In this document: positions 1-64,000 of the stretch, in pieces
Layout: each line of letters starts with the position of its first letter
Position numbering within the stretch: the first letter of the stretch is position 1
Made by a program: the position numbers and the translations under genes
NCBI GenBank assembly: GCA_017482355.1
Contig: JAFUNJ010000001.1
Span: forward strand, 2,888 to 66,887
Length of the DNA stretch: 64,000 bases
DNA from: Clostridia bacterium
GTDB lineage: Bacteria; Bacillota; Clostridia; Oscillospirales; CAG-272
Reading direction: 5' to 3'
Notes under the pieces: generated by a model
Database searches by the model: none
Told to the model about the DNA's origin: nothing
What the model saw: the letters and a program-made list of their open reading frames with translations, nothing else

Positions 1-1115
1 TGGACGTTGACGCCCTTGCTTTCGAGATCTTCCGCCCATCCGTCTATGAAATAGAAGCCGGGCTCGGAAATGCCTAAATAAATATCGGTAAGTCCCGAAT
101 CGTCAAAGCAATCTCCGATGTATTTGATCGTTGCGGGCACGGTAAGAGTTTTTAGCTTAGTGCAACCCTCAAACGCCCAATGCTCTATATCTGTTACACT
201 ATTGCCCAAAACGACGTTTTCAAGAGAGGAACAACCGGCAAACGTCCAGCTATCTATTATTTCAACGCCGTTTCCGATCGTTACGCTTTCAAGCTCGTTT
301 TGGTTTTTGAAGGCACTGTGTCCGATGGCTTTGATCGTATCGGGGATCATAACTGAAGTGATCTTGCAGGTATCACTTACAAAAGCATTTTCGCAGATTT
401 CCTCAACGGGAAGTCCCTTATACTCCGACGGGATCGTAATGTCGCCGCCGCTGAATGCAGGTCCGATGCCGACGATTTGATACGCCGTGTTTGTGAAATT
501 TGTTCTGTAGATCAGCTCCGCTTCATGACCGCACACGTCACAAATACCGTTGTAATCCTTGTCTGTATGATCGGATTTTTTTAGGACTGACGTAGTATGA
601 CCGCACGTTAAGTCGCGCCAATGCTGTGTATCATCATACAGATACTCGCCCAAGGTGTGCTCGTGCTCAACCAGCCCTTTGGGAATGGCAATATGCGAAA
701 ACTCATTAAGACCTTTTGCCCAGCAGAAAAGAATACGGCCGTAGGTCAATGTGTCGTACATTACAGATAACGAAGGTCCGCTTTCGCTGTTGAAATATTC
801 TGCCTGTTCCGCGGTACCGAAGATCTCGATTAAGCCGACCCAATCGTTTCCGTCAATTTCTTTTGTGATCAGATATACGGCTTCCCACTTGAAATCTTCA
901 ATACCTGATTTTTCAGCCCAATATTCAGAGCGCTCTGCATTTTCTTCATCGGAATATGCTTCTTTTACCGTCCATCCCGCATCAACAAAGTCGCATAAAA
1001 TATCAGGCAGATTTTCCTCGTATATTTCGTACTCTGATTTGCCCTTGTTGCCGCACGAGGCAAGTAACGACAGGCACATAATGATGCAAATTGAAATCGC
1101 AAATAATTTCTTCAT
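1..1115 (-). CDS. BspA-type leucine-rich-repeat lipoprotein (3' end runs off the window)
   Basis: Not in the ORF track because it is truncated. ATG at 1115 reads MKKLFAISICIIMCLSLLASCG (lipobox), then a His/Cys segment (QHWRDLTCGH, GICDVCGH), then LRR_5-type repeats (SVMIPDTIKAIGHSAF, VTIGNGVEIIDSWTFAGCSSLENVVLGNSVTDIEHWAFEGC). Confidence 0.8.
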   Translation of the reverse strand, partial: MKKLFAISICIIMCLSLLASCGNKGKSEYEIYEENLPDILCDFVDAGWTVKEAYSDEENAERSEYWAEKSGIEDFKWEAVYLITKEIDGNDWVGLIEIFGTAEQAEYFNSESGPSLSVMYDTLTYGRILFCWAKGLNEFSHIAIPKGLVEHEHTLGEYLYDDTQHWRDLTCGHTTSVLKKSDHTDKDYNGICDVCGHEAELIYRTNFTNTAYQIVGIGPAFSGGDITIPSEYKGLPVEEICENAFVSDTCKITSVMIPDTIKAIGHSAFKNQNELESVTIGNGVEIIDSWTFAGCSSLENVVLGNSVTDIEHWAFEGCTKLKTLTVPATIKYIGDCFDDSGLTDIYLGISEPGFYFIDGWAEDLESKGVNV

Positions 1116-1128
1116 GGCGTTTCCTCCA

Positions 1129-1551
1129 TTATTTGGTAAGCTCCTTTAATGGCTTTAGCATTTTTGTGTCAAAGGTCTCGTAGGTCAGATCACCGTAGTA
1201 TCCCGTATTAAGCCAGCGGTGCTCACCGAAAATGCTGAAGAACATCCAAAGGACAGGGTTGAACTTATTTTCCTTGCTTGCCGCTTTGGCGTCTTTATCG
1301 GTAAAATATCTCGTGACGTAGAGATATTTATCTTCGGGATCGTCGGGGTCTGTTATCTTGATATGGCAGGATTGGTTAAGATCGTAATATATCGGATCAT
1401 CATGATTATGAAATTCCACTTCATATCCTGCGTCCTCATATGCTTCTATAATATCCTCGCAGGATATTTTTTTCGGTTCTGACTTACCGCAAGACGTGAA
1501 CGACAAGCAGAGCGAGAGCAGTAAAACTATTGATATTATCTTTTTCATCAT
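1129..1551 (-). CDS. hypothetical lipoprotein
   Basis: Signal peptide with lipobox FTSC; overlaps the upstream gene by 4 nt. Confidence 0.7.
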   Translation of the reverse strand: MMKKIISIVLLLSLCLSFTSCGKSEPKKISCEDIIEAYEDAGYEVEFHNHDDPIYYDLNQSCHIKITDPDDPEDKYLYVTRYFTDKDAKAASKENKFNPVLWMFFSIFGEHRWLNTGYYGDLTYETFDTKMLKPLKELTK

Positions 1552-2456
1552 AATCCACCGCTTATTTCAGTTGTAATAACAATATCCTCACAGGGCATAA
1601 CGAATTCATACACCCATCGGTCGTACTCGGCTTCACGAGGGCGGATCTCCGTTCCGTTTACGGTAAATTTCAGATCCGCATCAATGAGCTTTCGCGTTTT
1701 TATTTGGTATATTATGCCCGAAACGCCCTCTTCGGGGCGGTCAATGATATAATGATCCGCGTCGGTATCTTCGATCGTGATATTATAGATATTCATATCG
1801 CCGATAAAATCGGAAAGATCTGTGCTTCCGCAATGCACGCAGGTATATTCCGTGATCGTCTCGTCACTGCCTGCTATTTTATACTCGATCCCTTCGTCGT
1901 AGGTATGCTCGGCGGCACAAACGTTGTATTCTGCATTTGCCCGGATTCCGCTGTAAATGCATATTCTCGTATTATATTCAAAGCCCTTGTACTTAAGCTG
2001 TCCGTATTCATATAGAACGGAGATCTCAACGGGTGACGCTAAGAGGTCTTCTGTTCTGCCCTTGAGCCGATCCTCGGTCGAGAAGATGAACTCGTGCTTG
2101 TCGAGGGAAACGTCGTAACCGTCCTTGATCGGAGCTATTACGGATGCGCGGAAAAAGTTGTTATAATGAAAGCCGACGGAATACCCGAGGTAATAAATGT
2201 CGTTTCTTTCGCGCAGATATTTTACCAGGTCGCTTACGTATTGCTCATATTCGGCACGGTCGAGCCGCAGATACAATATGTTTCCGTTTTCAATTACGGA
2301 GTTATCTACGTTAGGCGGCAGGGGCATATCGGTAAGCTTATTTTTGCTCAGAAGCTCATTTGAAAAAAACTCATTTTCTTTATAAGAACTTCTGCATGAG
2401 GAAAGAGTGCATATACACAATACTGCTATTAAGACACAAGCCAACAATCTTTTCAT
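1548..2456 (-). CDS. hypothetical lipoprotein
   Basis: Lipobox LSSC; contains an H...YTCVHCG motif; C-terminus resembles a small beta-repeat domain (YEFVMPCEDIVITT). Confidence 0.7.
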   Translation of the reverse strand: MKRLLACVLIAVLCICTLSSCRSSYKENEFFSNELLSKNKLTDMPLPPNVDNSVIENGNILYLRLDRAEYEQYVSDLVKYLRERNDIYYLGYSVGFHYNNFFRASVIAPIKDGYDVSLDKHEFIFSTEDRLKGRTEDLLASPVEISVLYEYGQLKYKGFEYNTRICIYSGIRANAEYNVCAAEHTYDEGIEYKIAGSDETITEYTCVHCGSTDLSDFIGDMNIYNITIEDTDADHYIIDRPEEGVSGIIYQIKTRKLIDADLKFTVNGTEIRPREAEYDRWVYEFVMPCEDIVITTEISGGL

Positions 2457-2483
2457 TTGCTTGCCCTCCCTATGCGGTATTAT

Positions 2484-3308
2484 TTACGCCTTGGTAACAG
2501 CTTCTTCCTTTATCTTCTGGTATTCTTCAAGTATATCGTCGAAGCAGGTATAGCCGAACTTCTTATGCACTTTATCGACCTGCCACTGCTTGATATTTTC
2601 GGTATGCGGATAGGGAAGATAGAAAAGACGCTTTGAGAAGTGGCGAATGACTGTTTTCTTATATAAGAACTTCTGGTCGTTGAAGATATGCGGAAGCATC
2701 TTCTTTCTCGTCGTTGAACGGATAAGTGCGGACTGATCTGCAAAGGGAAGCTTCTTTGTGCGGATCAGCTCGCGCGCCTTTTCGAATATGCCCGTTTCAC
2801 GGCAACGCTTCATGTTGAAAAGCAACACGCCTGCGTTGATATAATTGGGATTGATCAGAAAATGTCCGTAATGGTCGCGCGCGGCGGCGTATTCCACATC
2901 CGACACGTCCTTATCGTAAAGCAGTCCTATATCCTTGCACGCCATAACGTCGGCATCAAGATACAGAAGCTTATCAGGCATCGGATAAAGATCGGCAAGA
3001 AGGCGCAGAAGGGTGTACGGAGAGCAGTAGCAGCCCTCGTTTACGTTGCCCTTCAGGTGCTTTTCGTAGTTGTCGGTCACGTCGTAGAGAATGACATTCG
3101 ATTCGGGATTGTGACGGCGGAGAGCCGCTTCGATCAGATCGGCGTGATCCTGAGTCATCGGCGTATAATTCGGTGACACGCGGGTGAGCTCCATCGTGAA
3201 AATATGTACAGTCAAGGGACGCTGTCTCTCAAGACGGCGCACTATAGAGAGCGATGCGGTCAGAACACCGTCAAACACCTTGTCGTTACCTGAAAACAAA
3301 ATATCCAT
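2484..3308 (-). CDS. glycosyltransferase family 8
   Basis: LLRLL, LYLDAD (DxD), YINAGVLLFN, DQSAL and IRHF motifs typical of GT8. Confidence 0.85.
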   Translation of the reverse strand: MDILFSGNDKVFDGVLTASLSIVRRLERQRPLTVHIFTMELTRVSPNYTPMTQDHADLIEAALRRHNPESNVILYDVTDNYEKHLKGNVNEGCYCSPYTLLRLLADLYPMPDKLLYLDADVMACKDIGLLYDKDVSDVEYAAARDHYGHFLINPNYINAGVLLFNMKRCRETGIFEKARELIRTKKLPFADQSALIRSTTRKKMLPHIFNDQKFLYKKTVIRHFSKRLFYLPYPHTENIKQWQVDKVHKKFGYTCFDDILEEYQKIKEEAVTKA

Positions 3309-4102
3309 TATTCTTCCTCTTTCTTTACGTAGCGAATATATACGCAGTCGCTTTCCTTACTGCGCTTGACCATCGTTTCGTATATTTGGTCGCGCAGTGC
3401 CTGCGCTCTTGATTTCGGCGGCAAGCTCTGATCGGGATAGAACGGACCGTCGAGATAGGTCACGGTGCGCGGCTTTCTTCCGAAGCGGCGCTTGCGGTAG
3501 GTCGTTGTCATCGCAAAGCTCGGCGCGTCAAGCTCAACGGGGTATTTCATCGAGGTCGCGGGAAAGTCGCGAATTCCCGTATAGAAGGGCCAGATATGTG
3601 CCTCGGGGTAGATAACGACGAAATTTCCGTCCTTGATGCGCGTGTGAATGGCATCGCGGAAATTGCGCATCGCCTTCAGATTTGACGGCAGCGGCAGTGC
3701 GCCGAGGTATGGGGTAACTCTGCCTAAGCCGGGCATAGAGACGTTGTTCGGATGAACTATAACGTAAACGCTTTTCGGGCAGAGCGCGATATTCGGAATG
3801 AAGGGGTCGCCTATCTGCTGAGTGTGATTTCCGTAGACGAAGCAGCCCTGCTTCTTGACTTTTTTCAGCACCGCGCGGTTTTTGAATTTACCGTGCAGGG
3901 CGATCTTGCAGTATAGGTAAGCGATCGGCATCGCGATCAGTCGGTAGGAAACGAAACGCAAAAACCGCCATCTAAGGCGCTTGTCGACGTATACGTAATT
4001 TTCGTCGATCTCCTTTGCTACGATGTTGTCGTCTGCAAATTCGTCGTTTCTTTCGTCTTTATAATAAATTGTCTTTATCGGCTCGTATTCTTTGTTCTTC
4101 AT
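3308..4102 (-). CDS. PlsC-like lysophospholipid acyltransferase
   Basis: YGNHTQQIGD and IYPEAH acyltransferase motifs; translationally coupled to the GT8 gene. Confidence 0.8.
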   Translation of the reverse strand: MKNKEYEPIKTIYYKDERNDEFADDNIVAKEIDENYVYVDKRLRWRFLRFVSYRLIAMPIAYLYCKIALHGKFKNRAVLKKVKKQGCFVYGNHTQQIGDPFIPNIALCPKSVYVIVHPNNVSMPGLGRVTPYLGALPLPSNLKAMRNFRDAIHTRIKDGNFVVIYPEAHIWPFYTGIRDFPATSMKYPVELDAPSFAMTTTYRKRRFGRKPRTVTYLDGPFYPDQSLPPKSRAQALRDQIYETMVKRSKESDCVYIRYVKKEEE

Positions 4103-4299
4103 CTATCTCTCCGCGCCGTCATTGGGGCGCACTTATTTCATTATATCTATACTATTTTACCACTTTTTCTATCTCCTCTTCAATTGACATAATAACCAAA
4201 TTTCGACTTTGGCTTTTGTATTGCTCACGCGCTAAGAAAAAGTATCTGAAAATGCGCTCCTTTGATTGACTCGAATTTCTCAATTCTGAGAAATTCTTG

Positions 4300-4355
4300 T
4301 TGACATTTTTAAACTAAAATGATATCATTATATCAAGATATTATGATATCATAAT
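4300..4355 (+). promoter_or_regulatory. sigma-A promoter with overlapping palindromic operators for the R-M operon
   Basis: TTGACA (4300-4305), 17-bp spacer, TATCAT (4323-4328); ATGATATCAT palindrome at 4319-4328 and the perfect 16-bp palindrome ATTATGATATCATAAT at 4340-4355. Confidence 0.7.
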
Positions 4356-4367
4356 GGAGGTGGGATT

Positions 4368-4550
4368 GTGAATATATCGGATACTCCGACAAAGCAAAAA
4401 CTGTCTATTCCCTTACGACTGCCGCCCGATATCTATGAGCAAATGATGGAAGTCGTACAGAAGAAAAAGAAAAAAGAGCGCGGATATAGCGTTAATCAGT
4501 ATTTGACCGAAATACTCATGAGGGATTTGGAGGAGAAAAACAATGGCTAA
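4368..4550 (+). CDS. ribbon-helix-helix (Arc-like) DNA-binding protein, putative R-M controller
   Basis: GGAGG RBS and GTG start; IPLRLPPDIYEQM...SVNQYLTEIL is the Arc/RHH pattern; overlaps the methylase start. Confidence 0.7.
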   Translation: MNISDTPTKQKLSIPLRLPPDIYEQMMEVVQKKKKKERGYSVNQYLTEILMRDLEEKNNG

Positions 4551-6459
4551 AAAAGAAGTAAAAACAGATTTATGGGTTGCCCGTCAGCTCGACGACTGTA
4601 AAATAAAATATGATGCTCAAGGTAGCGACGTTAAGGAACTGAACGACGCATTGCAAAGCGCATCTAAAAAAGGCACAGGTAATGCCGGATATCCTGAATA
4701 TGTTGCGGTTATTAAGGATTTTGTGATAGTTATTGAGGATAAAGCCGATTTGTCCAAGCATGAGAAATTAACGGATAAAGGTATTATTTCGATCGAACAA
4801 AAGAGCATTGAAGATTTTGCGGTAAATGGAGCATATTTTTACGCGAAACACATTGCTCAAAACAGTTCCTTCGGAAAGGTATTCGCAATCGGTGTTTCAG
4901 GCAACGAAAAGCACCATAGAATTACTCCCCTTTACGTTGATGATCGTGAGGGATATAAAAAGCTTCCCGACATTGAATCCTTTACATCTTTTTCCGAAGA
5001 AAATATTGAGGAGTATTATACTCGATATGTGTTGAACGAAAAAACGGATGTAGAAAAGACCACGGAAGAAATTTTGAAAGACGCGGCGGAGCTTCACGAG
5101 TACTTGCGCACATATGGCTCGTTGAAAGACCAAGACAAGCCATTAGTAGTATCTGGCATTTTATTGGCATTAGATGATAAGTTTTTCAAGGTTGATGATT
5201 TACTTGGTGACGAAGATACAACGGATGGTTCGCTTATTTACGATGCAATAAAAAGGCGTTTGAAGGCATCTAATGTTGGACCCGATGCAAAGCGCGACAA
5301 GCTGATGAGTGAGTTTTCTATCATCAAAACAAGTGCCCGTCTAAACGAAGTTGATGCTCGTCTCGGAAAAACACCGCTGAAATTCTACACGGAATTTCTG
5401 AAGAAAAATATTTTTGATAGCATTAAATATCATAGCACGAGCGAAGATTTTATCGGTAGATTTTACGGTGAATTTATGAGTTATTCCGGCGGCGACGGAC
5501 AAACTCTCGGAATTATCTTAACTCCTCGTCATATTTGCGATTTGTTTTGCGATATTCTGAATGTTCAGGCAAATGATATCGTACTTGACCCTTGCTGCGG
5601 TACAGCGGGATTTCTCGTTGCTGCGATGCACCATATGCTTGAAAAAGCGGGAACCGATCAAACAAAACGCAAAAATATCAAGAAAAAACAGCTTCACGGT
5701 TTTGAACTTCAAAGTAATATGTTTGCTATTGCGGCAACTAATATGATTCTTCGTGATGATGGGAATAGCAATATTAAATGCGAGGACTTTTTGCGTCAAA
5801 ACCCGGCGGAAATACAGCTTAAAGGCGCAACGGTTGGCATGATGAATCCCCCGTATTCGCAAGGCACAAAGGCGGATCCTTCGCAATATGAGTTGTCCTT
5901 TGTTGAGCATTTATTGGATTCTTTGGCAGAAGGCGCGCGTGCCGCAGTTATTGTTCCGCAGTCTTCCATGACTGGAAAGACAAAAGATGAACAAGCTTTC
6001 AAAGAAAGCATTATGAAGTATCACACGTTGGAAGGTGTTATTACCTGTAATACAGATACGTTTTACGGAGTAGGAACTAACCCTGTTATTGCGGTATTCA
6101 CAGCACATGAACCTCATCCAGAAGAAAAACTTTGTAAGTTTATTGATTTTAGAGAGGATGGATTTGAGGTTAGAGCACATGTTGGACTTATAGAAGGTAA
6201 TTCAGCTAAAGACAAACGACAGCACTTGCTTGATGTTTGGAACGGACGTACAGAAGCACCGTCAAAATTCTGTGTTGAATCGACGGTAAAGTCTGACGAT
6301 GAATGGCTACATTCTTTTTACTACTTCAATGACGAAATTCCAACAGATGATGATTTTGAAAAATCAATTGGAGATTATCTGACCTTCGAATTCTCTATGA
6401 TAATGCAGAATAGGGAATATTTGTTCAAGGAAGGTGATGATAGTGAAGAAAATAAATGA
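4543..6459 (+). CDS. BcgI-like type IIB restriction-modification enzyme, fused endonuclease/N6-adenine methyltransferase subunit
   Basis: N-terminal PE...EDK nuclease motif (GYPEY...IVIEDK), motif I DPCCGTAGF, motif IV NPPY; size and layout match BcgIA. Confidence 0.85.
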   Translation: MAKKEVKTDLWVARQLDDCKIKYDAQGSDVKELNDALQSASKKGTGNAGYPEYVAVIKDFVIVIEDKADLSKHEKLTDKGIISIEQKSIEDFAVNGAYFYAKHIAQNSSFGKVFAIGVSGNEKHHRITPLYVDDREGYKKLPDIESFTSFSEENIEEYYTRYVLNEKTDVEKTTEEILKDAAELHEYLRTYGSLKDQDKPLVVSGILLALDDKFFKVDDLLGDEDTTDGSLIYDAIKRRLKASNVGPDAKRDKLMSEFSIIKTSARLNEVDARLGKTPLKFYTEFLKKNIFDSIKYHSTSEDFIGRFYGEFMSYSGGDGQTLGIILTPRHICDLFCDILNVQANDIVLDPCCGTAGFLVAAMHHMLEKAGTDQTKRKNIKKKQLHGFELQSNMFAIAATNMILRDDGNSNIKCEDFLRQNPAEIQLKGATVGMMNPPYSQGTKADPSQYELSFVEHLLDSLAEGARAAVIVPQSSMTGKTKDEQAFKESIMKYHTLEGVITCNTDTFYGVGTNPVIAVFTAHEPHPEEKLCKFIDFREDGFEVRAHVGLIEGNSAKDKRQHLLDVWNGRTEAPSKFCVESTVKSDDEWLHSFYYFNDEIPTDDDFEKSIGDYLTFEFSMIMQNREYLFKEGDDSEENK

Positions 6460-7504
6460 ATTAAAATGGGATGTTTTCACGCTTGAAAAAGAGTTCAATT
6501 GTACAAAAGGTATATACTTGCCAACAGAAACGGTTGTTGATGGTAATATTCCTTTCATAACCGCCAAAGCAGGTAACAACGGATTGAGTCGTTTTATCGG
6601 AAATAAGACTTTATTTGAGGGCAATTGTATCACAATTGAAAAAATAAAATTGAGTGCTTATTATCAGCCCGCAACATTTTATTGTTCACACGATGTCAGT
6701 GTAATCTCCAATGAAAAAATCAATGCACAAAATGCACATTTTATAACGGCCATGATTATGCGAAACGGAGAAAAGTATTCATATGGTCGTCAAGCGCAGT
6801 TAAATGTTGTTAAACGAGAAAAAACCATGTTGCCTGTTGAAGAAAACGGTAGTATCGACTATCAATATATGACTGACTATGTGACTGTATCTCGCAAGAC
6901 AATGTACGTCAAATATCGTTCGTTCGCAGAAAAACGCATTGAAGAAATCGGTGAGCATGTGCAATTATCACCGTTCGCCTCTCTTGATTGGCATCCGTTT
7001 TATATAACAAGCGTATTCACCAAAATTGAACGCGGAAAGCGATTGAAGAAAGCAGATCACATATCAGGAAATGTCCCCTATGTATCCTCTACTGCATTAA
7101 ACAACGGTGTTGACGGTTTTATACAAGCATCAAAAGGAACACGTGTTTTCAACGATTGCATAAGTCTTGCAAATAGCGGAAGCGTAGGTTCTGCGTTTTA
7201 CGAACCGTTTGAATTTGTTGCCAGTGATCACGTAACGCATTTGAAAACGGACGGATTTAATAAATGGATATACCTATTTCTTACGGTTGCGATAGAAAAG
7301 CAAAAAAGCAATTTTAATTTTAACCGTGAAATTAATGATTCGCGTGTCAGACAAATGAAGATAATGCTTCCCGTAGATTCTGAAAATAGACCGGATTTCA
7401 AGTATATGGAACAGTATGCTAAAAATATGATGCTCAAAAAATATAAGCAATATCTTGCATTTCTTGATGCAAAAGAAAATGACGATAGCGCACCGATTTC
7501 GTAG
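6434..7504 (+). CDS. restriction-modification specificity (S) subunit, BcgIB-like
   Basis: Two TRD-like halves (GNIPFITAKAGNNG / GNVPYVSSTALNNG; MLPV...DYQYM / MLPV...DFKYME); overlaps the RM gene; the true start may be GTG 6443. Confidence 0.85.
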   Translation: MMIVKKINELKWDVFTLEKEFNCTKGIYLPTETVVDGNIPFITAKAGNNGLSRFIGNKTLFEGNCITIEKIKLSAYYQPATFYCSHDVSVISNEKINAQNAHFITAMIMRNGEKYSYGRQAQLNVVKREKTMLPVEENGSIDYQYMTDYVTVSRKTMYVKYRSFAEKRIEEIGEHVQLSPFASLDWHPFYITSVFTKIERGKRLKKADHISGNVPYVSSTALNNGVDGFIQASKGTRVFNDCISLANSGSVGSAFYEPFEFVASDHVTHLKTDGFNKWIYLFLTVAIEKQKSNFNFNREINDSRVRQMKIMLPVDSENRPDFKYMEQYAKNMMLKKYKQYLAFLDAKENDDSAPIS

Positions 7505-7541
7505 GTAATTTCTAAAAGTTTTTTCTACTCTTACTACAAGT

Positions 7542-7568
7542 AAAAAGCCCCCGTTCGGGGGGCTTTTT
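7542..7568. terminator. bidirectional intrinsic terminator
   Basis: AAAAAGCCCCC-GTTCG-GGGGGCTTTTT between convergent genes. Confidence 0.8.
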
Positions 7569-7583
7569 ATATTATCTTCCAAA

Positions 7584-8573
7584 TCAAAGAATAGCGTTTC
7601 CTGCCTTTTCCATTTCCTCGAAGATGAACTTAACGGACGCACAAGCGTCGGGAAGGGTTGCCTTATCGGGCTTCTTGCCTGCGATGAGGCAATTTGCGAA
7701 GTACTCGAGCTCGTTGAAGTAGCCGCCGAGGTCGGAGATGTTACCGCCGCCCTGAACTGCGATCTCTCTCTTGTTGAGCTTGATGGGAGTAGCGGCTTCG
7801 TCGGTGTAGAGGGTGAAGCCCTGGTTGGTGTACTCCATAACTGCCTTTTCGAAGGTTACGCGGAACGCCATTTCAAACGGGAAGGACGCGGGAAGATCCC
7901 AAGTACCCTCGGAGGTAACTACGAATCCGTCGTAGTTAGCTATCGTCATAGTATAGGAGTTGCCCTCGCCGCCGTGCGAGATAACGGTATTGAAGTTATT
8001 AGGTCTGCCGAATACGTGGAGCATATAGTCGGTATCGTGAACGTGGAGGTCGAGCATAGCGCCGCGCGAGCGAGTGAGCTCGAGGTCCCAGTTTTCCCAT
8101 GTCCAGGTAGGACGGGGAGAGAGACGGCGGAATACAGCGTTGATTACCTTACCGTACTTGCCCGTGTCGATAGCGTCCTTGAGGCAAACGTACTCGTCCC
8201 AGAAACGAACGACCTGACCGACCTGAACGCCTGCGCCCGTTTCCTCCTGTGCCTTGAGGAGCGCGTCACACTCTGCGGGAGTGAAAGCGACGGGCTTCTC
8301 GATAAATACGTTCTTTACCTTCTTCATAGCGGCGATAGCGTGCTCGGTGTGAAGGAAGGTGGGGAGGCAGATGTCGATAGCATCAACGTCTGCGTTTGCG
8401 ATAAGCTCCATACCGGTGCTGTAGATCTCAGCGCCGGAGATCTTTGCAAGCTCCTCTGCCTTGTCGCGGCGGATGTCGGCAACTGCGGTTACCTGAACAC
8501 CGTCGATAATGTTGTACGAATTTGCGTGCATGGATCCCATGAATCCACAACCGATAAGACCAATTTTAATCAT
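7584..8573 (-). CDS. Gfo/Idh/MocA family oxidoreductase
   Basis: IGLIGCGFMG Rossmann motif, FIEKP, DLHVHDTD. Confidence 0.9.
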   Translation of the reverse strand: MIKIGLIGCGFMGSMHANSYNIIDGVQVTAVADIRRDKAEELAKISGAEIYSTGMELIANADVDAIDICLPTFLHTEHAIAAMKKVKNVFIEKPVAFTPAECDALLKAQEETGAGVQVGQVVRFWDEYVCLKDAIDTGKYGKVINAVFRRLSPRPTWTWENWDLELTRSRGAMLDLHVHDTDYMLHVFGRPNNFNTVISHGGEGNSYTMTIANYDGFVVTSEGTWDLPASFPFEMAFRVTFEKAVMEYTNQGFTLYTDEAATPIKLNKREIAVQGGGNISDLGGYFNELEYFANCLIAGKKPDKATLPDACASVKFIFEEMEKAGNAIL

Positions 8574-8575
8574 TT

Positions 8576-9415
8576 TTATTTCCTCCCTAAAATTTTATCA
8601 ATGGAATTTGAAGTATTATAGATTATCTGCTCGGAATGCTGCGCGTAAGCGGGGATCATTTCTCCCGTTACCCAGCCCTCGTAGCCGACGCTCTCAAGCG
8701 CCTTTACGACTGCGTCCCAGTTCACGTCGCCTGCGAGCAGGTCAACGAAGCCGTCGAGTGTGCCGACGTTTGTGCGGAACTCCTTGAAGTGTACCTTCTT
8801 GATTCTGCTTCCGAGTATCTTGATCCACTGCTCGGGATAACCCGTCAGCATTACGTTTCCTACGTCGAAGTAGGACTGTACCCAGGGGCTTTCGAAGCTG
8901 TCGATAAAGTCGCGCATCTCAAGCGGCGAGAGGAGGAACTTGTTCCATACGTTCTCAACGCCGATGACAACTCCGTACTTTTCAGCATCGGGGATAAGCG
9001 CCTTGATGCTTTCCTTTGCGAGCTCGTAAGCAACGTCGTAATCAACTACGCCGAAGTTAGGCGCGAAGGATGCCGAAACGCATCCGGGAACGATGAGGAT
9101 CGTGTCCGCGCCAAGGATAGATGCTACCTCGAGCTGACGGCGTACGAACTTCTTTGCTCTCTCTCTTTCCTCGGGATCGGGGGAGGTAAGCGAGTTGCCC
9201 CAAACGAGGTCGTTGCAGACGGAATAGATCTCAAGCCCGAGGTCATTTGCCGCCTTTTTGATCTTGAGGAGCTCTTCCTTGGTTACGTCAAGACCGAGCT
9301 CGCCCGTGTCGGAAATTGCGACCTCGATGCCCTCGAAGCCGGCATCGGCGGCAAGCTTGAACTTGTCGAGGAGCGTTCCGCTTGTGAAGCTCCAGATGTT
9401 AATGCCCTTTTTCAT
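8576..9415 (-). CDS. sugar phosphate isomerase/epimerase (xylose-isomerase-like TIM barrel)
   Basis: GFEGIE, GVENVWN, YFDVGN, VHFKEF metal-binding motifs. Confidence 0.85.
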   Translation of the reverse strand: MKKGINIWSFTSGTLLDKFKLAADAGFEGIEVAISDTGELGLDVTKEELLKIKKAANDLGLEIYSVCNDLVWGNSLTSPDPEERERAKKFVRRQLEVASILGADTILIVPGCVSASFAPNFGVVDYDVAYELAKESIKALIPDAEKYGVVIGVENVWNKFLLSPLEMRDFIDSFESPWVQSYFDVGNVMLTGYPEQWIKILGSRIKKVHFKEFRTNVGTLDGFVDLLAGDVNWDAVVKALESVGYEGWVTGEMIPAYAQHSEQIIYNTSNSIDKILGRK

Positions 9416-9594
9416 CTTCTTCTCCTTGTTTTAATAATTTTTTTGTGTCAACTGCTCAAAAAACGCATCTTATTTTCGTGCGGTTTTGACAAATTGACAA
9501 CTCTACGCTTTTATGATACACTATATTCGTGCAAATGTCTTTGAAGAATTATCCCTTATGTTTGCACAATCGTACCCGAAAGGAATGACTTAAT

Positions 9595-10491
9595 ATGTCG
9601 GATAATTTTATAAGGCGGTCGAACAAAAGGGAAATATACGTGAGCCGTATCGTAACGGTGCTGTATCTTGAAAATTCGTCGGACTTCGTTTTCGGCGGCG
9701 AGAGCCACGATTTCTGGGAATTTAACTACATTGACAAGGGTCAGATGATCGTCACCGTCGGCGGAAAAGAGTATCTGCTCAAAAGCGGCGAGCTTGTTTT
9801 CTTCAAGCCGAACGAGTTTCATTCGCTTGAAGCGCGCGGGCTTTCGGCGCCGAATCATACCGTCGTCAGCTTTGTCTCTAACTCCGACGCGATGAAGTAT
9901 TTTAAGGGCAAGATAATCGCGCTTAATTCGCAGGAAAGGAAGCTGCTTTCGATACTTCTTCGTGAGGGGCTTTCGGCGTATAAGCCGATAAACGAACATC
10001 CTCCGATAATGGGAATGGAGGAAAAGGAAAATGCGCCCATCGGCGCGGTACAGATGACCTTCAATCTGCTCGAGGAATTTCTAATAACTCTTTTGCGCCG
10101 AAGCGAAAGCGGAATTTCTATAGGCACTCGACTTATCTCTCCGATGTACGACGAGCGTGTCCCCGACAGAATTAAGGAGGTCGCGCGCTATATGGAGCAG
10201 AATATAAGCGAAAACCTCACCGTCTTGCAGATAGCAAAGCGCTTTTCGCTCTCGGAAAGTGCACTTAAGAAGATGTTTTCGAACGACGCGGGCTGTGGCG
10301 TTACCGACTTTTTCAACAATATGAAAATTGAAAAAGCGAAGGAATATATAAGGGAAAACGAAAAGAACTTTACGCAGATATCGGAGGAGCTCGGGTTCAG
10401 CTCGATACACTATTTCTCGCGTCTATTTAAAAAGAAAACGGGCATGACGCCGACGGAATACCGTTCGTCTGTCATTTACCCGAGCGAATAA
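9595..10491 (+). CDS. AraC family transcriptional regulator
   Basis: Cupin motif GESHDFWE plus C-terminal LGFSSIHYFSRLFKKKTGMTPTEYR. Confidence 0.9.
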   Translation: MSDNFIRRSNKREIYVSRIVTVLYLENSSDFVFGGESHDFWEFNYIDKGQMIVTVGGKEYLLKSGELVFFKPNEFHSLEARGLSAPNHTVVSFVSNSDAMKYFKGKIIALNSQERKLLSILLREGLSAYKPINEHPPIMGMEEKENAPIGAVQMTFNLLEEFLITLLRRSESGISIGTRLISPMYDERVPDRIKEVARYMEQNISENLTVLQIAKRFSLSESALKKMFSNDAGCGVTDFFNNMKIEKAKEYIRENEKNFTQISEELGFSSIHYFSRLFKKKTGMTPTEYRSSVIYPSE

Positions 10492-10521
10492 TAAAAAGAT
10501 CCCCTCCCGGGGATCTTTTTA

Positions 10522-12528
10522 TTATTCAATGATCAGCGTTACGCAGGACATCATGGGAAGCTTCGCGTTAACGGTGAGCTTTCCGTCTTCAAGGGTGAAC
10601 GGGACTTCCTTTGTTATTCCGTCGTGACCGATCTCGGACATCTTATTCACGTTCAGCCCCTTTGTATCGAGGACAATGCTGTTGAAATCGTCGAGCAACG
10701 CGTTCGTTACCATAATGTGCGTCTGATCTTCTTCGGCGTAGAGATAGGGATAAATACCCGTATACTCGCTTATCGCGACCTTGCCCGAGTGCTTAAGAAC
10801 GAAGTCCTTTATCAGTAGACGGCGAAGCTCGCAGAACTGGTTGTCATGCTTGTTGTCGACCATGTAGGGAAGAACGAGGAAATTATTTCCCTCGGCAAAT
10901 CCGTTTGCGGTTATCTCGCCGCTTGCGGAATATACCTTGGTAAGCACCTTAACGCCCGAATTTTCGCCATACGAGGCATCAAAGTAGCGTCCCATTTCGC
11001 CTCTGATCGTAGAACGGTAGCCATTGATTCCGAGGATCTTGCGGTTTTCTGCGAGCATTTCGTATGCGTAGGTCGGAGTTTCGAGAGGGATCTCATGAAC
11101 ACTCTCCGCGCCGATGAGGTAACTAAGACCGCGCTCGCAAAGGATTGACGCGACCGAGCCGTCGAGAATGACAGAGTTGTTTTCGAAAATATCTATGATC
11201 TCCTTGTCCGTGAAGCAGTGAACGCTATCCGAGAGGAGCGCTATGGTCTCGTTACGGTAACGGCGCTCGCTCGAATACTTAAAGGACAATCCGAGGGAAG
11301 CGATGTATGCGCCAGCTTGGAAAAGAGATGTCGTAAGATCACCGAAGCCGTTTTTTATGTCGAGCTTGTAGCAAACGTCCTCAAACACGGGAACGGTCAC
11401 GCCCGAAAGGGATGAGAAGCGAATGTTTCGATCCCTGACTGCGTTAAGATACGGGTCAAGACGCTTGACCTCTTTACCGTAGCCAAGCTCCTCAACTGCT
11501 CCGTTTCCGCAGAAGCCGTTTATACTGTACGTCATTCCGTCAAGAACGAGCGGAAGCGAGCCCTCCATGTGGAAACGGAGGTATCTTGGGCTCTTGCGCA
11601 TCATATTCGGCGTTCCGTTTTCGACCTCGGGCCATACCTTCGTGTCGTCTCCCGAGAAGTGTCTAATTGCCATGCTGACACGGTTAAAGTTATGTATGTA
11701 GGTTTTGCCCATGGTTTCAAGATATGAGGGCAGATGTATACGGTTCAGCTTGTCTCCGCCCTGCGCAAGTGCGCCGAGCAGACCGTTCCAGTCTCTTGCC
11801 TCTATGCAGTGGTTTTCGGGAGAGGACGACATAAGAGCCACCTCGGTTTTTGGCGACGCTGCCTTGATTGCTTTCGTTATGCGCTCCGCAAGGTCGACAA
11901 TACTCCTTCTTTCGGTGTCGAGCCATACCTTTCTCTCGCGCGTCGGCTTGCCGGGCGCGAACGCACGCTGAACGAACTCTTCACGGGTGTAGGACGTGCC
12001 GAGAATGCTGTTGAAGAGCGCAATATGCTTTTCGCAGAAGCAGCCGCCGAAGGTGAGCGGCGCGTGGTTGTGATAGCGGAAATCGTCCTCTATCCAGAAA
12101 TAATCCGGCTCAAGCTCACGCACGAGGAAGCTTGCGTATTCACAGAAATAATCCTGCCATTCGGTGTCGATTGGACATGCAACAAGCTCGTCGCGCAGAC
12201 CGTTATAGTCGACCATCGTAGTGAAATTCTGCCCCGGCTTGAGCTTTCTTCCTCTTGCGAGGTGTCCCATTTCGATCCAGTTGTTCACGCTAACGCAAAT
12301 GCCTGCGTCAAGAAGTGCCTCTCTTACGCCCTTAAGCTTTTCGACCCAAGGGGTTGCCTCCTCTATCGTGATGTGACCGAAGTTAAATTCCTCGGCGTTT
12401 ATCATCAGCATTACGTCGTTGAATCCGTACTTCTTGCAAAAGTCGATAAGGACCTCGGTTCTCTCCTCTATGAGAGAGTCGGGAAAAAGCTGGATTCTCA
12501 GCGAATGAACGAATTTATCCTTTTTCAT
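10522..12528 (-). CDS. putative glycoside-hydrolase-like TIM-barrel protein
   Basis: ACP...WQDY, WIEDDFR and GGCFCEKH resemble GH42-like catalytic barrels; the family cannot be assigned by eye. Confidence 0.55.
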   Translation of the reverse strand: MKKDKFVHSLRIQLFPDSLIEERTEVLIDFCKKYGFNDVMLMINAEEFNFGHITIEEATPWVEKLKGVREALLDAGICVSVNNWIEMGHLARGRKLKPGQNFTTMVDYNGLRDELVACPIDTEWQDYFCEYASFLVRELEPDYFWIEDDFRYHNHAPLTFGGCFCEKHIALFNSILGTSYTREEFVQRAFAPGKPTRERKVWLDTERRSIVDLAERITKAIKAASPKTEVALMSSSPENHCIEARDWNGLLGALAQGGDKLNRIHLPSYLETMGKTYIHNFNRVSMAIRHFSGDDTKVWPEVENGTPNMMRKSPRYLRFHMEGSLPLVLDGMTYSINGFCGNGAVEELGYGKEVKRLDPYLNAVRDRNIRFSSLSGVTVPVFEDVCYKLDIKNGFGDLTTSLFQAGAYIASLGLSFKYSSERRYRNETIALLSDSVHCFTDKEIIDIFENNSVILDGSVASILCERGLSYLIGAESVHEIPLETPTYAYEMLAENRKILGINGYRSTIRGEMGRYFDASYGENSGVKVLTKVYSASGEITANGFAEGNNFLVLPYMVDNKHDNQFCELRRLLIKDFVLKHSGKVAISEYTGIYPYLYAEEDQTHIMVTNALLDDFNSIVLDTKGLNVNKMSEIGHDGITKEVPFTLEDGKLTVNAKLPMMSCVTLIIE

Positions 12529-12689
12529 ACTGTTTCTTCTTTCGTTAAACTGTTTTTTATGTCGCTATTATAACATAGACGCGCGGACAAATCAATAGAC
12601 TGTGTAAGCGGTTTTGAAAACGGGTATTGAAAAAAACTAAAAAAAGCGTTATAATGAAAGCACAGTTTAAAGAAAACGAGGATAATATT

Positions 12690-13247
12690 ATGCGTAAGAA
12701 TTTTGGCGCGAAAACCTGGCTCTACCCGATGCCCGTACTCATTATCGGTACCTACGATAAAAGCGGAATCCCGAACGCGATGAACGCGGCGTGGGGCGGA
12801 ATATACGATACGAATCAGGTCATGGTCTGCCTTGCCGACGACCATAAGACAACGGATAATATCAAGAAAAACGGTGCGTTCACGGTAAGCTTCGCAACGG
12901 CGAACACCGTCGTCCCCTGTGACTACGTCGGTATCGTCTCGGCAAACGACATTCCCGACAAGCTGAATAAGGCAGGGTTCACGACGTTTAAGAGCGAATT
13001 CGTCAACGCGCCGATCATTAACGAGCTGCCGATGACGGTAGAATGTAAGCTTCTGAAGTTCAACGAGGACGGTATCTGTATAGGAGAGATAGTCAACGTC
13101 TCCGCTGACGAAAGCATCCTTGACGCAAACGGCAAGGTCGACGCGAAAAAGCTCGACCCTATCATTTACGATAGCGTTACCCACGCATATTGGAGCTTCG
13201 GCACGAAGGTCGGTCAGGCGTTTTTCGACGGAAAGAAGATGAAGTAA
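12690..13247 (+). CDS. flavin reductase / flavoredoxin family protein
   Basis: LYPMPVLIIGTYD...NAMNAAWGG and CDYVGIVS; start set at ATG 12690 after a GAGG RBS. Confidence 0.85.
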   Translation: MRKNFGAKTWLYPMPVLIIGTYDKSGIPNAMNAAWGGIYDTNQVMVCLADDHKTTDNIKKNGAFTVSFATANTVVPCDYVGIVSANDIPDKLNKAGFTTFKSEFVNAPIINELPMTVECKLLKFNEDGICIGEIVNVSADESILDANGKVDAKKLDPIIYDSVTHAYWSFGTKVGQAFFDGKKMK

Positions 13248-13287
13248 GTAAAAAAGACCTCGGAACGAGGTCTTTTTTACTTTTTTA

Positions 13288-15153
13288 TTACTTGAATTTT
13301 CTGTCGTAGAGTAGCGCCGCGATGAGAATGACGAATACCGAGCCGGCGTTGTGAACGAGTGCGCCCGTTGCGGGATCCAAAAGCTTGAAGAAGGAAAGGA
13401 TTATCGCCGCGAAGTTTATGATAAGCGAGAGAGAAATGCTGAACCTTATCGTTTTGACGGTTGCGTTGGAGAGGCGCTTGAGGTAGGAAAGCTTGCCTAT
13501 ATCGTCGCTCATGACCGCGATATCCGATGCCTCAAGTGCAACGTCGCTTCCCATCGTTCCCATAGCGATTCCGACGTCAGCGCTCTTGAGCGCAGGCGCG
13601 TCGTTTACACCGTCACCAACCATTGCGACGGTCCTTTTTTGGTCGCGGAGCGAAAGGACGCAGTCGACCTTGTTCTCGGGCAGAAGTTCGCTTTTTATGT
13701 TAGTGATGCCTATCTGAGAGCCGAAAAATTCGGCGGCGTATCTGTTGTCGCCGGTCAGAAGCACGGCTTCGGTTCCGAGATTTTTAAGGGAATCAACGGT
13801 TTCGGCCGCGTTCGGCTTGACTGTGTCCGAAAGCCCGATAACGCCGAGAACCATCTCGCCGTCCGAAACGGTAACGGATGCCTTGCCGCTTGCGCGGAGC
13901 TCGGTAAGCGCTTTGATGACCTCGTCGGATACCGTAACACCCTTTTCGGTCAGGTATCTTTCGTTTCCGCAGTAGACGATCTTGCCGTTTACGGTAGCGG
14001 AAACGCCCTTGCCTGCTTCCATAACGAAGCCGTTGCAGGTCGGAATTTCACATTTTTCCTTGCCGTATTCGTAAATAGCACGTCCGAGCGGATGCTCACT
14101 GCGGCTCTCGGCGGAGGCGGCAAGTAAGATCAACTCACCTTCGCTTATTCCGAAAGGAATAACGTCGGAAACCGTGAGCGCACCGTTGGTGAGCGTTCCC
14201 GTTTTATCAAAGCAGACGGTATCGACCTTGCCCATTTTTTCAAGCGCCTCGCCTGACTTGATGATAACGCCGTGCTTGGTCGCCTGACCGATAGCCGCCA
14301 TAATGGCGGTCGGAGTTGCAAGCACGAGCGCACAGGGGCAGAATACGACGAGAACTGTGACCGCAACGACTATATCCTGACGGATGATTCCGAATGCGAC
14401 AGCGATAAGAAGCGCGACGGGGACGAGAATGCTTGCCCACTTGTCGGCAATACGGTGCATGGGTGCCTTGTTTTCCTCGGCTTCCTTGACCATTCGGATC
14501 AGCTTTCCGAGTGAGGAATCCTTTCCGACCTTCGTGGCTCTTACGTCGACGGAGCCGTAAAGGTTGATCGTTCCGCTAAATACCTCATCGCCCTCGGCTT
14601 TGTCGATAGGTAAGCTTTCACCGGTCATTACCGCCTGGTCAATGCTCGTCTGACCGCTTACGATAACTCCGTCGACCGGTATGCTTTCGCCGGGAAGAAC
14701 GCGAAGAATATCGCCGACCTTGATCTCGGTCGCGTCGATAACTCTCTCGTTTCCGTTTTCAATAAGGCGTCCCGTCACGGGCGCAAGAGAAATAAGCTTC
14801 GTCAGACCTCTTTTTGCCCTGTCGGTCGTCAGATCCTCAAGAAGCTCACCGATTGCCATAATGAACGCGACCTCGCCTGCGGCGAAAACGTCGCCTATAG
14901 CGATAGCGGCTACCATCGCGCTCGTTATGAGAAGCGCGGAGGAAATTTTCGATATTCCTTTGTTTTTTATCAGCTTTCTTATCGCATTTTCAAGCAGCGG
15001 TATTCCCGATAAAATGACGGCGAGCCACGCCGGGTCGTACCAAATTTTAATTTCAACTCCGCATATCGGCAAAAGCAAGCTCGCAAGGATAGATAGACCG
15101 CTTATGAGAAGCGCGATCTTGCTTTCAAACGCGTCAAGAATTTTCTCAAGCAT
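13288..15153 (-). CDS. heavy-metal translocating P1B-type ATPase
   Basis: TGES, CPC, DKTGTLT, SEHPL, GDGVNDAP motifs; start ATG 15153 after AGGAG. Confidence 0.92.
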   Translation of the reverse strand: MLEKILDAFESKIALLISGLSILASLLLPICGVEIKIWYDPAWLAVILSGIPLLENAIRKLIKNKGISKISSALLITSAMVAAIAIGDVFAAGEVAFIMAIGELLEDLTTDRAKRGLTKLISLAPVTGRLIENGNERVIDATEIKVGDILRVLPGESIPVDGVIVSGQTSIDQAVMTGESLPIDKAEGDEVFSGTINLYGSVDVRATKVGKDSSLGKLIRMVKEAEENKAPMHRIADKWASILVPVALLIAVAFGIIRQDIVVAVTVLVVFCPCALVLATPTAIMAAIGQATKHGVIIKSGEALEKMGKVDTVCFDKTGTLTNGALTVSDVIPFGISEGELILLAASAESRSEHPLGRAIYEYGKEKCEIPTCNGFVMEAGKGVSATVNGKIVYCGNERYLTEKGVTVSDEVIKALTELRASGKASVTVSDGEMVLGVIGLSDTVKPNAAETVDSLKNLGTEAVLLTGDNRYAAEFFGSQIGITNIKSELLPENKVDCVLSLRDQKRTVAMVGDGVNDAPALKSADVGIAMGTMGSDVALEASDIAVMSDDIGKLSYLKRLSNATVKTIRFSISLSLIINFAAIILSFFKLLDPATGALVHNAGSVFVILIAALLYDRKFK

Positions 15154-15199
15154 TGATAGTTCTCCTTTACAAATGAGAATGGTTGATGTATAATTAGCT

Positions 15200-15247
15200 G
15201 AACACATTGTTCGGTATAATTTTATCGCCTACCGATAAAAAAATCAA
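15200..15247 (-). promoter_or_regulatory. ATPase promoter with putative TetR operator
   Basis: Minus strand TTGATT-17-TAAAAT, followed after 1 nt by ATACCGAACAATGTGTTC, a 17/18 match to the site upstream of tetR. Confidence 0.65.
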
Positions 15248-15396
15248 CGGTCAAATGATTCAAGGTGTATTTTACAGAACAAAATGTTCAATTTGTACCG
15301 AAATTGGATCGAATACCTTTTGATCGTCCTTGAAAAATGCGGCAACAGATCAAGAAAATTGTCGGCGGAAATTTGGCTTTGCTTTAATAATAGTTG

Positions 15397-15425
15397 TTGA
15401 CAACAACGAAAGGTTGTGATACAAT
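15397..15425 (+). promoter_or_regulatory. sigma-A promoter of the cohesin-dockerin operon
   Basis: TTGACA (15397-15402), 17 bp, TACAAT (15420-15425). Confidence 0.7.
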
Positions 15426-15453
15426 GGCTTTATCTTGGTAAAGGAGTTTTGGA

Positions 15454-15513
15454 ACGAAAAGACTTTTAGCACTGATAGTGGCGTGGTTAATGATGCTGAT
15501 CTCTGCCGCTTGA
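15454..15513 (+). pseudogene. signal-peptide remnant or non-canonical uORF
   Basis: AAGGAG RBS followed by ACG-KRLLALIVAWLMMLISAA-stop, i.e. a Sec signal peptide with an ATG->ACG start and an immediate stop. Confidence 0.45.
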
Positions 15514-15598
15514 TAATAAAGGATAGTGCTACAATATTTTTTATAATCTATTTGCGTTTGTTGATTTCAAACAAACACACTCGAAAGGTAGAATCATC

Positions 15599-16843
15599 AT
15601 GAAAAAGAGAATTCTGTTTACTTTAATTTTTTCCCTTCTGCTCTCGGTGTTTTTGAGCATCAGCGCCCTTGCGGCACAGCACGGAACGCTCTCACTTTCC
15701 GCGTCAGGTGCGGTGAAAGCGGGCGATACGGTCACCCTCTCGGTGAAGCTGACGGGGGCTGAAAGCATAGACGGTATTGCCGTCACCCCTATCTACGACG
15801 AGACGAAGTTTGAATTGACGGGAGGTTCCTGGAAGGTCAACGGTGTCATCACCGATTTCAGCGTAGATACCAAGGACGGAGTTATTGCCTTTGCAGAGGG
15901 AACGGCTGTCAATACCACTATCCTTACCTTCACACTTAAGGTGAAAAGCGGAGTCGAGGCAGGAGCTTATACGGTTGGTTGTTCGGCAGAGGTAAGCAGT
16001 ACAGATAAAGCGAAATCCACCCTCAATGCCGAAACGCAGGTGAAGGTCAGCTGCTCGCACAGCTTTACGGTAAAGAATACCGATTCCAAATATCTGAAGA
16101 GCGCCGCGACCTGCAGCTCTGCGGCGACCTATTACTATAGCTGTAGCAAGTGCGGCGAGAAGGGAACGACCACCTTCAAGTCCGGCTCGGCACTGACGCA
16201 CACCTTTGATCAGAAGAATACGGCGGAAAAATACATTCATACCGCAGGCACTTGTACCAAGGCGGCAGTCTACTATTACAGCTGTAAATGCGGCTCAAAG
16301 GGAAGCGAGACCTTTGTAGGTGCCGATCCCGACCATCGCTACGCGGAGACGTGGAGTACAGATAAGGATAATCACTGGCTCGAGTGCTCTGCTTGCGGCG
16401 AACGCAAGGATCAGGCAGCTCACGTTCCCGGTCCCGAAGCCACTGAGGACAGCGCACAGGTCTGCACTGCTTGTGGTTACGAGATCGCCCCTGCAATTGC
16501 CCATCAGCACGATTTTACAAAGCATTGGTACAGCGACGACGCGACCCACTGGGGTAAGTGCGGTTGTGAGGAAGAAAGTCAGCCGACCGCACACACCTGG
16601 GATAATGGAAAGGTCGTCAGTGAACCTACTGCAAAAAAGCAGGGCGCCGTCGTCTACACCTGTACAGACTGCGGCAGAACCAAGCTTGAATATACCGATC
16701 CCGATCCCTCAAAGAGCGATCGAACCTCTTCCGAAAAGGACGGTGACGGCTCCTTTGGCATCGGCGCTTTAGTCGGAGTGCTGGGCGGAATCTTAGTCGG
16801 TGCTGTCGGAGTATATCTGACGCTTGTAAAGCGTAAAAAGTAA
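15599..16843 (+). CDS. membrane-anchored single-cohesin protein with Cys/His-repeat stalk
   Basis: Signal peptide; cohesin-like segment VKAGDTVTLSVKL...YDETKFEL...GVIAFA...ILTFTLKVKSGVEAGAYTV; CxxC/His repeats; C-terminal TM helix plus KRKK. Confidence 0.75.
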   Translation: MKKRILFTLIFSLLLSVFLSISALAAQHGTLSLSASGAVKAGDTVTLSVKLTGAESIDGIAVTPIYDETKFELTGGSWKVNGVITDFSVDTKDGVIAFAEGTAVNTTILTFTLKVKSGVEAGAYTVGCSAEVSSTDKAKSTLNAETQVKVSCSHSFTVKNTDSKYLKSAATCSSAATYYYSCSKCGEKGTTTFKSGSALTHTFDQKNTAEKYIHTAGTCTKAAVYYYSCKCGSKGSETFVGADPDHRYAETWSTDKDNHWLECSACGERKDQAAHVPGPEATEDSAQVCTACGYEIAPAIAHQHDFTKHWYSDDATHWGKCGCEEESQPTAHTWDNGKVVSEPTAKKQGAVVYTCTDCGRTKLEYTDPDPSKSDRTSSEKDGDGSFGIGALVGVLGGILVGAVGVYLTLVKRKK

Positions 16844-16886
16844 ACCGATCTCCTTTATTACATAAGACACATAAGAGGTGACTTTC

Positions 16887-19800
16887 GTGAAACAGATACG
16901 AATTTGGAGTATCTTTTTAGTGATTTCAATGCTGTTGCAGTTTGGCGCGGGGGCGTTCCCCGTGTCTGCCACCGACGGTAATGAAGAGACACATATACAT
17001 TCCGAGGAGGAGAATTTACAGTCTTCTCTATCCGATTCTTCTGCTTCTGAGGCGGGCGATACGGACGGCGACGGCGACGTGGACGTTGCCGACGCAGTAT
17101 ATCTGTTGCGTCACGTGCTGAAGCCGCAGGATTATCCCGTAACCGCGGAGAGCGATATGGACGGCGACGAGGATACAGACGTTGCCGATGCTGTTTATCT
17201 GCTCCGCCATACGCTGATGCCGAGCAAGTATCCGCTTAAGGTACATGCTCACATTGTCGTCAATCAGCAGGCGGTGGCGGCTACCTGTACCCGTTCGGGT
17301 CTGACTGCCGGCAGCTACTGCTCGGATTGCGGCGAGATCCTTGAAGCACAGAAGGTGCTTCCTCCCAAGGGACATACTTCAGAGGTGGTCGAGGAGATAT
17401 CTGCCGACTGTACTCAGGACGGTATGGTGAAGGCGCACTGTGACGTTTGCGATACTGATTTTCTCAGCGAGCTGACCTACGCAAAGGGTCACGATTACGG
17501 TCAGGAGCAGATACAGACCGAGGCAACGTGTACGACAGACGGTATTTCGCTCTACGTCTGTGCAGAGTGCGGTCACAGTGAATCTGCGGTCGTACCCGCA
17601 AAGGGACATACCCTTATCGCTTCGGGAACTACCGAAAACGGAACCGTGATCTATACCTGTACCGATTGCGGCCTTGAAACTCAGGACAGCAGTACGGTCG
17701 ATTCGCACAAGGAAGATCACGCTTTTGGCTGTGACAAGAATTTTACTTTCGATATTATTTATGACGGCGACGAGGAGTACATCCGCGATCATCTTTTGAT
17801 CAGCGACGCCTATTACGTTGATCCTACTACCGAAGAGCGCCTTCCCTATGATCTCGAATATAAAGGGGATGGCAGATGGACGGTCAGCCCGTCTGAGGAT
17901 TACGAGGGCGGCAATACCTATTGCGCTAAGATAGACGGAGATCTGAAATTTGCAGATTACGAGTCGGAGGAGCTCTATTTTTCGATTGCCGACGATGTTC
18001 ACAGCGATATTACGCTTTCCGACGGCATTATATTTATTCCCATGCCTGCGATCGGTACCGTTGACCGTCAGCAGTATCTCTTGGAGACCAATACCGATAA
18101 CGAATTTTTCTATCTCACTATGCCGGATGACGGCACGCTGAGTCAGGAGCACGTCGGTCGTATCGTCTGTGCCGGTGCGTATAAGAGCATGGACGAGTTC
18201 ACAGCCGATAACTCCAAGGAGTGCTACTTCGGTAAGCTCGAAAAGCTTTATGCTACCGCAGACGGAAAGATCCTTTTGGTGCTCAGCTGTCCTGAGCTTT
18301 ACGAGATCTACTCCGAGCTTGATATTTACGAAAACTACATAGTAGAGCTTACGGAAGAGGATATACCCGAGGATATTTCGGAGCAGGCGGTATACGCGCT
18401 TCGACACAGCGACGACTTCGGTGAATTCGTCACCGGTATCACGCTGGCGGCAAAAGCTTATGCCGATGGCATAGGTGCGACTGCGGTCGGTGTAGATGAC
18501 CTCAGCTTTTTGGATGATATGGGACTGATACCCTCGTTCAAGATCGAAAACGACAACAAGCTGATCGTTTCGATTCAGGGTAACTTGCCCATCAAGCTCA
18601 AAAATAAAGAGGGCAAGGATTGTGGTACCGTTACCGTTTCCTTCCTCACAAAGGCGGAGTATTCCTTCACAGTGACGGGTGCTTGCGAGCTAAAGTATTT
18701 CTTAGGTATCCCCACAGGCGTGAAGAAGTTTGACTTCAATGTGACTCAAACCTCTTCATATACGCTGGAATTTTCCGTTAAGGTAGCTATTGATCCCCTT
18801 TCCAAGCCGGAGGGAAAATCTATTGTAAAAACTCCTCTGGGTGTTTACCACCTGAAGGACTGTCTGACCATTTCAGCATTCCCTAAGGGCTCGCTTACTG
18901 CTGTGACAAATGATCAGATGGACGAGGCATACCGTAATTCCGACGGTTCGGTCGATTTGGATTGCCCCGTTTGCAACCCCACGATGTCCTATCTGAAAAA
19001 GAACGTGTATGTTGCGAACAAGGATACTGAAACTATCCATCGCTTCGTATGTGCAGAGAGCGACAGAGTTGATGCGACCAACGTAGAAGTACTGGAATCA
19101 ATTCCTCTTGTTATGGACTACACGCTCTGCGAGACATGTCTTCAGGGTAAGTCAAACACGGAGGAGCAGAACTTTGAAGAAATGCTGGTAGACGCGCTTC
19201 GCTATCAGAATTGGAGCGATATTGCCTCTAGCGTAAAAAAGGCGCTTACCAAGAGCGATAAGCCCGCAGAAAAGGAATCCGAATTTACCCTGATGAAGTT
19301 GCCGATCCCCTTCGCAGGCATTTTCCAGCTGACACTGGAAGCCGAGATGGTGATCAGCTTCAAGTTCTCGGGAAGTGTATCGCTGACTTATACGAATTCC
19401 ACCACCACAGTTGCGGGTGTGCGTCTTAATTCAAGCAACACTCTGGAGCCGTACTCCTCACGCACGATGACCGAGAAAAATACGACCTTTAAGGTTGCGG
19501 GCGGTCTTGACGTGAAAGCGGGTATCCGCTTCCAGATGAACGTCGGCATGAGAGGATTCCTCTCCAAGTTCATCTATATCAAGCTGGGCGCAGAGGTCGG
19601 CACCTACTCGGACCTTGACGGTATTCTGTTCGCAGAGGGCACGGTAACGGAAGAAGGCGGTCAGACCGATAAGACAAGCTCCGCCTTTATAGCTGCCTAC
19701 TGGGAGATGGGTCTGTACGGCGATATCTTCTTTGATTACAAGGTAGTATTCTGGGGAAATAAGTTCTCCCTTTTGGGCAGTGACAAGCGTTTGCCGATTT

Positions 19801-22800
19801 TGGCTTTCGGTTATGACAAGGTATATTACGGCTACAGTCCCGATGCTGAGCTGATAGAGGCGACCGGGCACAGTATAGATCTGACGTCTCATTCTATTCT
19901 TATCGCAAACGCCTTTGACGTTAAGAAGCTCTCCTCCTCAAAGGAGACGCTGAATATACTCGGAGTCAAGAACGAATATGACGTAATAATAGCCGTTTTG
20001 GATGAAAACGGAGATCCAAGTCCTTATTGCACCGTTCAAAACGGCGTGATCACCATACGTGACGATGCGCCGTGCGACCTTACCCTTACCGTTGTGATCA
20101 AGGTGAACGGTAATAATGATGCAGTAGATACCGTAGCAGATTTCTTCAAGAACGGATATACTGTCGGAGACGATCTGTACAAACTTCCCGAATATAAGTT
20201 CTATATCCACGTTACCGACCATTCTATAAGCGAATGGGAGGAATACGAGGCGCCTACCTGTACCGAGGACGGAACCGATTGGCGGTACTCCACCTGCGAT
20301 TGCTCTGAGGAGGAGTTCCGCGTTGTTTCGGCGCTCGGACATCAGGAAGTGATCGACCACGCATATCCCGCTACCTGTACCGAGGACGGCGCGACCGAGG
20401 GCTCGCATTGCGAACGCTGCGGCGAGGTTCTGATCGCTCAGGAGATCCTGTACGCATTCGGACATTCTTATACAGATGAATTCACCTGCCACGACCGTCC
20501 CTGCCAAAACGATGGTTGTACCCACGTAGAGGTGGCTACCACGGAGCACCGTTACAGCGATTGGATAGACGTACCTATGGGCGAATGCGCTCTGCAGGAT
20601 TATCACGTCCGCTACTGCATTGACTGCCGACATTCTACGACTGATCTCGGCACGGACGTTCCCGTACAGCACATGCACGACATCGGTATCCCCGAGGTGG
20701 TCTACCCGACCTGTACCGAGGACGGTTACGTAATCATTCAATGTACGCGTTGCGGAGAAGAGCTGAAAAACGATGTTCTGATAAAAACAGGTCATGATCT
20801 GGGAGATTACCTCATAACAAACGGCGGACATTATCAGAAGTGTTTGAATAATGGTTGTGATTATCAAACCGATGTTGAAGCGCACGAATTTGACCACGAC
20901 TGCGATACCGACTGTAACGAATGCGGCTTTACTCGCGTCACCTCTCACGTTATGAAGACCGAGTATAGCAAGGATGGCAGCAATCACTGGTTAGAATGTG
21001 ATATATGCGGCTTTGACGGCGAAAAGGAAGCCCACAGCTATAAGGCAAACTGTGTTATCTGTGATGTCTGCGCTTACCTAGGCGGTGGCTCACATAGCTG
21101 GAGTGACGTTTATAACAGCGACGACGGCTATCATTGGCTTGTCTGTGGGGAGTGCGGCGTTAACGGCACTCAGAGCGCACATACCTACGAGGATGACTGC
21201 ACGCTTTGCGATATATGTGACCGCGCAAGCGGAAAGAGCCACAGCTGGAGCGAGGACTATGAGCAGAATGGAAGCCATCACTGGCGCGCATGTAAGAATT
21301 GCAGTCAGACCGATGCAAAGGATGCTCACAGCTATTCCTTGTCCGAGCCCATACATCTTGCAACCAAGGCAACCTGTCAGAATGCGGCGACCTACTATTA
21401 CTACTGCGTATGCGGTAAGCTCGGAAGCGACACCTTCTCCTACGGAGAGGTTGCTGAGCATAGCTGGAACACCGACTATACGGAAGACGGCGACCGACAC
21501 TACCGTAGCTGTAAATACGGCTGCGGAAGCGTGATAGATGAGGGAGCTCACAGCTACGGCGATTATAAGGTAACAAAGAACGCTACCTGTGCCGAGACCG
21601 GGACAGAGACCCGTTATTGCACGCTTTGCGATAGCTCCGATAGCAGAGAGATACCTAAGAAGGATCACGCCTACGGAGACGATTATGAGCACGACGATGT
21701 CAGCCATTGGATCGAGTGCGGCTCCTGCGGAGAAAAGAAGGATCAGGACTTCCACCGTCTGGGCGACGATCTGATCTGCGACGTTTGCGGCTATGAAACT
21801 ACGGCAGAGCACGATTGGGATCCCGTCTACCGTTTCGATGACCAAAAGCACTGGCTTGTCTGCCTAGACTGCGGCATTATCACAGGTGAGCAGGCACATC
21901 AGTTTACAAATGACTGCGACACCGACTGCTCGATATGTGATTATACACGTACCACGGAGCACGAATGGAACGCAAGCTATTCGAATGACTCTACTGCACA
22001 CTGGATCGAGTGTGGCGAGTGCGGAGAGAAAAAGGATCGCGGCGATCATGTATATGATCACTCTTGCGATACCGACTGTAATATTTGCGGTAAGACCCGT
22101 AATATCACTCATGAATGGGGTACTGAGTACAGCAAGGATTCCGGCGGACATTGGCGCGTTTGTACTGTCTGCGGTGAAGAAGAGACAAAGACCGCTCATA
22201 TCGGCGGATCAGCTACCTGTACCGAAGCGCCTATATGTACGACCTGTAAATCCGCCTATGGATCTGCAAACGGTCACGATTACAGTGGTGAGATGCTGTA
22301 TGACGATACCCATCACTACAAGCTCTGTGAGAACGGATGCGGTACAGAGACCGCAAGAGAAGTGCATAAATTCGGCGATTATCAGGTGGTTTTGACTGCT
22401 ACCTGTACACGAGTTGGTGAGAAAAGACGTTACTGCGCGGACTGCTCGGCAAGTGAGACCAGGGATATTCCCATGACCGAGCATGATTGGAGTGATACTT
22501 GGCAGAAGGACGATACCTATCACTGGGTAGAGTGTAATGACTGCGGTCTTAACGGCGAAAAGCGTGTCCACGTCTGGGATAACGCTTGCGATACTGACTG
22601 TAACGAATGCGGTAAGGTGCGCACCGTTACTCATCAGTGGAAGGTCGACTACGCATCAGACGAAAGCAGTCATTGGCAGATCTGCGAGAACTGCGGTGCT
22701 ACCGGTGATCCTTCCGATCACGTCTGGGACAATTCCTGTGATACGGAATGTAACGAATGCGGTAAGACGCGTACCGTACAGCATCAGTGGGGCCTTAATT

Positions 22801-25409
22801 ATCAGACCGACGACGAAAAGCATTGGTACGAATGCGAGATCTGTCACGAAAGACAGGGCGAGGGCGCTCACGTGGACGGCATGGCAACCTGTACCGAGCG
22901 CGCAATCTGCGCGATCTGTCATCAGCCATACGGAACGACTACGGATCATAGCTACTCAATGCGTGTAGAAAACAGTGATTACCTCAAGCAAGCCGCCACC
23001 TGCGAGGGAGAGGGCATTTACTACTTCTCCTGCGTCTGCGGCGAAAAGGGTACTGCTACCTTTACGGTGGCTGCTCTCGGTCACGACTGGAGCACGCAAT
23101 ACAACTCTGACGGCACCTATCACTGGCTGGATTGCAGCCGTTGCTCCGAAACGGATGGCAAATCCGTTCACTCGGGCGGAAACGCTACCTGCCAAGATAA
23201 GGCGGTCTGTACGACCTGCGGCAAGGCATACGGTGACTTCGGAGATCACGACTACAGCGTGAAGAATAATGAGTATAAGGCGTCTGATGCGACCTGCGAG
23301 AGCCCTGCTTATTATTACTATACCTGCTCATGCTGCGGAAAAGCGGGAAATACCACATATGCGGTAGGCAATTCTCTCGGACACAGCTGGAGCAATAAAT
23401 ATACCGTCACCGACAGCAATCATTATTATGAATGTCTCAACGGTTGCGGCGATCACCTTTCGGAGGGTGTGCATACCTACGGTGATTATCTCCAAACGAC
23501 TGCGCCGACATGTACCTCAAAGGGCGAAGAGAAGCGCACCTGTACAGCTTGCGGTCATGAGCAGTATCGCGAAGTCGAAATGCTTCCTCACGAGATGTCC
23601 GATGAGGAGGAGATAGTAACCGACATTGTCGAGGGAGACGGGGAATATCTGTATATCCATAATATCGTCTTCCGTTGTAAGAATTGCGACTACTATGAAG
23701 TTCAGTCAACCTCAACTGCACATATTCATGAAGCAGTGGATTATATCCTCGGTACGCCTCCGACCTGTACCGAAAACGGCTTGACCAGCGGCGTAATTTG
23801 TGCCGTCGCGGGCTGCGGTGAGGTTCGCATAGCGCAAGAGACAATAGACGCACTCGGACACGATTACGTCGAGGGCATCTGCTCGCGTTGCGGAGAACGC
23901 GAGGAATACTATTCCAAGGGACTTGAATACGAGCTCAGCAGCGACGGAACATACTATATCGTGACGGAAATCGGTACTTGTACCGATACCGAGCTTGTTA
24001 TTCCTTCCTCCTATAACGGAAAACCCGTTAAGGAAATCGGAACATCGGCGTTCTACGGAGCGAATATGTTTACAAGCGTGACTATCCCCGAAAACATAAC
24101 TAAGATAGGAGATAATGCATTCGGCTATTGTACAAATTTGGAAAGGCTATACATCAATTCTATAGAATTGGAGGATTTGACTTATTCAAGTGATGCTTTT
24201 TACTATGCCGGACGAGATTCCGGAGGATTTTCGGTAACATTTGGTGCTTCGGTTACTAAGATTCCCAACAACTTGTTCTATTCGTATTATGACTATACAA
24301 ATCAAATCTATTTTGTCAATCTGAAGGAGGTTGTGTTCGAAGAGAACAGCTCCTGCAAGCGTATAGGTGACGGCGCATTCCGTTTCTGCGCAGGATTGAC
24401 TCAGATTGAATTGCCGGAGGGACTACAGTATATCGGCGCAAGTGCCTTTGCAGATTGTTATAATCTGATAGACGTAACAATGTATGATGAAGTCCTTGAG
24501 ATCGGTGTCCGCGCATTTTCGTGCTGTGCATTCCAAAGTATACGGCTCAGCAACAATCTGACGACTATAGGCGATTATGCATTTGAATCCTGCGACTATC
24601 TGGTCAGCGTTGTCATTCCCGACAGTGTTAAGTATTTGGGCGATGCTGTGTTCTACTACAGTATTTCTCTCAAGGAGATCACTATCGGAAAGGGCGTTCT
24701 GGATTTAGGAGAAAGCTTGCTTTGGTACTGCGAAGCACTTGAAGTGATAATATACAATGCAACCAATGCTAACGATTTTGAAAATGATCTGTGTAAGCCA
24801 ATCATATATATTACCGGAAATTCAGGTAACGGTATTGAGCTGATCGTTGGCGCTAACGTGCAGAGGATTCCTGCCAATTTGTGTAATGACGAAGGACGCT
24901 CGAATCTGGTTAAACTAACATTTGCAAGCGGCAGTGTTTGCCAAGAAATCGGAGACGATGCGTTTTCTTATTGTGAAAAGCTGACCGCGGTTACACTCGG
25001 TTCATGCTTGACACGCATCGGCGAAAGAGCATTTTTGTGGTGTACTTCTTTGACTTCCATTAAGATTCCAAACAGTTTGACTACCATATCCACGGAAGCA
25101 TTCGCTTGCAGCGGACTTCAAACCGTTACGCTTGGCAGCGGCTTGAAGACGATCGATTTCTGTGCATTCGGTTATTGTGAAAGTCTAAAGTCGATCACTA
25201 TTCCCGCCAGCGTGAATTACATTGGAGCATATGCTTTTGACAATTGTGTTTCGCTTAAGACGATCACGTTCTCGGGAAGCGCACCTGAAATGGATTACGA
25301 GCCGTTCTGCCGAGTTACAGCAACGGTCTATTACCCGAGAAGTAATAGCACTTGGACTGCTGAGGTTAAGGAGTATTGCGGCGGCACCCTCACCTGGATA
25401 GCAAAATAA
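16887..25409 (+). CDS. giant secreted dockerin protein with Cys/His-repeat stalk and C-terminal BspA-type LRRs
   Basis: GAGGTG RBS then GTG 16887; signal peptide; duplicated dockerin DTDGDGDVDVADAVYLLRH / DMDGDEDTDVADAVYLLRH; many ATCTxxG, HWxxCxxCG and CDTDCNxCG repeats; LRR_5 repeats from ~23950; no C-terminal anchor. Confidence 0.85.
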   Translation: MKQIRIWSIFLVISMLLQFGAGAFPVSATDGNEETHIHSEEENLQSSLSDSSASEAGDTDGDGDVDVADAVYLLRHVLKPQDYPVTAESDMDGDEDTDVADAVYLLRHTLMPSKYPLKVHAHIVVNQQAVAATCTRSGLTAGSYCSDCGEILEAQKVLPPKGHTSEVVEEISADCTQDGMVKAHCDVCDTDFLSELTYAKGHDYGQEQIQTEATCTTDGISLYVCAECGHSESAVVPAKGHTLIASGTTENGTVIYTCTDCGLETQDSSTVDSHKEDHAFGCDKNFTFDIIYDGDEEYIRDHLLISDAYYVDPTTEERLPYDLEYKGDGRWTVSPSEDYEGGNTYCAKIDGDLKFADYESEELYFSIADDVHSDITLSDGIIFIPMPAIGTVDRQQYLLETNTDNEFFYLTMPDDGTLSQEHVGRIVCAGAYKSMDEFTADNSKECYFGKLEKLYATADGKILLVLSCPELYEIYSELDIYENYIVELTEEDIPEDISEQAVYALRHSDDFGEFVTGITLAAKAYADGIGATAVGVDDLSFLDDMGLIPSFKIENDNKLIVSIQGNLPIKLKNKEGKDCGTVTVSFLTKAEYSFTVTGACELKYFLGIPTGVKKFDFNVTQTSSYTLEFSVKVAIDPLSKPEGKSIVKTPLGVYHLKDCLTISAFPKGSLTAVTNDQMDEAYRNSDGSVDLDCPVCNPTMSYLKKNVYVANKDTETIHRFVCAESDRVDATNVEVLESIPLVMDYTLCETCLQGKSNTEEQNFEEMLVDALRYQNWSDIASSVKKALTKSDKPAEKESEFTLMKLPIPFAGIFQLTLEAEMVISFKFSGSVSLTYTNSTTTVAGVRLNSSNTLEPYSSRTMTEKNTTFKVAGGLDVKAGIRFQMNVGMRGFLSKFIYIKLGAEVGTYSDLDGILFAEGTVTEEGGQTDKTSSAFIAAYWEMGLYGDIFFDYKVVFWGNKFSLLGSDKRLPILAFGYDKVYYGYSPDAELIEATGHSIDLTSHSILIANAFDVKKLSSSKETLNILGVKNEYDVIIAVLDENGDPSPYCTVQNGVITIRDDAPCDLTLTVVIKVNGNNDAVDTVADFFKNGYTVGDDLYKLPEYKFYIHVTDHSISEWEEYEAPTCTEDGTDWRYSTCDCSEEEFRVVSALGHQEVIDHAYPATCTEDGATEGSHCERCGEVLIAQEILYAFGHSYTDEFTCHDRPCQNDGCTHVEVATTEHRYSDWIDVPMGECALQDYHVRYCIDCRHSTTDLGTDVPVQHMHDIGIPEVVYPTCTEDGYVIIQCTRCGEELKNDVLIKTGHDLGDYLITNGGHYQKCLNNGCDYQTDVEAHEFDHDCDTDCNECGFTRVTSHVMKTEYSKDGSNHWLECDICGFDGEKEAHSYKANCVICDVCAYLGGGSHSWSDVYNSDDGYHWLVCGECGVNGTQSAHTYEDDCTLCDICDRASGKSHSWSEDYEQNGSHHWRACKNCSQTDAKDAHSYSLSEPIHLATKATCQNAATYYYYCVCGKLGSDTFSYGEVAEHSWNTDYTEDGDRHYRSCKYGCGSVIDEGAHSYGDYKVTKNATCAETGTETRYCTLCDSSDSREIPKKDHAYGDDYEHDDVSHWIECGSCGEKKDQDFHRLGDDLICDVCGYETTAEHDWDPVYRFDDQKHWLVCLDCGIITGEQAHQFTNDCDTDCSICDYTRTTEHEWNASYSNDSTAHWIECGECGEKKDRGDHVYDHSCDTDCNICGKTRNITHEWGTEYSKDSGGHWRVCTVCGEEETKTAHIGGSATCTEAPICTTCKSAYGSANGHDYSGEMLYDDTHHYKLCENGCGTETAREVHKFGDYQVVLTATCTRVGEKRRYCADCSASETRDIPMTEHDWSDTWQKDDTYHWVECNDCGLNGEKRVHVWDNACDTDCNECGKVRTVTHQWKVDYASDESSHWQICENCGATGDPSDHVWDNSCDTECNECGKTRTVQHQWGLNYQTDDEKHWYECEICHERQGEGAHVDGMATCTERAICAICHQPYGTTTDHSYSMRVENSDYLKQAATCEGEGIYYFSCVCGEKGTATFTVAALGHDWSTQYNSDGTYHWLDCSRCSETDGKSVHSGGNATCQDKAVCTTCGKAYGDFGDHDYSVKNNEYKASDATCESPAYYYYTCSCCGKAGNTTYAVGNSLGHSWSNKYTVTDSNHYYECLNGCGDHLSEGVHTYGDYLQTTAPTCTSKGEEKRTCTACGHEQYREVEMLPHEMSDEEEIVTDIVEGDGEYLYIHNIVFRCKNCDYYEVQSTSTAHIHEAVDYILGTPPTCTENGLTSGVICAVAGCGEVRIAQETIDALGHDYVEGICSRCGEREEYYSKGLEYELSSDGTYYIVTEIGTCTDTELVIPSSYNGKPVKEIGTSAFYGANMFTSVTIPENITKIGDNAFGYCTNLERLYINSIELEDLTYSSDAFYYAGRDSGGFSVTFGASVTKIPNNLFYSYYDYTNQIYFVNLKEVVFEENSSCKRIGDGAFRFCAGLTQIELPEGLQYIGASAFADCYNLIDVTMYDEVLEIGVRAFSCCAFQSIRLSNNLTTIGDYAFESCDYLVSVVIPDSVKYLGDAVFYYSISLKEITIGKGVLDLGESLLWYCEALEVIIYNATNANDFENDLCKPIIYITGNSGNGIELIVGANVQRIPANLCNDEGRSNLVKLTFASGSVCQEIGDDAFSYCEKLTAVTLGSCLTRIGERAFLWCTSLTSIKIPNSLTTISTEAFACSGLQTVTLGSGLKTIDFCAFGYCESLKSITIPASVNYIGAYAFDNCVSLKTITFSGSAPEMDYEPFCRVTATVYYPRSNSTWTAEVKEYCGGTLTWIAK

Positions 25410-25420
25410 CCCCTTAAAAC

Positions 25421-25453
25421 CAAAAGAGACGGGAAAACTTCCCGTCTCTTTTT
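25421..25453 (+). terminator. intrinsic terminator of the cohesin-dockerin operon
   Basis: AAAAGAGACGGGAA-AAC-TTCCCGTCTCTTTTT. Confidence 0.8.
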
Positions 25454-25478
25454 GATGTTACATTATTTGCCCTTCTTC

Positions 25479-25526
25479 TTTACAAAAAAGAAAAACTAAT
25501 GTATAATGATACCGAACAAAGTGTTC
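25479..25526 (+). promoter_or_regulatory. tetR promoter with putative autoregulatory operator
   Basis: TTTACA-17-TATAAT, followed after 1 nt by ATACCGAACAAAGTGTTC. Confidence 0.65.
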
Positions 25527-25550
25527 GAAATATACCGAAGGTGAGAAAAT

Positions 25551-26084
25551 ATGGACAGACGGCAGAAAAAGACGCGAAGGGCGATACTTGCTTCCTTCCG
25601 TGCGCTTCTTGAAAAGAAGCGATACGAGCATATAACCGTTCAGGAAATAATCGACGGCGCCGATGTCGGCAGGAGCACATTTTACTCGCATTTTGAGACG
25701 AAGGATATGCTTCTCGACGCGCTTGCAGGCGAGATATTCCAGCACATTTTTGAGGACGATCCCTGTCCTTGGGTCGGCAAGGACGGTGAGCTCGAGGGTA
25801 AGCTCTCGCATATCCTCTGGCATATTCGCGCCGAAAGGGAAAACCTCGCAGGCGTTCTGCTCTCCGACAGCGGCGAGCTGTTTATGGGCTATTTCAAAAA
25901 CCATCTCAAAGCCGTCTTTACCCAATATATTGATAACTTCACACAAGACGTTCCGCGCGGATTTCTGATCGAATATCTTTCGGGAAGCTTCGCTGAGACT
26001 GTGCGATGGTGGATAAAAGAGGGGATGAAAACGTCGCCCGAGGACGTTGCAAAATATTTTATGGGAATGGTGAACAGAAAATGA
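25551..26084 (+). CDS. TetR/AcrR family transcriptional regulator
   Basis: MDRRQKKTR...ITVQEIIDGADVGRSTFYSHF HTH. Confidence 0.9.
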   Translation: MDRRQKKTRRAILASFRALLEKKRYEHITVQEIIDGADVGRSTFYSHFETKDMLLDALAGEIFQHIFEDDPCPWVGKDGELEGKLSHILWHIRAERENLAGVLLSDSGELFMGYFKNHLKAVFTQYIDNFTQDVPRGFLIEYLSGSFAETVRWWIKEGMKTSPEDVAKYFMGMVNRK

Positions 26085-27688
26085 AGGTAAGTGTTATTCA
26101 GCCGTATTATTCCTTTGACGAAAAGGATATAGATTCCTGCTATGAGGGAATGTTCGATCTGCTTGACAAGTGTGATGAGAGTAACGATATAATCGTTCTC
26201 CCCGAATATTGCGACATTCCCGCCGCGACGAAGGGCGGAGAATCCTTCCGCGCTTCGATAGAGACGAGAAACAAGGACGTTTTTGAGCGCGTGAAAGCCG
26301 CCGCTATCCGCTGTAACGCGATAGTTTTTGCGAACTTCGCTGACAAGACCGAGACTGGCTATCGCAATACGACCTTTGCCTTTGACAGGTCGGGCAACGT
26401 CGTCGGAAAATACTATAAGGCACATCCTGCGCCGAGTGAGGTCAAAATTCTGAGTGAGGGCGGCAACGGCGTTGACGTTTCCTATTCCTATACGGCGGAC
26501 GAGCCGTACGTAATTGAGATCGAGGGCATACGCTTCGGCTTTATGACCTGCTACGATTTCTATTTCTATGAGGAGTTCGCACAGCTCGCAAGATACGATG
26601 TCGATATTATAATCGGCTGCTCTCATCAGCGCACAGATACTCACCGTGCACTCGAAATAATAAACAGCTTCCTTTCCTATCATACGAACGCATATCTGCT
26701 TCGCTCGTCGGTCTCTCTCGGTGAGGACAGCCCGATCTGCGGCTGCTCGACTGTTATCGCGCCTGACGGAAATATTCTAGTCGATATGAAGAGCAAGGTC
26801 GGCATCGGCACTTGTGAAATAGATCCGAAGAATAAATATTACAAGCCGGCGGGCTTCAAGGGCAAGATGAAGTCGCACTACGAATATATCGAGGAAGGAC
26901 GCCGTCCGTGGCTCTACCGAAACGGCGGAAAGAGCGTCGTTCCGTTTGACAGATATATGCCTTATCCGCGCCTCTGTGCGCACCGCGGCTTCAGCTCGGC
27001 GCTTCCCGAAAACACGATGGTGTCGTTCGGTGCCGCTATCGCGCTCGGAGCGTCGGAAATTGAATTTGACCTTTGGGTAACTAAGGACGGCGAGCTTGTT
27101 TCCTGCCACGACGCAACGCTTGACCGCGTTTCAAACGGTAGCGGATATGTATGGGAAAAGACACTTGACGAGCTTAAAACGCTCGATTTCGGTGTCAAAT
27201 ACGGTGAAAAATACCAAGGTCTAAAAATTGCTACCTTCGAGGAGATACTCGCAAAATTCGCTTCGCAGACGGTAATGAATATCCACTATAAGCCAGATAC
27301 TATGTCCGACGAAACGCTCGACAAGATAGTCAAGCTTCTTCACAAGTACGACTGCGACAAGCACGTCTACCTTATGATAACGAGCGACGAGGTCATAAGA
27401 AAGGTTAAGTCGCTCCGCCCCGAAATGAAGATCTGTGTGGGTGAGGACGGCAGTTACCGCATAGTTGACCGCGCGATAGAGCTCGGCTGCGAAATGGTGC
27501 AGATCTTTACGCCCGACGGAAAGAATATTAATAAGGAAATGATAGACCGCGCGCACGCGCACGGAATCAACGTCAACGTCTTCTATTCCGACTCGGTCGA
27601 TTTTGCAAGAGAGCTTCTCGATATGGGAGCCGACACGATACTTACGAACGAATATCTGAAGCTTTCGGGCGCGCTTGGAATAAAATAA
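26081..27688 (+). CDS. carbon-nitrogen hydrolase / glycerophosphodiester phosphodiesterase fusion protein
   Basis: Nitrilase triad LPEY, YYKAH, TCYD; GDPD motifs AHRG, PENT, EFD, CHD; ATGA overlap with tetR. Confidence 0.85.
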   Translation: MKVSVIQPYYSFDEKDIDSCYEGMFDLLDKCDESNDIIVLPEYCDIPAATKGGESFRASIETRNKDVFERVKAAAIRCNAIVFANFADKTETGYRNTTFAFDRSGNVVGKYYKAHPAPSEVKILSEGGNGVDVSYSYTADEPYVIEIEGIRFGFMTCYDFYFYEEFAQLARYDVDIIIGCSHQRTDTHRALEIINSFLSYHTNAYLLRSSVSLGEDSPICGCSTVIAPDGNILVDMKSKVGIGTCEIDPKNKYYKPAGFKGKMKSHYEYIEEGRRPWLYRNGGKSVVPFDRYMPYPRLCAHRGFSSALPENTMVSFGAAIALGASEIEFDLWVTKDGELVSCHDATLDRVSNGSGYVWEKTLDELKTLDFGVKYGEKYQGLKIATFEEILAKFASQTVMNIHYKPDTMSDETLDKIVKLLHKYDCDKHVYLMITSDEVIRKVKSLRPEMKICVGEDGSYRIVDRAIELGCEMVQIFTPDGKNINKEMIDRAHAHGINVNVFYSDSVDFARELLDMGADTILTNEYLKLSGALGIK

Positions 27689-27720
27689 AAACAACGGACA
27701 CACCGCGGTGTGTCCGTTGT

Positions 27721-27912
27721 TCATTTAATTATGCTTTCAAGCACCGCGTCGAGTTTAGCAAACGCGTCGTCGTTTTGGCTCTTGTCTTTCAGATAATCGG
27801 AAAGCATATTGAGCGCGCGGAGGCGGTCTGCCGTCTTTTCCTCGGGATCAAAGGCAATTTCCGCCATCTGCCGCATTATCTTTTTTTCGTCGGGAATTTT
27901 TCTCCTCATCAT
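27721..27912 (-). CDS. small hypothetical protein, weakly similar to the C-terminus of a terminase small subunit
   Basis: GAGGTG RBS; EIAF...DRLRALNML pattern. Confidence 0.5.
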   Translation of the reverse strand: MMRRKIPDEKKIMRQMAEIAFDPEEKTADRLRALNMLSDYLKDKSQNDDAFAKLDAVLESIIK

Positions 27913-28056
27913 ATCACCTCACAATATATTCGGTAATATAATAGCATAAGTTAAACGAAAAATCGCCCCTTAAAATTCCCGTGTTTTTACCGTTGTCGGT
28001 GGGGATTTCCGCGAGATCCGAACGGCAAAGCCGTTCGCCCTGCGGGTTTCGACTGC

Positions 28057-28366
28057 GTCATCCTGAGCGGAACAAAGTGAAGCCGAACTGCGAAGCGGCA
28101 CCGAAGCGTAAGCGTAGGTGAGATCTTAGGCGGACTTCGCTCAAGATGACACGCGGAATAACATTGCGGTTAAATTCCCCCTCTTTCTCCTTTTTGTGGG
28201 GCGCGGAAGGACTTCACATTCAATCTATTGCGGACGTTTAGACGCTCAGTCACTTTATTTTACCTTCTCCAGCGGGAGAAGGTAACGAGCGTGGCGCATC
28301 TTCTTTGCAAGATATTCCACATCGTGATCGAGTAATAAAAAATGCCTTCCCCGCTCGGGGAAGGCA
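28057..28366. repeat. mosaic of REP-like palindromes
   Basis: GTCATCCTGAGCG...CGCTCAAGATGAC inverted repeat (28057-28150); CCTTC(T/C)CC..GG(A/G)GAAGG hairpins at 28261-28284 and 28343-28366. Confidence 0.6.
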
Positions 28367-28373
28367 AAATAAA

Positions 28374-30386
28374 TTAAAACTCTTTTCGATCTCCCGTCGG
28401 AGGCATTGGAGGGCGTTCGCCTTGCGGGAATGTATGCGGCGGCATTCCGTGCGGAGGCACGGGAGGCATTTGTTTACGGCTTTCGTTATCCTCGATATAT
28501 CTTTCTGCCTGTGCCGAGAATAGCTCGCAATACTGCTTTCCTGCCGCCATAAGCTCGGCGTGAGTTCCGATTTCGACTACCTCGCCGTTCTGAAGAACGA
28601 CTATCTTATCGGCAGTCGTCGCGGAGGAAAGACGATGAGAGACGAATATCGTCGTTCTGTCGCGGCGAAGCTCGTCGAACTGACGGTATATCTCCTGCTC
28701 GGCGATAGCGTCAAGGGACGCGGTCGGCTCGTCGAGAATCAGAATATCGGTGTCGGAATAGAACGCTCTCGCGATAGAAAGCTTCTGCCACTGACCGATA
28801 GAAAGCTCGATTCCGTTCGGCTCAAAATACTTCATAAGCGGCGTGTCGTAACCCTCGGGCAGTGCCTCGATAAACTTGTCTGAGTTACTGTGATAAGCGG
28901 CGGTACGGATATCGTCTTCGTTCGGCTCCTTTGTTATCTGACCGAACATTATGTTTTCCTTAACGCTCACGGCGTACTTGCCGAAGTCCTGGAAGATTAT
29001 TCCGAACGCGGCATAAACGTCCTCGGGCGCGTATTCTCTTATGTCGTGTCCGTCAAGCAAAATTACGCCCTCAGTTGGGTCATAAAGACGCGTAAGAAGC
29101 TTGATAAGTGTTGTTTTTCCTGCTCCGTTAAGACCGACAAGAACGACTGTCTCGCCCTCCTCGATAACGAGATCAACGTCTTTTATGACGTATTTCTCGC
29201 TTCCGGGATAACGGAATGAAACGCCCTTAAGCTCAAAGCGGTGCGCGATATGGCGTTTAAGCTCGCGCGGCTGTTCAAGGGTCGGTACGATCTTCTTCTT
29301 TTCGTCCATAAAGATTATCATATTGTCAATGAAGAGCGTTCCCTCGTAGATAGACGCGATCGTCGAAATAAGTGTCGTTATTCCCGTTCCGATGCTCGTC
29401 AGTGCATTAGTGTAGAGGGAATAATCACCGACGCCGTAGCGCCCCTTTATAACGCCGTTTGCTATCATTATAAAAAGAATGCAGTTTACGGCTGTGGAAA
29501 CGAGCGATATTCCTATCTGCCAGAAGCCCTCGGTCAGGAACAGGCGCTTAAGCCCCTTGAAGTACTTTGCAAAAACCTGCTTGTAGCGAGAAATAAAGGT
29601 GTCGGCAAGCCCGAACATCTTTATTTCCTTTACCATATCCTTGTTCGTGACGAGAGATGAATAATAATTCATCTGCCGTCTGTCCTTCGAGCGGTGGCGC
29701 ATATAAAGGAAGTTTTTGCGTCTGAAAACGAAGCTGATTATCGCCGACGGAATACTTACCGCCGCGACGAGAAACGGCGCACCGGGATTTACAGCCCAGA
29801 GTATGACGATAAAGGATACCATACTGATGAGCGTGCTGATGACCGTAAAATTCGCGCGGAGAATATGTATCGGGCGGTGCCCTGCTTCACGGGTTGCATT
29901 TTCGAGCTTCTCGTAAAAATCGGGGCGGTCGTAGCCCGAAAGGTCAATGTCCTTCGCCTTCGTCATAATTTTTACGTTGACGTGGTTTACGACCAGCTCG
30001 CCTGCGATATTGTTGAGTATCGAGCTTATCTGCGCCATCAGGCGAGTAAGGAAAATGTACGCAAACTGGAAGATAAGGAGCGTTGCGATGCTCCCCAGCA
30101 CAAGCTTGCTCCCGTCAACCCCCGCAAGGGAAAGCTTGTTGATTATCTCCTTTGAAATGACCGCGCCGACGACGGGCATTGCGCCTTCAAATATCGCCAT
30201 GAACATCATAACGAAGAGTATCCACGGTCTTGTTTGCCAAACGAGCTTGAATATGTAGAAAAGTCGAGAGAAGAACTTTTTTACCGTTCTTCCTAACCAC
30301 GAGGGAACTTCACGCAGGTTTTTCGGCTTCGGCTCACGGTTTTTATCCGATACAGAGCTTGGGGGAGGCCCCATCATAGGTCCCAT
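28374..30386 (-). CDS. ABC exporter, fused permease/ATP-binding protein
   Basis: TM domain, GLNGAGKT, LSIGQWQK, LILDEPT, SHRLS; Pro-rich termini. Confidence 0.9.
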   Translation of the reverse strand: MGPMMGPPPSSVSDKNREPKPKNLREVPSWLGRTVKKFFSRLFYIFKLVWQTRPWILFVMMFMAIFEGAMPVVGAVISKEIINKLSLAGVDGSKLVLGSIATLLIFQFAYIFLTRLMAQISSILNNIAGELVVNHVNVKIMTKAKDIDLSGYDRPDFYEKLENATREAGHRPIHILRANFTVISTLISMVSFIVILWAVNPGAPFLVAAVSIPSAIISFVFRRKNFLYMRHRSKDRRQMNYYSSLVTNKDMVKEIKMFGLADTFISRYKQVFAKYFKGLKRLFLTEGFWQIGISLVSTAVNCILFIMIANGVIKGRYGVGDYSLYTNALTSIGTGITTLISTIASIYEGTLFIDNMIIFMDEKKKIVPTLEQPRELKRHIAHRFELKGVSFRYPGSEKYVIKDVDLVIEEGETVVLVGLNGAGKTTLIKLLTRLYDPTEGVILLDGHDIREYAPEDVYAAFGIIFQDFGKYAVSVKENIMFGQITKEPNEDDIRTAAYHSNSDKFIEALPEGYDTPLMKYFEPNGIELSIGQWQKLSIARAFYSDTDILILDEPTASLDAIAEQEIYRQFDELRRDRTTIFVSHRLSSATTADKIVVLQNGEVVEIGTHAELMAAGKQYCELFSAQAERYIEDNESRKQMPPVPPHGMPPHTFPQGERPPMPPTGDRKEF

Positions 30387-30548
30387 TTTTTCACCGCCTT
30401 AAAGAAAATTGTTAGAATGCTAACATTATATCATTCATTGAAAGAAAAATCAAGATAGTTCACCTAAAATTCATATTGCGTTTTTACGGTAGGGGAAACC
30501 TCTCCCTACGAAGATATATCGAACGTCGATAAAAATCAAAAAGCGTCC

Positions 30549-30579
30549 GAAGCTCAGTTCTGCTTCTGAACGCTTTTAT
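30549..30579 (+). repeat. 31-bp direct repeat, left copy (terminator hairpin)
   Basis: GAAGCTCAGTTCTGCTTCTGAACGCTTTTAT is identical to 31681-31711. Confidence 0.85.
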
Positions 30580-30818
30580 TTTATTTCCTGCTCCAGATTT
30601 CTGAATTCGTCCGTATCAAAAAACTCTACTATGGTGATCCCGAAGCCGTCACACAACATTTTCAGAGTTACAATTCCCGGATTTATACTTTTACCGTACA
30701 AAATATTTTTTATCGAGGACGGCGAAACCGCTGATTCAATTGCCAACTTGTATATAGACATGTTTTTTTGCTCTAATAGCTGAAGTATTCTGTTTTTTAC
30801 AGCCCCGTAAGTATTCAT
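30576..30818 (-). CDS. XRE/Cro-like HTH transcriptional regulator
   Basis: MSIYKLAIESAVSPSSIKNILYG...NPGIVTLKMLCDGF. Confidence 0.85.
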   Translation of the reverse strand: MNTYGAVKNRILQLLEQKNMSIYKLAIESAVSPSSIKNILYGKSINPGIVTLKMLCDGFGITIVEFFDTDEFRNLEQEIK

Positions 30819-31000
30819 ATATTCTCCTGAAAAAATATTCAGTCTAATTATAGACCAAACCTCTTGACAATTCGGGCTATATATGATACCATTGGTCTAT
30901 AAATAGTCCAATGTGCGTTTTATAGTATGAGCTGATTTCTTTCTATATAAACAATCAACGGCAGTTTATAATAAATATTTTAAAGCGAGGTTTAATTATT

Positions 31001-31657
31001 ATGTTTTGTAAAAAATGCGGCACTCAAATAGCTGACGGAGCTGCTTTTTGCCCGAGCTGCGGCGAATCCGTTAATGCTCAACCCACTACACCTTCGGAAC
31101 AACCCCAGCAGCCCCAAACGGCGGCGGCTCAGCCCGCAACACCTCCCGTTCAGTTGCCCTCCGAAAAGCAACAGAAAATTGGTATTATATGGAGTTACAT
31201 CAGTGTTGTTGTAGCGGCGGCATTGGCTATTTACAGTATTATCGGCGGAATTATGATACTTAACGGTCATACGTATACGATCGGCGGGGTAAATTTCTCT
31301 AAAATAATTTATAAGGAAAATGTCATTCTTTACGGCCTCGATATTTTCTATGGAATTATTTGCTTCGGCAGCGCGATTTGGGCGGCATACTGTATATACT
31401 TGGTTTTGGCGCGCAAAAAGAAGGCGCCGGATAAAATGTCGGCGGTTTTTGTCGTGGCTATGCTTGGCATTGGTATGTACAATTTATTCAGAGTGATGGT
31501 TGGACCGGCATATGCTACGATCGGAACGTCACTGATCCTCGCTCGCGCGGCGGAAAACGCTTACGTCGAAATATTTGTAGTGATGGCTGTTGCGCTTGCC
31601 TTTGAGATCGCCGGCAATATCTTCTTCAAAAAGATCAAGCACCTTTTCGTCAACTGA
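31001..31657 (+). CDS. zinc-ribbon membrane protein
   Basis: MFCKKCG...FCPSCG, a Pro/Gln linker and about four hydrophobic helices. Confidence 0.8.
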   Translation: MFCKKCGTQIADGAAFCPSCGESVNAQPTTPSEQPQQPQTAAAQPATPPVQLPSEKQQKIGIIWSYISVVVAAALAIYSIIGGIMILNGHTYTIGGVNFSKIIYKENVILYGLDIFYGIICFGSAIWAAYCIYLVLARKKKAPDKMSAVFVVAMLGIGMYNLFRVMVGPAYATIGTSLILARAAENAYVEIFVVMAVALAFEIAGNIFFKKIKHLFVN

Positions 31658-31680
31658 TAAATTAAAACCAAAAGCGTTCA

Positions 31681-31711
31681 GAAGCTCAGTTCTGCTTCTG
31701 AACGCTTTTAT
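31681..31711 (+). repeat. 31-bp direct repeat, right copy
   Basis: Identical to 30549-30579; overlaps the stop of the 31686-31862 gene and forms the hairpin AAAAGCGTTCAGAAGC...GCTTCTGAACGCTTTT. Confidence 0.85.
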
Positions 31712-31862
31712 ATTCGTCGTAATAGCGGTAGTACGGGCACTCGTTTGACCTTCCCGTCATAAAATCGACGCTTTCGTCTTCGTCGAGGTCGATGATGCAA
31801 ACGTCCTCCTGATAATACTCGTCGTAATCGAAATACATACAGCTTTCGCAGTTCTTTTTCAT
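31686..31862 (-). CDS. small Cys/Asp-rich protein (DUF6472-like)
   Basis: Below the ORF-track cutoff: MKKNCESCMYFDYDEYYQEDVCIIDLDEDE...ECPYYRYYDEYKSVQKQN, with a GAGGTG RBS. Confidence 0.7.
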   Translation of the reverse strand: MKKNCESCMYFDYDEYYQEDVCIIDLDEDESVDFMTGRSNECPYYRYYDEYKSVQKQN

Positions 31863-31871
31863 AAATTCACC

Positions 31872-32327
31872 TCAAAATTCTTCCTTGGCGGAAACAAGCT
31901 CGTCACCGTGATAAGACAGCTTAAGAGAGAAAATGTTTCTATCCTCAAATAAATAACGGAGAAACACCTTATCGCCCTCCCAAAGGGGCAGGGAGAAAAT
32001 TTCGTCTTTATCTATCCAATGAAGCTCGCCCTCGTCGCAGATTATTTCGTCGCCGTCAAAATCGTTCGATGTGTATAGAAACATATATTCCGTCTCGCAA
32101 ACGTCGGAATCAAAGGTCACTATCCCGCGGAAGCGGTACGAGTTTATTTTGTAGCCGGTTTCCTCGTAAACCTCGCGGCGCAGACATTCCTCGGGGCTTT
32201 CGCCGCTTTCAAATTTTCCGCCGACGCCGATCCATTTGCCCGAGTTTATGTCGTTACGCTTTTTGTTGCGGTTGAGCATCAAATATTTGCCGTCTTTTTC
32301 AAGATAGCACAAAACGCAGTTTTTCAT
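31872..32327 (-). CDS. NUDIX hydrolase (8-oxo-dGTP diphosphatase, MutX-like)
   Basis: Nudix box GGKFESGESPEECLRREVYEETG. Confidence 0.9.
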   Translation of the reverse strand: MKNCVLCYLEKDGKYLMLNRNKKRNDINSGKWIGVGGKFESGESPEECLRREVYEETGYKINSYRFRGIVTFDSDVCETEYMFLYTSNDFDGDEIICDEGELHWIDKDEIFSLPLWEGDKVFLRYLFEDRNIFSLKLSYHGDELVSAKEEF

Positions 32328-32403
32328 AATTATTCCTCCGAAGAATAAACGCTCTTTTTCGTGTCAAAACTTATGACATAACGAATGAAAGGCAGATGAA
32401 AAA

Positions 32404-32997
32404 ATGAAAAAATTACTTATACCTATTATCGCAGTTTTACTTCTTACAGCACTTACGGTCTTCCCGACGGCGTCCGACATGGAAATATACGGCAAGGTCA
32501 TTCGACTGCACGTTATTGCCAATTCCGACAGCGAATACGATCAGGAGCTCAAATTAAAGGTTCGTGACGGTATCCTATCGACGGTCGAAGAGCTTACTCG
32601 CGACTGCAAAACGAAGGATGAAGCCGAAAGCGTCTTGCGCGAGAACAGCGGTGAGATCAAGGATGCGGCTTATCGCGTTCTTGAAGAAAACGGCTCTGAC
32701 CTATCTGTAAGTATCGAGATCGGAGAAGAAAAATATCCGACAAGAGACTACGGCGACCTGCGTCTTCCAAGCGGCACGTATTGCTCTGTGCGCGTCAAAC
32801 TTGGCGAAGCCGACGGTAAAAACTGGTGGTGCGTACTTTTTCCGCCCCTTTGTCTTAACAGCTCGGTCAAATCCGAGGACGCGCTGTTACAGGTCGGATT
32901 TACACCCGATCAGGTCGGAATCATAACCGAATCAAGCTCGCCGAAATATAAGGTGAAGTTTAAGATTCTCGAAATACTCGGTTCGCTGTTTTCCTGA
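32404..32997 (+). CDS. spoIIR: stage II sporulation protein R
   Basis: IRLHVIANSDS..DQELKLKVRD and GKNWWCVLFPPLC. Confidence 0.92.
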   Translation: MKKLLIPIIAVLLLTALTVFPTASDMEIYGKVIRLHVIANSDSEYDQELKLKVRDGILSTVEELTRDCKTKDEAESVLRENSGEIKDAAYRVLEENGSDLSVSIEIGEEKYPTRDYGDLRLPSGTYCSVRVKLGEADGKNWWCVLFPPLCLNSSVKSEDALLQVGFTPDQVGIITESSSPKYKVKFKILEILGSLFS

Positions 32998-33014
32998 TGG
33001 ACACATCGTTTTTT

Positions 33015-33136
33015 GCGGGCGACCAATGGTCGCCCCTACGAGGACGTTTGATATTTCTTGTAGGGGCGAGCATTGCTCGCCCGTTTGGGCGTAACGTAAC
33101 TTTTTAGAAACGGCGGGAGCAAGCCCCCGCCCTACG
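33015..33136. repeat. cluster of GTAG-type REP palindromes
   Basis: GGGCGACC-AAT-GGTCGCCCCTAC, GTAGGGGCGAGC-ATT-GCTCGCCC, GGCGGGAGCAAGCCCCCGCCCTAC; related copies at 30489-30510 and 42975-43001. Confidence 0.7.
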
Positions 33137-33193
33137 GGGAGAGAAAGTCACCCCCACAAATCGACACGGCGAAGAAAACGTGGATGTATTGCC

Positions 33194-33973
33194 TTAAATC
33201 TTCCGTAAAGTTATATCGTCAAGCGGGGTTATGCCGTTTCTGCTTAAAAATTCACTCACTTTTCGGCGGTCGTTCTCATTATGAAGGTCCGACGGATTGT
33301 GCGCGTCAACCCCGAGAATCATGTCGTTGCCTACACTTTTCGCAAGGTTCACAAAGCGGTCAGACGGATAGAATCTATTGTCACATAGACCTTTAATATT
33401 TATCTCAAGCGGAATTCCGAGCTTCTTCGCACCGACGCAGAGACGCGTCATCTCGGAACGGTAAAAAGCGTCGTCACCGACGTAATGGCAAACGTCGGGG
33501 TGGCAAACGTAGGAGAACGAGCCGCTCGAAATGCCTTCAAGCACTTCGTCAACGTAGCGTGTGAGGAAGCTCCTTTCCTCGGTCGGTGCGCCGACCCAAA
33601 AGTCACTCGGCTCGATCGTCAGACAGTGCTGCCCGAGTATTAGGTAATCAACGCCATAGTCACGGCAGAAGCTTTGCAGTTTGGCAAAGATCGTGGGAAA
33701 ATACTCCGCCTCAAAGCCGCAGAAAAGCTTGATGTCGCCTTTGTATTCATCTGAATAGGCGCGTATGTCGGAAATATATTTTTCCGCTTCCTTGGGCGTC
33801 ATTCGCATGTTCTTTCTTATCGCCGGTCCGTATCCGCCCTCGAAAAATTGAGGTGCGTGATCGGCAAATCCGAGCTTCGTCAGCCCTGCCTCGATTGCCT
33901 TTTCGATATATTCTCTTATCTCTCCCTCGGCGTGACCGCAAAGGTGGGTATGAGTATGATAATTGACCGTCAA
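33194..33973 (-). CDS. PHP-domain phosphatase (histidinol-phosphatase HisJ/HisK family)
   Basis: NYHTHT..CGHA, GFADH, CHPD, GVDAH; TTG start after GAGGT. Confidence 0.85.
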   Translation of the reverse strand: MTVNYHTHTHLCGHAEGEIREYIEKAIEAGLTKLGFADHAPQFFEGGYGPAIRKNMRMTPKEAEKYISDIRAYSDEYKGDIKLFCGFEAEYFPTIFAKLQSFCRDYGVDYLILGQHCLTIEPSDFWVGAPTEERSFLTRYVDEVLEGISSGSFSYVCHPDVCHYVGDDAFYRSEMTRLCVGAKKLGIPLEINIKGLCDNRFYPSDRFVNLAKSVGNDMILGVDAHNPSDLHNENDRRKVSEFLSRNGITPLDDITLRKI

Positions 33974-34093
33974 ACCTAAAACCTCTTTTCCGTTTGCACT
34001 ATTGATTATTTTAGCACAACGGAGCTGCTCGGTCAAGGTTCGACGGTCATTTTTCGTCATAAAAAGTCTTAAATAAATTATTAAAAATAATAC

Positions 34094-34122
34094 TTGACAA
34101 ATCGTTTTTTATGTGCTACAAT
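34094..34122 (+). promoter_or_regulatory. tRNA operon promoter
   Basis: TTGACA-17-TACAAT with extended TG. Confidence 0.75.
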
Positions 34123-34138
34123 AATTGTCGCTGATTTT

Positions 34139-34215
34139 GTACCTTTAGCTCAGCCGGATAGAGCAACTGCCTTCTAAGCAGTAGGTCGAGGGTTCGAATC
34201 CCCCAAGGTACGCCA
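34139..34215 (+). tRNA. tRNA-Arg(TCT)
   Basis: Cloverleaf; anticodon arm ACTGC-CTTCTAA-GCAGT; GGTTCGAATCC T-arm; CCA end. Confidence 0.95.
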
Positions 34216-34221
34216 ATATAT

Positions 34222-34299
34222 GGTGAGTGTAGCTAAGTTGGTTATAGCGCCAGGTTGTGGCCCTGGAGGCCGTGGGTTCGAATCCCATCACCCACCCCA
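34222..34299 (+). tRNA. tRNA-His(GTG)
   Basis: G-1, anticodon arm CCAGG-TTGTGGC-CCTGG, C discriminator, CCA end. Confidence 0.95.
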
Positions 34300-34302
34300 A
34301 AA

Positions 34303-34443
34303 TGAAAATCCTGTCGATTCTTGTCGGCAGGATTTTCGTTTTGTATTATTCACTATTCATTTTTCATTATTCATTATTCATTCGACAGGATTTTCAATGA
34401 ATAATGAAGTCGCTTGCGCTGATGAATAATTAATAATGAATAA
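34303..34443. repeat. heptamer tandem repeat within a nested inverted repeat
   Basis: Five TTATTCA-like units at 34346-34380 and inverted TGAATAA copies at 34398-34443; 15-bp IR TGAAAATCCTGTCGA / TCGACAGGATTTTCA. Confidence 0.6.
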
Positions 34444-34726
34444 TTTCGGTGTCGGATTTGCCGTTAGGCAAAATATTTCATAATCCGAAGGATTATTTCA
34501 TTAAATAGCTTCTTTGTGCGATACATCATTTCCTCCGTTTTTCCATCCCATGCAACGGATTTTGCAACGGATCTCATTACCATTCTGCACACCTCGGTGA
34601 TAATTATTTTTATAAACTTGTCCAAACAGTAAAAAATTACTGATATTTTCATAAATCTCTTGATTTTGGGAAGAAAATCTATTATAATATTCTATTGGAA
34701 AATAAAAATTTCAAAGGAGACAAAAA

Positions 34727-35434
34727 ATGAGCAATTGTCCTTACGCTGTTACTCACGAAGTTGAGAACATGACACACGTTGCCAAAGGCCCTTACCACGG
34801 TCCTGCTCCCATTCCGGAAGAAGGAAAATGGGTTCAGGTCAAGGAGATCAAGGACGTCAGCGGTTTCACGCACGGAATCGGCTGGTGCGCTCCTCAGCAG
34901 GGCTGCTGCAAGCTTACTCTTAACGTTAAAGACGGAATCATCCAGGAGGCACTCGTTGAGACCCTCGGATGCTCCGGAATGACACACTCTGCCGCTATGG
35001 CGTCCGAGATCCTCATCGGAAAGACTCTTCTTGAGGCGCTCAATACAGACCTTGTCTGTGATGCTATCAACACCGCAATGCGCGAGCTCTTCCTCCAGAT
35101 CGTATACGGAAGAAGCCAGTCCGCATTCTCCGAGAACGGACTTAACGTAGGTGCTTCTCTTGAAGACCTCGGTAAAGGTCTCCGTTCGCAGGTAGGTACC
35201 ATGTTCGCTACCACGAACAAGGGTCCCCGTTACCTCGAAATGGCTGAGGGCTACGTTACCCGTATTGCTCTCGACGAAGAAGATCAGATCATCGGCTACG
35301 AGTTCGTAAACCTCGGCAAGATGATGGACTTCATCAAGAAGGGCGACGATGCAAACACCGCACTTGAGAAGGCAAAGGGCAACTACGGCCGCTTCAACGG
35401 TGCTGCGAAGTACATCGACCCCCGTCAGGAATAA
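34727..35434 (+). CDS. NifU/IscU-like Fe-S scaffold domain protein
   Basis: GWCAPQQGCCKLTLNVKDGIIQEALVETLGCSGMTHS and LVCDAIN; the usual partner of GGGtGRT proteins. Confidence 0.8.
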   Translation: MSNCPYAVTHEVENMTHVAKGPYHGPAPIPEEGKWVQVKEIKDVSGFTHGIGWCAPQQGCCKLTLNVKDGIIQEALVETLGCSGMTHSAAMASEILIGKTLLEALNTDLVCDAINTAMRELFLQIVYGRSQSAFSENGLNVGASLEDLGKGLRSQVGTMFATTNKGPRYLEMAEGYVTRIALDEEDQIIGYEFVNLGKMMDFIKKGDDANTALEKAKGNYGRFNGAAKYIDPRQE

Positions 35435-35452
35435 TAGAAGGAGGACAAGATA

Positions 35453-36451
35453 ATGGCTTTGTTTGAAGGTTACGAAAGAAAAATAGACAAAATTAACGGT
35501 GTCCTCGCTCAGTACGGTCTTAACTCTGTTGAAGAGTGCCGTGAGCTTTGTAAAGCAAAGGGCTTCGATCCCTACGAGATCGTAAAGGGCATTCAGCCCA
35601 TCGCATTCGAGGACGTTGCTTGGGCATACTGCGTAGGCGCGGCTATCGCAATGAAGAAGGGCTGCGTAAAGGCAGCAGACGCCGCTGAAGCTATCGGTAT
35701 CGGTCTTCAGGCGTTCTGTATCCCCGGCTCCGTTGCTGAGGACCGTAAGGTCGGTCTCGGTCACGGAAACCTCGGCGCAATGCTTCTCCGCGACGAGACT
35801 AATTGCTTCGCATTCCTTGCAGGTCACGAGTCGTTTGCCGCTGCAGAAGGCGCTATCGGTATCGCACGCTCCGCTAATAAGGCGCGTAAAGAGCCGCTCC
35901 GCGTTATCCTTAACGGTCTCGGTAAGGACGCTGCGCAGATCATTTCCCGTATCAACGGATTCACCTACGTTCAGACTCAGTTCGACTACTACACGGGTGA
36001 GCTTAAGATAGTTAAGAAGTGGAAGTACTCCGACGGCGAGCGCGCAGCAGTAAACTGCTACGGCTGTGACGACGTTCGTGAGGGCGTTGCGATCATGCAC
36101 CACGAGGGCGTTGACGTTTCCATTACCGGTAACTCGACTAACCCCACCCGCTTCCAGCACCCCGTTGCAGGCACCTATAAGAAGGAATGCATCGAGCAGG
36201 GCAAGAAGTACTTCTCCGTTGCATCGGGCGGCGGTACGGGACGTACCCTCCACCCCGATAACATGGCGGCAGGACCTGCTTCCTACGGTCTTACCGATAC
36301 CATGGGAAGAATGCACGGCGACGCTCAGTTCGCAGGTTCTTCCTCGGTTCCCGCACACGTTGAGATGATGGGCTTCCTCGGCGCAGGTAACAACCCGATG
36401 GTCGGTATGACCGTTTCGGTTGCTGTTGCGGTTGAAGAGGCAAGCAAGTAA
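35453..36451 (+). CDS. GGGtGRT family protein
   Basis: Signature SGGGTGRTLHPDN. Confidence 0.9.
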   Translation: MALFEGYERKIDKINGVLAQYGLNSVEECRELCKAKGFDPYEIVKGIQPIAFEDVAWAYCVGAAIAMKKGCVKAADAAEAIGIGLQAFCIPGSVAEDRKVGLGHGNLGAMLLRDETNCFAFLAGHESFAAAEGAIGIARSANKARKEPLRVILNGLGKDAAQIISRINGFTYVQTQFDYYTGELKIVKKWKYSDGERAAVNCYGCDDVREGVAIMHHEGVDVSITGNSTNPTRFQHPVAGTYKKECIEQGKKYFSVASGGGTGRTLHPDNMAAGPASYGLTDTMGRMHGDAQFAGSSSVPAHVEMMGFLGAGNNPMVGMTVSVAVAVEEASK

Positions 36452-36494
36452 TTTTCTGTAAATAAAGAACGGACGCGAAAGCGTCCGTTTTTTG

Positions 36495-36695
36495 TTAATC
36501 TTCATCCGTAAAAAGCGTACATCCCTGATTTCGGTAATGGACTATTTTTTCACGCAATAGGTTCTCGGTGCAGGAGAAGAACCGAGCGAGGCAGGATATA
36601 CACATATAGCTTTCGGCGCCGCGGTTGATCAGCCGTTTATGAAGCCCTATTTCGTTTGTCGAAAGCTCCTTTTCGCACTTTTGGCACTTTGCCAT
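36495..36695 (-). CDS. small Cys-rich (putative Zn-binding) protein
   Basis: CxxC...CxxC...GCTLF; coupled to the alpha-galactosidase stop (TAATG). Confidence 0.65.
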   Translation of the reverse strand: MAKCQKCEKELSTNEIGLHKRLINRGAESYMCISCLARFFSCTENLLREKIVHYRNQGCTLFTDED

Positions 36696-37885
36696 TACGC
36701 GTCAACTACCTTTGCACGGAAGAGTCGGCAGTCGTGGGGCGCTACCTTGTCGATACGCACTGTGCCGTTGAAGGTCTTGAGGGTTTTTCCCGTCCAGAGA
36801 TCGTGAAGCTCGATGGTTTTGCCCGACGATAGGGGCAGACCGAGGTTATCGAGCGTGAGGGTGAAGTTCCACACAGACGCGTCGGTATCCATAAAGTTGA
36901 AGAAGCCGATAGCAATATCGCCGCCGTCGAGGTACTTTGCGATGATGGGCGTGTCGATCGGATAGGACTTGTAGAAGGGGTCGTTCTCTGTGCGGCTGTT
37001 ATTGATCTCGTATTTGAAGTTATTTGCAAAGAACGGCTCTGCGCCGAGCTCGTCCTGGTTTATTGCGATAACGTCCTTGTTGAGCAGGATCGACTTCGTT
37101 TCGTCGGTCATATCGCGTATATCGCAGCCGATCATAAGCGGGGAATTAAGAAGCGCCCAAAGGGAGAAATGCAGGCGGTATTCCTCGGTGGTGCAACCGG
37201 TAAGCGCTACGTTGCCCTTGCCGTTCATACCGACGATGAGCATATCCATATCGTTGAAGCAGCCGTGTCCGTTATACTCCTGCGCAACGATCTGCGACTG
37301 TGCCAAGCTCTTGATAGACGCCCACGAATCGAATATGTCGCCGGTCGAGCGCCACATATGCGCGCCCGTTTCCTTTATCCACTGCTTGGTGTTTTCGGAT
37401 CCCCACGAGCAGGCACTGAGAAGAATGTCGCGTCCGCAGTTAGCAAGCGCGATCGCCATTCTCTTATAAAGAACGTCGGCACGCTCTGTCATAGGGTGGA
37501 AGCAGAAGTCGTATTTGAGGAAATCGACCTCCCATTCGGCAAAGGTCTTTGCGTCTACCCACTCATAGCCGTAGCTTGCAGGGTAGCCCGCACAGGTAAG
37601 ATAACCCGCGCAGGAATACATACCGAATTTAAGCCCCTTCGAATGAATGTAGTCTGCGACGTACTTCATACCGTGCGGGAACTTTTCGGGATCGGGAACG
37701 AGGCGTCCGTTTTCGTCGCGCTCCTTGAGCGCCCAGATATCGTCGATAACGACGTACTCGTAGCCCGCGTCCTTAAGACCGTTTGCGATCATCGCATCTG
37801 CGGACTCCATAATAAGCTGTTCGTTGATGTTCGCGCCAAAGGTGTTCCAGGTGTTCCACCCGAGCGGCGGTTTGTTTACTACCAT
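36695..37885 (-). CDS. alpha-galactosidase, GH27
   Basis: PPLGWNTWN, VVIDD, LKYDFC, WRSTGDI, NDMDML. Confidence 0.92.
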   Translation of the reverse strand: MVVNKPPLGWNTWNTFGANINEQLIMESADAMIANGLKDAGYEYVVIDDIWALKERDENGRLVPDPEKFPHGMKYVADYIHSKGLKFGMYSCAGYLTCAGYPASYGYEWVDAKTFAEWEVDFLKYDFCFHPMTERADVLYKRMAIALANCGRDILLSACSWGSENTKQWIKETGAHMWRSTGDIFDSWASIKSLAQSQIVAQEYNGHGCFNDMDMLIVGMNGKGNVALTGCTTEEYRLHFSLWALLNSPLMIGCDIRDMTDETKSILLNKDVIAINQDELGAEPFFANNFKYEINNSRTENDPFYKSYPIDTPIIAKYLDGGDIAIGFFNFMDTDASVWNFTLTLDNLGLPLSSGKTIELHDLWTGKTLKTFNGTVRIDKVAPHDCRLFRAKVVDA

Positions 37886-37998
37886 TTTATGCTTGACCTC
37901 CGTTAAGGTATATGTTATAATCATTATATATGCAAAAAGATTACAAATAAAGTAAAAATTATTGCATATATATGTAATATTGTTGCAAAGAGGGAAGT

Positions 37999-38796
37999 AT
38001 GACCGACAATAACGAAAAGCTGTATCTATCGGTTTGGGGTATTCATTATCCCATTGAGAATGAAAACTTCCGATGGGGGCCCGGTGTCAGAGACATTTAT
38101 ATCATTCATTATGTCCGAGAGGGAAAGGGCTACTTTGAGTGCGGCGGCAAAAAATATACGCTTACAAGGGGGCAAAGCTTTCTTGTAATTCCCGGTCAGC
38201 TTGTGAATTATTATCCTGACGAAAACGAGCCGTGGAAGTACGCTTGGGTGGATTTTTCGGGAATTGAGGCAAAAAAGCTGCTCTTGTACTGCTCGCTCTC
38301 CGCTGACGCTCCCGTAGCGGAAAGAGAGATCCCCGAGCTAGACGCGCTTTTCAAGACCGCGTCGGAACAGTTTGGCAACGTAACACCTGCCGACGTGTGC
38401 AGAAACGTCGGATTTGCGCGGCTGATACTTTCCACGTATATCAAGCATTATCCTGCGGTAAGCGGGAAAACGGTGGGCGAGCTGCTCATAACTCGCGCGG
38501 CTGAATATATCGAAAACAATTACCGCCGCCCCGAGCTTAATATTGATATGATTGCGGAACAGCTTTCGGTCAACCGCGTGACTCTGCACAGAAAGTTTAC
38601 CGAGGAGCTTAATATTTCACCCGGAAATTACATCATAAGATTGAGAATAAAAAAGGCGTGCGGGCTTTTGACGGAAAGTAATTATTCGGTCAAGGCGATC
38701 GCCTATTCGACGGGCTTTTCCGACCAGCTTTATTTTTCTAAGGTGTTCAAAAAGCTTATGGGAATGACGCCGACGCAGTACCGCAAAAATAAATAA
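37999..38796 (+). CDS. AraC family regulator (MsmR-like)
   Basis: WGPGVRDIYIIHYV; GFSDQLYFSKVFKK; divergent from the alpha-galactosidase. Confidence 0.9.
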   Translation: MTDNNEKLYLSVWGIHYPIENENFRWGPGVRDIYIIHYVREGKGYFECGGKKYTLTRGQSFLVIPGQLVNYYPDENEPWKYAWVDFSGIEAKKLLLYCSLSADAPVAEREIPELDALFKTASEQFGNVTPADVCRNVGFARLILSTYIKHYPAVSGKTVGELLITRAAEYIENNYRRPELNIDMIAEQLSVNRVTLHRKFTEELNISPGNYIIRLRIKKACGLLTESNYSVKAIAYSTGFSDQLYFSKVFKKLMGMTPTQYRKNK

Positions 38797-38825
38797 AGCC
38801 CGTCATCGACGGGCTTTTTATCTGA

Positions 38826-39488
38826 TTACTTAACCGCATTGACAAACTGCTTTGCAAGCTCTGTAAGAGCTGCATAGTCACCGTTTGCGATGAGCTTTTT
38901 GTTATAGAGATTTGAGCCGACACCGACACCGAGGAAGCCCATCTTCATAAAGTCGCCTGCATTCTCGGCGCTTACTCCGCCGACGGCGAGAAGCTTCGCG
39001 TCGGAGATCGGCGCACTTACCGCCTTTACGTAGCCGCCTCTTACCTGATCGGCAGGGAAGAGCTTTACGTAGTCTGCGCCGTTATTGAGCGCCGACACGA
39101 TCTCGGTCGGAGTGAAGGCGGCGGGGATAGATACCGCGCCGATCTCTCTTGAACGCTTGATTATTTCGGGATCGCAGTTCGGGGAAATGATGAAGGTTGC
39201 GCCTGCGTTTACGGCGAGGTCGACCTCGTTAAGATGCGTGACCGTTCCTGCGCCGATACACATTCTGCCTTCAAAATGCTTAACGAGATCGGAGATCATC
39301 GAGCATATTTCTTCGCGGCTCACCTTGCCCGAACGGTCAAAGGTGACCTCGATAAGCCGTATTCCGCCCTCGTAAAGCGCTTGGGCGGCAGGAATCAGCG
39401 TTTCCCTGTCGGGCAGACGAACGATGGAAATTACCTTGTTTTCAGCGACGGCTTCAATGACCTTATTTCTCACATTTTCACTTATCAT
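38826..39488 (-). CDS. 2-dehydro-3-deoxy-6-phosphogalactonate / KDPG aldolase
   Basis: IEVTF, GAGTV, ISPN, TPTEI, VKLFPA, VGGV. Confidence 0.85.
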   Translation of the reverse strand: MISENVRNKVIEAVAENKVISIVRLPDRETLIPAAQALYEGGIRLIEVTFDRSGKVSREEICSMISDLVKHFEGRMCIGAGTVTHLNEVDLAVNAGATFIISPNCDPEIIKRSREIGAVSIPAAFTPTEIVSALNNGADYVKLFPADQVRGGYVKAVSAPISDAKLLAVGGVSAENAGDFMKMGFLGVGVGSNLYNKKLIANGDYAALTELAKQFVNAVK

Positions 39489-39489
39489 T

Positions 39490-40638
39490 TTACCACTCCG
39501 CAACAGATCCGTCAGCGTGATGCCATACGGGATTTTTCCAGTTATGAGGATTCTTGTTTTCCTCGATGACAAGCTCCTTGTTAACGTCAACACCAAGCCC
39601 CGGAAGCTTCGGAAGGTCTACCCAGCCGTCCACGAACTTGAAGTCGTCCTTGTTGTGAACGTAATCAAGCACGCTCTTGCCGACGTTGTAGTGGATTCCG
39701 ATGCTCTGCTCCTGAATGACTGCGTTGTAGCAGGTGGCGTCTACAGAGAGGCACGCCGAAAGCGCGATAGGTCCGAGAGGGCAGTGAGGCGCGAGAGCAA
39801 CGTCGTACGCCTCCGCCATGGAAGCGATCTTCTTGACCTCGGTGATTCCGCCCGCGTGGGAAAGGTCGGGCTGGATAATGTCAACACCGCCTGCGGTGAG
39901 CAGACGCTTGAAATCATAACGCGAGAAAAGACGCTCGCCCGTTGCTATCGGAATAGAACAGCAAGCGGCAATTTCCTTAAATTCGTCCATGTACTCGCAA
40001 AGGACGGGCTCTTCGATGAACATAGGATCAAATTCCTCAAGCTTCTTTGCAAGCACCTTTGCCATCGGCTTGTGAACACGTCCGTGGAAGTCGATAGCGA
40101 TTCCGAAATACTTGCCGCAGCTTTCGCGTATTGCTGAAACGCGCTCAAGAACTGCGTCGATCTTATCGTATGTGTCTATCATCTGAAGCTCGTCGGTGGC
40201 GTTCATCTTGATCGCCTGAAAGCCCTCGTTCTTCTTTTCGAGCGCGGCACGTCCTACATCGGACGGACGGTCGCCGCCGATCCAGGAATAGACCTTCATT
40301 CTTTCGCGGCACTTGCCGCCCATAAGCTCGTAGGCGGGCGCGTTAAAATACTTGCCCTTGATGTCCCAAAGCGCCTGATCTATGCCTGAAAGCGCGCTCA
40401 TAAGAACTCCGCCGCCGCGGTAGAAGCCGGCGCGGTAAATGGTAGACCAGATGCCTTCAATATTTGACGGATCATGACCGATGAGGTAATCCTTGTATTC
40501 CTCAACACAGGCAAGAACCGATGCCGCGTGTCCTTCAAGGACTGCCTCGCCCCAGCCGACGAGACCATTGTCGGTCTCGATCTCAACGAAGCCCCAGCGC
40601 GGACGTACAAAGTAGGTCGATACTCTCGTAATTTTCAT
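39490..40638 (-). CDS. dgoD: galactonate dehydratase
   Basis: PRW, FYRGGG, YSWIGGDRP, IDFHGRVHK, HCPLGP, QEQSIGIHYN, DGSVAEW. Confidence 0.93.
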   Translation of the reverse strand: MKITRVSTYFVRPRWGFVEIETDNGLVGWGEAVLEGHAASVLACVEEYKDYLIGHDPSNIEGIWSTIYRAGFYRGGGVLMSALSGIDQALWDIKGKYFNAPAYELMGGKCRERMKVYSWIGGDRPSDVGRAALEKKNEGFQAIKMNATDELQMIDTYDKIDAVLERVSAIRESCGKYFGIAIDFHGRVHKPMAKVLAKKLEEFDPMFIEEPVLCEYMDEFKEIAACCSIPIATGERLFSRYDFKRLLTAGGVDIIQPDLSHAGGITEVKKIASMAEAYDVALAPHCPLGPIALSACLSVDATCYNAVIQEQSIGIHYNVGKSVLDYVHNKDDFKFVDGWVDLPKLPGLGVDVNKELVIEENKNPHNWKNPVWHHADGSVAEW

Positions 40639-40757
40639 AATATTATGCCAACCTTTCGAAATTTCGTATTGACAAACTGTTTTTCTATATTATAATCATA
40701 GCATAGAGAAATGGCAATTTCGCGCCAAAAATTCACAATTTAAGGACATTTTTTAAT

Positions 40758-41546
40758 ATGAATGAAATAAAGACCGCCACGCTCTCCATTGAACGCGAAT
40801 TGAAGGACGAGCTTCGTGTAGTTGAATACAACGTCGGCAACGGCGATTTCCATTTTCATTCGCAGGTCGAGATCTGCATCGTTGAGGACGGAAGCGTCGA
40901 GGCGCTTGTGAATAACAGTCAGACGACACTTGAAAAGGGAGACATAGCTGTGTCGCTTCCTTACGATCCGCACAGGTATATTGCGAAGGACGGCGTGCGT
41001 TATTCGGTACTGGTGATACCGAGTGAGATGGGTGAAAGGTTCTGCTCCGATATGAGGAGCTTGGGGAGTCCGTTTTTGAAGCAGTCGGAAAGCAATTCGG
41101 AGATCTTCTCCTATCTTTTTTCTCTTAAAAAATCGGATAGCGGAGAGCTTGACAAGCTGGGATATGTCTATCTTATCCTCGGCGCGATCAAAAAAGAGCT
41201 TCTTTCCGAGCCAAAGGAAAACGGCTCCGACAATGAGCTTTTGTCGGGTTTGCTTTTGTATATACATAAGAATTATGGCAAGAATCTGACGCTGTCGTCG
41301 ATAGCAAAGGCGTTCGGTTATCATCCTGCGTATATTTCGAGCTATTTCAAGGCGCGGCTCGATATTGGAATTTCACGTTACATAAGCGTCATTCGCCTGA
41401 ACAATGCCGTTCAGCTTATGAGAAAAAAGAAGTACAGTGTGACCGAGATCGCGCTCGAATGCGGCTTCAATTCTGCGCGAACCTTTTACCGTGCGTTCCG
41501 CCAGGAATTCGGCTGTTCGCCGGGGGATTATACTGCGAATTTGTGA
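40758..41546 (+). CDS. AraC family regulator
   Basis: HFHSQVE cupin motif; ECGFNSARTFYRAF. Confidence 0.9.
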   Translation: MNEIKTATLSIERELKDELRVVEYNVGNGDFHFHSQVEICIVEDGSVEALVNNSQTTLEKGDIAVSLPYDPHRYIAKDGVRYSVLVIPSEMGERFCSDMRSLGSPFLKQSESNSEIFSYLFSLKKSDSGELDKLGYVYLILGAIKKELLSEPKENGSDNELLSGLLLYIHKNYGKNLTLSSIAKAFGYHPAYISSYFKARLDIGISRYISVIRLNNAVQLMRKKKYSVTEIALECGFNSARTFYRAFRQEFGCSPGDYTANL

Positions 41547-41556
41547 GAGTTTTTTT

Positions 41557-41678
41557 CTTGCCTTCCCCAGTGGGGGAAGGCAAGAGGTAAACCTCGGATG
41601 AGGTGTCTAAAAAGTGAACTTACTCCTCATCCACCACAGGCGTTCCGCCTGCGGTTCCCCTTCTCCCTCAGGAGAAGG
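41557..41678. repeat. CCTTC..GAAGG REP-like doublet
   Basis: Hairpins at 41557-41584 and 41659-41678 flank an internal GGATGAGG/CCTCATCC inverted repeat. Confidence 0.6.
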
Positions 41679-41764
41679 TAAATCAACGCGGCGAATCTCC
41701 ACTACTGTAATTATATACGTGCATCAAAAACCGCCTTGAAGCGTTTGCTTCAAGGCGGTCAATT

Positions 41765-42721
41765 TTATTTCTCTTCGTAAATTTTCATTGCATTTTTTAT
41801 GCTGTTTATCGCGGTCTTGTGGATGTGCATCCAATCCTTGTCGATGCGCTCCCAGGTCGTCTGCATCATGCCGAGCCAATGCGTCGGGTCGATGCGCTCA
41901 GCGCAGTATCCGACAAGCTCCTCGAGGTTGTCGGGTTCTGCCCAAACGCTTGCTGTCGGAACCTGATCGTAGCCGAGCTTGGAAAGACGCTCGAAGCCTG
42001 CGAGCATCGTTTGAAGCTCCTTAGAATTTTTGATCTCCTCACCAAAGCATTTCCAATAGTACCAGCCGCACATTACGACCGATTTCGGCATTTTTTCGAT
42101 GCACTCCTCGGGGTGCGACCAGAAGTAATCTGCCCATATCCAGGGGCGCGCGCCGACGCGCTCAACGCACTCTACGAGATAGTAAAAATCGTGCCACCAA
42201 AGCTCGTGCTGACGAACGATCGCGATCATCTGATTGCGCTGATTTCCCATCGTTTCCTCGTCCATTCCGAGATGGAAGTGGTTTGGCTTGAACACCTCTG
42301 CGACCTCCTCGATGACATCGCGGCAGACCTGATAGTAGATCGGCGTTGAGATCATACGCGAATAATCTTTAAGCCATATATCGTGCGCGGTGGAGAAATT
42401 CAGCTTCGGAATGACCTCAAAGCCCATGTCCTTGAGGCGCTGAACCTCTGCCGACATTTCCTCGTGTGTAAGTGCGCCCTCGGCGGAGATTTCGGGGTGA
42501 GATTTATAGAGCAGCGACTCTGCGACGTCGATGATGAGGGTATTGACGCCGATCTTTCGGAGTTCTTTTGTATGTGAATGCCAAAGCTCGCGGTCGAAGC
42601 GAAGGACGTTTGACGCGCAAGGTGTTGAGCGGTGAGTTCTGCCGCGCGTATTGCCTTCCTCGTTCCACATATTGCTACCGAGGTGAAGTAGGTGCGCCCA
42701 GATGAATTTGTCGTTTTGCAT
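41765..42721 (-). CDS. GH20-like TIM-barrel hypothetical protein
   Basis: FHLGMDEE and WIWAD resemble the GH20 catalytic region. Confidence 0.55.
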   Translation of the reverse strand: MQNDKFIWAHLLHLGSNMWNEEGNTRGRTHRSTPCASNVLRFDRELWHSHTKELRKIGVNTLIIDVAESLLYKSHPEISAEGALTHEEMSAEVQRLKDMGFEVIPKLNFSTAHDIWLKDYSRMISTPIYYQVCRDVIEEVAEVFKPNHFHLGMDEETMGNQRNQMIAIVRQHELWWHDFYYLVECVERVGARPWIWADYFWSHPEECIEKMPKSVVMCGWYYWKCFGEEIKNSKELQTMLAGFERLSKLGYDQVPTASVWAEPDNLEELVGYCAERIDPTHWLGMMQTTWERIDKDWMHIHKTAINSIKNAMKIYEEK

Positions 42722-43132
42722 TGTGATTCTCCTTGTGTTTTATGGGGATATTATAGCATAAAGGAGATATTGTGTCAATTTTTTCGCATTTCTTTGTCCG
42801 AACAAAGAAACGCTCGCAAAGAAAATCGCCAAGGGGCAAACCGATGAAAATTTGCCTTCGCAAATTTTCAAACGTTTTCCCCTTTGGAAACCCCTTTCGA
42901 CCGCCCGCGTCATCCTGAGCGTAGCCAAAGAATCTCGGGCGTGATTTGCGCTTAAACGCTTCGCCACGTTTTTTGTAGGGACCGGCGTCCTCGACTGTCC
43001 GTTGCTCCCGCGCTCACTCTATCAAAGACAACAAATTTACCTCAAATTTCATAAAATAGGATAAATTATAGGTTGACAATATCCTAAAAAATGAGTATAA
43101 TAATATTACAACCACAAGAAAGGGGCTTGAAA

Positions 43133-43375
43133 ATGAATATAAATACGAACAAAATCGTTTCGATAACCGAAGCAAATCAGAATTTTTCCAGAGTCGCAAA
43201 GCTTACGGAAAAGCACGGCGAGCTTTATATTTTCAAGAACAATAAACCGAAATACAAATTGGTCGATATAGAAAATGACACGAGCATTGAAATGACTGAC
43301 GACGAGAAGATAGATTTTATCGCCGCGCGCATATTGAAGCTTTACCGTCCTGCATTTGAGGAGCTTGCAAAATGA
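43133..43375 (+). CDS. Phd/YefM family antitoxin
   Basis: IVSITEANQNFSRV...IFKNNKPKY; upstream TTGACA-17-TATAAT at 43073-43101 with a TAGGATA/TATCCTA inverted repeat. Confidence 0.88.
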   Translation: MNINTNKIVSITEANQNFSRVAKLTEKHGELYIFKNNKPKYKLVDIENDTSIEMTDDEKIDFIAARILKLYRPAFEELAK

Positions 43376-43746
43376 TAAAATTTAGCGATGAAAAGGTTCT
43401 CCTTCTTCACAAGCTGATAACGGAAGAAACCGGCGGAGATCCGAACGTGCGTGATATTGCGCTTCTTAACAGTGCGCTCGAATCGGCTTTTGCTACCTTT
43501 GACGGACAGGAGCTTTATCCGACGAAGCAGGAAAAGGGTGCGCGCCTTGGATACGCGCTTATATCAAATCACGCGTTTGTCGACGGAAACAAGAGAATCG
43601 GAATGTACGTGCTTTTGACGTTTCTCGAAACAAACGGCATTAAGATCCGTCCGACAAACGAAGAAGTCGCCCGCGTCGGTCTCGCCGTCGCGGCAGGGGA
43701 GATGAAATATCAAGAGCTTCTTGATTGGATAATCGAACATCAATGA
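43372..43746 (+). CDS. Doc (Fic-fold) toxin
   Basis: HAFVDGNKRIG motif; ATGA overlap with the antitoxin. Confidence 0.92.
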   Translation: MIKFSDEKVLLLHKLITEETGGDPNVRDIALLNSALESAFATFDGQELYPTKQEKGARLGYALISNHAFVDGNKRIGMYVLLTFLETNGIKIRPTNEEVARVGLAVAAGEMKYQELLDWIIEHQ

Positions 43747-43789
43747 AAAAACCTGCAAGCCGCTTGGCTTGCAGATTTTTGCTTTGTGT

Positions 43790-45430
43790 TCAGTATCTTG
43801 AAAAACCGAGGTCAGATGCGGATACTGCTCCGATAAAATCATCTTTGATATTGTATAGAATATTATCAACCATAGATGAAGCTAATTCTCTTGCGGAAGC
43901 TCTGTTGTCAGAGTTATCAATGTTATTGTAGTTGTATCCCAGCAACGTATTGTCATCGTACGTGGCGGCGGTTATAACTCCACGTATGTGTTCATCATAT
44001 TTGTTATAGTATACCCAATCGTAATATCCGTCTATTATGTCAAAGATAATTCCTACTTCACAGTAATACTCATTTTCATCGAAAATGAACATATACAGCT
44101 GAACCTCGTCGTCTGTAACGTCATAGTAAGCCACTCTTACGTATTCGACGCTATTGTCATCGCTGAAGAAGGAACCTAACTCTACTGAATACTCGTTATC
44201 TTCACTGTTATATGATCCATACTCGACGATCAGATCCTTCATTGTCGATAATGGATTACATTCCTTGTCGTAGAACTCGCTCATTGTCAGCTTTGTTCCG
44301 AACACAAGATTATTGACTTCCGTTGTTCTTACAGCAAAATTCAAGTTTTGAGAATCACGCAGCGTCCACGTGTTTATTCCGATTACTTCTCCGTAAGAGT
44401 TAATAAGCGGACCGCCGGAGTTTCCGCTGGAAATTGCAGCGTCGTGCTGGACGCACGCAACGCCTTCGACGTCTCTGTCGGCGTATGTAATGATTCCGCG
44501 GGAGAAGGTGGCGGTCAATCCTTGCGAGCTGCCGAAGGCGTAAACCGTACCGCCTACCTCATGTGTGGATTTGCATAGATTTAACGGCGTTAAACCCGAG
44601 GCGTTTATTTTGATGACGGCAAGATCGAGGTCTTTGTCGTATGCCAGAACGTGTTGAACTGTATACTTTTTGCCGTTGATTGTTATTTTTGCGGAATATG
44701 CGCCTTCAATTACGTGATAGTTGGTCAGAATTTTTCCGTCTGTGCTGTATACGAATCCCGTACCGAGAGAAAGCTCGTTTCCGCTTTTGTCGTAAGTCAG
44801 AATTTCGCCGATAGAATTTTTGGACTTTTCATATACTTCGTTGGCAGTTAATTCTTTTAAGGAAAAGCTTTCCGTGTATTTTGAAGAGCAAGACGAGCAC
44901 TTGAACGTTATAACACCCGATTTCGAGCACGTTGCGACAGAGGTTATAGTAGATGAATACGAATGTCCCTTTGCTTTTCCTTCAGTTTCGTTACAGGTTG
45001 AGCAGGTTTTGGCAGACGTACAGGTCGCGTTCTTCCACGTGTGTCCAAGAGCTGTACCCTCGGTCGCAGCGCATACGGAGCAGGTCTTTGGCTCTGTGCA
45101 GCTCGCATTCACCCAAGTATGACCTTCGGCGGAACCTTCGGAGTAGTTACAGACGAGGCACGTTTTGGGCTCGGTACAGCTGGCGTTATCCCATCTGTGT
45201 CCGAGAGGTTCGCCTTCCGATTTGTTGCATACGGAACAAGTCTTTTGGCTCGTACACGTAGCGTCAACCCACTTATGCCCCATCGGTTCACCTTTGCGCA
45301 GATCGCATCCATCGCAGGCCGAGGCGTACTCGCAATCTGCGGGCAACCAATGATGCTCATGTTCTTTTTCGCAAGAAAGCATAAAAAGGAAGAATAAGAC
45401 ACATAGTACTAATATAAGAGCTTTCTTCAT
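43790..45430 (-). CDS. S1 (trypsin-like) serine protease lipoprotein with Cys/His-repeat stalk
   Basis: Lipobox MLSC; tandem HxWxxA[ST]CTxxKTCxxC repeats; triad TNYHV, DLAV, GNSGGP. Confidence 0.85.
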   Translation of the reverse strand: MKKALILVLCVLFFLFMLSCEKEHEHHWLPADCEYASACDGCDLRKGEPMGHKWVDATCTSQKTCSVCNKSEGEPLGHRWDNASCTEPKTCLVCNYSEGSAEGHTWVNASCTEPKTCSVCAATEGTALGHTWKNATCTSAKTCSTCNETEGKAKGHSYSSTITSVATCSKSGVITFKCSSCSSKYTESFSLKELTANEVYEKSKNSIGEILTYDKSGNELSLGTGFVYSTDGKILTNYHVIEGAYSAKITINGKKYTVQHVLAYDKDLDLAVIKINASGLTPLNLCKSTHEVGGTVYAFGSSQGLTATFSRGIITYADRDVEGVACVQHDAAISSGNSGGPLINSYGEVIGINTWTLRDSQNLNFAVRTTEVNNLVFGTKLTMSEFYDKECNPLSTMKDLIVEYGSYNSEDNEYSVELGSFFSDDNSVEYVRVAYYDVTDDEVQLYMFIFDENEYYCEVGIIFDIIDGYYDWVYYNKYDEHIRGVITAATYDDNTLLGYNYNNIDNSDNRASARELASSMVDNILYNIKDDFIGAVSASDLGFSRY

Positions 45431-45585
45431 TTTTGATTTTCCTTTCGATTAAAAAGTATGATTGTCAATAAGAAACACTTTTTTGCGACGCAAAAACCGA
45501 TAATTCTTATCTTTAACACAATTATATACTCAAAAAATGTTAAAGTCAAGATAAATTCTGAACTTTAGCGAATTTTGAGGGTATT

Positions 45586-45828
45586 ATGAAGATTTACGAT
45601 TATAACGGTAAAAAGAATATTTGTGGCGACAGGGTACACGAAGCGAGGTGCAAGCACCGTCTGACGCAGAGCGATCTTGCGGCGCAGTTACAGGTCGCCG
45701 GGATAATTATTGAGCGCGACAGCATTTCGAGAATTGAGATCGGAACTCGTTTTGTCGCGGATTACGAATTACGCGAGCTTGCGCGTATCTTGAAGGTTTC
45801 CGTGAACTGGCTTTTGGGACTTGAATGA
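45586..45828 (+). CDS. XRE family HTH regulator
   Basis: LTQSDLAAQLQV...ISRIEIGTRFV; divergent from the protease. Confidence 0.85.
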   Translation: MKIYDYNGKKNICGDRVHEARCKHRLTQSDLAAQLQVAGIIIERDSISRIEIGTRFVADYELRELARILKVSVNWLLGLE

Positions 45829-45868
45829 TTAAAAGGCAATACCGCCGAGGCGGTATTGCCTTTTACTT

Positions 45869-46912
45869 TTATTTTGCCGCGTTCAGCATATTTTCGATAA
45901 ACACTCCGTAGCCACGGGTGGGATCGGAAATGAGAACGTGAGTGACGGCGCCGACGAGCTTACCGTCCTGCACGATGGGAGATCCCGACATTCCCTGGAC
46001 TATTCCGCCGCTTCGCTCTATAAGCACAGGATCGGTGACTGTGATCACGAAGCTTTTGTTATCGGTGCTTCCCCTGTCGATCTTTGAGATCTCGACCTCG
46101 TACTGCTTTACGCCGTCGTCACCGAGTGTTGAATAGACCGTTGCTTTGCCTTCCTTTACGTCGTTACGGGTGCCGACGGGAATCGCTTCGCCGAGCGATG
46201 GTAGGGATGAAAAATATCCGAAAACGCCGCAGACGGTATTGCTCTTCACGTTACCTGTCCGCTCCGAGAGAAAATAGCCCTTTATTTCTCCGGGTCTTCC
46301 GCTTTTTCCTTTAATGACTCCGCCAATCTCGACGCTCATCGACGAGCCGCTTCGAAGCGGCATCAAAACTCCCGTTTCGGGGTCGCATATACCGTGTCCG
46401 AGACCTCCGAAGTTACCCGTCTCGGGGTCGACGTAGGTGACGGTGCCGATGCCCGCCATGCTGTCCTTTAATTTAAGCCCTGCGCGGTAAATGCCCGTTA
46501 CGTCCTCCTTGACGGGAATGACCTTGACGGTTATTTCGCTTTCGCCGCGCTTGACGGTGATGTCGGCACCGCCTTCGCTTTTTCCGATAAGAAGTGAGAT
46601 CGATTCTGCGGTATTGACCTCGGTCCCGTTTACCTTCGTTATTATATCCTTGACTTTTATGCCCGCGTCAAGGGCGGGTGTCAGCTTTCTTCCGTCCGAT
46701 ATTACGCTCGGCGTGTCGAGAACGAGCACGCCGGCTGTACCGAAACGGACGCCGAAGGCGAAGCCCCCGACGCATAAACGCTTTTCCGCCATATCGGTTT
46801 TTTCTTCCGCTGAAACCGATATCAGGCAGAATGAGAGTAGTATTGAGCAGACAGTCAGTGCCGTGACAATTACGCGCACGCGTCTGCTTTTGTACGCTTT
46901 GTTTGCTGCCAT
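45869..46912 (-). CDS. spoIVB: SpoIVB peptidase (S55)
   Basis: PDZ domain, GIGTVTY, LGHGI, GGIVQGMSGSPIVQDGKLVGAVTHV. Confidence 0.92.
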   Translation of the reverse strand: MAANKAYKSRRVRVIVTALTVCSILLSFCLISVSAEEKTDMAEKRLCVGGFAFGVRFGTAGVLVLDTPSVISDGRKLTPALDAGIKVKDIITKVNGTEVNTAESISLLIGKSEGGADITVKRGESEITVKVIPVKEDVTGIYRAGLKLKDSMAGIGTVTYVDPETGNFGGLGHGICDPETGVLMPLRSGSSMSVEIGGVIKGKSGRPGEIKGYFLSERTGNVKSNTVCGVFGYFSSLPSLGEAIPVGTRNDVKEGKATVYSTLGDDGVKQYEVEISKIDRGSTDNKSFVITVTDPVLIERSGGIVQGMSGSPIVQDGKLVGAVTHVLISDPTRGYGVFIENMLNAAK

Positions 46913-47165
46913 TTTCCGCTCTGCCGTTCCTTTTTTATTTCAAGCCGCTTTTTTGCGGCTGTCTTTATTGTGGCTTATGAGCGATTTTTTATAACAAGCA
47001 ATTTTTTCTCGTTTTGATAAATAAAATTTGTTGCATAAAGCATAATTATGTCAAAAAAGCACTTGATTAGTATTTTGATGTATGGTATAATAGGTAATAA
47101 GTGTGACTATATAAGTCAAGAACGGTGTGGGAAGGAGAGTTCGCTTATTGCGGACGAAAATTGAA

Positions 47166-48275
47166 ATGGATAATAATTACTACGGTGAGCTTGCTGTAAT
47201 ATGTATGCCCGGTTGCGAGAAGTTCGTTGACGAGGTCGACGGCTATCTTCGCCAGTGGAGAGGAACGGCTGTATGCGATACCTTCGTTGTAAAGCCCGAG
47301 TGCAAGAGGTTTGCTAACGGAGAGGGCAAGGCAGTCCTTCACGAATCCTTCAGAGGACGCGATATTTACATTATTGCCGATATGTATAACTACGGCGTTA
47401 CTTACAAGATGTACGGCAAGGAGTTCCCGATGAGCCCCGACGATCATTTTGCAGATCTTAAGCGCGTTATAAACGCTATCGCAGGTAAGGCGCGCAGAAT
47501 TACCGTTATTCTTCCTATGCTTTACGAAAGCCGTCAGGACAAGCGTCACGTAAGAGAGTCGCTTGACTGTGCCGTCGCTCTTCAGGAGCTTGAAAATATG
47601 GGCGTTACGAATATTGTAACCTTCGACGTTCATAATATCGGTATACAGAATGCAGTTCCGCTTATCGGCTTCGATAACGTTCAGCCGACCTATCAGATGA
47701 TAAAGGCGCTCGTTAAGACCGTTCCCGACATCAAGCTCGATAAGGATCACCTTACGATAATCTCCCCCGACGAGGGCGGAATGACGAGAAGCATGTACTA
47801 TTCCTCGCTTCTTTCTCTCGACCTCGGTATGTTCTATAAGAGACGTGACTACGCGACCGTTGTTAACGGCAAAAACCCGATCGTTGCACACGAGTACCTC
47901 GGTAAGGACGTATCCGGTAAGGACGTAGTTATCGTTGACGACATCATTTCCTCGGGTCAGTCGATACTCGACGTTGCTTCCAGCTTGAAGGAGCGCGGAG
48001 CAAACCGCATCTTTGCTTTTGCTACCTTCGGACTCTTCTGCGAGGGCTACGAGGCGATCGACAAGGCATACGAGAAGGGCGATATCACAAAGATATTCAC
48101 GACAAACCTCATCTACCGTTCTCCCGAGCTTCTCTGTCGCGAGTGGTATGCTGAGGTCGATCTCGGAAAATACGTCGCGCTTATAATCGACACTCTTAAC
48201 CGTGACAAGACGATAAGCCATCTTCTCAAGCCCGCTGAGAGAATCAAGGCGCTCGTCGAAAAGGTTAAAGCATAA
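47166..48275 (+). CDS. prs: ribose-phosphate pyrophosphokinase
   Basis: RFANGE, ESRQD, SPDEGG, VDDIISSG; start ATG 47166. Confidence 0.88.
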   Translation: MDNNYYGELAVICMPGCEKFVDEVDGYLRQWRGTAVCDTFVVKPECKRFANGEGKAVLHESFRGRDIYIIADMYNYGVTYKMYGKEFPMSPDDHFADLKRVINAIAGKARRITVILPMLYESRQDKRHVRESLDCAVALQELENMGVTNIVTFDVHNIGIQNAVPLIGFDNVQPTYQMIKALVKTVPDIKLDKDHLTIISPDEGGMTRSMYYSSLLSLDLGMFYKRRDYATVVNGKNPIVAHEYLGKDVSGKDVVIVDDIISSGQSILDVASSLKERGANRIFAFATFGLFCEGYEAIDKAYEKGDITKIFTTNLIYRSPELLCREWYAEVDLGKYVALIIDTLNRDKTISHLLKPAERIKALVEKVKA

Positions 48276-48330
48276 TCAAGGCAATAAAGGCGGCTCGTTC
48301 CAAGCCGTCTTTTTAGCCGAAAGGAATATT

Positions 48331-48501
48331 ATGGAAAAATGTGAAAGCTTATACGGGCTTTTTAAAGATATGACCGTGAGCGAGCTCGAAGAACGGCTTA
48401 CATGCACCGACGACAGAGAAGAAAAGATATTTCTTCGTGCGCTGATCAATCTGAAGCTTCAGCTTGCACAGGAAAAGATCGTAGGAGAGATGCTGCTGTG
48501 A
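48331..48501 (+). CDS. 56-aa helical protein, putative antitoxin
   Basis: Not in the ORF track: AAGGA RBS, MEKCESLYGLFKDMTVSELEERL...QEKIVGEMLL; the stop overlaps the next GTG (GTGA). Confidence 0.65.
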   Translation: MEKCESLYGLFKDMTVSELEERLTCTDDREEKIFLRALINLKLQLAQEKIVGEMLL

Positions 48502-49079
48502 GCAAAAAGACCTTTACGATAATCGCGGGAATAAACGGCGCAGGAAAAACGTCGCTTTACCGCGTGCTTAAAGAGACCGATACCGATCTCGGAGTCAGAG
48601 TCAATATAGACGAGCTTGCCCTCGAGCAGGGTGACTGGCGCGATCCGCGTGCGCAGATCCATGCAGGAAGAGCCGCTATGGCTATGATAGGCGAGCAGAT
48701 CGAAAAGGGAAATTCCTTCCATCTCGAAACGACGCTTCCCGGCGCCGCTATCGTCCGTCAGATAAATGCCGCAAAGGAAAACGGCTTTACGGTAACGCTT
48801 TATTTCGTCGGTATAGACCGTCTCAGCGTCGCTCTTGAGAGAGTTCATCTCCGTATGGCGAACGGCGGTCACGGAATCGCAGACGAGTTTATTATCAAGC
48901 GTTATGCGCAGTTAAATGCTAATCTCCGTCAGGTGCTTCCGCTGTGCGACAGCGCGATACTGTTTGATAATACGGTCAAGTTTCGACAGATCGCGATAAT
49001 GGAAAATAAGCGGCTTGTCGACTGCGACTCGGATCTGCCTTATTGGTTTATCGAGCTTATAGACGAGCTTCCCGACTGA
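48498..49079 (+). CDS. zeta-toxin-like P-loop protein
   Basis: IAGINGAGKTS, NIDE, SFHLETTL, RV..R...GGH, LFDN. Confidence 0.8.
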   Translation: MSKKTFTIIAGINGAGKTSLYRVLKETDTDLGVRVNIDELALEQGDWRDPRAQIHAGRAAMAMIGEQIEKGNSFHLETTLPGAAIVRQINAAKENGFTVTLYFVGIDRLSVALERVHLRMANGGHGIADEFIIKRYAQLNANLRQVLPLCDSAILFDNTVKFRQIAIMENKRLVDCDSDLPYWFIELIDELPD

Positions 49080-49088
49080 AAGGATATT

Positions 49089-49745
49089 ATGTTTAAGTAT
49101 TTCATTTTTGATCTCGACGGAACTCTTGCTTATACTATCGGGGATCTGCGCAATGCGATGAATCTTACCTTCGAAAAATACGGTTTTCCGTTGCTTGATG
49201 ACGAAAAGGTCCTTGCGTCGATAAATCACGGAACGAGGGAATTTGTCCGAAAGTGTCTGCCCGACGGGATTGAGCAAAACGATGATTTTATAAACGAGGT
49301 AATTGACGAGTATCTGAAAATATACGACGAAAATTGTCTTGTTTACACGAAACCGTACGAATACGTGAACGCCATTCTCGGCTACTGTAAGGAAAACGGC
49401 GCGAAAATGGCGGTCTATTCGAATAAGCACGACCCGTGCACCAAGCGCATGGTAGCGACGCTTTTTCCGAATGTTTTTGATATGGTTCTCGGTGGCGGAA
49501 CGAAAATTCCTCACAAGCCCGCCCCCGACGGAGCGCTTTATATAGCGGATATTTTCGGCGCAAAGCCCGACGAGATCGCCTTCATCGGCGATTCCGACGT
49601 TGATATGGAAACTGCGCTGAACGCAGGAATGCATCCATTTGGCGTGAGCTGGGGATACAGGTCACCCGAGCTGCTTTGTGAGAAGGGCGCGGAGGGTATT
49701 ATATCCGATTTTGATTCATTTGTACGCTTAGCAGGTAAAGAATGA
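49089..49745 (+). CDS. HAD family phosphatase (Gph-like)
   Basis: FDLDGTL, SNK, KPAPD, IGDSDVD. Confidence 0.88.
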   Translation: MFKYFIFDLDGTLAYTIGDLRNAMNLTFEKYGFPLLDDEKVLASINHGTREFVRKCLPDGIEQNDDFINEVIDEYLKIYDENCLVYTKPYEYVNAILGYCKENGAKMAVYSNKHDPCTKRMVATLFPNVFDMVLGGGTKIPHKPAPDGALYIADIFGAKPDEIAFIGDSDVDMETALNAGMHPFGVSWGYRSPELLCEKGAEGIISDFDSFVRLAGKE

Positions 49746-51352
49746 AGATAAACGAAAAAACGTTGCGGCGCCTTCCAAAGCTGCTACTCCCCGTAGCGAC
49801 TTTTTTGGTGGCGGCGGTGATCGTAATTACCGTCTGCTTTGCTATCGGTAACAGCCGCGCACGTTCATCTGCATACGAGGTCGCGGATAAATATATCGAC
49901 GGCCTTTCGGTAAATGAGCTTTATGATAAGCTTGATAATTACGTAAAGAAAAATATCTCTGATTACGAGGAGCTTCTCCAGGTCGAGAATAAGATGAGAG
50001 AGCTTCTTGAAAACGGAGACATGTCGTTTGCGCGTGATGAGGATTTCGAAAGATCCGCGCCGAAATATACCGTATACATTAACGGAAAAGAGGTATATAC
50101 CCTCGTTTTAAAAAAGACGTTTTCTCCTTCAAACGCCTATGGCGTTAAAAGCTTTGAGGTCAGTAAAAGCTTTGCTCTCGGAAACGAGTTCATCGTTGAG
50201 GTGCCGTCGGGTGCTGTCGTTACGGTGAACGGATTTGAGCTTGAGAGGGCGAAGTCTGTTCGGTCGCATTATTACCGTCTTTCGGAATTTGAGGACAAGT
50301 TTGCAGATGAATATGCAAGCGACAGATATTCACTCGGACGGCTCTTTCTCTCGCCTGACGTGAGCGTTGTATATGAGGGCAAGCGTCTGAGCGCATCGTC
50401 GATAGACGGCGGTGTTCTTCACTATGATTATCCGGCTGATATGACCGAGAATTATGCCTTTACAGTTCCTGAGGGCGCGATCGTTACCGTAAACGGAAAG
50501 CACGTTGAGCGTGAATATATTTCGGAGTCAAAGCAGCCGTATCCCTTCCTTACCAGATTTGAAAGCGACCTTTCCGGCATGCCGACATCAAACGTCTATC
50601 AGCTGACGGGAATGTTTGCCTCCCCCGAAATAACGGTAACGTATAACGGCATCGAGCTCACAGACGAGGGCGGCGTTTACCGTTTGCCCGAGGATATGAC
50701 GAGCACGTTCGTTATTATGGCACCGAGCGACGCCGTTGTGAAGGTGAACGGTAAAACGCTTAATTCTACAGATATAACGTCGAAAAAGAAAGAATTTCCG
50801 ATTCTTTCCGGTGTGAGCGGTTACGCGAAGCAGCGTCCGTACCTCACCGAGTATAAGGTAAATGGCCTGATGACCGAGCCGAGCATAACCGCAACGGACA
50901 AAAACGGCAAGCCGCTTTCCGTGAACGGCTATTATTCGTCTGACGGAAAGATAATGTTTAACTGTACTCCGAGCGGCATACCCTCGTCGACGGTCACAAA
51001 AGCCCTTACGAATTATACGAAGGCGTATATAAAATATGTTTACAGTGCGGGAAGCGGTCTTGAAAGCAATTACAATTCCGCCATCGCATATACACCTTAC
51101 AATTCCCCCGCATATTACGCACTCAAGGATACTTACCGTGAACTCTATAACGCTCCGCAGTATAAGAGCATTTCTTACGGCGAGCTTAAGGTTCTTGAAT
51201 ATTATAAGTATTCCGACAGTGCATATTCAGCGGTAGTACAGATGGCGTGTACGGCTACACTTGACGGTGAGAAGGTCGGGTTTACGGTTACTCTTGAAAT
51301 ACTCGGGAACTTCTCGGGAAGCCGCAGGTGGATAAATTATAAGGTGCTATGA
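49742..51352 (+). CDS. membrane-anchored protein with three PEGA-like beta repeats
   Basis: N-terminal TM; repeats VPSGAVVTVNG / VPEGAIVTVNG / APSDAVVKVNG. Confidence 0.65.
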   Translation: MKINEKTLRRLPKLLLPVATFLVAAVIVITVCFAIGNSRARSSAYEVADKYIDGLSVNELYDKLDNYVKKNISDYEELLQVENKMRELLENGDMSFARDEDFERSAPKYTVYINGKEVYTLVLKKTFSPSNAYGVKSFEVSKSFALGNEFIVEVPSGAVVTVNGFELERAKSVRSHYYRLSEFEDKFADEYASDRYSLGRLFLSPDVSVVYEGKRLSASSIDGGVLHYDYPADMTENYAFTVPEGAIVTVNGKHVEREYISESKQPYPFLTRFESDLSGMPTSNVYQLTGMFASPEITVTYNGIELTDEGGVYRLPEDMTSTFVIMAPSDAVVKVNGKTLNSTDITSKKKEFPILSGVSGYAKQRPYLTEYKVNGLMTEPSITATDKNGKPLSVNGYYSSDGKIMFNCTPSGIPSSTVTKALTNYTKAYIKYVYSAGSGLESNYNSAIAYTPYNSPAYYALKDTYRELYNAPQYKSISYGELKVLEYYKYSDSAYSAVVQMACTATLDGEKVGFTVTLEILGNFSGSRRWINYKVL

Positions 51353-51371
51353 CAATAAGGAGACTTGAAAA

Positions 51372-52784
51372 ATGGCAACATTTCTCGGAGCATTGCTTAA
51401 GATATTCAGCATATTATCCGGAATAATTGGAATACTGTATTTTCACAAAGAGATTCTTAATTTACTCGGATTATTCGCTACAAGAAAATTCCCCGAGGCA
51501 AAAAAACAGCATAAATACGGTATACTCGTTTCGGCACGTAACGAGGGAGCCGTTATCGGCAAGCTTATCGAGAGCATAAAGAGCCAGGATTATCCCGCCG
51601 AGCTTATAACGACATTTGTCGTAGCGCATAACTGTACCGATAATACCGCAGAGGTTGCAAGAGAAGCCGGCGCCGTCTGCTATGAATGGAGCGATGATAC
51701 AAAGAAAACAAAGGGTTATGCTCTTCAGTTCCTCTTGGAGCAGATACGCCGTGACTACGGTATCGAAAGCTTCGACGCTTATATAATCTTCGATGCGGAC
51801 AACCTCCTCAAGGAAGATTATATGACGAGAATGAACGAATCCTTCGATGCTGGCGAAATGGTCGTTACCTCGTACAGAAACACCAAAAATTTCGATGATA
51901 ACTGGATATCGGCATCATACGGGATACATTGGCTCCGTACTATACGTCTTGAAAGCCGTGCAAAGTCCATTTTGCGCTTGGCAAACAGAGTTCAGGGAAC
52001 GGGATATATGTTCTCGTCGAAGCTTGTTAAGGACGGTTGGAAATACACTGGACTTACCGAAGACAGATATTTCTGTGCGGACGTAGTCACCGATGGCTAC
52101 AGGATCTCTTATAACCACCGTGCCGAATTTTTCGACGAGCAGCCGACAAACATCAAGATCGCCATGCGTCAGCGCTTGCGCTGGTCGAAGGGACATCTTG
52201 AGGCATTCCGCGGAACCGGTTTCAAGCTTATATCAAACATATTCCGTACTAAGGGCGCGGCAAACAAGGATCATCAAAATGACGGTTGGTTCAAAAAGCT
52301 TTGCCGAAATATACATTTCCGATTCGTAAACTTCGATATGCTTTCGGTCGTTTATCCGCGTTCCATATTGCTTTCATTCAAAAAGATCACTGTAGTAATA
52401 ATTAAAGCTATCCTTGCAATAATCGTTGCTAAACGATTTGAGTTGACGAGCTTGCCCAAGCTTTTCAGACACGTGCTGAAGCTCTTCGGCGTAACCGGAA
52501 TCGCTCAGCATAATGCTGCAGAAGCTATCGCAGTAATGTGCCTGTTCACCTTTGCATGGACGTTGAATACATATATTGAAACCATGATCAAAGCCGCATA
52601 CGTTCTTATCGCAGAGCGTAAACGCGTAAAGAAAATGAAATGGTATAAAAAGGTTTGGTTCTGTATGACCTTCCCGATTTTCGATCTGATCGGAAAGCTT
52701 ACCCTGCTAATGGCTTGCTTTATGAAGGTCGATTGGAAACCTATACCGCATAAGGTGGCAGTCGGCTTGGATAAAGTAAAATAA
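51372..52784 (+). CDS. processive-type glycosyltransferase family 2
   Basis: ARNE, FDADN, TED and QRLRW motifs with TM helices. Confidence 0.88.
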   Translation: MATFLGALLKIFSILSGIIGILYFHKEILNLLGLFATRKFPEAKKQHKYGILVSARNEGAVIGKLIESIKSQDYPAELITTFVVAHNCTDNTAEVAREAGAVCYEWSDDTKKTKGYALQFLLEQIRRDYGIESFDAYIIFDADNLLKEDYMTRMNESFDAGEMVVTSYRNTKNFDDNWISASYGIHWLRTIRLESRAKSILRLANRVQGTGYMFSSKLVKDGWKYTGLTEDRYFCADVVTDGYRISYNHRAEFFDEQPTNIKIAMRQRLRWSKGHLEAFRGTGFKLISNIFRTKGAANKDHQNDGWFKKLCRNIHFRFVNFDMLSVVYPRSILLSFKKITVVIIKAILAIIVAKRFELTSLPKLFRHVLKLFGVTGIAQHNAAEAIAVMCLFTFAWTLNTYIETMIKAAYVLIAERKRVKKMKWYKKVWFCMTFPIFDLIGKLTLLMACFMKVDWKPIPHKVAVGLDKVK

Positions 52785-52827
52785 CATAACAAAAAACCGA
52801 GAGCGGTAAGCTCTCGGTTTTATCTTT

Positions 52828-53508
52828 TTAAAAATTGAGTTTTTCCTTGGCAGCGCTTTCTGCCTGCTCGAACTTCGCTTTGAGCTCCTCGCTCAAGCGC
52901 TTGTATTCCTCAGCGGATTCAATAGAGAGGGCATTCAAATTCTTCATGTATTCCTCTGTGAGCGCGGCGAGCTCTTTTCTCGTTGTTTCGGTCATTATGC
53001 GTGCTGAAACCGCGGCGTCGAAGCGGATACTGTCCGCTGCCTTTTCCGCCTCTGCGATCTTGCGGCGGCTTTCCTCCTCTGCGTCGGAAAGGATCTTCTG
53101 CGCGTCGAGATTTGCTTTAACAAGTATGCTTCCGAGCTTGCTTTCGGTATCGGTTATCGAAAGCTCGGTCTTTACTTCTTCCTTCGGCATGTTGGCGAGC
53201 TTTTCTTCAAATTCCGCCTTTGCCTTTTTAAGATCTTCTTTAGCACCCTCAAGCTCGTTTTCAAGCTCGGCAAGCTTTGCTTTTGCTTCTTCAAGCTCGC
53301 GCTTTGCGCTTTCGAGCTCGCACGCCTTGCCTGCGTCTGCTTTATACTTTTCAATATCCTGCTCGAGCATTCTGACCGTGCTTATATAACGGTTTTCAGC
53401 CGTCGTGAAGCGGATATTCATATCCTCTATATAGCGGTTTACGTCGTTCTTATCATAGCCCTTTCGGGAATTTCTGAACATTACCATTTCATTAGCGGAG
53501 CTTTTCAT
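52828..53508 (-). CDS. DivIVA-domain coiled-coil protein
   Basis: FRNSRKGYDKNDVNRYI followed by a long coiled coil. Confidence 0.65.
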   Translation of the reverse strand: MKSSANEMVMFRNSRKGYDKNDVNRYIEDMNIRFTTAENRYISTVRMLEQDIEKYKADAGKACELESAKRELEEAKAKLAELENELEGAKEDLKKAKAEFEEKLANMPKEEVKTELSITDTESKLGSILVKANLDAQKILSDAEEESRRKIAEAEKAADSIRFDAAVSARIMTETTRKELAALTEEYMKNLNALSIESAEEYKRLSEELKAKFEQAESAAKEKLNF

Positions 53509-53585
53509 GATCTGACCGTCCGTTTACATTAGAATTTCGTATTTTTATGATACCTTAAAAATTTCGAGTTGTCAATAGGAATCGT

Positions 53586-55076
53586 TTACTGCTTGTGATA
53601 AAGCTTCTTCGTCGTATATTTCGGCTCGCAGGTTATATTTACTCCGAGCTTGCGGAACGCGTCCTCATCGGACTGCGGAAGAATGACCGTCGAATGTGCC
53701 TCACAGCCGCGAAGGTCGTAAAGGTGTTTGAGCGCCTTTGCGGAATTTTCATCGAAGCTTGCGCTTATCGTAAGGGCGATAAGCACCTCGTCGGAATGCA
53801 GACGAGGATTGTGATTGCCGAGAACTCCGGTCTTCAGCTCCTGAATCGGCTTGATTACCGACTGGCTTATAACGTCTGTGTCATTGTCAATGCCCGAAAG
53901 CGCCTTTAGGGCGTTGAGCAGAAGCGCGGCGGATGGACCGAGAAGAGAGGAGGTCTTTCCCGTAACTATTCTGCCGTCGGGCAGCATGAGAGCCGATGCC
54001 GGCTTGCCTGTTTCCTCTGCCTTCTTGTTTGCGGCGGCAACAACGGCGCGGTCGTCGGTCGTGACGCCTGCCTGGTTCATTACGAATTCCATTTTCGTTA
54101 TCGCTTCGCTGTTCGGCTTGCCGTTTTTAAGTCCGTCGCAGAGTATCTTATAGTAGCGGCGGATTATCTCGTCCTTCGACGCGTCGCGGACGATGTCCTC
54201 GTCGGATATGCAGAAGCCCGCCATATTTACTCCCATATCGGTCGGAGACTTATAGGGGCATTTTCCGTAGATCTTTTCAAATATCGCGCGCAGAACAGGG
54301 AAGTTTTCAACGTCTCTGTTATAGTTAACAGCCGCTTTTCCGTATGCTTCAAGATGGTACGGGTCGATCATATTAACGTCGTTAAGATCGGCAGTCGCCG
54401 CCTCGTAAGCGAGGTTGACAGGATGGGAAAGCGGAAGATTCCAGATTGGAAAGGTCTCGTACTTCGCATATCCTGCCTTAACGCCGCGGAGATTTTCGTG
54501 ATAAAGCTGAGATAGGCAAGTCGCCATCTTTCCGCTTCCGGGTCCGGGCGCGGTAACGACGACAAGAGGACGCTCGGTCTCAATATATTCATTCTTGCCG
54601 AGTCCCTCAGGACTTACGACATGCTTGACGTTAAGCGGGTAGCCCTCGATCGGATAGTGCAGATACACCTTCATTCCGAGCCTTTCAAGGCGCTCCTTGA
54701 AAAGGACGGCGCTTCTTTGTCCCGTATATCTTCCTATTACTATACTTCCGACGTAAAGACCCGCATCGCGGAACGCGTCGATGAGGCGGAGAACGTCTGC
54801 GTCGTAGGAGATTCCTATATCGGAGCGAATCTTCTGGTTTTCGATATCGGAGGCACTGATAACGATAACCATTTCAACGCGATCTGCCATATTGAGCAGC
54901 ATTTTCAGCTTGATGTCGGGGGCGAAGCCGGGCAGTACACGGGATGCGTGATAGTCGTCGAAAAGCTTTCCGCCGAATTCAAGGTAGAGCTTTCCGCCGA
55001 AGTCGTTTATTCTTTTCGCGATCATTTCAGACTGTTTTTTGATATACAAGTCGTTATTGAAGCCAAGTGTCTGCAT
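53586..55076 (-). CDS. DUF1846 (UPF0371) family protein
   Basis: LYLEFGGKLFDDYHASRVLPGF, APGPGSGKMATCLSQLYH, SPTDMGVN. Confidence 0.9.
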   Translation of the reverse strand: MQTLGFNNDLYIKKQSEMIAKRINDFGGKLYLEFGGKLFDDYHASRVLPGFAPDIKLKMLLNMADRVEMVIVISASDIENQKIRSDIGISYDADVLRLIDAFRDAGLYVGSIVIGRYTGQRSAVLFKERLERLGMKVYLHYPIEGYPLNVKHVVSPEGLGKNEYIETERPLVVVTAPGPGSGKMATCLSQLYHENLRGVKAGYAKYETFPIWNLPLSHPVNLAYEAATADLNDVNMIDPYHLEAYGKAAVNYNRDVENFPVLRAIFEKIYGKCPYKSPTDMGVNMAGFCISDEDIVRDASKDEIIRRYYKILCDGLKNGKPNSEAITKMEFVMNQAGVTTDDRAVVAAANKKAEETGKPASALMLPDGRIVTGKTSSLLGPSAALLLNALKALSGIDNDTDVISQSVIKPIQELKTGVLGNHNPRLHSDEVLIALTISASFDENSAKALKHLYDLRGCEAHSTVILPQSDEDAFRKLGVNITCEPKYTTKKLYHKQ

Positions 55077-55359
55077 TGTGCGCCTCCGAAAAAATAATAC
55101 GAATTAATTGTATCACATTTTGCCCCAATAGTCAACGGGTAAATCAAAAGAAAGCACAACGAAAATAGTGCTTTCTTTTGTTAGCGGTGAAGCGTATTAA
55201 AACAAGATCGAAGCTTTATAATGGAGAAAAACTGTTGTGAAATCTTTAAAATCATGATATAATGCGTATAACAATAGAAAAACATTATATTCAATTAATA
55301 GTTTTGACCAATCCTTTACCGGCGGAAATTTAATTATTGCATATATAGTAGGTTGACAC

Positions 55360-55776
55360 ATGAAGCTGAAACTTTTAAATGCTATTATACTCTTATCTTT
55401 GCTATTGTCCACTTTATCTTCGTGCAAGGCAGGAACGTATGGTGAAGATTTCAAAAATGTAAAATGGGTATCCGAAGATCCCCCTATAGAGTTTACTGTT
55501 TTAAATGAAGAAGATTGCGGTTTTGGCACGATAACATTTAACGATCAAAAAATCGACGTTTTTTGTCAATGGCTTTTGAATAAAAAAATAGTTATTTACA
55601 GAGTCGATGATTACGCAGATGATTTTGATTTTTACAATGATGCCTTAGGAGGAACGGGTATTATGTCCTTCTCCTACAAAATAAAAGGTAATCAAGCAAT
55701 TTTGAAGGTAATAACAGATGAACTGTTTGATTTCAGATACGAAACGATTACCATCGTGTGTGAAGAAATTGAATAA
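55360..55776 (+). CDS. hypothetical lipoprotein, paralog 1
   Basis: Lipobox LSSC; AT-rich; aligns with the next gene. Confidence 0.7.
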   Translation: MKLKLLNAIILLSLLLSTLSSCKAGTYGEDFKNVKWVSEDPPIEFTVLNEEDCGFGTITFNDQKIDVFCQWLLNKKIVIYRVDDYADDFDFYNDALGGTGIMSFSYKIKGNQAILKVITDELFDFRYETITIVCEEIE

Positions 55777-55823
55777 AATCTTTATGCTCTGTTTGAAATG
55801 CATTGGCTTGTGGTGAAGGGTAA

Positions 55824-56234
55824 ATGAAAAAGATTATAAACATTTTTGTATCTTTGCTTATTGTTATCGTAACATTCAGCGCTTGTCGTGGAGGAGTGTA
55901 TATTGATGACTTTGTTAATGTGAAGTGGACTTGTAACGACTTTGGTCTGCAGTTTTCATATACGGACGACAATCCCGAAATGGGTGTAGGGACACTTGTC
56001 AAAGACAATGAAACAATTGAAATCATTTGCTTGTTCTCATTAAGCAAAAACATAGAGGTATATGACAAGTCGAACTACAGTTCAACCGATAGTAACGAGG
56101 TCTGCAAGGCGTTACTTATAGGACATTATGAAGTTAAAGATGATGTTGCCAAGGTCACCATCATTGAAGATAATTTGTTTAACGGCGAGTATTTGAACAA
56201 GGTGATTTATTTGAAAATGACGCCTTTAACCTAA
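55824..56234 (+). CDS. hypothetical lipoprotein, paralog 2
   Basis: Lipobox FSAC; DFVNVKW vs DFKNVKW, GVGTL vs GFGTI. Confidence 0.7.
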   Translation: MKKIINIFVSLLIVIVTFSACRGGVYIDDFVNVKWTCNDFGLQFSYTDDNPEMGVGTLVKDNETIEIICLFSLSKNIEVYDKSNYSSTDSNEVCKALLIGHYEVKDDVAKVTIIEDNLFNGEYLNKVIYLKMTPLT

Positions 56235-56313
56235 CACAACTTTAGTGTTTGATGATAATTAAAACCAAAAAAATTCCCGAGGCAAATACCTCGGGAATTA
56301 AAATTTTTAAGAT

Positions 56314-56715
56314 TTATTTTATAAATCTGAAGTGTCCGACGAACGGCAGGTCTATTGCGCGTCCGCGTGCGGCGAACGAGCCCTGAAGGACTATGACGAA
56401 AAGTGCGACGAGACCGAGCGCGATAAGCGCGACGACCTTGATAATGTGAAAAATGATTCCGATAAACGGTATAAGTGCCAGCAATCCGAAGATCCATGAA
56501 AGAAGGAATCCGACTATCAGCATTAAAATCTCGCAGAAGAGCATTATAAGCCCTTGATTTGCCCAGTATCTGCCGAATTTCGAGCCGGGGAGCGAAACGA
56601 GCGGCAAGAAGAATAGCAGACCCGTGCAGGCGCAGACGCATTCGACCTTGCATGAGCGGCGGTCGTCGGGATGAAAGGTCTTCGTATATTCTTTTCCTTT
56701 TGCTCTTAAACGCAT
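56314..56715 (-). CDS. small membrane protein (DUF4870/Tic20-like)
   Basis: LFFLPL...ANQGL...IPFIG...LPFVG; start after AAGGAG. Confidence 0.65.
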   Translation of the reverse strand: MRLRAKGKEYTKTFHPDDRRSCKVECVCACTGLLFFLPLVSLPGSKFGRYWANQGLIMLFCEILMLIVGFLLSWIFGLLALIPFIGIIFHIIKVVALIALGLVALFVIVLQGSFAARGRAIDLPFVGHFRFIK

Positions 56716-56842
56716 ATTTTCGGCTCCTTTCGGTAAGTGTCGGCATGTTTGCCATCGAAACGTCATTATACATCAAAAAAACCAATTTGTCAAGAACAAG
56801 CGTTTGGAAAACGAAAAAGTTGAAATTTTTTCAAAAAAAGTG

Positions 56843-56871
56843 TTGACAAAGAGAAATTGCCGTGCTATAAT
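56843..56871 (+). promoter_or_regulatory. infC operon promoter
   Basis: TTGACA-17-TATAAT with extended TG. Confidence 0.8.
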
Positions 56872-56886
56872 TAATTGTCTTAAAAA

Positions 56887-57005
56887 GAAGCAGAGCACCG
56901 CTCTCACCGTCAGACAAAGTTTGCCGGTTGATATCCTATCTGTCCGCGAAGGCGGTAATGTTGCACGGGATCTGTTTCTTGACGCCCGCGCATTTTTTGT
57001 TTTTT
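56887..57005 (+). ncRNA. ribosomal protein L20 leader
   Basis: AAGCAGAGCACCGCTCTCACC 5' motif like the Firmicute L20 leader, upstream of infC-rpmI-rplT, ending in a hairpin and U-tract. Confidence 0.75.
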
Positions 57006-57037
57006 GCGGGAAACGTAATTTTCGGAGGTGTTTTACC

Positions 57038-57622
57038 ATAGCAGCGAAAGGCAACTCAAAGGATATGACAATAAACGAGGCGATCTTCACCCTCCCCGGC
57101 TTCAGCCGTCAGAAGCAGGTCCGAGTAATCGGTCCCGACGGTGAGCAGATCGGCGTTATCAGTGCGATCTCCGCGCTCGAAAACGCGTACGATAAGGGTT
57201 ATGATCTCGTTCTTATCGCTCCTCAGGGCGAGATACCCGTATGCCGTATTATGGACTACGGAAAGTTCCGCTTCGAGCGCGACAAGAAGGAGAAGGAAGC
57301 AAGAAAGAAGCAGCAGATCGCCGAGATAAAGGAGATCCAGCTTTCCTGCCATATCGACGTAAACGACTTCAATACGAAGGTAAAGGCCGCGCTCCGTTTC
57401 CTTTCAAACGGAGACAAGGTAAGAGTTATGGTCAGATTCAGAGGCCGTCAGCTCAGCCACACCGAGCTCGGAATCGAGCTTCTTAAGAAGTTTGAAGAAG
57501 CGTGTGCGGAAAAGGGAAGCGTCGATAAGCAGCCCGCTATGGAGGGCAGATCTATGATCATGTTCCTCTCCCCCATCAAGCCAGGCAAAAATAAGCCGAA
57601 GGCAGAAAAACCTACCGAATAA
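57038..57622 (+). CDS. infC: translation initiation factor IF-3
   Basis: INEAI, VCRIMDYGKFRFE, GDKV...FRGR; GGAGGTG RBS points to a non-canonical ATA start at 57038. Confidence 0.93.
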   Translation: MAAKGNSKDMTINEAIFTLPGFSRQKQVRVIGPDGEQIGVISAISALENAYDKGYDLVLIAPQGEIPVCRIMDYGKFRFERDKKEKEARKKQQIAEIKEIQLSCHIDVNDFNTKVKAALRFLSNGDKVRVMVRFRGRQLSHTELGIELLKKFEEACAEKGSVDKQPAMEGRSMIMFLSPIKPGKNKPKAEKPTE

Positions 57623-57718
57623 CAGTCGCGTTTGCGACACAGCGGGTCGGCTTCGACGGTGACCGAAGTCGGTATTCGCCCGAAAAAATACAGAAGTCAT
57701 CGGGAAATGGAAAACAAA

Positions 57719-57910
57719 ATGGCTAAGATCAAGACACATAAGGCATCGTCCAAGAGATTCTCTCTCACCAAGAGCGGCAAGGTTAAGTTCAACCATATCA
57801 ACCGCCGTCATCAGACCAACCTTAAGACAACCAAGCGCAAGAGACACCTCCGTAAGGCAGGATACCTCAGCGAATCCATGGCTCCCAACGTAAGAGCAAT
57901 GATCGGTTGA
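57719..57910 (+). CDS. rpmI: 50S ribosomal protein L35
   Basis: MAKIKTHKASSKRFSLTKSGK. Confidence 0.95.
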   Translation: MAKIKTHKASSKRFSLTKSGKVKFNHINRRHQTNLKTTKRKRHLRKAGYLSESMAPNVRAMIG

Positions 57911-57941
57911 TCAACTACCAAAAAACAGGAGGAATTAAGAA

Positions 57942-58295
57942 ATGGCAAGAGTAAAGGGTGCGGTTACTACCCGCGCAAGAAGAAATAAAGTTCTCAAGCT
58001 CGCAAAGGGTTACTGGGGTTCTAAGTCCAAGCACTTCAAGATGGCTAAGCAGGCCGTAATGAAGAGCGGCAACTATGCATTTGCAGGAAGAAAGATGAAG
58101 AAGAGAGACTTCCGTTCTCTCTGGATCACCCGTATCTCCGCTCAGGCGAAGGTTAACGGTATGAACTATTCTCAGTTCATGCACGGTCTTAAGCTCGCAG
58201 GCATCAACCTTAACAGAAAGATGCTCGCTGAGCTCGCAGTTTCCGATAAGGAAGCATTCGCAGCACTCGTTGAGAAGGCAAAGGCAGCTAAGTAA
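57942..58295 (+). CDS. rplT: 50S ribosomal protein L20
   Basis: MARVKG...LAKGYWG...FRSLWITRI. Confidence 0.97.
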
Positions 58296-58300
58296 TAATT

Positions 58301-58574
58301 TAGGGTTGAGCGGCGTATCCGAGCCCGCCTTACGGCGGTGTATTTCGGTTATTTTTGTCCGCTTTATCCATGCAAGGTCTTACCTTGCTTCGTCCAAATC
58401 GTCCAAAAATTCCTCGAAATATCCTCGCCGTAAGGTCAAGGATTTTTGAAAGTCGGACGGTCGATCAGACGAGGCAAAAGACGAAGCCAATATAAGATAT
58501 TGGCGAGTGTTTTAACGATGAATGGGCGGCTGTCCGACTTTCAAAAACGAGTTCGGATATGTCGCTCTACCCTA
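58301..58574 (+). mobile_element. 274-bp MITE-like structured element
   Basis: TA-bounded terminal inverted repeats TAGGGTTGAGCGGCGTATCCGAGC / GTTCGGATATGTCGCTCTACCCTA enclosing two long hairpins; non-coding. Confidence 0.65.
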
Positions 58575-58575
58575 T

Positions 58576-58603
58576 GAAAAAACCCGGCTTCGCCCGGGTT
58601 TTT
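58576..58603 (+). terminator. intrinsic terminator of the rplT operon
   Basis: AAAAACCCGG-CTTCGC-CCGGGTTTTT. Confidence 0.75.
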
Positions 58604-58629
58604 GCTATATTTATAATTGGAGAAAAATT

Positions 58630-59421
58630 ATGCTTATAACGAGCAGGAGCAACCCTCTTATAATTGAAACGGCTTCTCTTAAAGAAAAAAAGTACCGCGC
58701 AAAAAGCTCGCTCTTTATTTTCGAGGGCGTGAAGCTTTTTGATGAAGCGGTAAAAAAGGGCGTTGAGCTTGTGCGTGTTTTTGCGACCGAAAAGATGACG
58801 GAATACTGCAAAAACAGTGCTTTTAAGGGCGAAATCATCACCGTTTCGAACGGCGTTTACGAAAAGCTGTCGAACGAAAAAGCGCCCGAGGGAATAATTT
58901 GTGTCGCAAAATATATTGACAAATCCCACAATATGAATAAAATATATAATAAGGAAGAGTTTGAAAACAGCGAAAAGAGGGTCATAATTCTTTCCTCGCT
59001 TCGCGATCCAGGTAACCTCGGAACGATAATCCGTTCTGCTTCGGCGTTCGGAGTTGACGAGATAATAATGAGCTCGGACTGCGCGGATATATATAATCCG
59101 AAGACGGTCAGAGCCGCTATGGGAACTCTTTTTTCGCAGAGCGTGTCGTACGTAGACAATCTCTCTTCTACCGTAAGGGAAATGAATGAGGGCGGATATA
59201 CGACGCTTGCCGCAGTCTTAGACGATAAGGCGAAGGCGCTGAATGACGTCGAGATCAGCAGGAAAACTGCGTTTATAATCGGAAACGAAGGTCACGGGAT
59301 CGCCCCCGACGTGATCGAAAGTGCGTCGGGAACGGTCTATATACCGATGGAAACGGGTGTTGAGTCGCTTAACGCCGCTATTGCCGCGTCGGTATTTATG
59401 TGGCAAGCATATAAAGGATAA
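58630..59421 (+). CDS. TrmH/SpoU family RNA methyltransferase
   Basis: DPGNLGTIIRSA, IGNEGHG, VESLNAAIA. Confidence 0.92.
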   Translation: MLITSRSNPLIIETASLKEKKYRAKSSLFIFEGVKLFDEAVKKGVELVRVFATEKMTEYCKNSAFKGEIITVSNGVYEKLSNEKAPEGIICVAKYIDKSHNMNKIYNKEEFENSEKRVIILSSLRDPGNLGTIIRSASAFGVDEIIMSSDCADIYNPKTVRAAMGTLFSQSVSYVDNLSSTVREMNEGGYTTLAAVLDDKAKALNDVEISRKTAFIIGNEGHGIAPDVIESASGTVYIPMETGVESLNAAIAASVFMWQAYKG

Positions 59422-59426
59422 TTTAA

Positions 59427-60689
59427 ATGATATTGAAAGAGAATTCAACTTTATATTGGCTTTGGCTTCAGAATCTCACCGGCGAGGGCTCGGTGCTTCC
59501 CGAGATGCTTATATCACATTTCGGCTCGATCGAAAGGGTGTATGAAGCGGACGAGCAGGACTTCGAGCAGGTCCCCGGTATAACGGCGCGCTCCGTTAAG
59601 AAGCTTGCCGATAAGTCGCTTGATAAGGCGAGAGAGATACTTGCATACTGTAAGAATGCTGGCGTCGGTATTCTGACTCCCGATTCCGCGCTTTATCCGA
59701 AACGCCTGAACAGGATCCAATGTAAGCCGGCAGTTCTTTATTATAAGGGCGTAATGGTCGATCTCGACCGCGAGGTTTGTATAGCTGAGGTCGGAACGAG
59801 AGAGATGACCGAATACGGCTCGCGTACCGCTTATACGATGGCTTACGATATGGCGCGCGGCGGCGCGGTAGTCGTCAGCGGTATGGCAAAGGGTGTCGAC
59901 GGAATGGCACACAGAGGTGCTCTTGACGCAGGCGGTTACACCGTTGCGGTGCTTGGTTGCGGAATTGACCGCGCATATCCGAACGAGCACGTCGGACTTA
60001 TGAAGGAAATAATCGGTTGCGGCGTCGTTATGACGGAATACCGTCCCTTTACTCCGCCTATAGGCAGAAATTTCCCGATGAGAAACAGGATAGTCAGCGG
60101 TCTGTCTCTCGGTACTCTCGTTATCGAAGCCCCGAAAAAGAGCGGCGCATTGATAACGGCAGAGACCGCGCTCAAGCAGGGAAGAGATGTTTTCGCCCTA
60201 CCCGGCAAGGTCGGTGAAATGAGCAGTGAAGGGAGCAACCATCTTATCAGAAACGGTGCAAAGATGGTAACGGGTGCGACGGATATTCTTGTTGAATATC
60301 AGAACCTCTATCCGACTAAAATAGATCTGAACAAAATTACCGCAATAAAATCGCGCAACTTTGCGCCCGCATCGTTCGTTGCGACCGAGCTTCCTGTTTT
60401 TCCCGAAAAGCGCAAGGAAAGCGCTGAAAAGCGTGCTTCTCTGTCCGCAAAGGAAATGACGAAGCCCGTAAAGGAAGAGAAGGAAGAAAAGCCGTACACG
60501 CTTCCGTTGGGCGTTGAGGGCAAGCAGCTTGAGATTCTGACGCTTCTTATGAACGAGGGCGAAATGACCTCCGATATGATCGCGTCAAAGACGGGAAGCC
60601 CGATAACCGATATCCTCGTCGAGCTTACGATGCTCGAAATAATGGGACACATAAGCGCAAACCCCGGCGGTACATATAAATTAAGTTAA
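59427..60689 (+). CDS. dprA: DNA-processing protein DprA
   Basis: VSGMAKGVDG, FPMRNRIVSGLS, SGALITA, C-terminal winged helix. Confidence 0.93.
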   Translation: MILKENSTLYWLWLQNLTGEGSVLPEMLISHFGSIERVYEADEQDFEQVPGITARSVKKLADKSLDKAREILAYCKNAGVGILTPDSALYPKRLNRIQCKPAVLYYKGVMVDLDREVCIAEVGTREMTEYGSRTAYTMAYDMARGGAVVVSGMAKGVDGMAHRGALDAGGYTVAVLGCGIDRAYPNEHVGLMKEIIGCGVVMTEYRPFTPPIGRNFPMRNRIVSGLSLGTLVIEAPKKSGALITAETALKQGRDVFALPGKVGEMSSEGSNHLIRNGAKMVTGATDILVEYQNLYPTKIDLNKITAIKSRNFAPASFVATELPVFPEKRKESAEKRASLSAKEMTKPVKEEKEEKPYTLPLGVEGKQLEILTLLMNEGEMTSDMIASKTGSPITDILVELTMLEIMGHISANPGGTYKLS

Positions 60690-60710
60690 ATTCCTATCAG
60701 GAGAAAATAA

Positions 60711-62960
60711 ATGGCAAATCTTGTAATAATCGAGTCACCCTTCAAGGCGCCGACGATAAAGAACTATCTCGGCTCAAACTATAAGGTGGTCGCGTCAAAG
60801 GGACACCTTCGCGATCTTCCGAAAAGCTCTCTCGGAGTTGATATTGAAAACGGCTTTGACGCTCATTATATCAATATACGCGGTAAGGGCGACATTATAA
60901 AGGAACTGAAAAAAGAAGCGAAGAACGCGTCGAAGATATACTTCGCAACGGACCCTGACCGCGAAGGCGAGGCGATCTCCTGGCATCTTGCAAACGTTCT
61001 CGGTATTCCGATCGAAAAGACGAGAAGAATAACCTTTAACGAGCTTACCAAGACCGCGATAAAGAGTGCGATCAAGGAGCCACGTAATATTGACCTCGAG
61101 CTTGTCAATTCGCAGCAGGCGAGAAGAATTCTTGACAGAATCGTCGGCTATAAGCTTTCCCCGTTCCTGTGGAAAACCGTTCGCTCGGGTCTTTCGGCAG
61201 GGCGCGTTCAGTCGGTTGCGACGAGAATAATAGTCGACCGCGAAAACGAGATAAACGCATTCGTTCCTCAGGAATATTGGACGCTTGACGCACTTCTTAA
61301 TACCGCGTCGGGCGCTGCTCTGACGGCTCATTATTACGGTAAGAACGGCAAGAAAAACGAGCTTAAGAACGAAAAGGACGCAAAAGCGGTCTATGATGCA
61401 GTTTCGGGTCAGACCTTTACCGTTATGTCGGTAAAGAAGACCGTTAAGCAGAGAAATCCCCTTCCGCCCTTCACGACCTCTACTATGCAGCAGGAGGCGT
61501 CTAAGAAGCTCGGCTTCAATTCGCAGAAGATAATGAAGGTCGCGCAGGAGCTTTACGAGGGTATCAACGTCGGAAGCTCAAACGGTGGCGTTCAGGGTCT
61601 TATCACCTATATGCGTACCGACTCGCTCCGTGTTTCCGATGAGGCGGCAGAGAACGCAAAGAATTATATTGTCGAAAAGTACGGCGAAAATCACTGCCCC
61701 AAGACGAAGAGAGTATATAAGACGAAGGCAGGAGCGCAGGACGCGCACGAGGCGATCCGTCCGTCGAACATCGCGCTTGAGCCGGATACGATAAAGAAAT
61801 ATCTCACATCCGACCAGTATAAGCTTTATAAGCTTATTTTCAGCCGCTTCATCGCATCGCAGATGGCGTCTGCACAGGTCGACACCGTAAACGCCGAGAT
61901 CTCGGTCGGCGCGTATAACTTCCGTGCGTCGGGATCGTCGGTCAAGTTTGCCGGCTTTATGGCTGTTTACGATTACGTTGAGGAGGGCGAGGAGAGAAAG
62001 GGACTTCTTCCCGAGATAAAGGAAAACGATATCCTTGCCTGCCGCTCCCTTAACCCCGCGCAGCACTTCACGGAGCCGCCCGCGCGCTTCAACGAGGGCT
62101 CGCTCATCAAGTTCTTTGAAGAAAAGGGAATAGGCAGACCCTCGACCTACGTGCCTATCGTTACGACGATAATCTCGCGCGGATATGTAGCGCGTGAGGG
62201 TAAGTCGCTCAAGCCCACGCAGCTCGGATTCGTTACGACCAAGCTTATGGTAGAGCATTTCCCTGACATCGTTGACTATGAGTTCACGGCACAGATGGAG
62301 GACTCCCTCGACAGTATCGCAGGCGGTGACACCGATATGATAACCGTCCTTTCCGAATTCTATCAGGGCTTCAGCGAGCATCTGGCGAAGGCAGAAGCGA
62401 CGGTCGAAAAGGAAGAGGTCGAGGTTCCCGTCGTCGAGACCGACATTATCTGCGACAAGTGCGGAGCGAAAATGATAATCCGTCAGGGCAGATACGGCAA
62501 ATTCGCCGCTTGCCCGAATTATCCCGAATGTAAGAACACAAAGCCGATCGACAAGGACGGCAAGGAGCTTGTGAAGAAGGATACCGCCGAAAAGACCGAT
62601 ATGGTCTGCGAGGTTTGCGGCAAGGAAATGCTTAAGCGCAAGGGTCGTTACGGCGAATTCTACGCTTGCTCCGATTATCCGAGATGTAAAAATACGAAGC
62701 CGATCCTCCGCCCGATAGGTGTGAACTGTCCGAAGTGCGGCGGAAATATCGTGCTTCGTAACGGCAAAAACAGAAGCGTCTATTATTCCTGCGAGAATTA
62801 CCCGTCCTGCGATTTTAGCTCGTGGGATAAGCCGGTAAACGAGACATGTCCCGAATGCGGTAAGATCCTTTACTATAAGAAGGGCAAGAATCAGCTCGTT
62901 TGCGCAGAGAAGGACTGCGGATTTAAGAAGGAAATTTCCCCTGAAAATTATGAAAACTGA
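60711..62960 (+). CDS. topA: DNA topoisomerase I
   Basis: [31 protein letters not shown]-terminal Zn ribbons. Confidence 0.96.
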
Positions 62961-64000
62961 CGTTATTCACGTTATCGGAGCGGGACTTGCCGGCTCCGAG
63001 GCGGCATATCAGGCGGCGAAGATGGGCTGTGATGTCATTCTTCACGAGATGAAGCCGCAAAAATATTCACCTGCGCATCACTATCAGGGAATGGCGGAGC
63101 TTGTATGCTCAAACTCTCTGCGCTCGCTTCAGTTGACGAATGCGGTAGGGCTTCTTAAAGAGGAGCTTCGGATCCTCGGCTCGCTCATTATGGAGGCGGC
63201 TGATGCAACATCTGTCCCTGCAGGCGCGGCGCTTGCGGTAGACAGATACAAATTCTCCGACTACGTAACAAAGAAGATACGCTCGATGCCGAATATCACC
63301 GTCGCCTCAGGCGAGGTGACCGAGCTTCCGACTGACGGGATCACCGTTGTCGCAACAGGTCCTCTTACCTCGGACGCGTTTGCTAAGCACCTCGGTGAGC
63401 TGCTTGGAGAAAGCTACCTCAGCTTCTTCGACGCGGCGGCGCCGATAGTCGATGCCTCGACTATTGATATGAGCAAGGCGTATTTCGCCTCACGCTACGG
63501 CAAGGGCGATCCCTGCTATATCAACTGTCCGATGGAAAAGGACGAATACGACGCCTTTTACGAGGCGCTGATAAGCGCGGAGGAAGCACAGCTTAAGGAA
63601 TTTGACCGCGAAAGTCAGAAGGATATAACGGTATTCGAGGGCTGTATGCCCGTTGAGGTAATGGCAAAGAGAGGACGCGAAACGCTCCTTTTCGGACCGC
63701 TTAAGCCGGTAGGGCTTCCTTATCCAGGAACAGACCGCGATCCCTACGCCGTGATCCAGCTCCGTCAGGAAAATGCCGAGAAAACGATGTACAACCTCGT
63801 CGGCTTCCAGACGCACCTGACATTTGAATCGCAAAGACGCGTATTCAGAATGATCCCCGGTCTACACAATGCGGAATTTCTCCGCTACGGCGTGATGCAC
63901 AGAAACACTTATATAAATTCCCCTAAGCTGCTTAATTCCGACTACTCGCTTGTGAGTAACGGAAATATATATTTTGCAGGACAGATGACGGGCGTAGAGG
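62950..64000 (+). CDS. trmFO: tRNA (uracil-5)-methyltransferase TrmFO (partial)
   Basis: [46 protein letters not shown]; runs off the window. Confidence 0.93.

Follow-up and report, generated by a model that had tools for sequence, protein, structure and literature searches.

What a cohesin and a dockerin do together where no cellulosome is apparent is the question raised by two adjacent genes in an uncultured gut Clostridia bacterium. Both lie on the + strand of the window, which is the whole stretch of 64,000 nucleotides that was analysed. The initial annotation had read them as an operon with its own promoter and terminator, in which an anchored cohesin protein tethers a giant dockerin-bearing protein for non-enzymatic display. 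The domain identities and the operon layout are established by the present analysis, and the locus is probably a surface-display operon in which the cohesin of gene 1 holds gene 2 by its dockerin and an LRR head is displayed. Both reading frames are found where the initial annotation had placed them, and the main features of the locus are as follows.

15397..15425, + strand: promoter-like site, TTGACA-17 nt-TACAAT with a TG extension (11 of 12 consensus positions; consensus match only)
15599..16843, + strand: gene 1, a membrane-anchored single-cohesin protein of 414 aa (ORF; full-length homologues share the layout)
16873..16881, + strand: ribosome-binding site of gene 2, AAGAGGTGA (sequence)
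16887..25409, + strand: gene 2, a secreted 2,840-aa protein with dockerin, module, rod and LRR head (ORF; start of the orthologue P0124)
25422..25452, + strand: intrinsic terminator, a hairpin followed by a T tract (-20.4 kcal/mol, z -6.26)

The promoter-like site lies about 170 nt upstream of gene 1, and the energy of the terminator hairpin was equalled by none of 200 shuffles. No terminator-like site was found on the + strand between the two genes. No RNA sequencing runs containing the stretch were found; the matches were three DNA runs of one gut-metagenome study, from which the stretch may derive.

Gene 1 is built up by four consecutive parts.

15599..15673, + strand: signal peptide, residues 1-25, cleavage at ALA-A (sequence reading; A25 and A26 invariant in alignment A1)
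15677..16057, + strand: cohesin domain, residues 27-153 (Pfam PF00963, AF2, Foldseek, VIA and profile A3)
16058..16714, + strand: Cys/His stalk, residues 154-372, about six small modules with CCCH or HCCH quartets (alignment A1 and AF2)
16715..16843, + strand: acidic/Ser linker 373-385, TM helix 386-410, KRKK tail 411-414 and stop (sequence reading)

The first domain of gene 1 can be told from a generic Ig fold and is a cohesin. The Pfam family Cohesin (PF00963) matches residues 31-146 (nucleotides 15689-16036) with 31.9 bits against a cut-off of 24.1, and with 34.6 bits in the six-frame search of the genome. The AF2 model of the domain has a pLDDT of about 90-95 over residues 30-150. When the gene 1 model was compared with 48,161 solved chains by VIA, ranks 1-14 were without exception cohesins (Z 12.9-14.5 and rmsd 2.3-3.8 over 124-135 aligned residues). 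Close behind them, about one Z unit lower, pilin and Ig-like folds begin at Z 11.9. The best Foldseek matches were likewise all cohesins, with TM up to 0.74, and profile A3 matches the solved cohesins 6kgc (E 6.5e-4) and ScaE 4iu2 (E 5.8e-3). Among the best structural matches are cohesins of C. perfringens (2vo8, 2w1n and 2jh2) and A. fulgidus (2xdh). A generic Ig fold, against which the initial annotation had weighed its cohesin-like domain, is not what the sequence and fold searches give, although Ig-like folds rank only a little lower.

Alignment A1 has 75 conserved columns, 28 invariant and 47 nearly invariant, and 24 of the 75 are Cys or His of the stalk. The stalk is modelled as short beta hairpins with a pLDDT mostly of 83-95. 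The VIA and Foldseek matches of gene 1 are filled by the cohesin domain and barely cover residues 154-372. On the stalk all Pfam and NCBIfam families stay below their cut-offs, and no Pfam family is common to its 30 nearest Atlas clusters; the nearest named clusters are zinc-finger families, at scores of only 0.87-0.89 that serve as a lead only. The hydrophobic stretch and the basic tail are retained in 10 of the 11 rows of alignment A1. No LPXTG was read in the tail SSEKDGDGSFGIGALVGVLGGILVGAVGVYLTLVKRKK, and no C-terminal sorting-domain model of NCBIfam matched gene 1 at E<=0.1. Gene 1 therefore lacks the C-terminal LPXTG that marks a sortase-anchored scaffoldin of the ScaE type. The order of signal peptide, cohesin, Cys/His stalk and C-terminal TM helix with KRKK described in the initial annotation is complete in the 414-aa translation.

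Gene 2 is considerably longer and has six parts.

16887..16970, + strand: signal peptide, MKQIR, hydrophobic core and VSA (sequence reading; layout common to P0124, P0125 and P0126)
17052..17228, + strand: dockerin, two segments of Ca loop and helix, each with DVADAVYLLRH (Pfam, profile A2 and alignment)
17268..17729, + strand: four N-proximal Cys modules of the TCx(6-10)CxxC...H type (11 Cys, 7 His and 4 CxxC in 154 aa)
17730..20252, + strand: conserved module of about 800 aa (172 representative clusters at E<=1e-3)
20253..23912, + strand: Cys/His rod of 1,220 aa (103 Cys, 73 His and 31 CxxC; 11 HWxxCxxC and 5 CxTDCxxC modules)
23913..25409, + strand: BspA-type LRR_5 head, conserved C-terminal tail and stop (Pfam PF13306)

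The reading frame was listed from GTG 16878, but GTG 16887 is the likelier start because it stands six bases after AAGAGGTGA and because P0124, an orthologue 60% identical to gene 2, starts with MKKIRIL at the matching position. The dockerin that follows the signal peptide has the type I layout, with two segments of about 22 residues in which a 12-residue Ca loop (Asp/Asn at 1, 3, 5, 9 and 12) precedes a helix. The loops are DTDGDGDVDVAD and DMDGDEDTDVAD, each followed by AVYLLRH and aligned with five relatives. The initial annotation had pointed out an identical DVADAVYLLRH in both halves, and two copies of this 11-mer are indeed present, at residues 69 and 101 when the translation is numbered from 16878. 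Between the halves, 20 of 29 residues and 61 of 87 bases agree, and such a symmetric dockerin would imply a dual binding mode. Pfam Dockerin_1 (PF00404) gives 18.3 bits in the scan of the whole protein, under the cut-off of 22.9, and 24.9 bits, above it, in the six-frame search of the genome. The six-sequence profile A2 matches the solved dockerins 4fl4 (E 7e-11) and 1daq (E 2e-10). Prediction of a complex between cohesin residues 27-153 (A1) and the dockerin alignment A2 scored 0.17 and 0.11 against a mark of 0.32, in runs made without controls, and weighs neither way on binding.

At the other end of the protein the LRR_5 family (PF13306) reaches 258.2 bits against a cut-off of 27.7 in three stretches, and the head part of profile A5 matches the solved LRR_5 proteins 4gt6 (E 1.5e-64) and PcpA 4cp6 (E 7e-23). 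The rod that carries this head consists of about 40 Cys/His modules and shares module types with the stalk of gene 1 (BLASTP E 1e-18). The modules of both stalk and rod would probably bind Zn and be rigid. Gene 2 contains no LPxTG, nor any uncharged 19-mer beyond residue 40, in line with the unanchored rod and BspA-type LRRs of the initial annotation. The claim that it has no recognisable CAZyme domain also stands, since no enzyme family was found by Pfam, by NCBIfam or with a 30-sequence profile against PDB sequences.

Of all parts of gene 2, the module of about 800 aa has the widest conservation; most of the 172 clusters match it as one stretch. It matches no Pfam family at E<=0.05. A PDB sequence search with the module alone gave nothing but a ribosomal protein (E 0.89), and its part of the 30-sequence profile A5 found nothing among PDB sequences better than E 0.08. 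The AF2 model, built on a six-row alignment, has a mean pLDDT of 52.9 and is not usable. The best Atlas score, 0.80, was to clusters partly with Flg_new and is a lead only. As a single-protein query the module was found in none of 400 further genomes from the order and in none of 398 scored in the class; such a search may miss relatives because most of them are only 23-35% identical. A metagenome scan with alignment A4 gave 198 pattern matches, of which none was confirmed.

This module is where an enzyme would have to be sought if the tether is real and the cargo is nevertheless a surface enzyme or another active machine, with the LRR head only aiming it. The module may hide an activity, and conservation in so many clusters, mostly over the full length and with invariant Cys, His, Gly and Tyr columns, would suit a catalytic domain. 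Dockerin cargoes in other genomes also include a GDPD phosphodiesterase (L126) and a transglutaminase-like protein (L040). However, the module resembles no Pfam family and no PDB sequence within the limits given above, and its low-confidence model consists mostly of very long beta hairpins and looks structural. Related proteins moreover differ in their heads, with LRR_5 in some and lectins in others, a pattern that binding proteins would be expected to show. Among 27 hand-picked relatives of 150 listed, 21 end in LRR_5, three have a C-type lectin, one Big_3 with DUF6273 and three nothing recognised, and none has an enzyme family. An enzymatic cargo is accordingly considered unlikely, and display of an LRR head that would be adhesive is the preferred reading of gene 2.

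That the cohesin of gene 1 would bind the dockerin of gene 2 is suggested by the rest of the genome, which comprises 1.69 Mb, is 77.5% complete and has roughly 1,700 genes. A six-frame Pfam search found two cohesin and two dockerin places, which form two adjacent pairs: the one in the window and a second at C5:180101-183238. In the second pair the cohesin belongs to a protein of 648 aa and the dockerin to a He_PIG protein of 392 aa, the N-terminal domain of which is cohesin-like. A profile HMM search of all 10,014 ORFs of at least 60 aa added only two weak single-domain matches, the N-terminal domain of the 392-aa protein (E 0.0017), already within the C5 pair, and an ORF at C5:277121-278185 (E 0.03). 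A cellulosome or amylosome would require dockerins on carbohydrate-active enzymes and a scaffoldin that gathers these; in the 77.5%-complete genome, neither of the two dockerin proteins carries a GH, PL or CE family, and each of the two cohesin proteins has one clear cohesin. Further cohesins or dockerins may exist because of this incompleteness, so that the 1:1 use proposed in the initial annotation may not be strict.

The two domains might each have another partner, with their adjacency due to shared ancestry of the Cys/His modules. The partners could then be the C5 pair, products of genes in the 22% of the genome that is missing, or proteins belonging to other cells. The module types common to both genes make a shared origin of parts plausible, the 392-aa protein with its cohesin-like domain and dockerin might be an adaptor, and the cohesins of R. 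bromii are promiscuous (PMC4611034). On the other hand, the C5 domains are very unlike those of the window: profile A2 gives E 0.016 for the C5 dockerin against 1e-35 for the window dockerin, and profile A3 does not find the 648-aa cohesin at E<=10. It is also very unlikely that the only two cohesins would stand beside the only two dockerins by chance among so many genes. Furthermore, a dockerin gene adjoins a cohesin gene of this type even where the cargo has no HWxxCxxC-type Cys/His module, for example at L112, L120 and L128. Binding to other partners is thus quite improbable, and pairing of the two neighbours remains preferred.

Comparisons with other Clostridia genomes show that the cohesin-dockerin pairing is conserved and that about half of the cargoes carry LRR_5. 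The set of named genomes examined for synteny contains the six loci whose match covers the cohesin part (L006, L007, L008, L009, L011 and L040). In five of them a dockerin gene directly adjoins the cohesin gene, and no dockerin neighbour was found at L008. Three of these dockerins are matched by Pfam at E<=2.4e-4, L007 (32.2 bits) and L011 (50.5 bits) above the cut-off of 22.9 and L006 (21.6) just under it; those of L009 and L040 show the Ca-loop pattern only. The cargo has LRR_5 in four of the six loci. A cohesin of the gene 1 type occurs in 113 of 401 genomes of the order. In the best 20 of these 113, 17 regions have a dockerin in the same or a neighbouring ORF, and a separate dockerin ORF is adjacent to 8 of the 11 TM-tailed cohesin ORFs. 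The three surveyed loci without a dockerin neighbour include two at contig ends or on short contigs. LRR_5 was found in 7 of 16 cohesin-adjacent dockerin ORFs and a glycoside hydrolase family in none. This is the conserved adjacency in related genomes that the initial annotation had suggested looking for.

Relatives of gene 2 show what may stand in the place of the dockerin. For 118 full-length representatives with the module, a heuristic census that labels anchors by simple patterns assigns an N-terminal dockerin to 10, a lipobox to 40, a long N-terminal hydrophobic helix to 42, a short hydrophobic stretch to 20 and no such feature to 6; a C-terminal TM helix or LPxTG was found in none of the 118. 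In the module tree (FastTree only, 114 rows) the 12 dockerin rows require at least eight changes and are sisters of lipobox or TM rows with support of 96-100. The dockerin is thus interchangeable with a lipobox or TM anchor in this family, which fits the dockerin as a tether. That the N-terminus of gene 2 is itself an uncleaved signal anchor, so that cohesin and dockerin form a lateral clasp between two membrane proteins, finds some favour in the signal-anchor-like helix of about 42 of the 118 relatives and in the fairly long segment of gene 2 (24 uncharged residues), but is very hard to believe because gene 2, P0124, P0125, P0126 and P0252 have a short core, an AXA-type site (VSA, ANA, VWA, VSA and VAA) and a polar linker, whereas the TM-type relatives lack AXA-type sites.

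The tether reading therefore draws on the pairs of the own genome, the adjacency across genomes and the exchange of anchors in relatives, and in this sense the proposal of the initial annotation is supported. Gene 1 would be a type I membrane protein with its C-terminal helix and KRKK tail in the membrane, and its stalk of Cys/His modules would hold the single cohesin off the membrane, presumably through the wall. The gene 2 product would be exported by Sec and lose its signal peptide, leaving the dockerin near the new N-terminus, where it would plug into the cohesin when Ca is present. Outwards from the dockerin would follow the module, the rod and the LRR_5 head. The head would then be far from the cell and could bind, for example, a glycoprotein of the host or the food, or another microbe.

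The design is not new in kind, and its novelty was overrated in the initial annotation. There are experimental precedents in the ScaE-CttA system of Ruminococcus flavefaciens and in Sca2 of Ruminococcus bromii with its LRR-dockerin protein. The ScaE protein of R. flavefaciens binds the adhesion protein CttA (PMC5301203), and the two genes are in one cluster (PMC5301203; PMC7456326). In the ScaE-CttA system of R. flavefaciens and R. champanellensis a single-cohesin protein fixed to the cell holds a dockerin-borne binding protein without catalytic function, as gene 1 would hold gene 2. Profile A3 matches ScaE 4iu2 (E 5.8e-3), and the gene 1 model matches ScaE 2zf9 (Z 11.7). However, ScaE is linked by sortase to the wall via LPXTG, unlike gene 1 with its TM helix and KRKK. 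In CttA an X-module dockerin that contains insertions stands at the C-terminus, and CBMs bind cellulose; the dockerin of gene 2 is plain, symmetric and N-terminal, and its head is of the LRR_5 type. In addition, ScaE carries the whole cellulosome, while none was found in the present genome at its 77.5% completeness.

In R. bromii the amylosome's dockerin protein CBL14720.1, with two LRR regions, binds cohesins including that of the sortase-anchored Sca2, and the authors suggest a general role in surface anchoring (PMC4611034). The R. bromii network is nevertheless promiscuous, shared with GH13 amylases and anchored by sortase. At the present locus two genes form an operon of their own, in a genome in which only two dockerins were found; the anchor is a TM helix, and the cargo of 2,840 aa includes a Cys/His rod. 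LRR-dockerin proteins are also catalogued in R. flavefaciens FD-1, where LRR modules are common on dockerin proteins, 28 in all, with SIGN-LRR-Doc layouts (PMC2930009); transglutaminase-like, peptidase and serpin proteins of FD-1 likewise bear dockerins. Group-4 dockerins of R. flavefaciens are internally symmetric and bind ScaE (PMC5301203). In contrast to gene 2 with its N-terminal dockerin, the FD-1 proteins have C-terminal dockerins and belong to a genome with more than 200 dockerins and many CAZymes.

Cohesin-dockerin pairs outside fibre degradation are also represented by the GH84/GH33 toxin complexes of C. perfringens and by Archaeoglobus fulgidus. The modules of C. perfringens join secreted glycoside hydrolases to each other and do not join a cargo to a membrane anchor. 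Non-cellulosomal cohesin-dockerin modules were reportedly surveyed by Peer et al. in 2009. The head of gene 2 shares its PF13306 repeats with BspA of Tannerella forsythia and PcpA of Streptococcus pneumoniae. Proteins of the BspA/PcpA type are anchored by a C-terminal sorting domain or choline-binding repeats of their own and not by a dockerin.

This locus varies from the precedents in its TM anchor, in the N-terminal position of the dockerin, in Cys/His modules for which Pfam has no model and in being a dedicated operon of two genes. No report of a TM-anchored cohesin with a giant BspA-type protein bearing an N-terminal dockerin turned up in full-text literature searches. Further LRR-dockerin interactions may be given in Fig. 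S2 and the tables of PMC4611034 and in the supplement of PMC5301203.

A wider reading is put forward tentatively and as a whole. In this order of gut Clostridia with small genomes, the main task of cohesin-dockerin pairs might be the coupling of giant adhesin-like proteins to posts anchored in the membrane and not the degradation of fibre or starch. Gene 2 might, as part of the same reading, belong to a large undescribed family of fibres in which anchor, rod and head are freely exchanged on one module of about 800 aa, the fold of which would be one not seen before. The anchor would be a lipobox, a signal-anchor helix or a dockerin; the rod would have a variable number of extracellular and probably Zn-binding Cys/His modules outside public families; and the head would be LRR_5, a C-type lectin or a ConA-like domain.

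Across the order, LRR or Ig-like proteins and not CAZymes make up most of the dockerin cargoes found beside a cohesin of the gene 1 type, and small Cys/His modules that are absent from public family libraries build both partners. These findings do not overturn current views; they carry the knowledge gained in Ruminococcus over to relatives that are uncultured and to a form anchored in the membrane. With its two genes, a single cohesin and a single dockerin, the locus would be a clean and minimal natural case of the cohesin-dockerin plug used for a non-enzymatic surface protein, and an easy model for how gut commensals mount very long adhesins and for the ligands of BspA-type LRR heads.

The two-gene cohesin and dockerin observation of the initial annotation is confirmed. 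Both ORFs are at the proposed positions, gene 1 has the proposed layout, and the features of the pair are as follows.

15599-16843, + strand: gene 1, an ORF of 414 aa
Gene 1, residues 1-25: signal peptide ending ALA
Gene 1, residues 31-146: cohesin (Pfam PF00963, 31.9 bits; cut-off 24.1)
Gene 1, stalk: Cys/His region of 220 residues (16058-16714), then a short acidic linker
Gene 1, C-terminus: hydrophobic helix at residues 386-410, then KRKK
Gene 2, N-terminus: signal peptide ending VSA, Ser/Glu-rich linker, then the dockerin

The structural model of gene 1 (AlphaFold2, 11-row alignment) is confident, with a mean pLDDT of 82.8 and values of about 90-95 at residues 30-150. The best PDB matches in Foldseek are cohesins (2vo8, TM 0.74; 5m2o, 0.72; 2jh2, 0.71). 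Cohesins also take ranks 1 to 14 in a second, independent search, which covered 48,161 representative chains (Z 12.9-14.5, rmsd 2.3-3.8 over 124-135 residues). Pilin and other Ig-like domains come next in that search, from Z 11.9. This margin of about one Z unit means that the fold alone is insufficient to settle the matter. A profile built from the cohesin part only (A3) matches solved cohesins (6kgc, E 6.5e-4; ScaE 4iu2, E 5.8e-3), and on the fold, the Pfam score and these profile matches together the N-terminal domain is accepted as a cohesin.

Upstream the operon borders on a divergently oriented P-type ATPase gene, downstream on a TetR gene. Its own promoter and terminator, as claimed, are represented by a promoter-like site at 15397-15425, which is a consensus match only, and by a strong terminator hairpin at 25422-25452 (-20.4 kcal/mol, z -6.3). 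No terminator-like site was found on the + strand between the two genes. Beyond the TetR gene, a CN_hydrolase-GDPD fusion gene is found at 26006-27688. Elsewhere in the window there are type I restriction-modification genes at 4543-7504 (N6_Mtase, then a Methylase_S specificity subunit), where G+C is locally lower (0.40 vs about 0.49), two adjacent - strand ORFs at 10522-13184 (668 and 219 aa) without a Pfam family at E<=0.01, and a further LRR_5 protein at 3-1115 (- strand) that runs past the window start.

Gene 2 is listed from a GTG at 16878, from which its residues are numbered here, and a second in-frame GTG at 16887 is located six bases 3' of AAGAGGTGA. P0124, a gene 2 orthologue with 60% identity, begins MKKIRIL at the residue matching GTG 16887. 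Because of the spacing to AAGAGGTGA and the start of P0124, the start was placed at 16887, giving 2,840 aa. The N-terminal dockerin has two calcium-type loops of 12 residues, DTDGDGDVDVAD and DMDGDEDTDVAD, both directly followed by AVYLLRH, and the 11-mer DVADAVYLLRH noted in both halves does occur twice. The halves are identical in 20 of 29 residues but in only 61 of 87 bases, and a recent DNA duplication is thus ruled out. The Pfam Dockerin_1 score is 18.3 bits when the whole protein is scanned, below the cut-off of 22.9, and 24.9 bits in a six-frame genome search. Profile A2, made from this dockerin together with five relatives, matches solved dockerins at E 7e-11 to 1e-8, and calmodulin-type EF hands only from E 2e-3. 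At the other end, the C-terminal 500 residues are BspA-type LRR_5 repeats (Pfam, 258 bits), in line with the initial annotation. The absence of an anchor also holds: a sequence scan found neither LPxTG nor, beyond residue 40, an uncharged 19-mer.

The stalk of gene 1 and the Cys/His rod of gene 2 are built up by the same small modules (BLASTP E 1e-18, 29% identity over 200 residues). The 1,220 residues of the rod (20253-23912) include 103 Cys and 73 His, enough for about 44 four-ligand sites, and among its units are several of type TCx(6-10)CxxC besides 11 HWxxCxxC and 5 CxTDCxxC. When gene 1 homologues are aligned (A1), most conserved stalk columns are Cys or His, grouped as CCCH or HCCH, and AlphaFold2 gives a confident model of the stalk as short beta hairpins. 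The modules reach the cut-off of no Pfam or NCBIfam model. The 30 nearest Atlas clusters have no Pfam family in common, with zinc-finger families only at 0.87-0.89, which is a lead. We infer that the modules may bind zinc and confer stiffness. Modules of the types HWxxCxxC...H, CxTDCxxC...H and TCx(6-10)CxxC...H occur in proteins of many gut Clostridia, among them cultured species whose record titles name Ruminococcoides, Pseudoruminococcus, Coprococcus, Mediterraneibacter and Oribacterium.

The genome itself (1.69 Mb, 22 contigs, 77.5% complete) has exactly two cohesin and two dockerin places in six-frame Pfam searches. The window operon accounts for one pair, and the second is found on contig C5 at 180101-183238 (positions 6102-9239 of locus L005), with the gene order opposite to that of the window. 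It consists of a secreted 392-aa protein with a cohesin-like N-terminal domain (A3 HMM E 0.0017; DUF7927 below cut-off), He_PIG and a C-terminal dockerin (27.3 bits) and, 12 bases downstream, a 648-aa protein that combines a cohesin and fn3 with a Cys cluster, a TM helix and an Arg-rich tail. Custom HMMs run over all 10,014 ORFs of at least 60 aa gave only weak additional matches, namely this cohesin-like domain and C5:277121-278185 (E 0.03). By the same HMMs the C5 dockerin and cohesin are very unlike their window counterparts; the comparison suggests two separate specificities. The same locus (L005 12505-13314) also encodes a 269-aa LRR_5 protein with a C-terminal TM helix and basic tail, a small directly anchored LRR protein.

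The survey of related genomes for conserved adjacency that had been proposed shows a dockerin with or beside the cohesin at most of the loci surveyed. Full-length gene 1 homologues share its layout at identities from 91% down to about 40%. At the six named-genome loci where the match covers the cohesin part, a dockerin gene directly adjoins the cohesin gene in five (none at L008). It is downstream with an N-terminal dockerin at L006, L007 and L009, and upstream with a C-terminal dockerin at L011 and L040; the dockerins of L009 and L040 are recognised by the calcium-loop pattern only. Four of the six carry LRR_5 cargo. With the A3 profile, the window cohesin type was found in 113 of 401 sampled genomes of the order (64 of 178 genera). 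For the 20 top-ranking genomes, the region of the best match was then surveyed (L111 is the same contig as L007), and 17 have a dockerin in the same or a neighbouring ORF. The exceptions are L121, L127 and L129, two of which are on short contigs or at a contig end. A separate dockerin ORF lies alongside 8 of 11 cohesin ORFs with a hydrophobic C-terminal tail. Among 16 scanned dockerin ORFs, seven have LRR_5, the rest have Flg_new, Big_2, Big_3, fn3, a GDPD domain or nothing, and none has a glycoside hydrolase family. Three loci (L114, L122 and L123) show chains of C-terminal-dockerin cargo, then a cohesin and dockerin protein, then a TM-tailed cohesin protein; the middle proteins look like an adaptor tier. 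At L126 (4828-7872) a GDPD phosphodiesterase with a C-terminal dockerin adjoins the cohesin gene.

Residues 285-1125 of gene 2 (17730-20252), which connect the N-proximal Cys modules to the rod, match no Pfam family. This module of ~800 aa defines a family: at least 172 representative clusters match it at E<=1e-3, 121 of them at E<=1e-30. In most of them the match spans the whole module as one stretch, and it usually starts 150-300 residues in from the N-terminus; the proteins are 1,100-4,500 aa long. A low-confidence AlphaFold2 model has beta hairpins whose strands are about 30 residues long. Among 27 proteins hand-picked down a list of 150, the heads are LRR_5 in 21, C-type lectin in three (one also with LRR_5 and a ConA-like domain) and Big_3 with DUF6273 in one, with nothing recognised in three and an enzyme family in none. 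Simple patterns, which give heuristic labels, assign the 118 full-length representatives to N-terminal dockerin (10), lipobox (40), long hydrophobic helix (42), short hydrophobic stretch (20, several of them lipoboxes by eye) or no anchor (6, several of them cut gene calls), and detect a C-terminal TM helix or LPxTG in none. The N-terminus in this family thus seems always to bear some means of attachment to the cell. In P0273 the module is preceded, at the N-terminus, by a cohesin (residues 42-151) as well as a dockerin (170-227).

A FastTree phylogeny was constructed from 114 rows, comprising the window and 113 proteins of at least 1,000 aa that start with M and cover at least 600 query residues. 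At least 8 changes are required to account for its 12 dockerin rows, the number and direction being approximate with a quick tree and heuristic labels, and dockerin rows are sister to lipobox or TM rows at local support of 96-100 (for example P0273-P0262 and P0244-P0245). The dockerin seems repeatedly to have taken the place of a direct membrane anchor, with direction and number approximate, which is as expected if the dockerin is a tether. The claim that gene 1 tethers gene 2 has gained support of a comparative kind: the case for the pairing draws on adjacency in the genome itself, synteny and anchor replacement in the gene 2 family, and points to a probable partnership.

The closest precedents are experimental and come from Ruminococcus. 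In R. flavefaciens, CttA, a mediator of adhesion to cellulose, is bound through its X-dockerin by the sortase-anchored single cohesin ScaE, and both genes are part of the sca cluster (PMC5301203). A dockerin protein of R. bromii with two LRR regions binds cohesins including that of the anchored Sca2, and a general surface-anchoring role was proposed by the authors (PMC4611034). In R. flavefaciens FD-1, 28 LRR modules are borne by dockerin proteins (PMC2930009). Symmetric dockerins are discussed in PMC5301203, and the titles of PDB entries 2vn5 and 2vn6 refer to a dual binding mode. In characterised dockerins, dual binding is accompanied by near-identity of the two helices; the gene 2 dockerin has this sequence feature and may bind in both modes.

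In contrast to these precedents, gene 1 has a TM anchor instead of a sortase or SLH one, the dockerin of gene 2 is N-terminal, both partners contain unmodelled Cys/His modules, and the genome gives no sign of a cellulosome or amylosome. The cargo also differs in belonging to a large family in which anchors and heads are swappable. The interpretation as tether and adhesin is supported wherever it could be tested, with binding and the adhesin role putative: gene 1 would be a membrane post with the cohesin at its tip, and gene 2 a very long cable that would plug into this cohesin by its N-terminal dockerin and present a binding head at its distal end.
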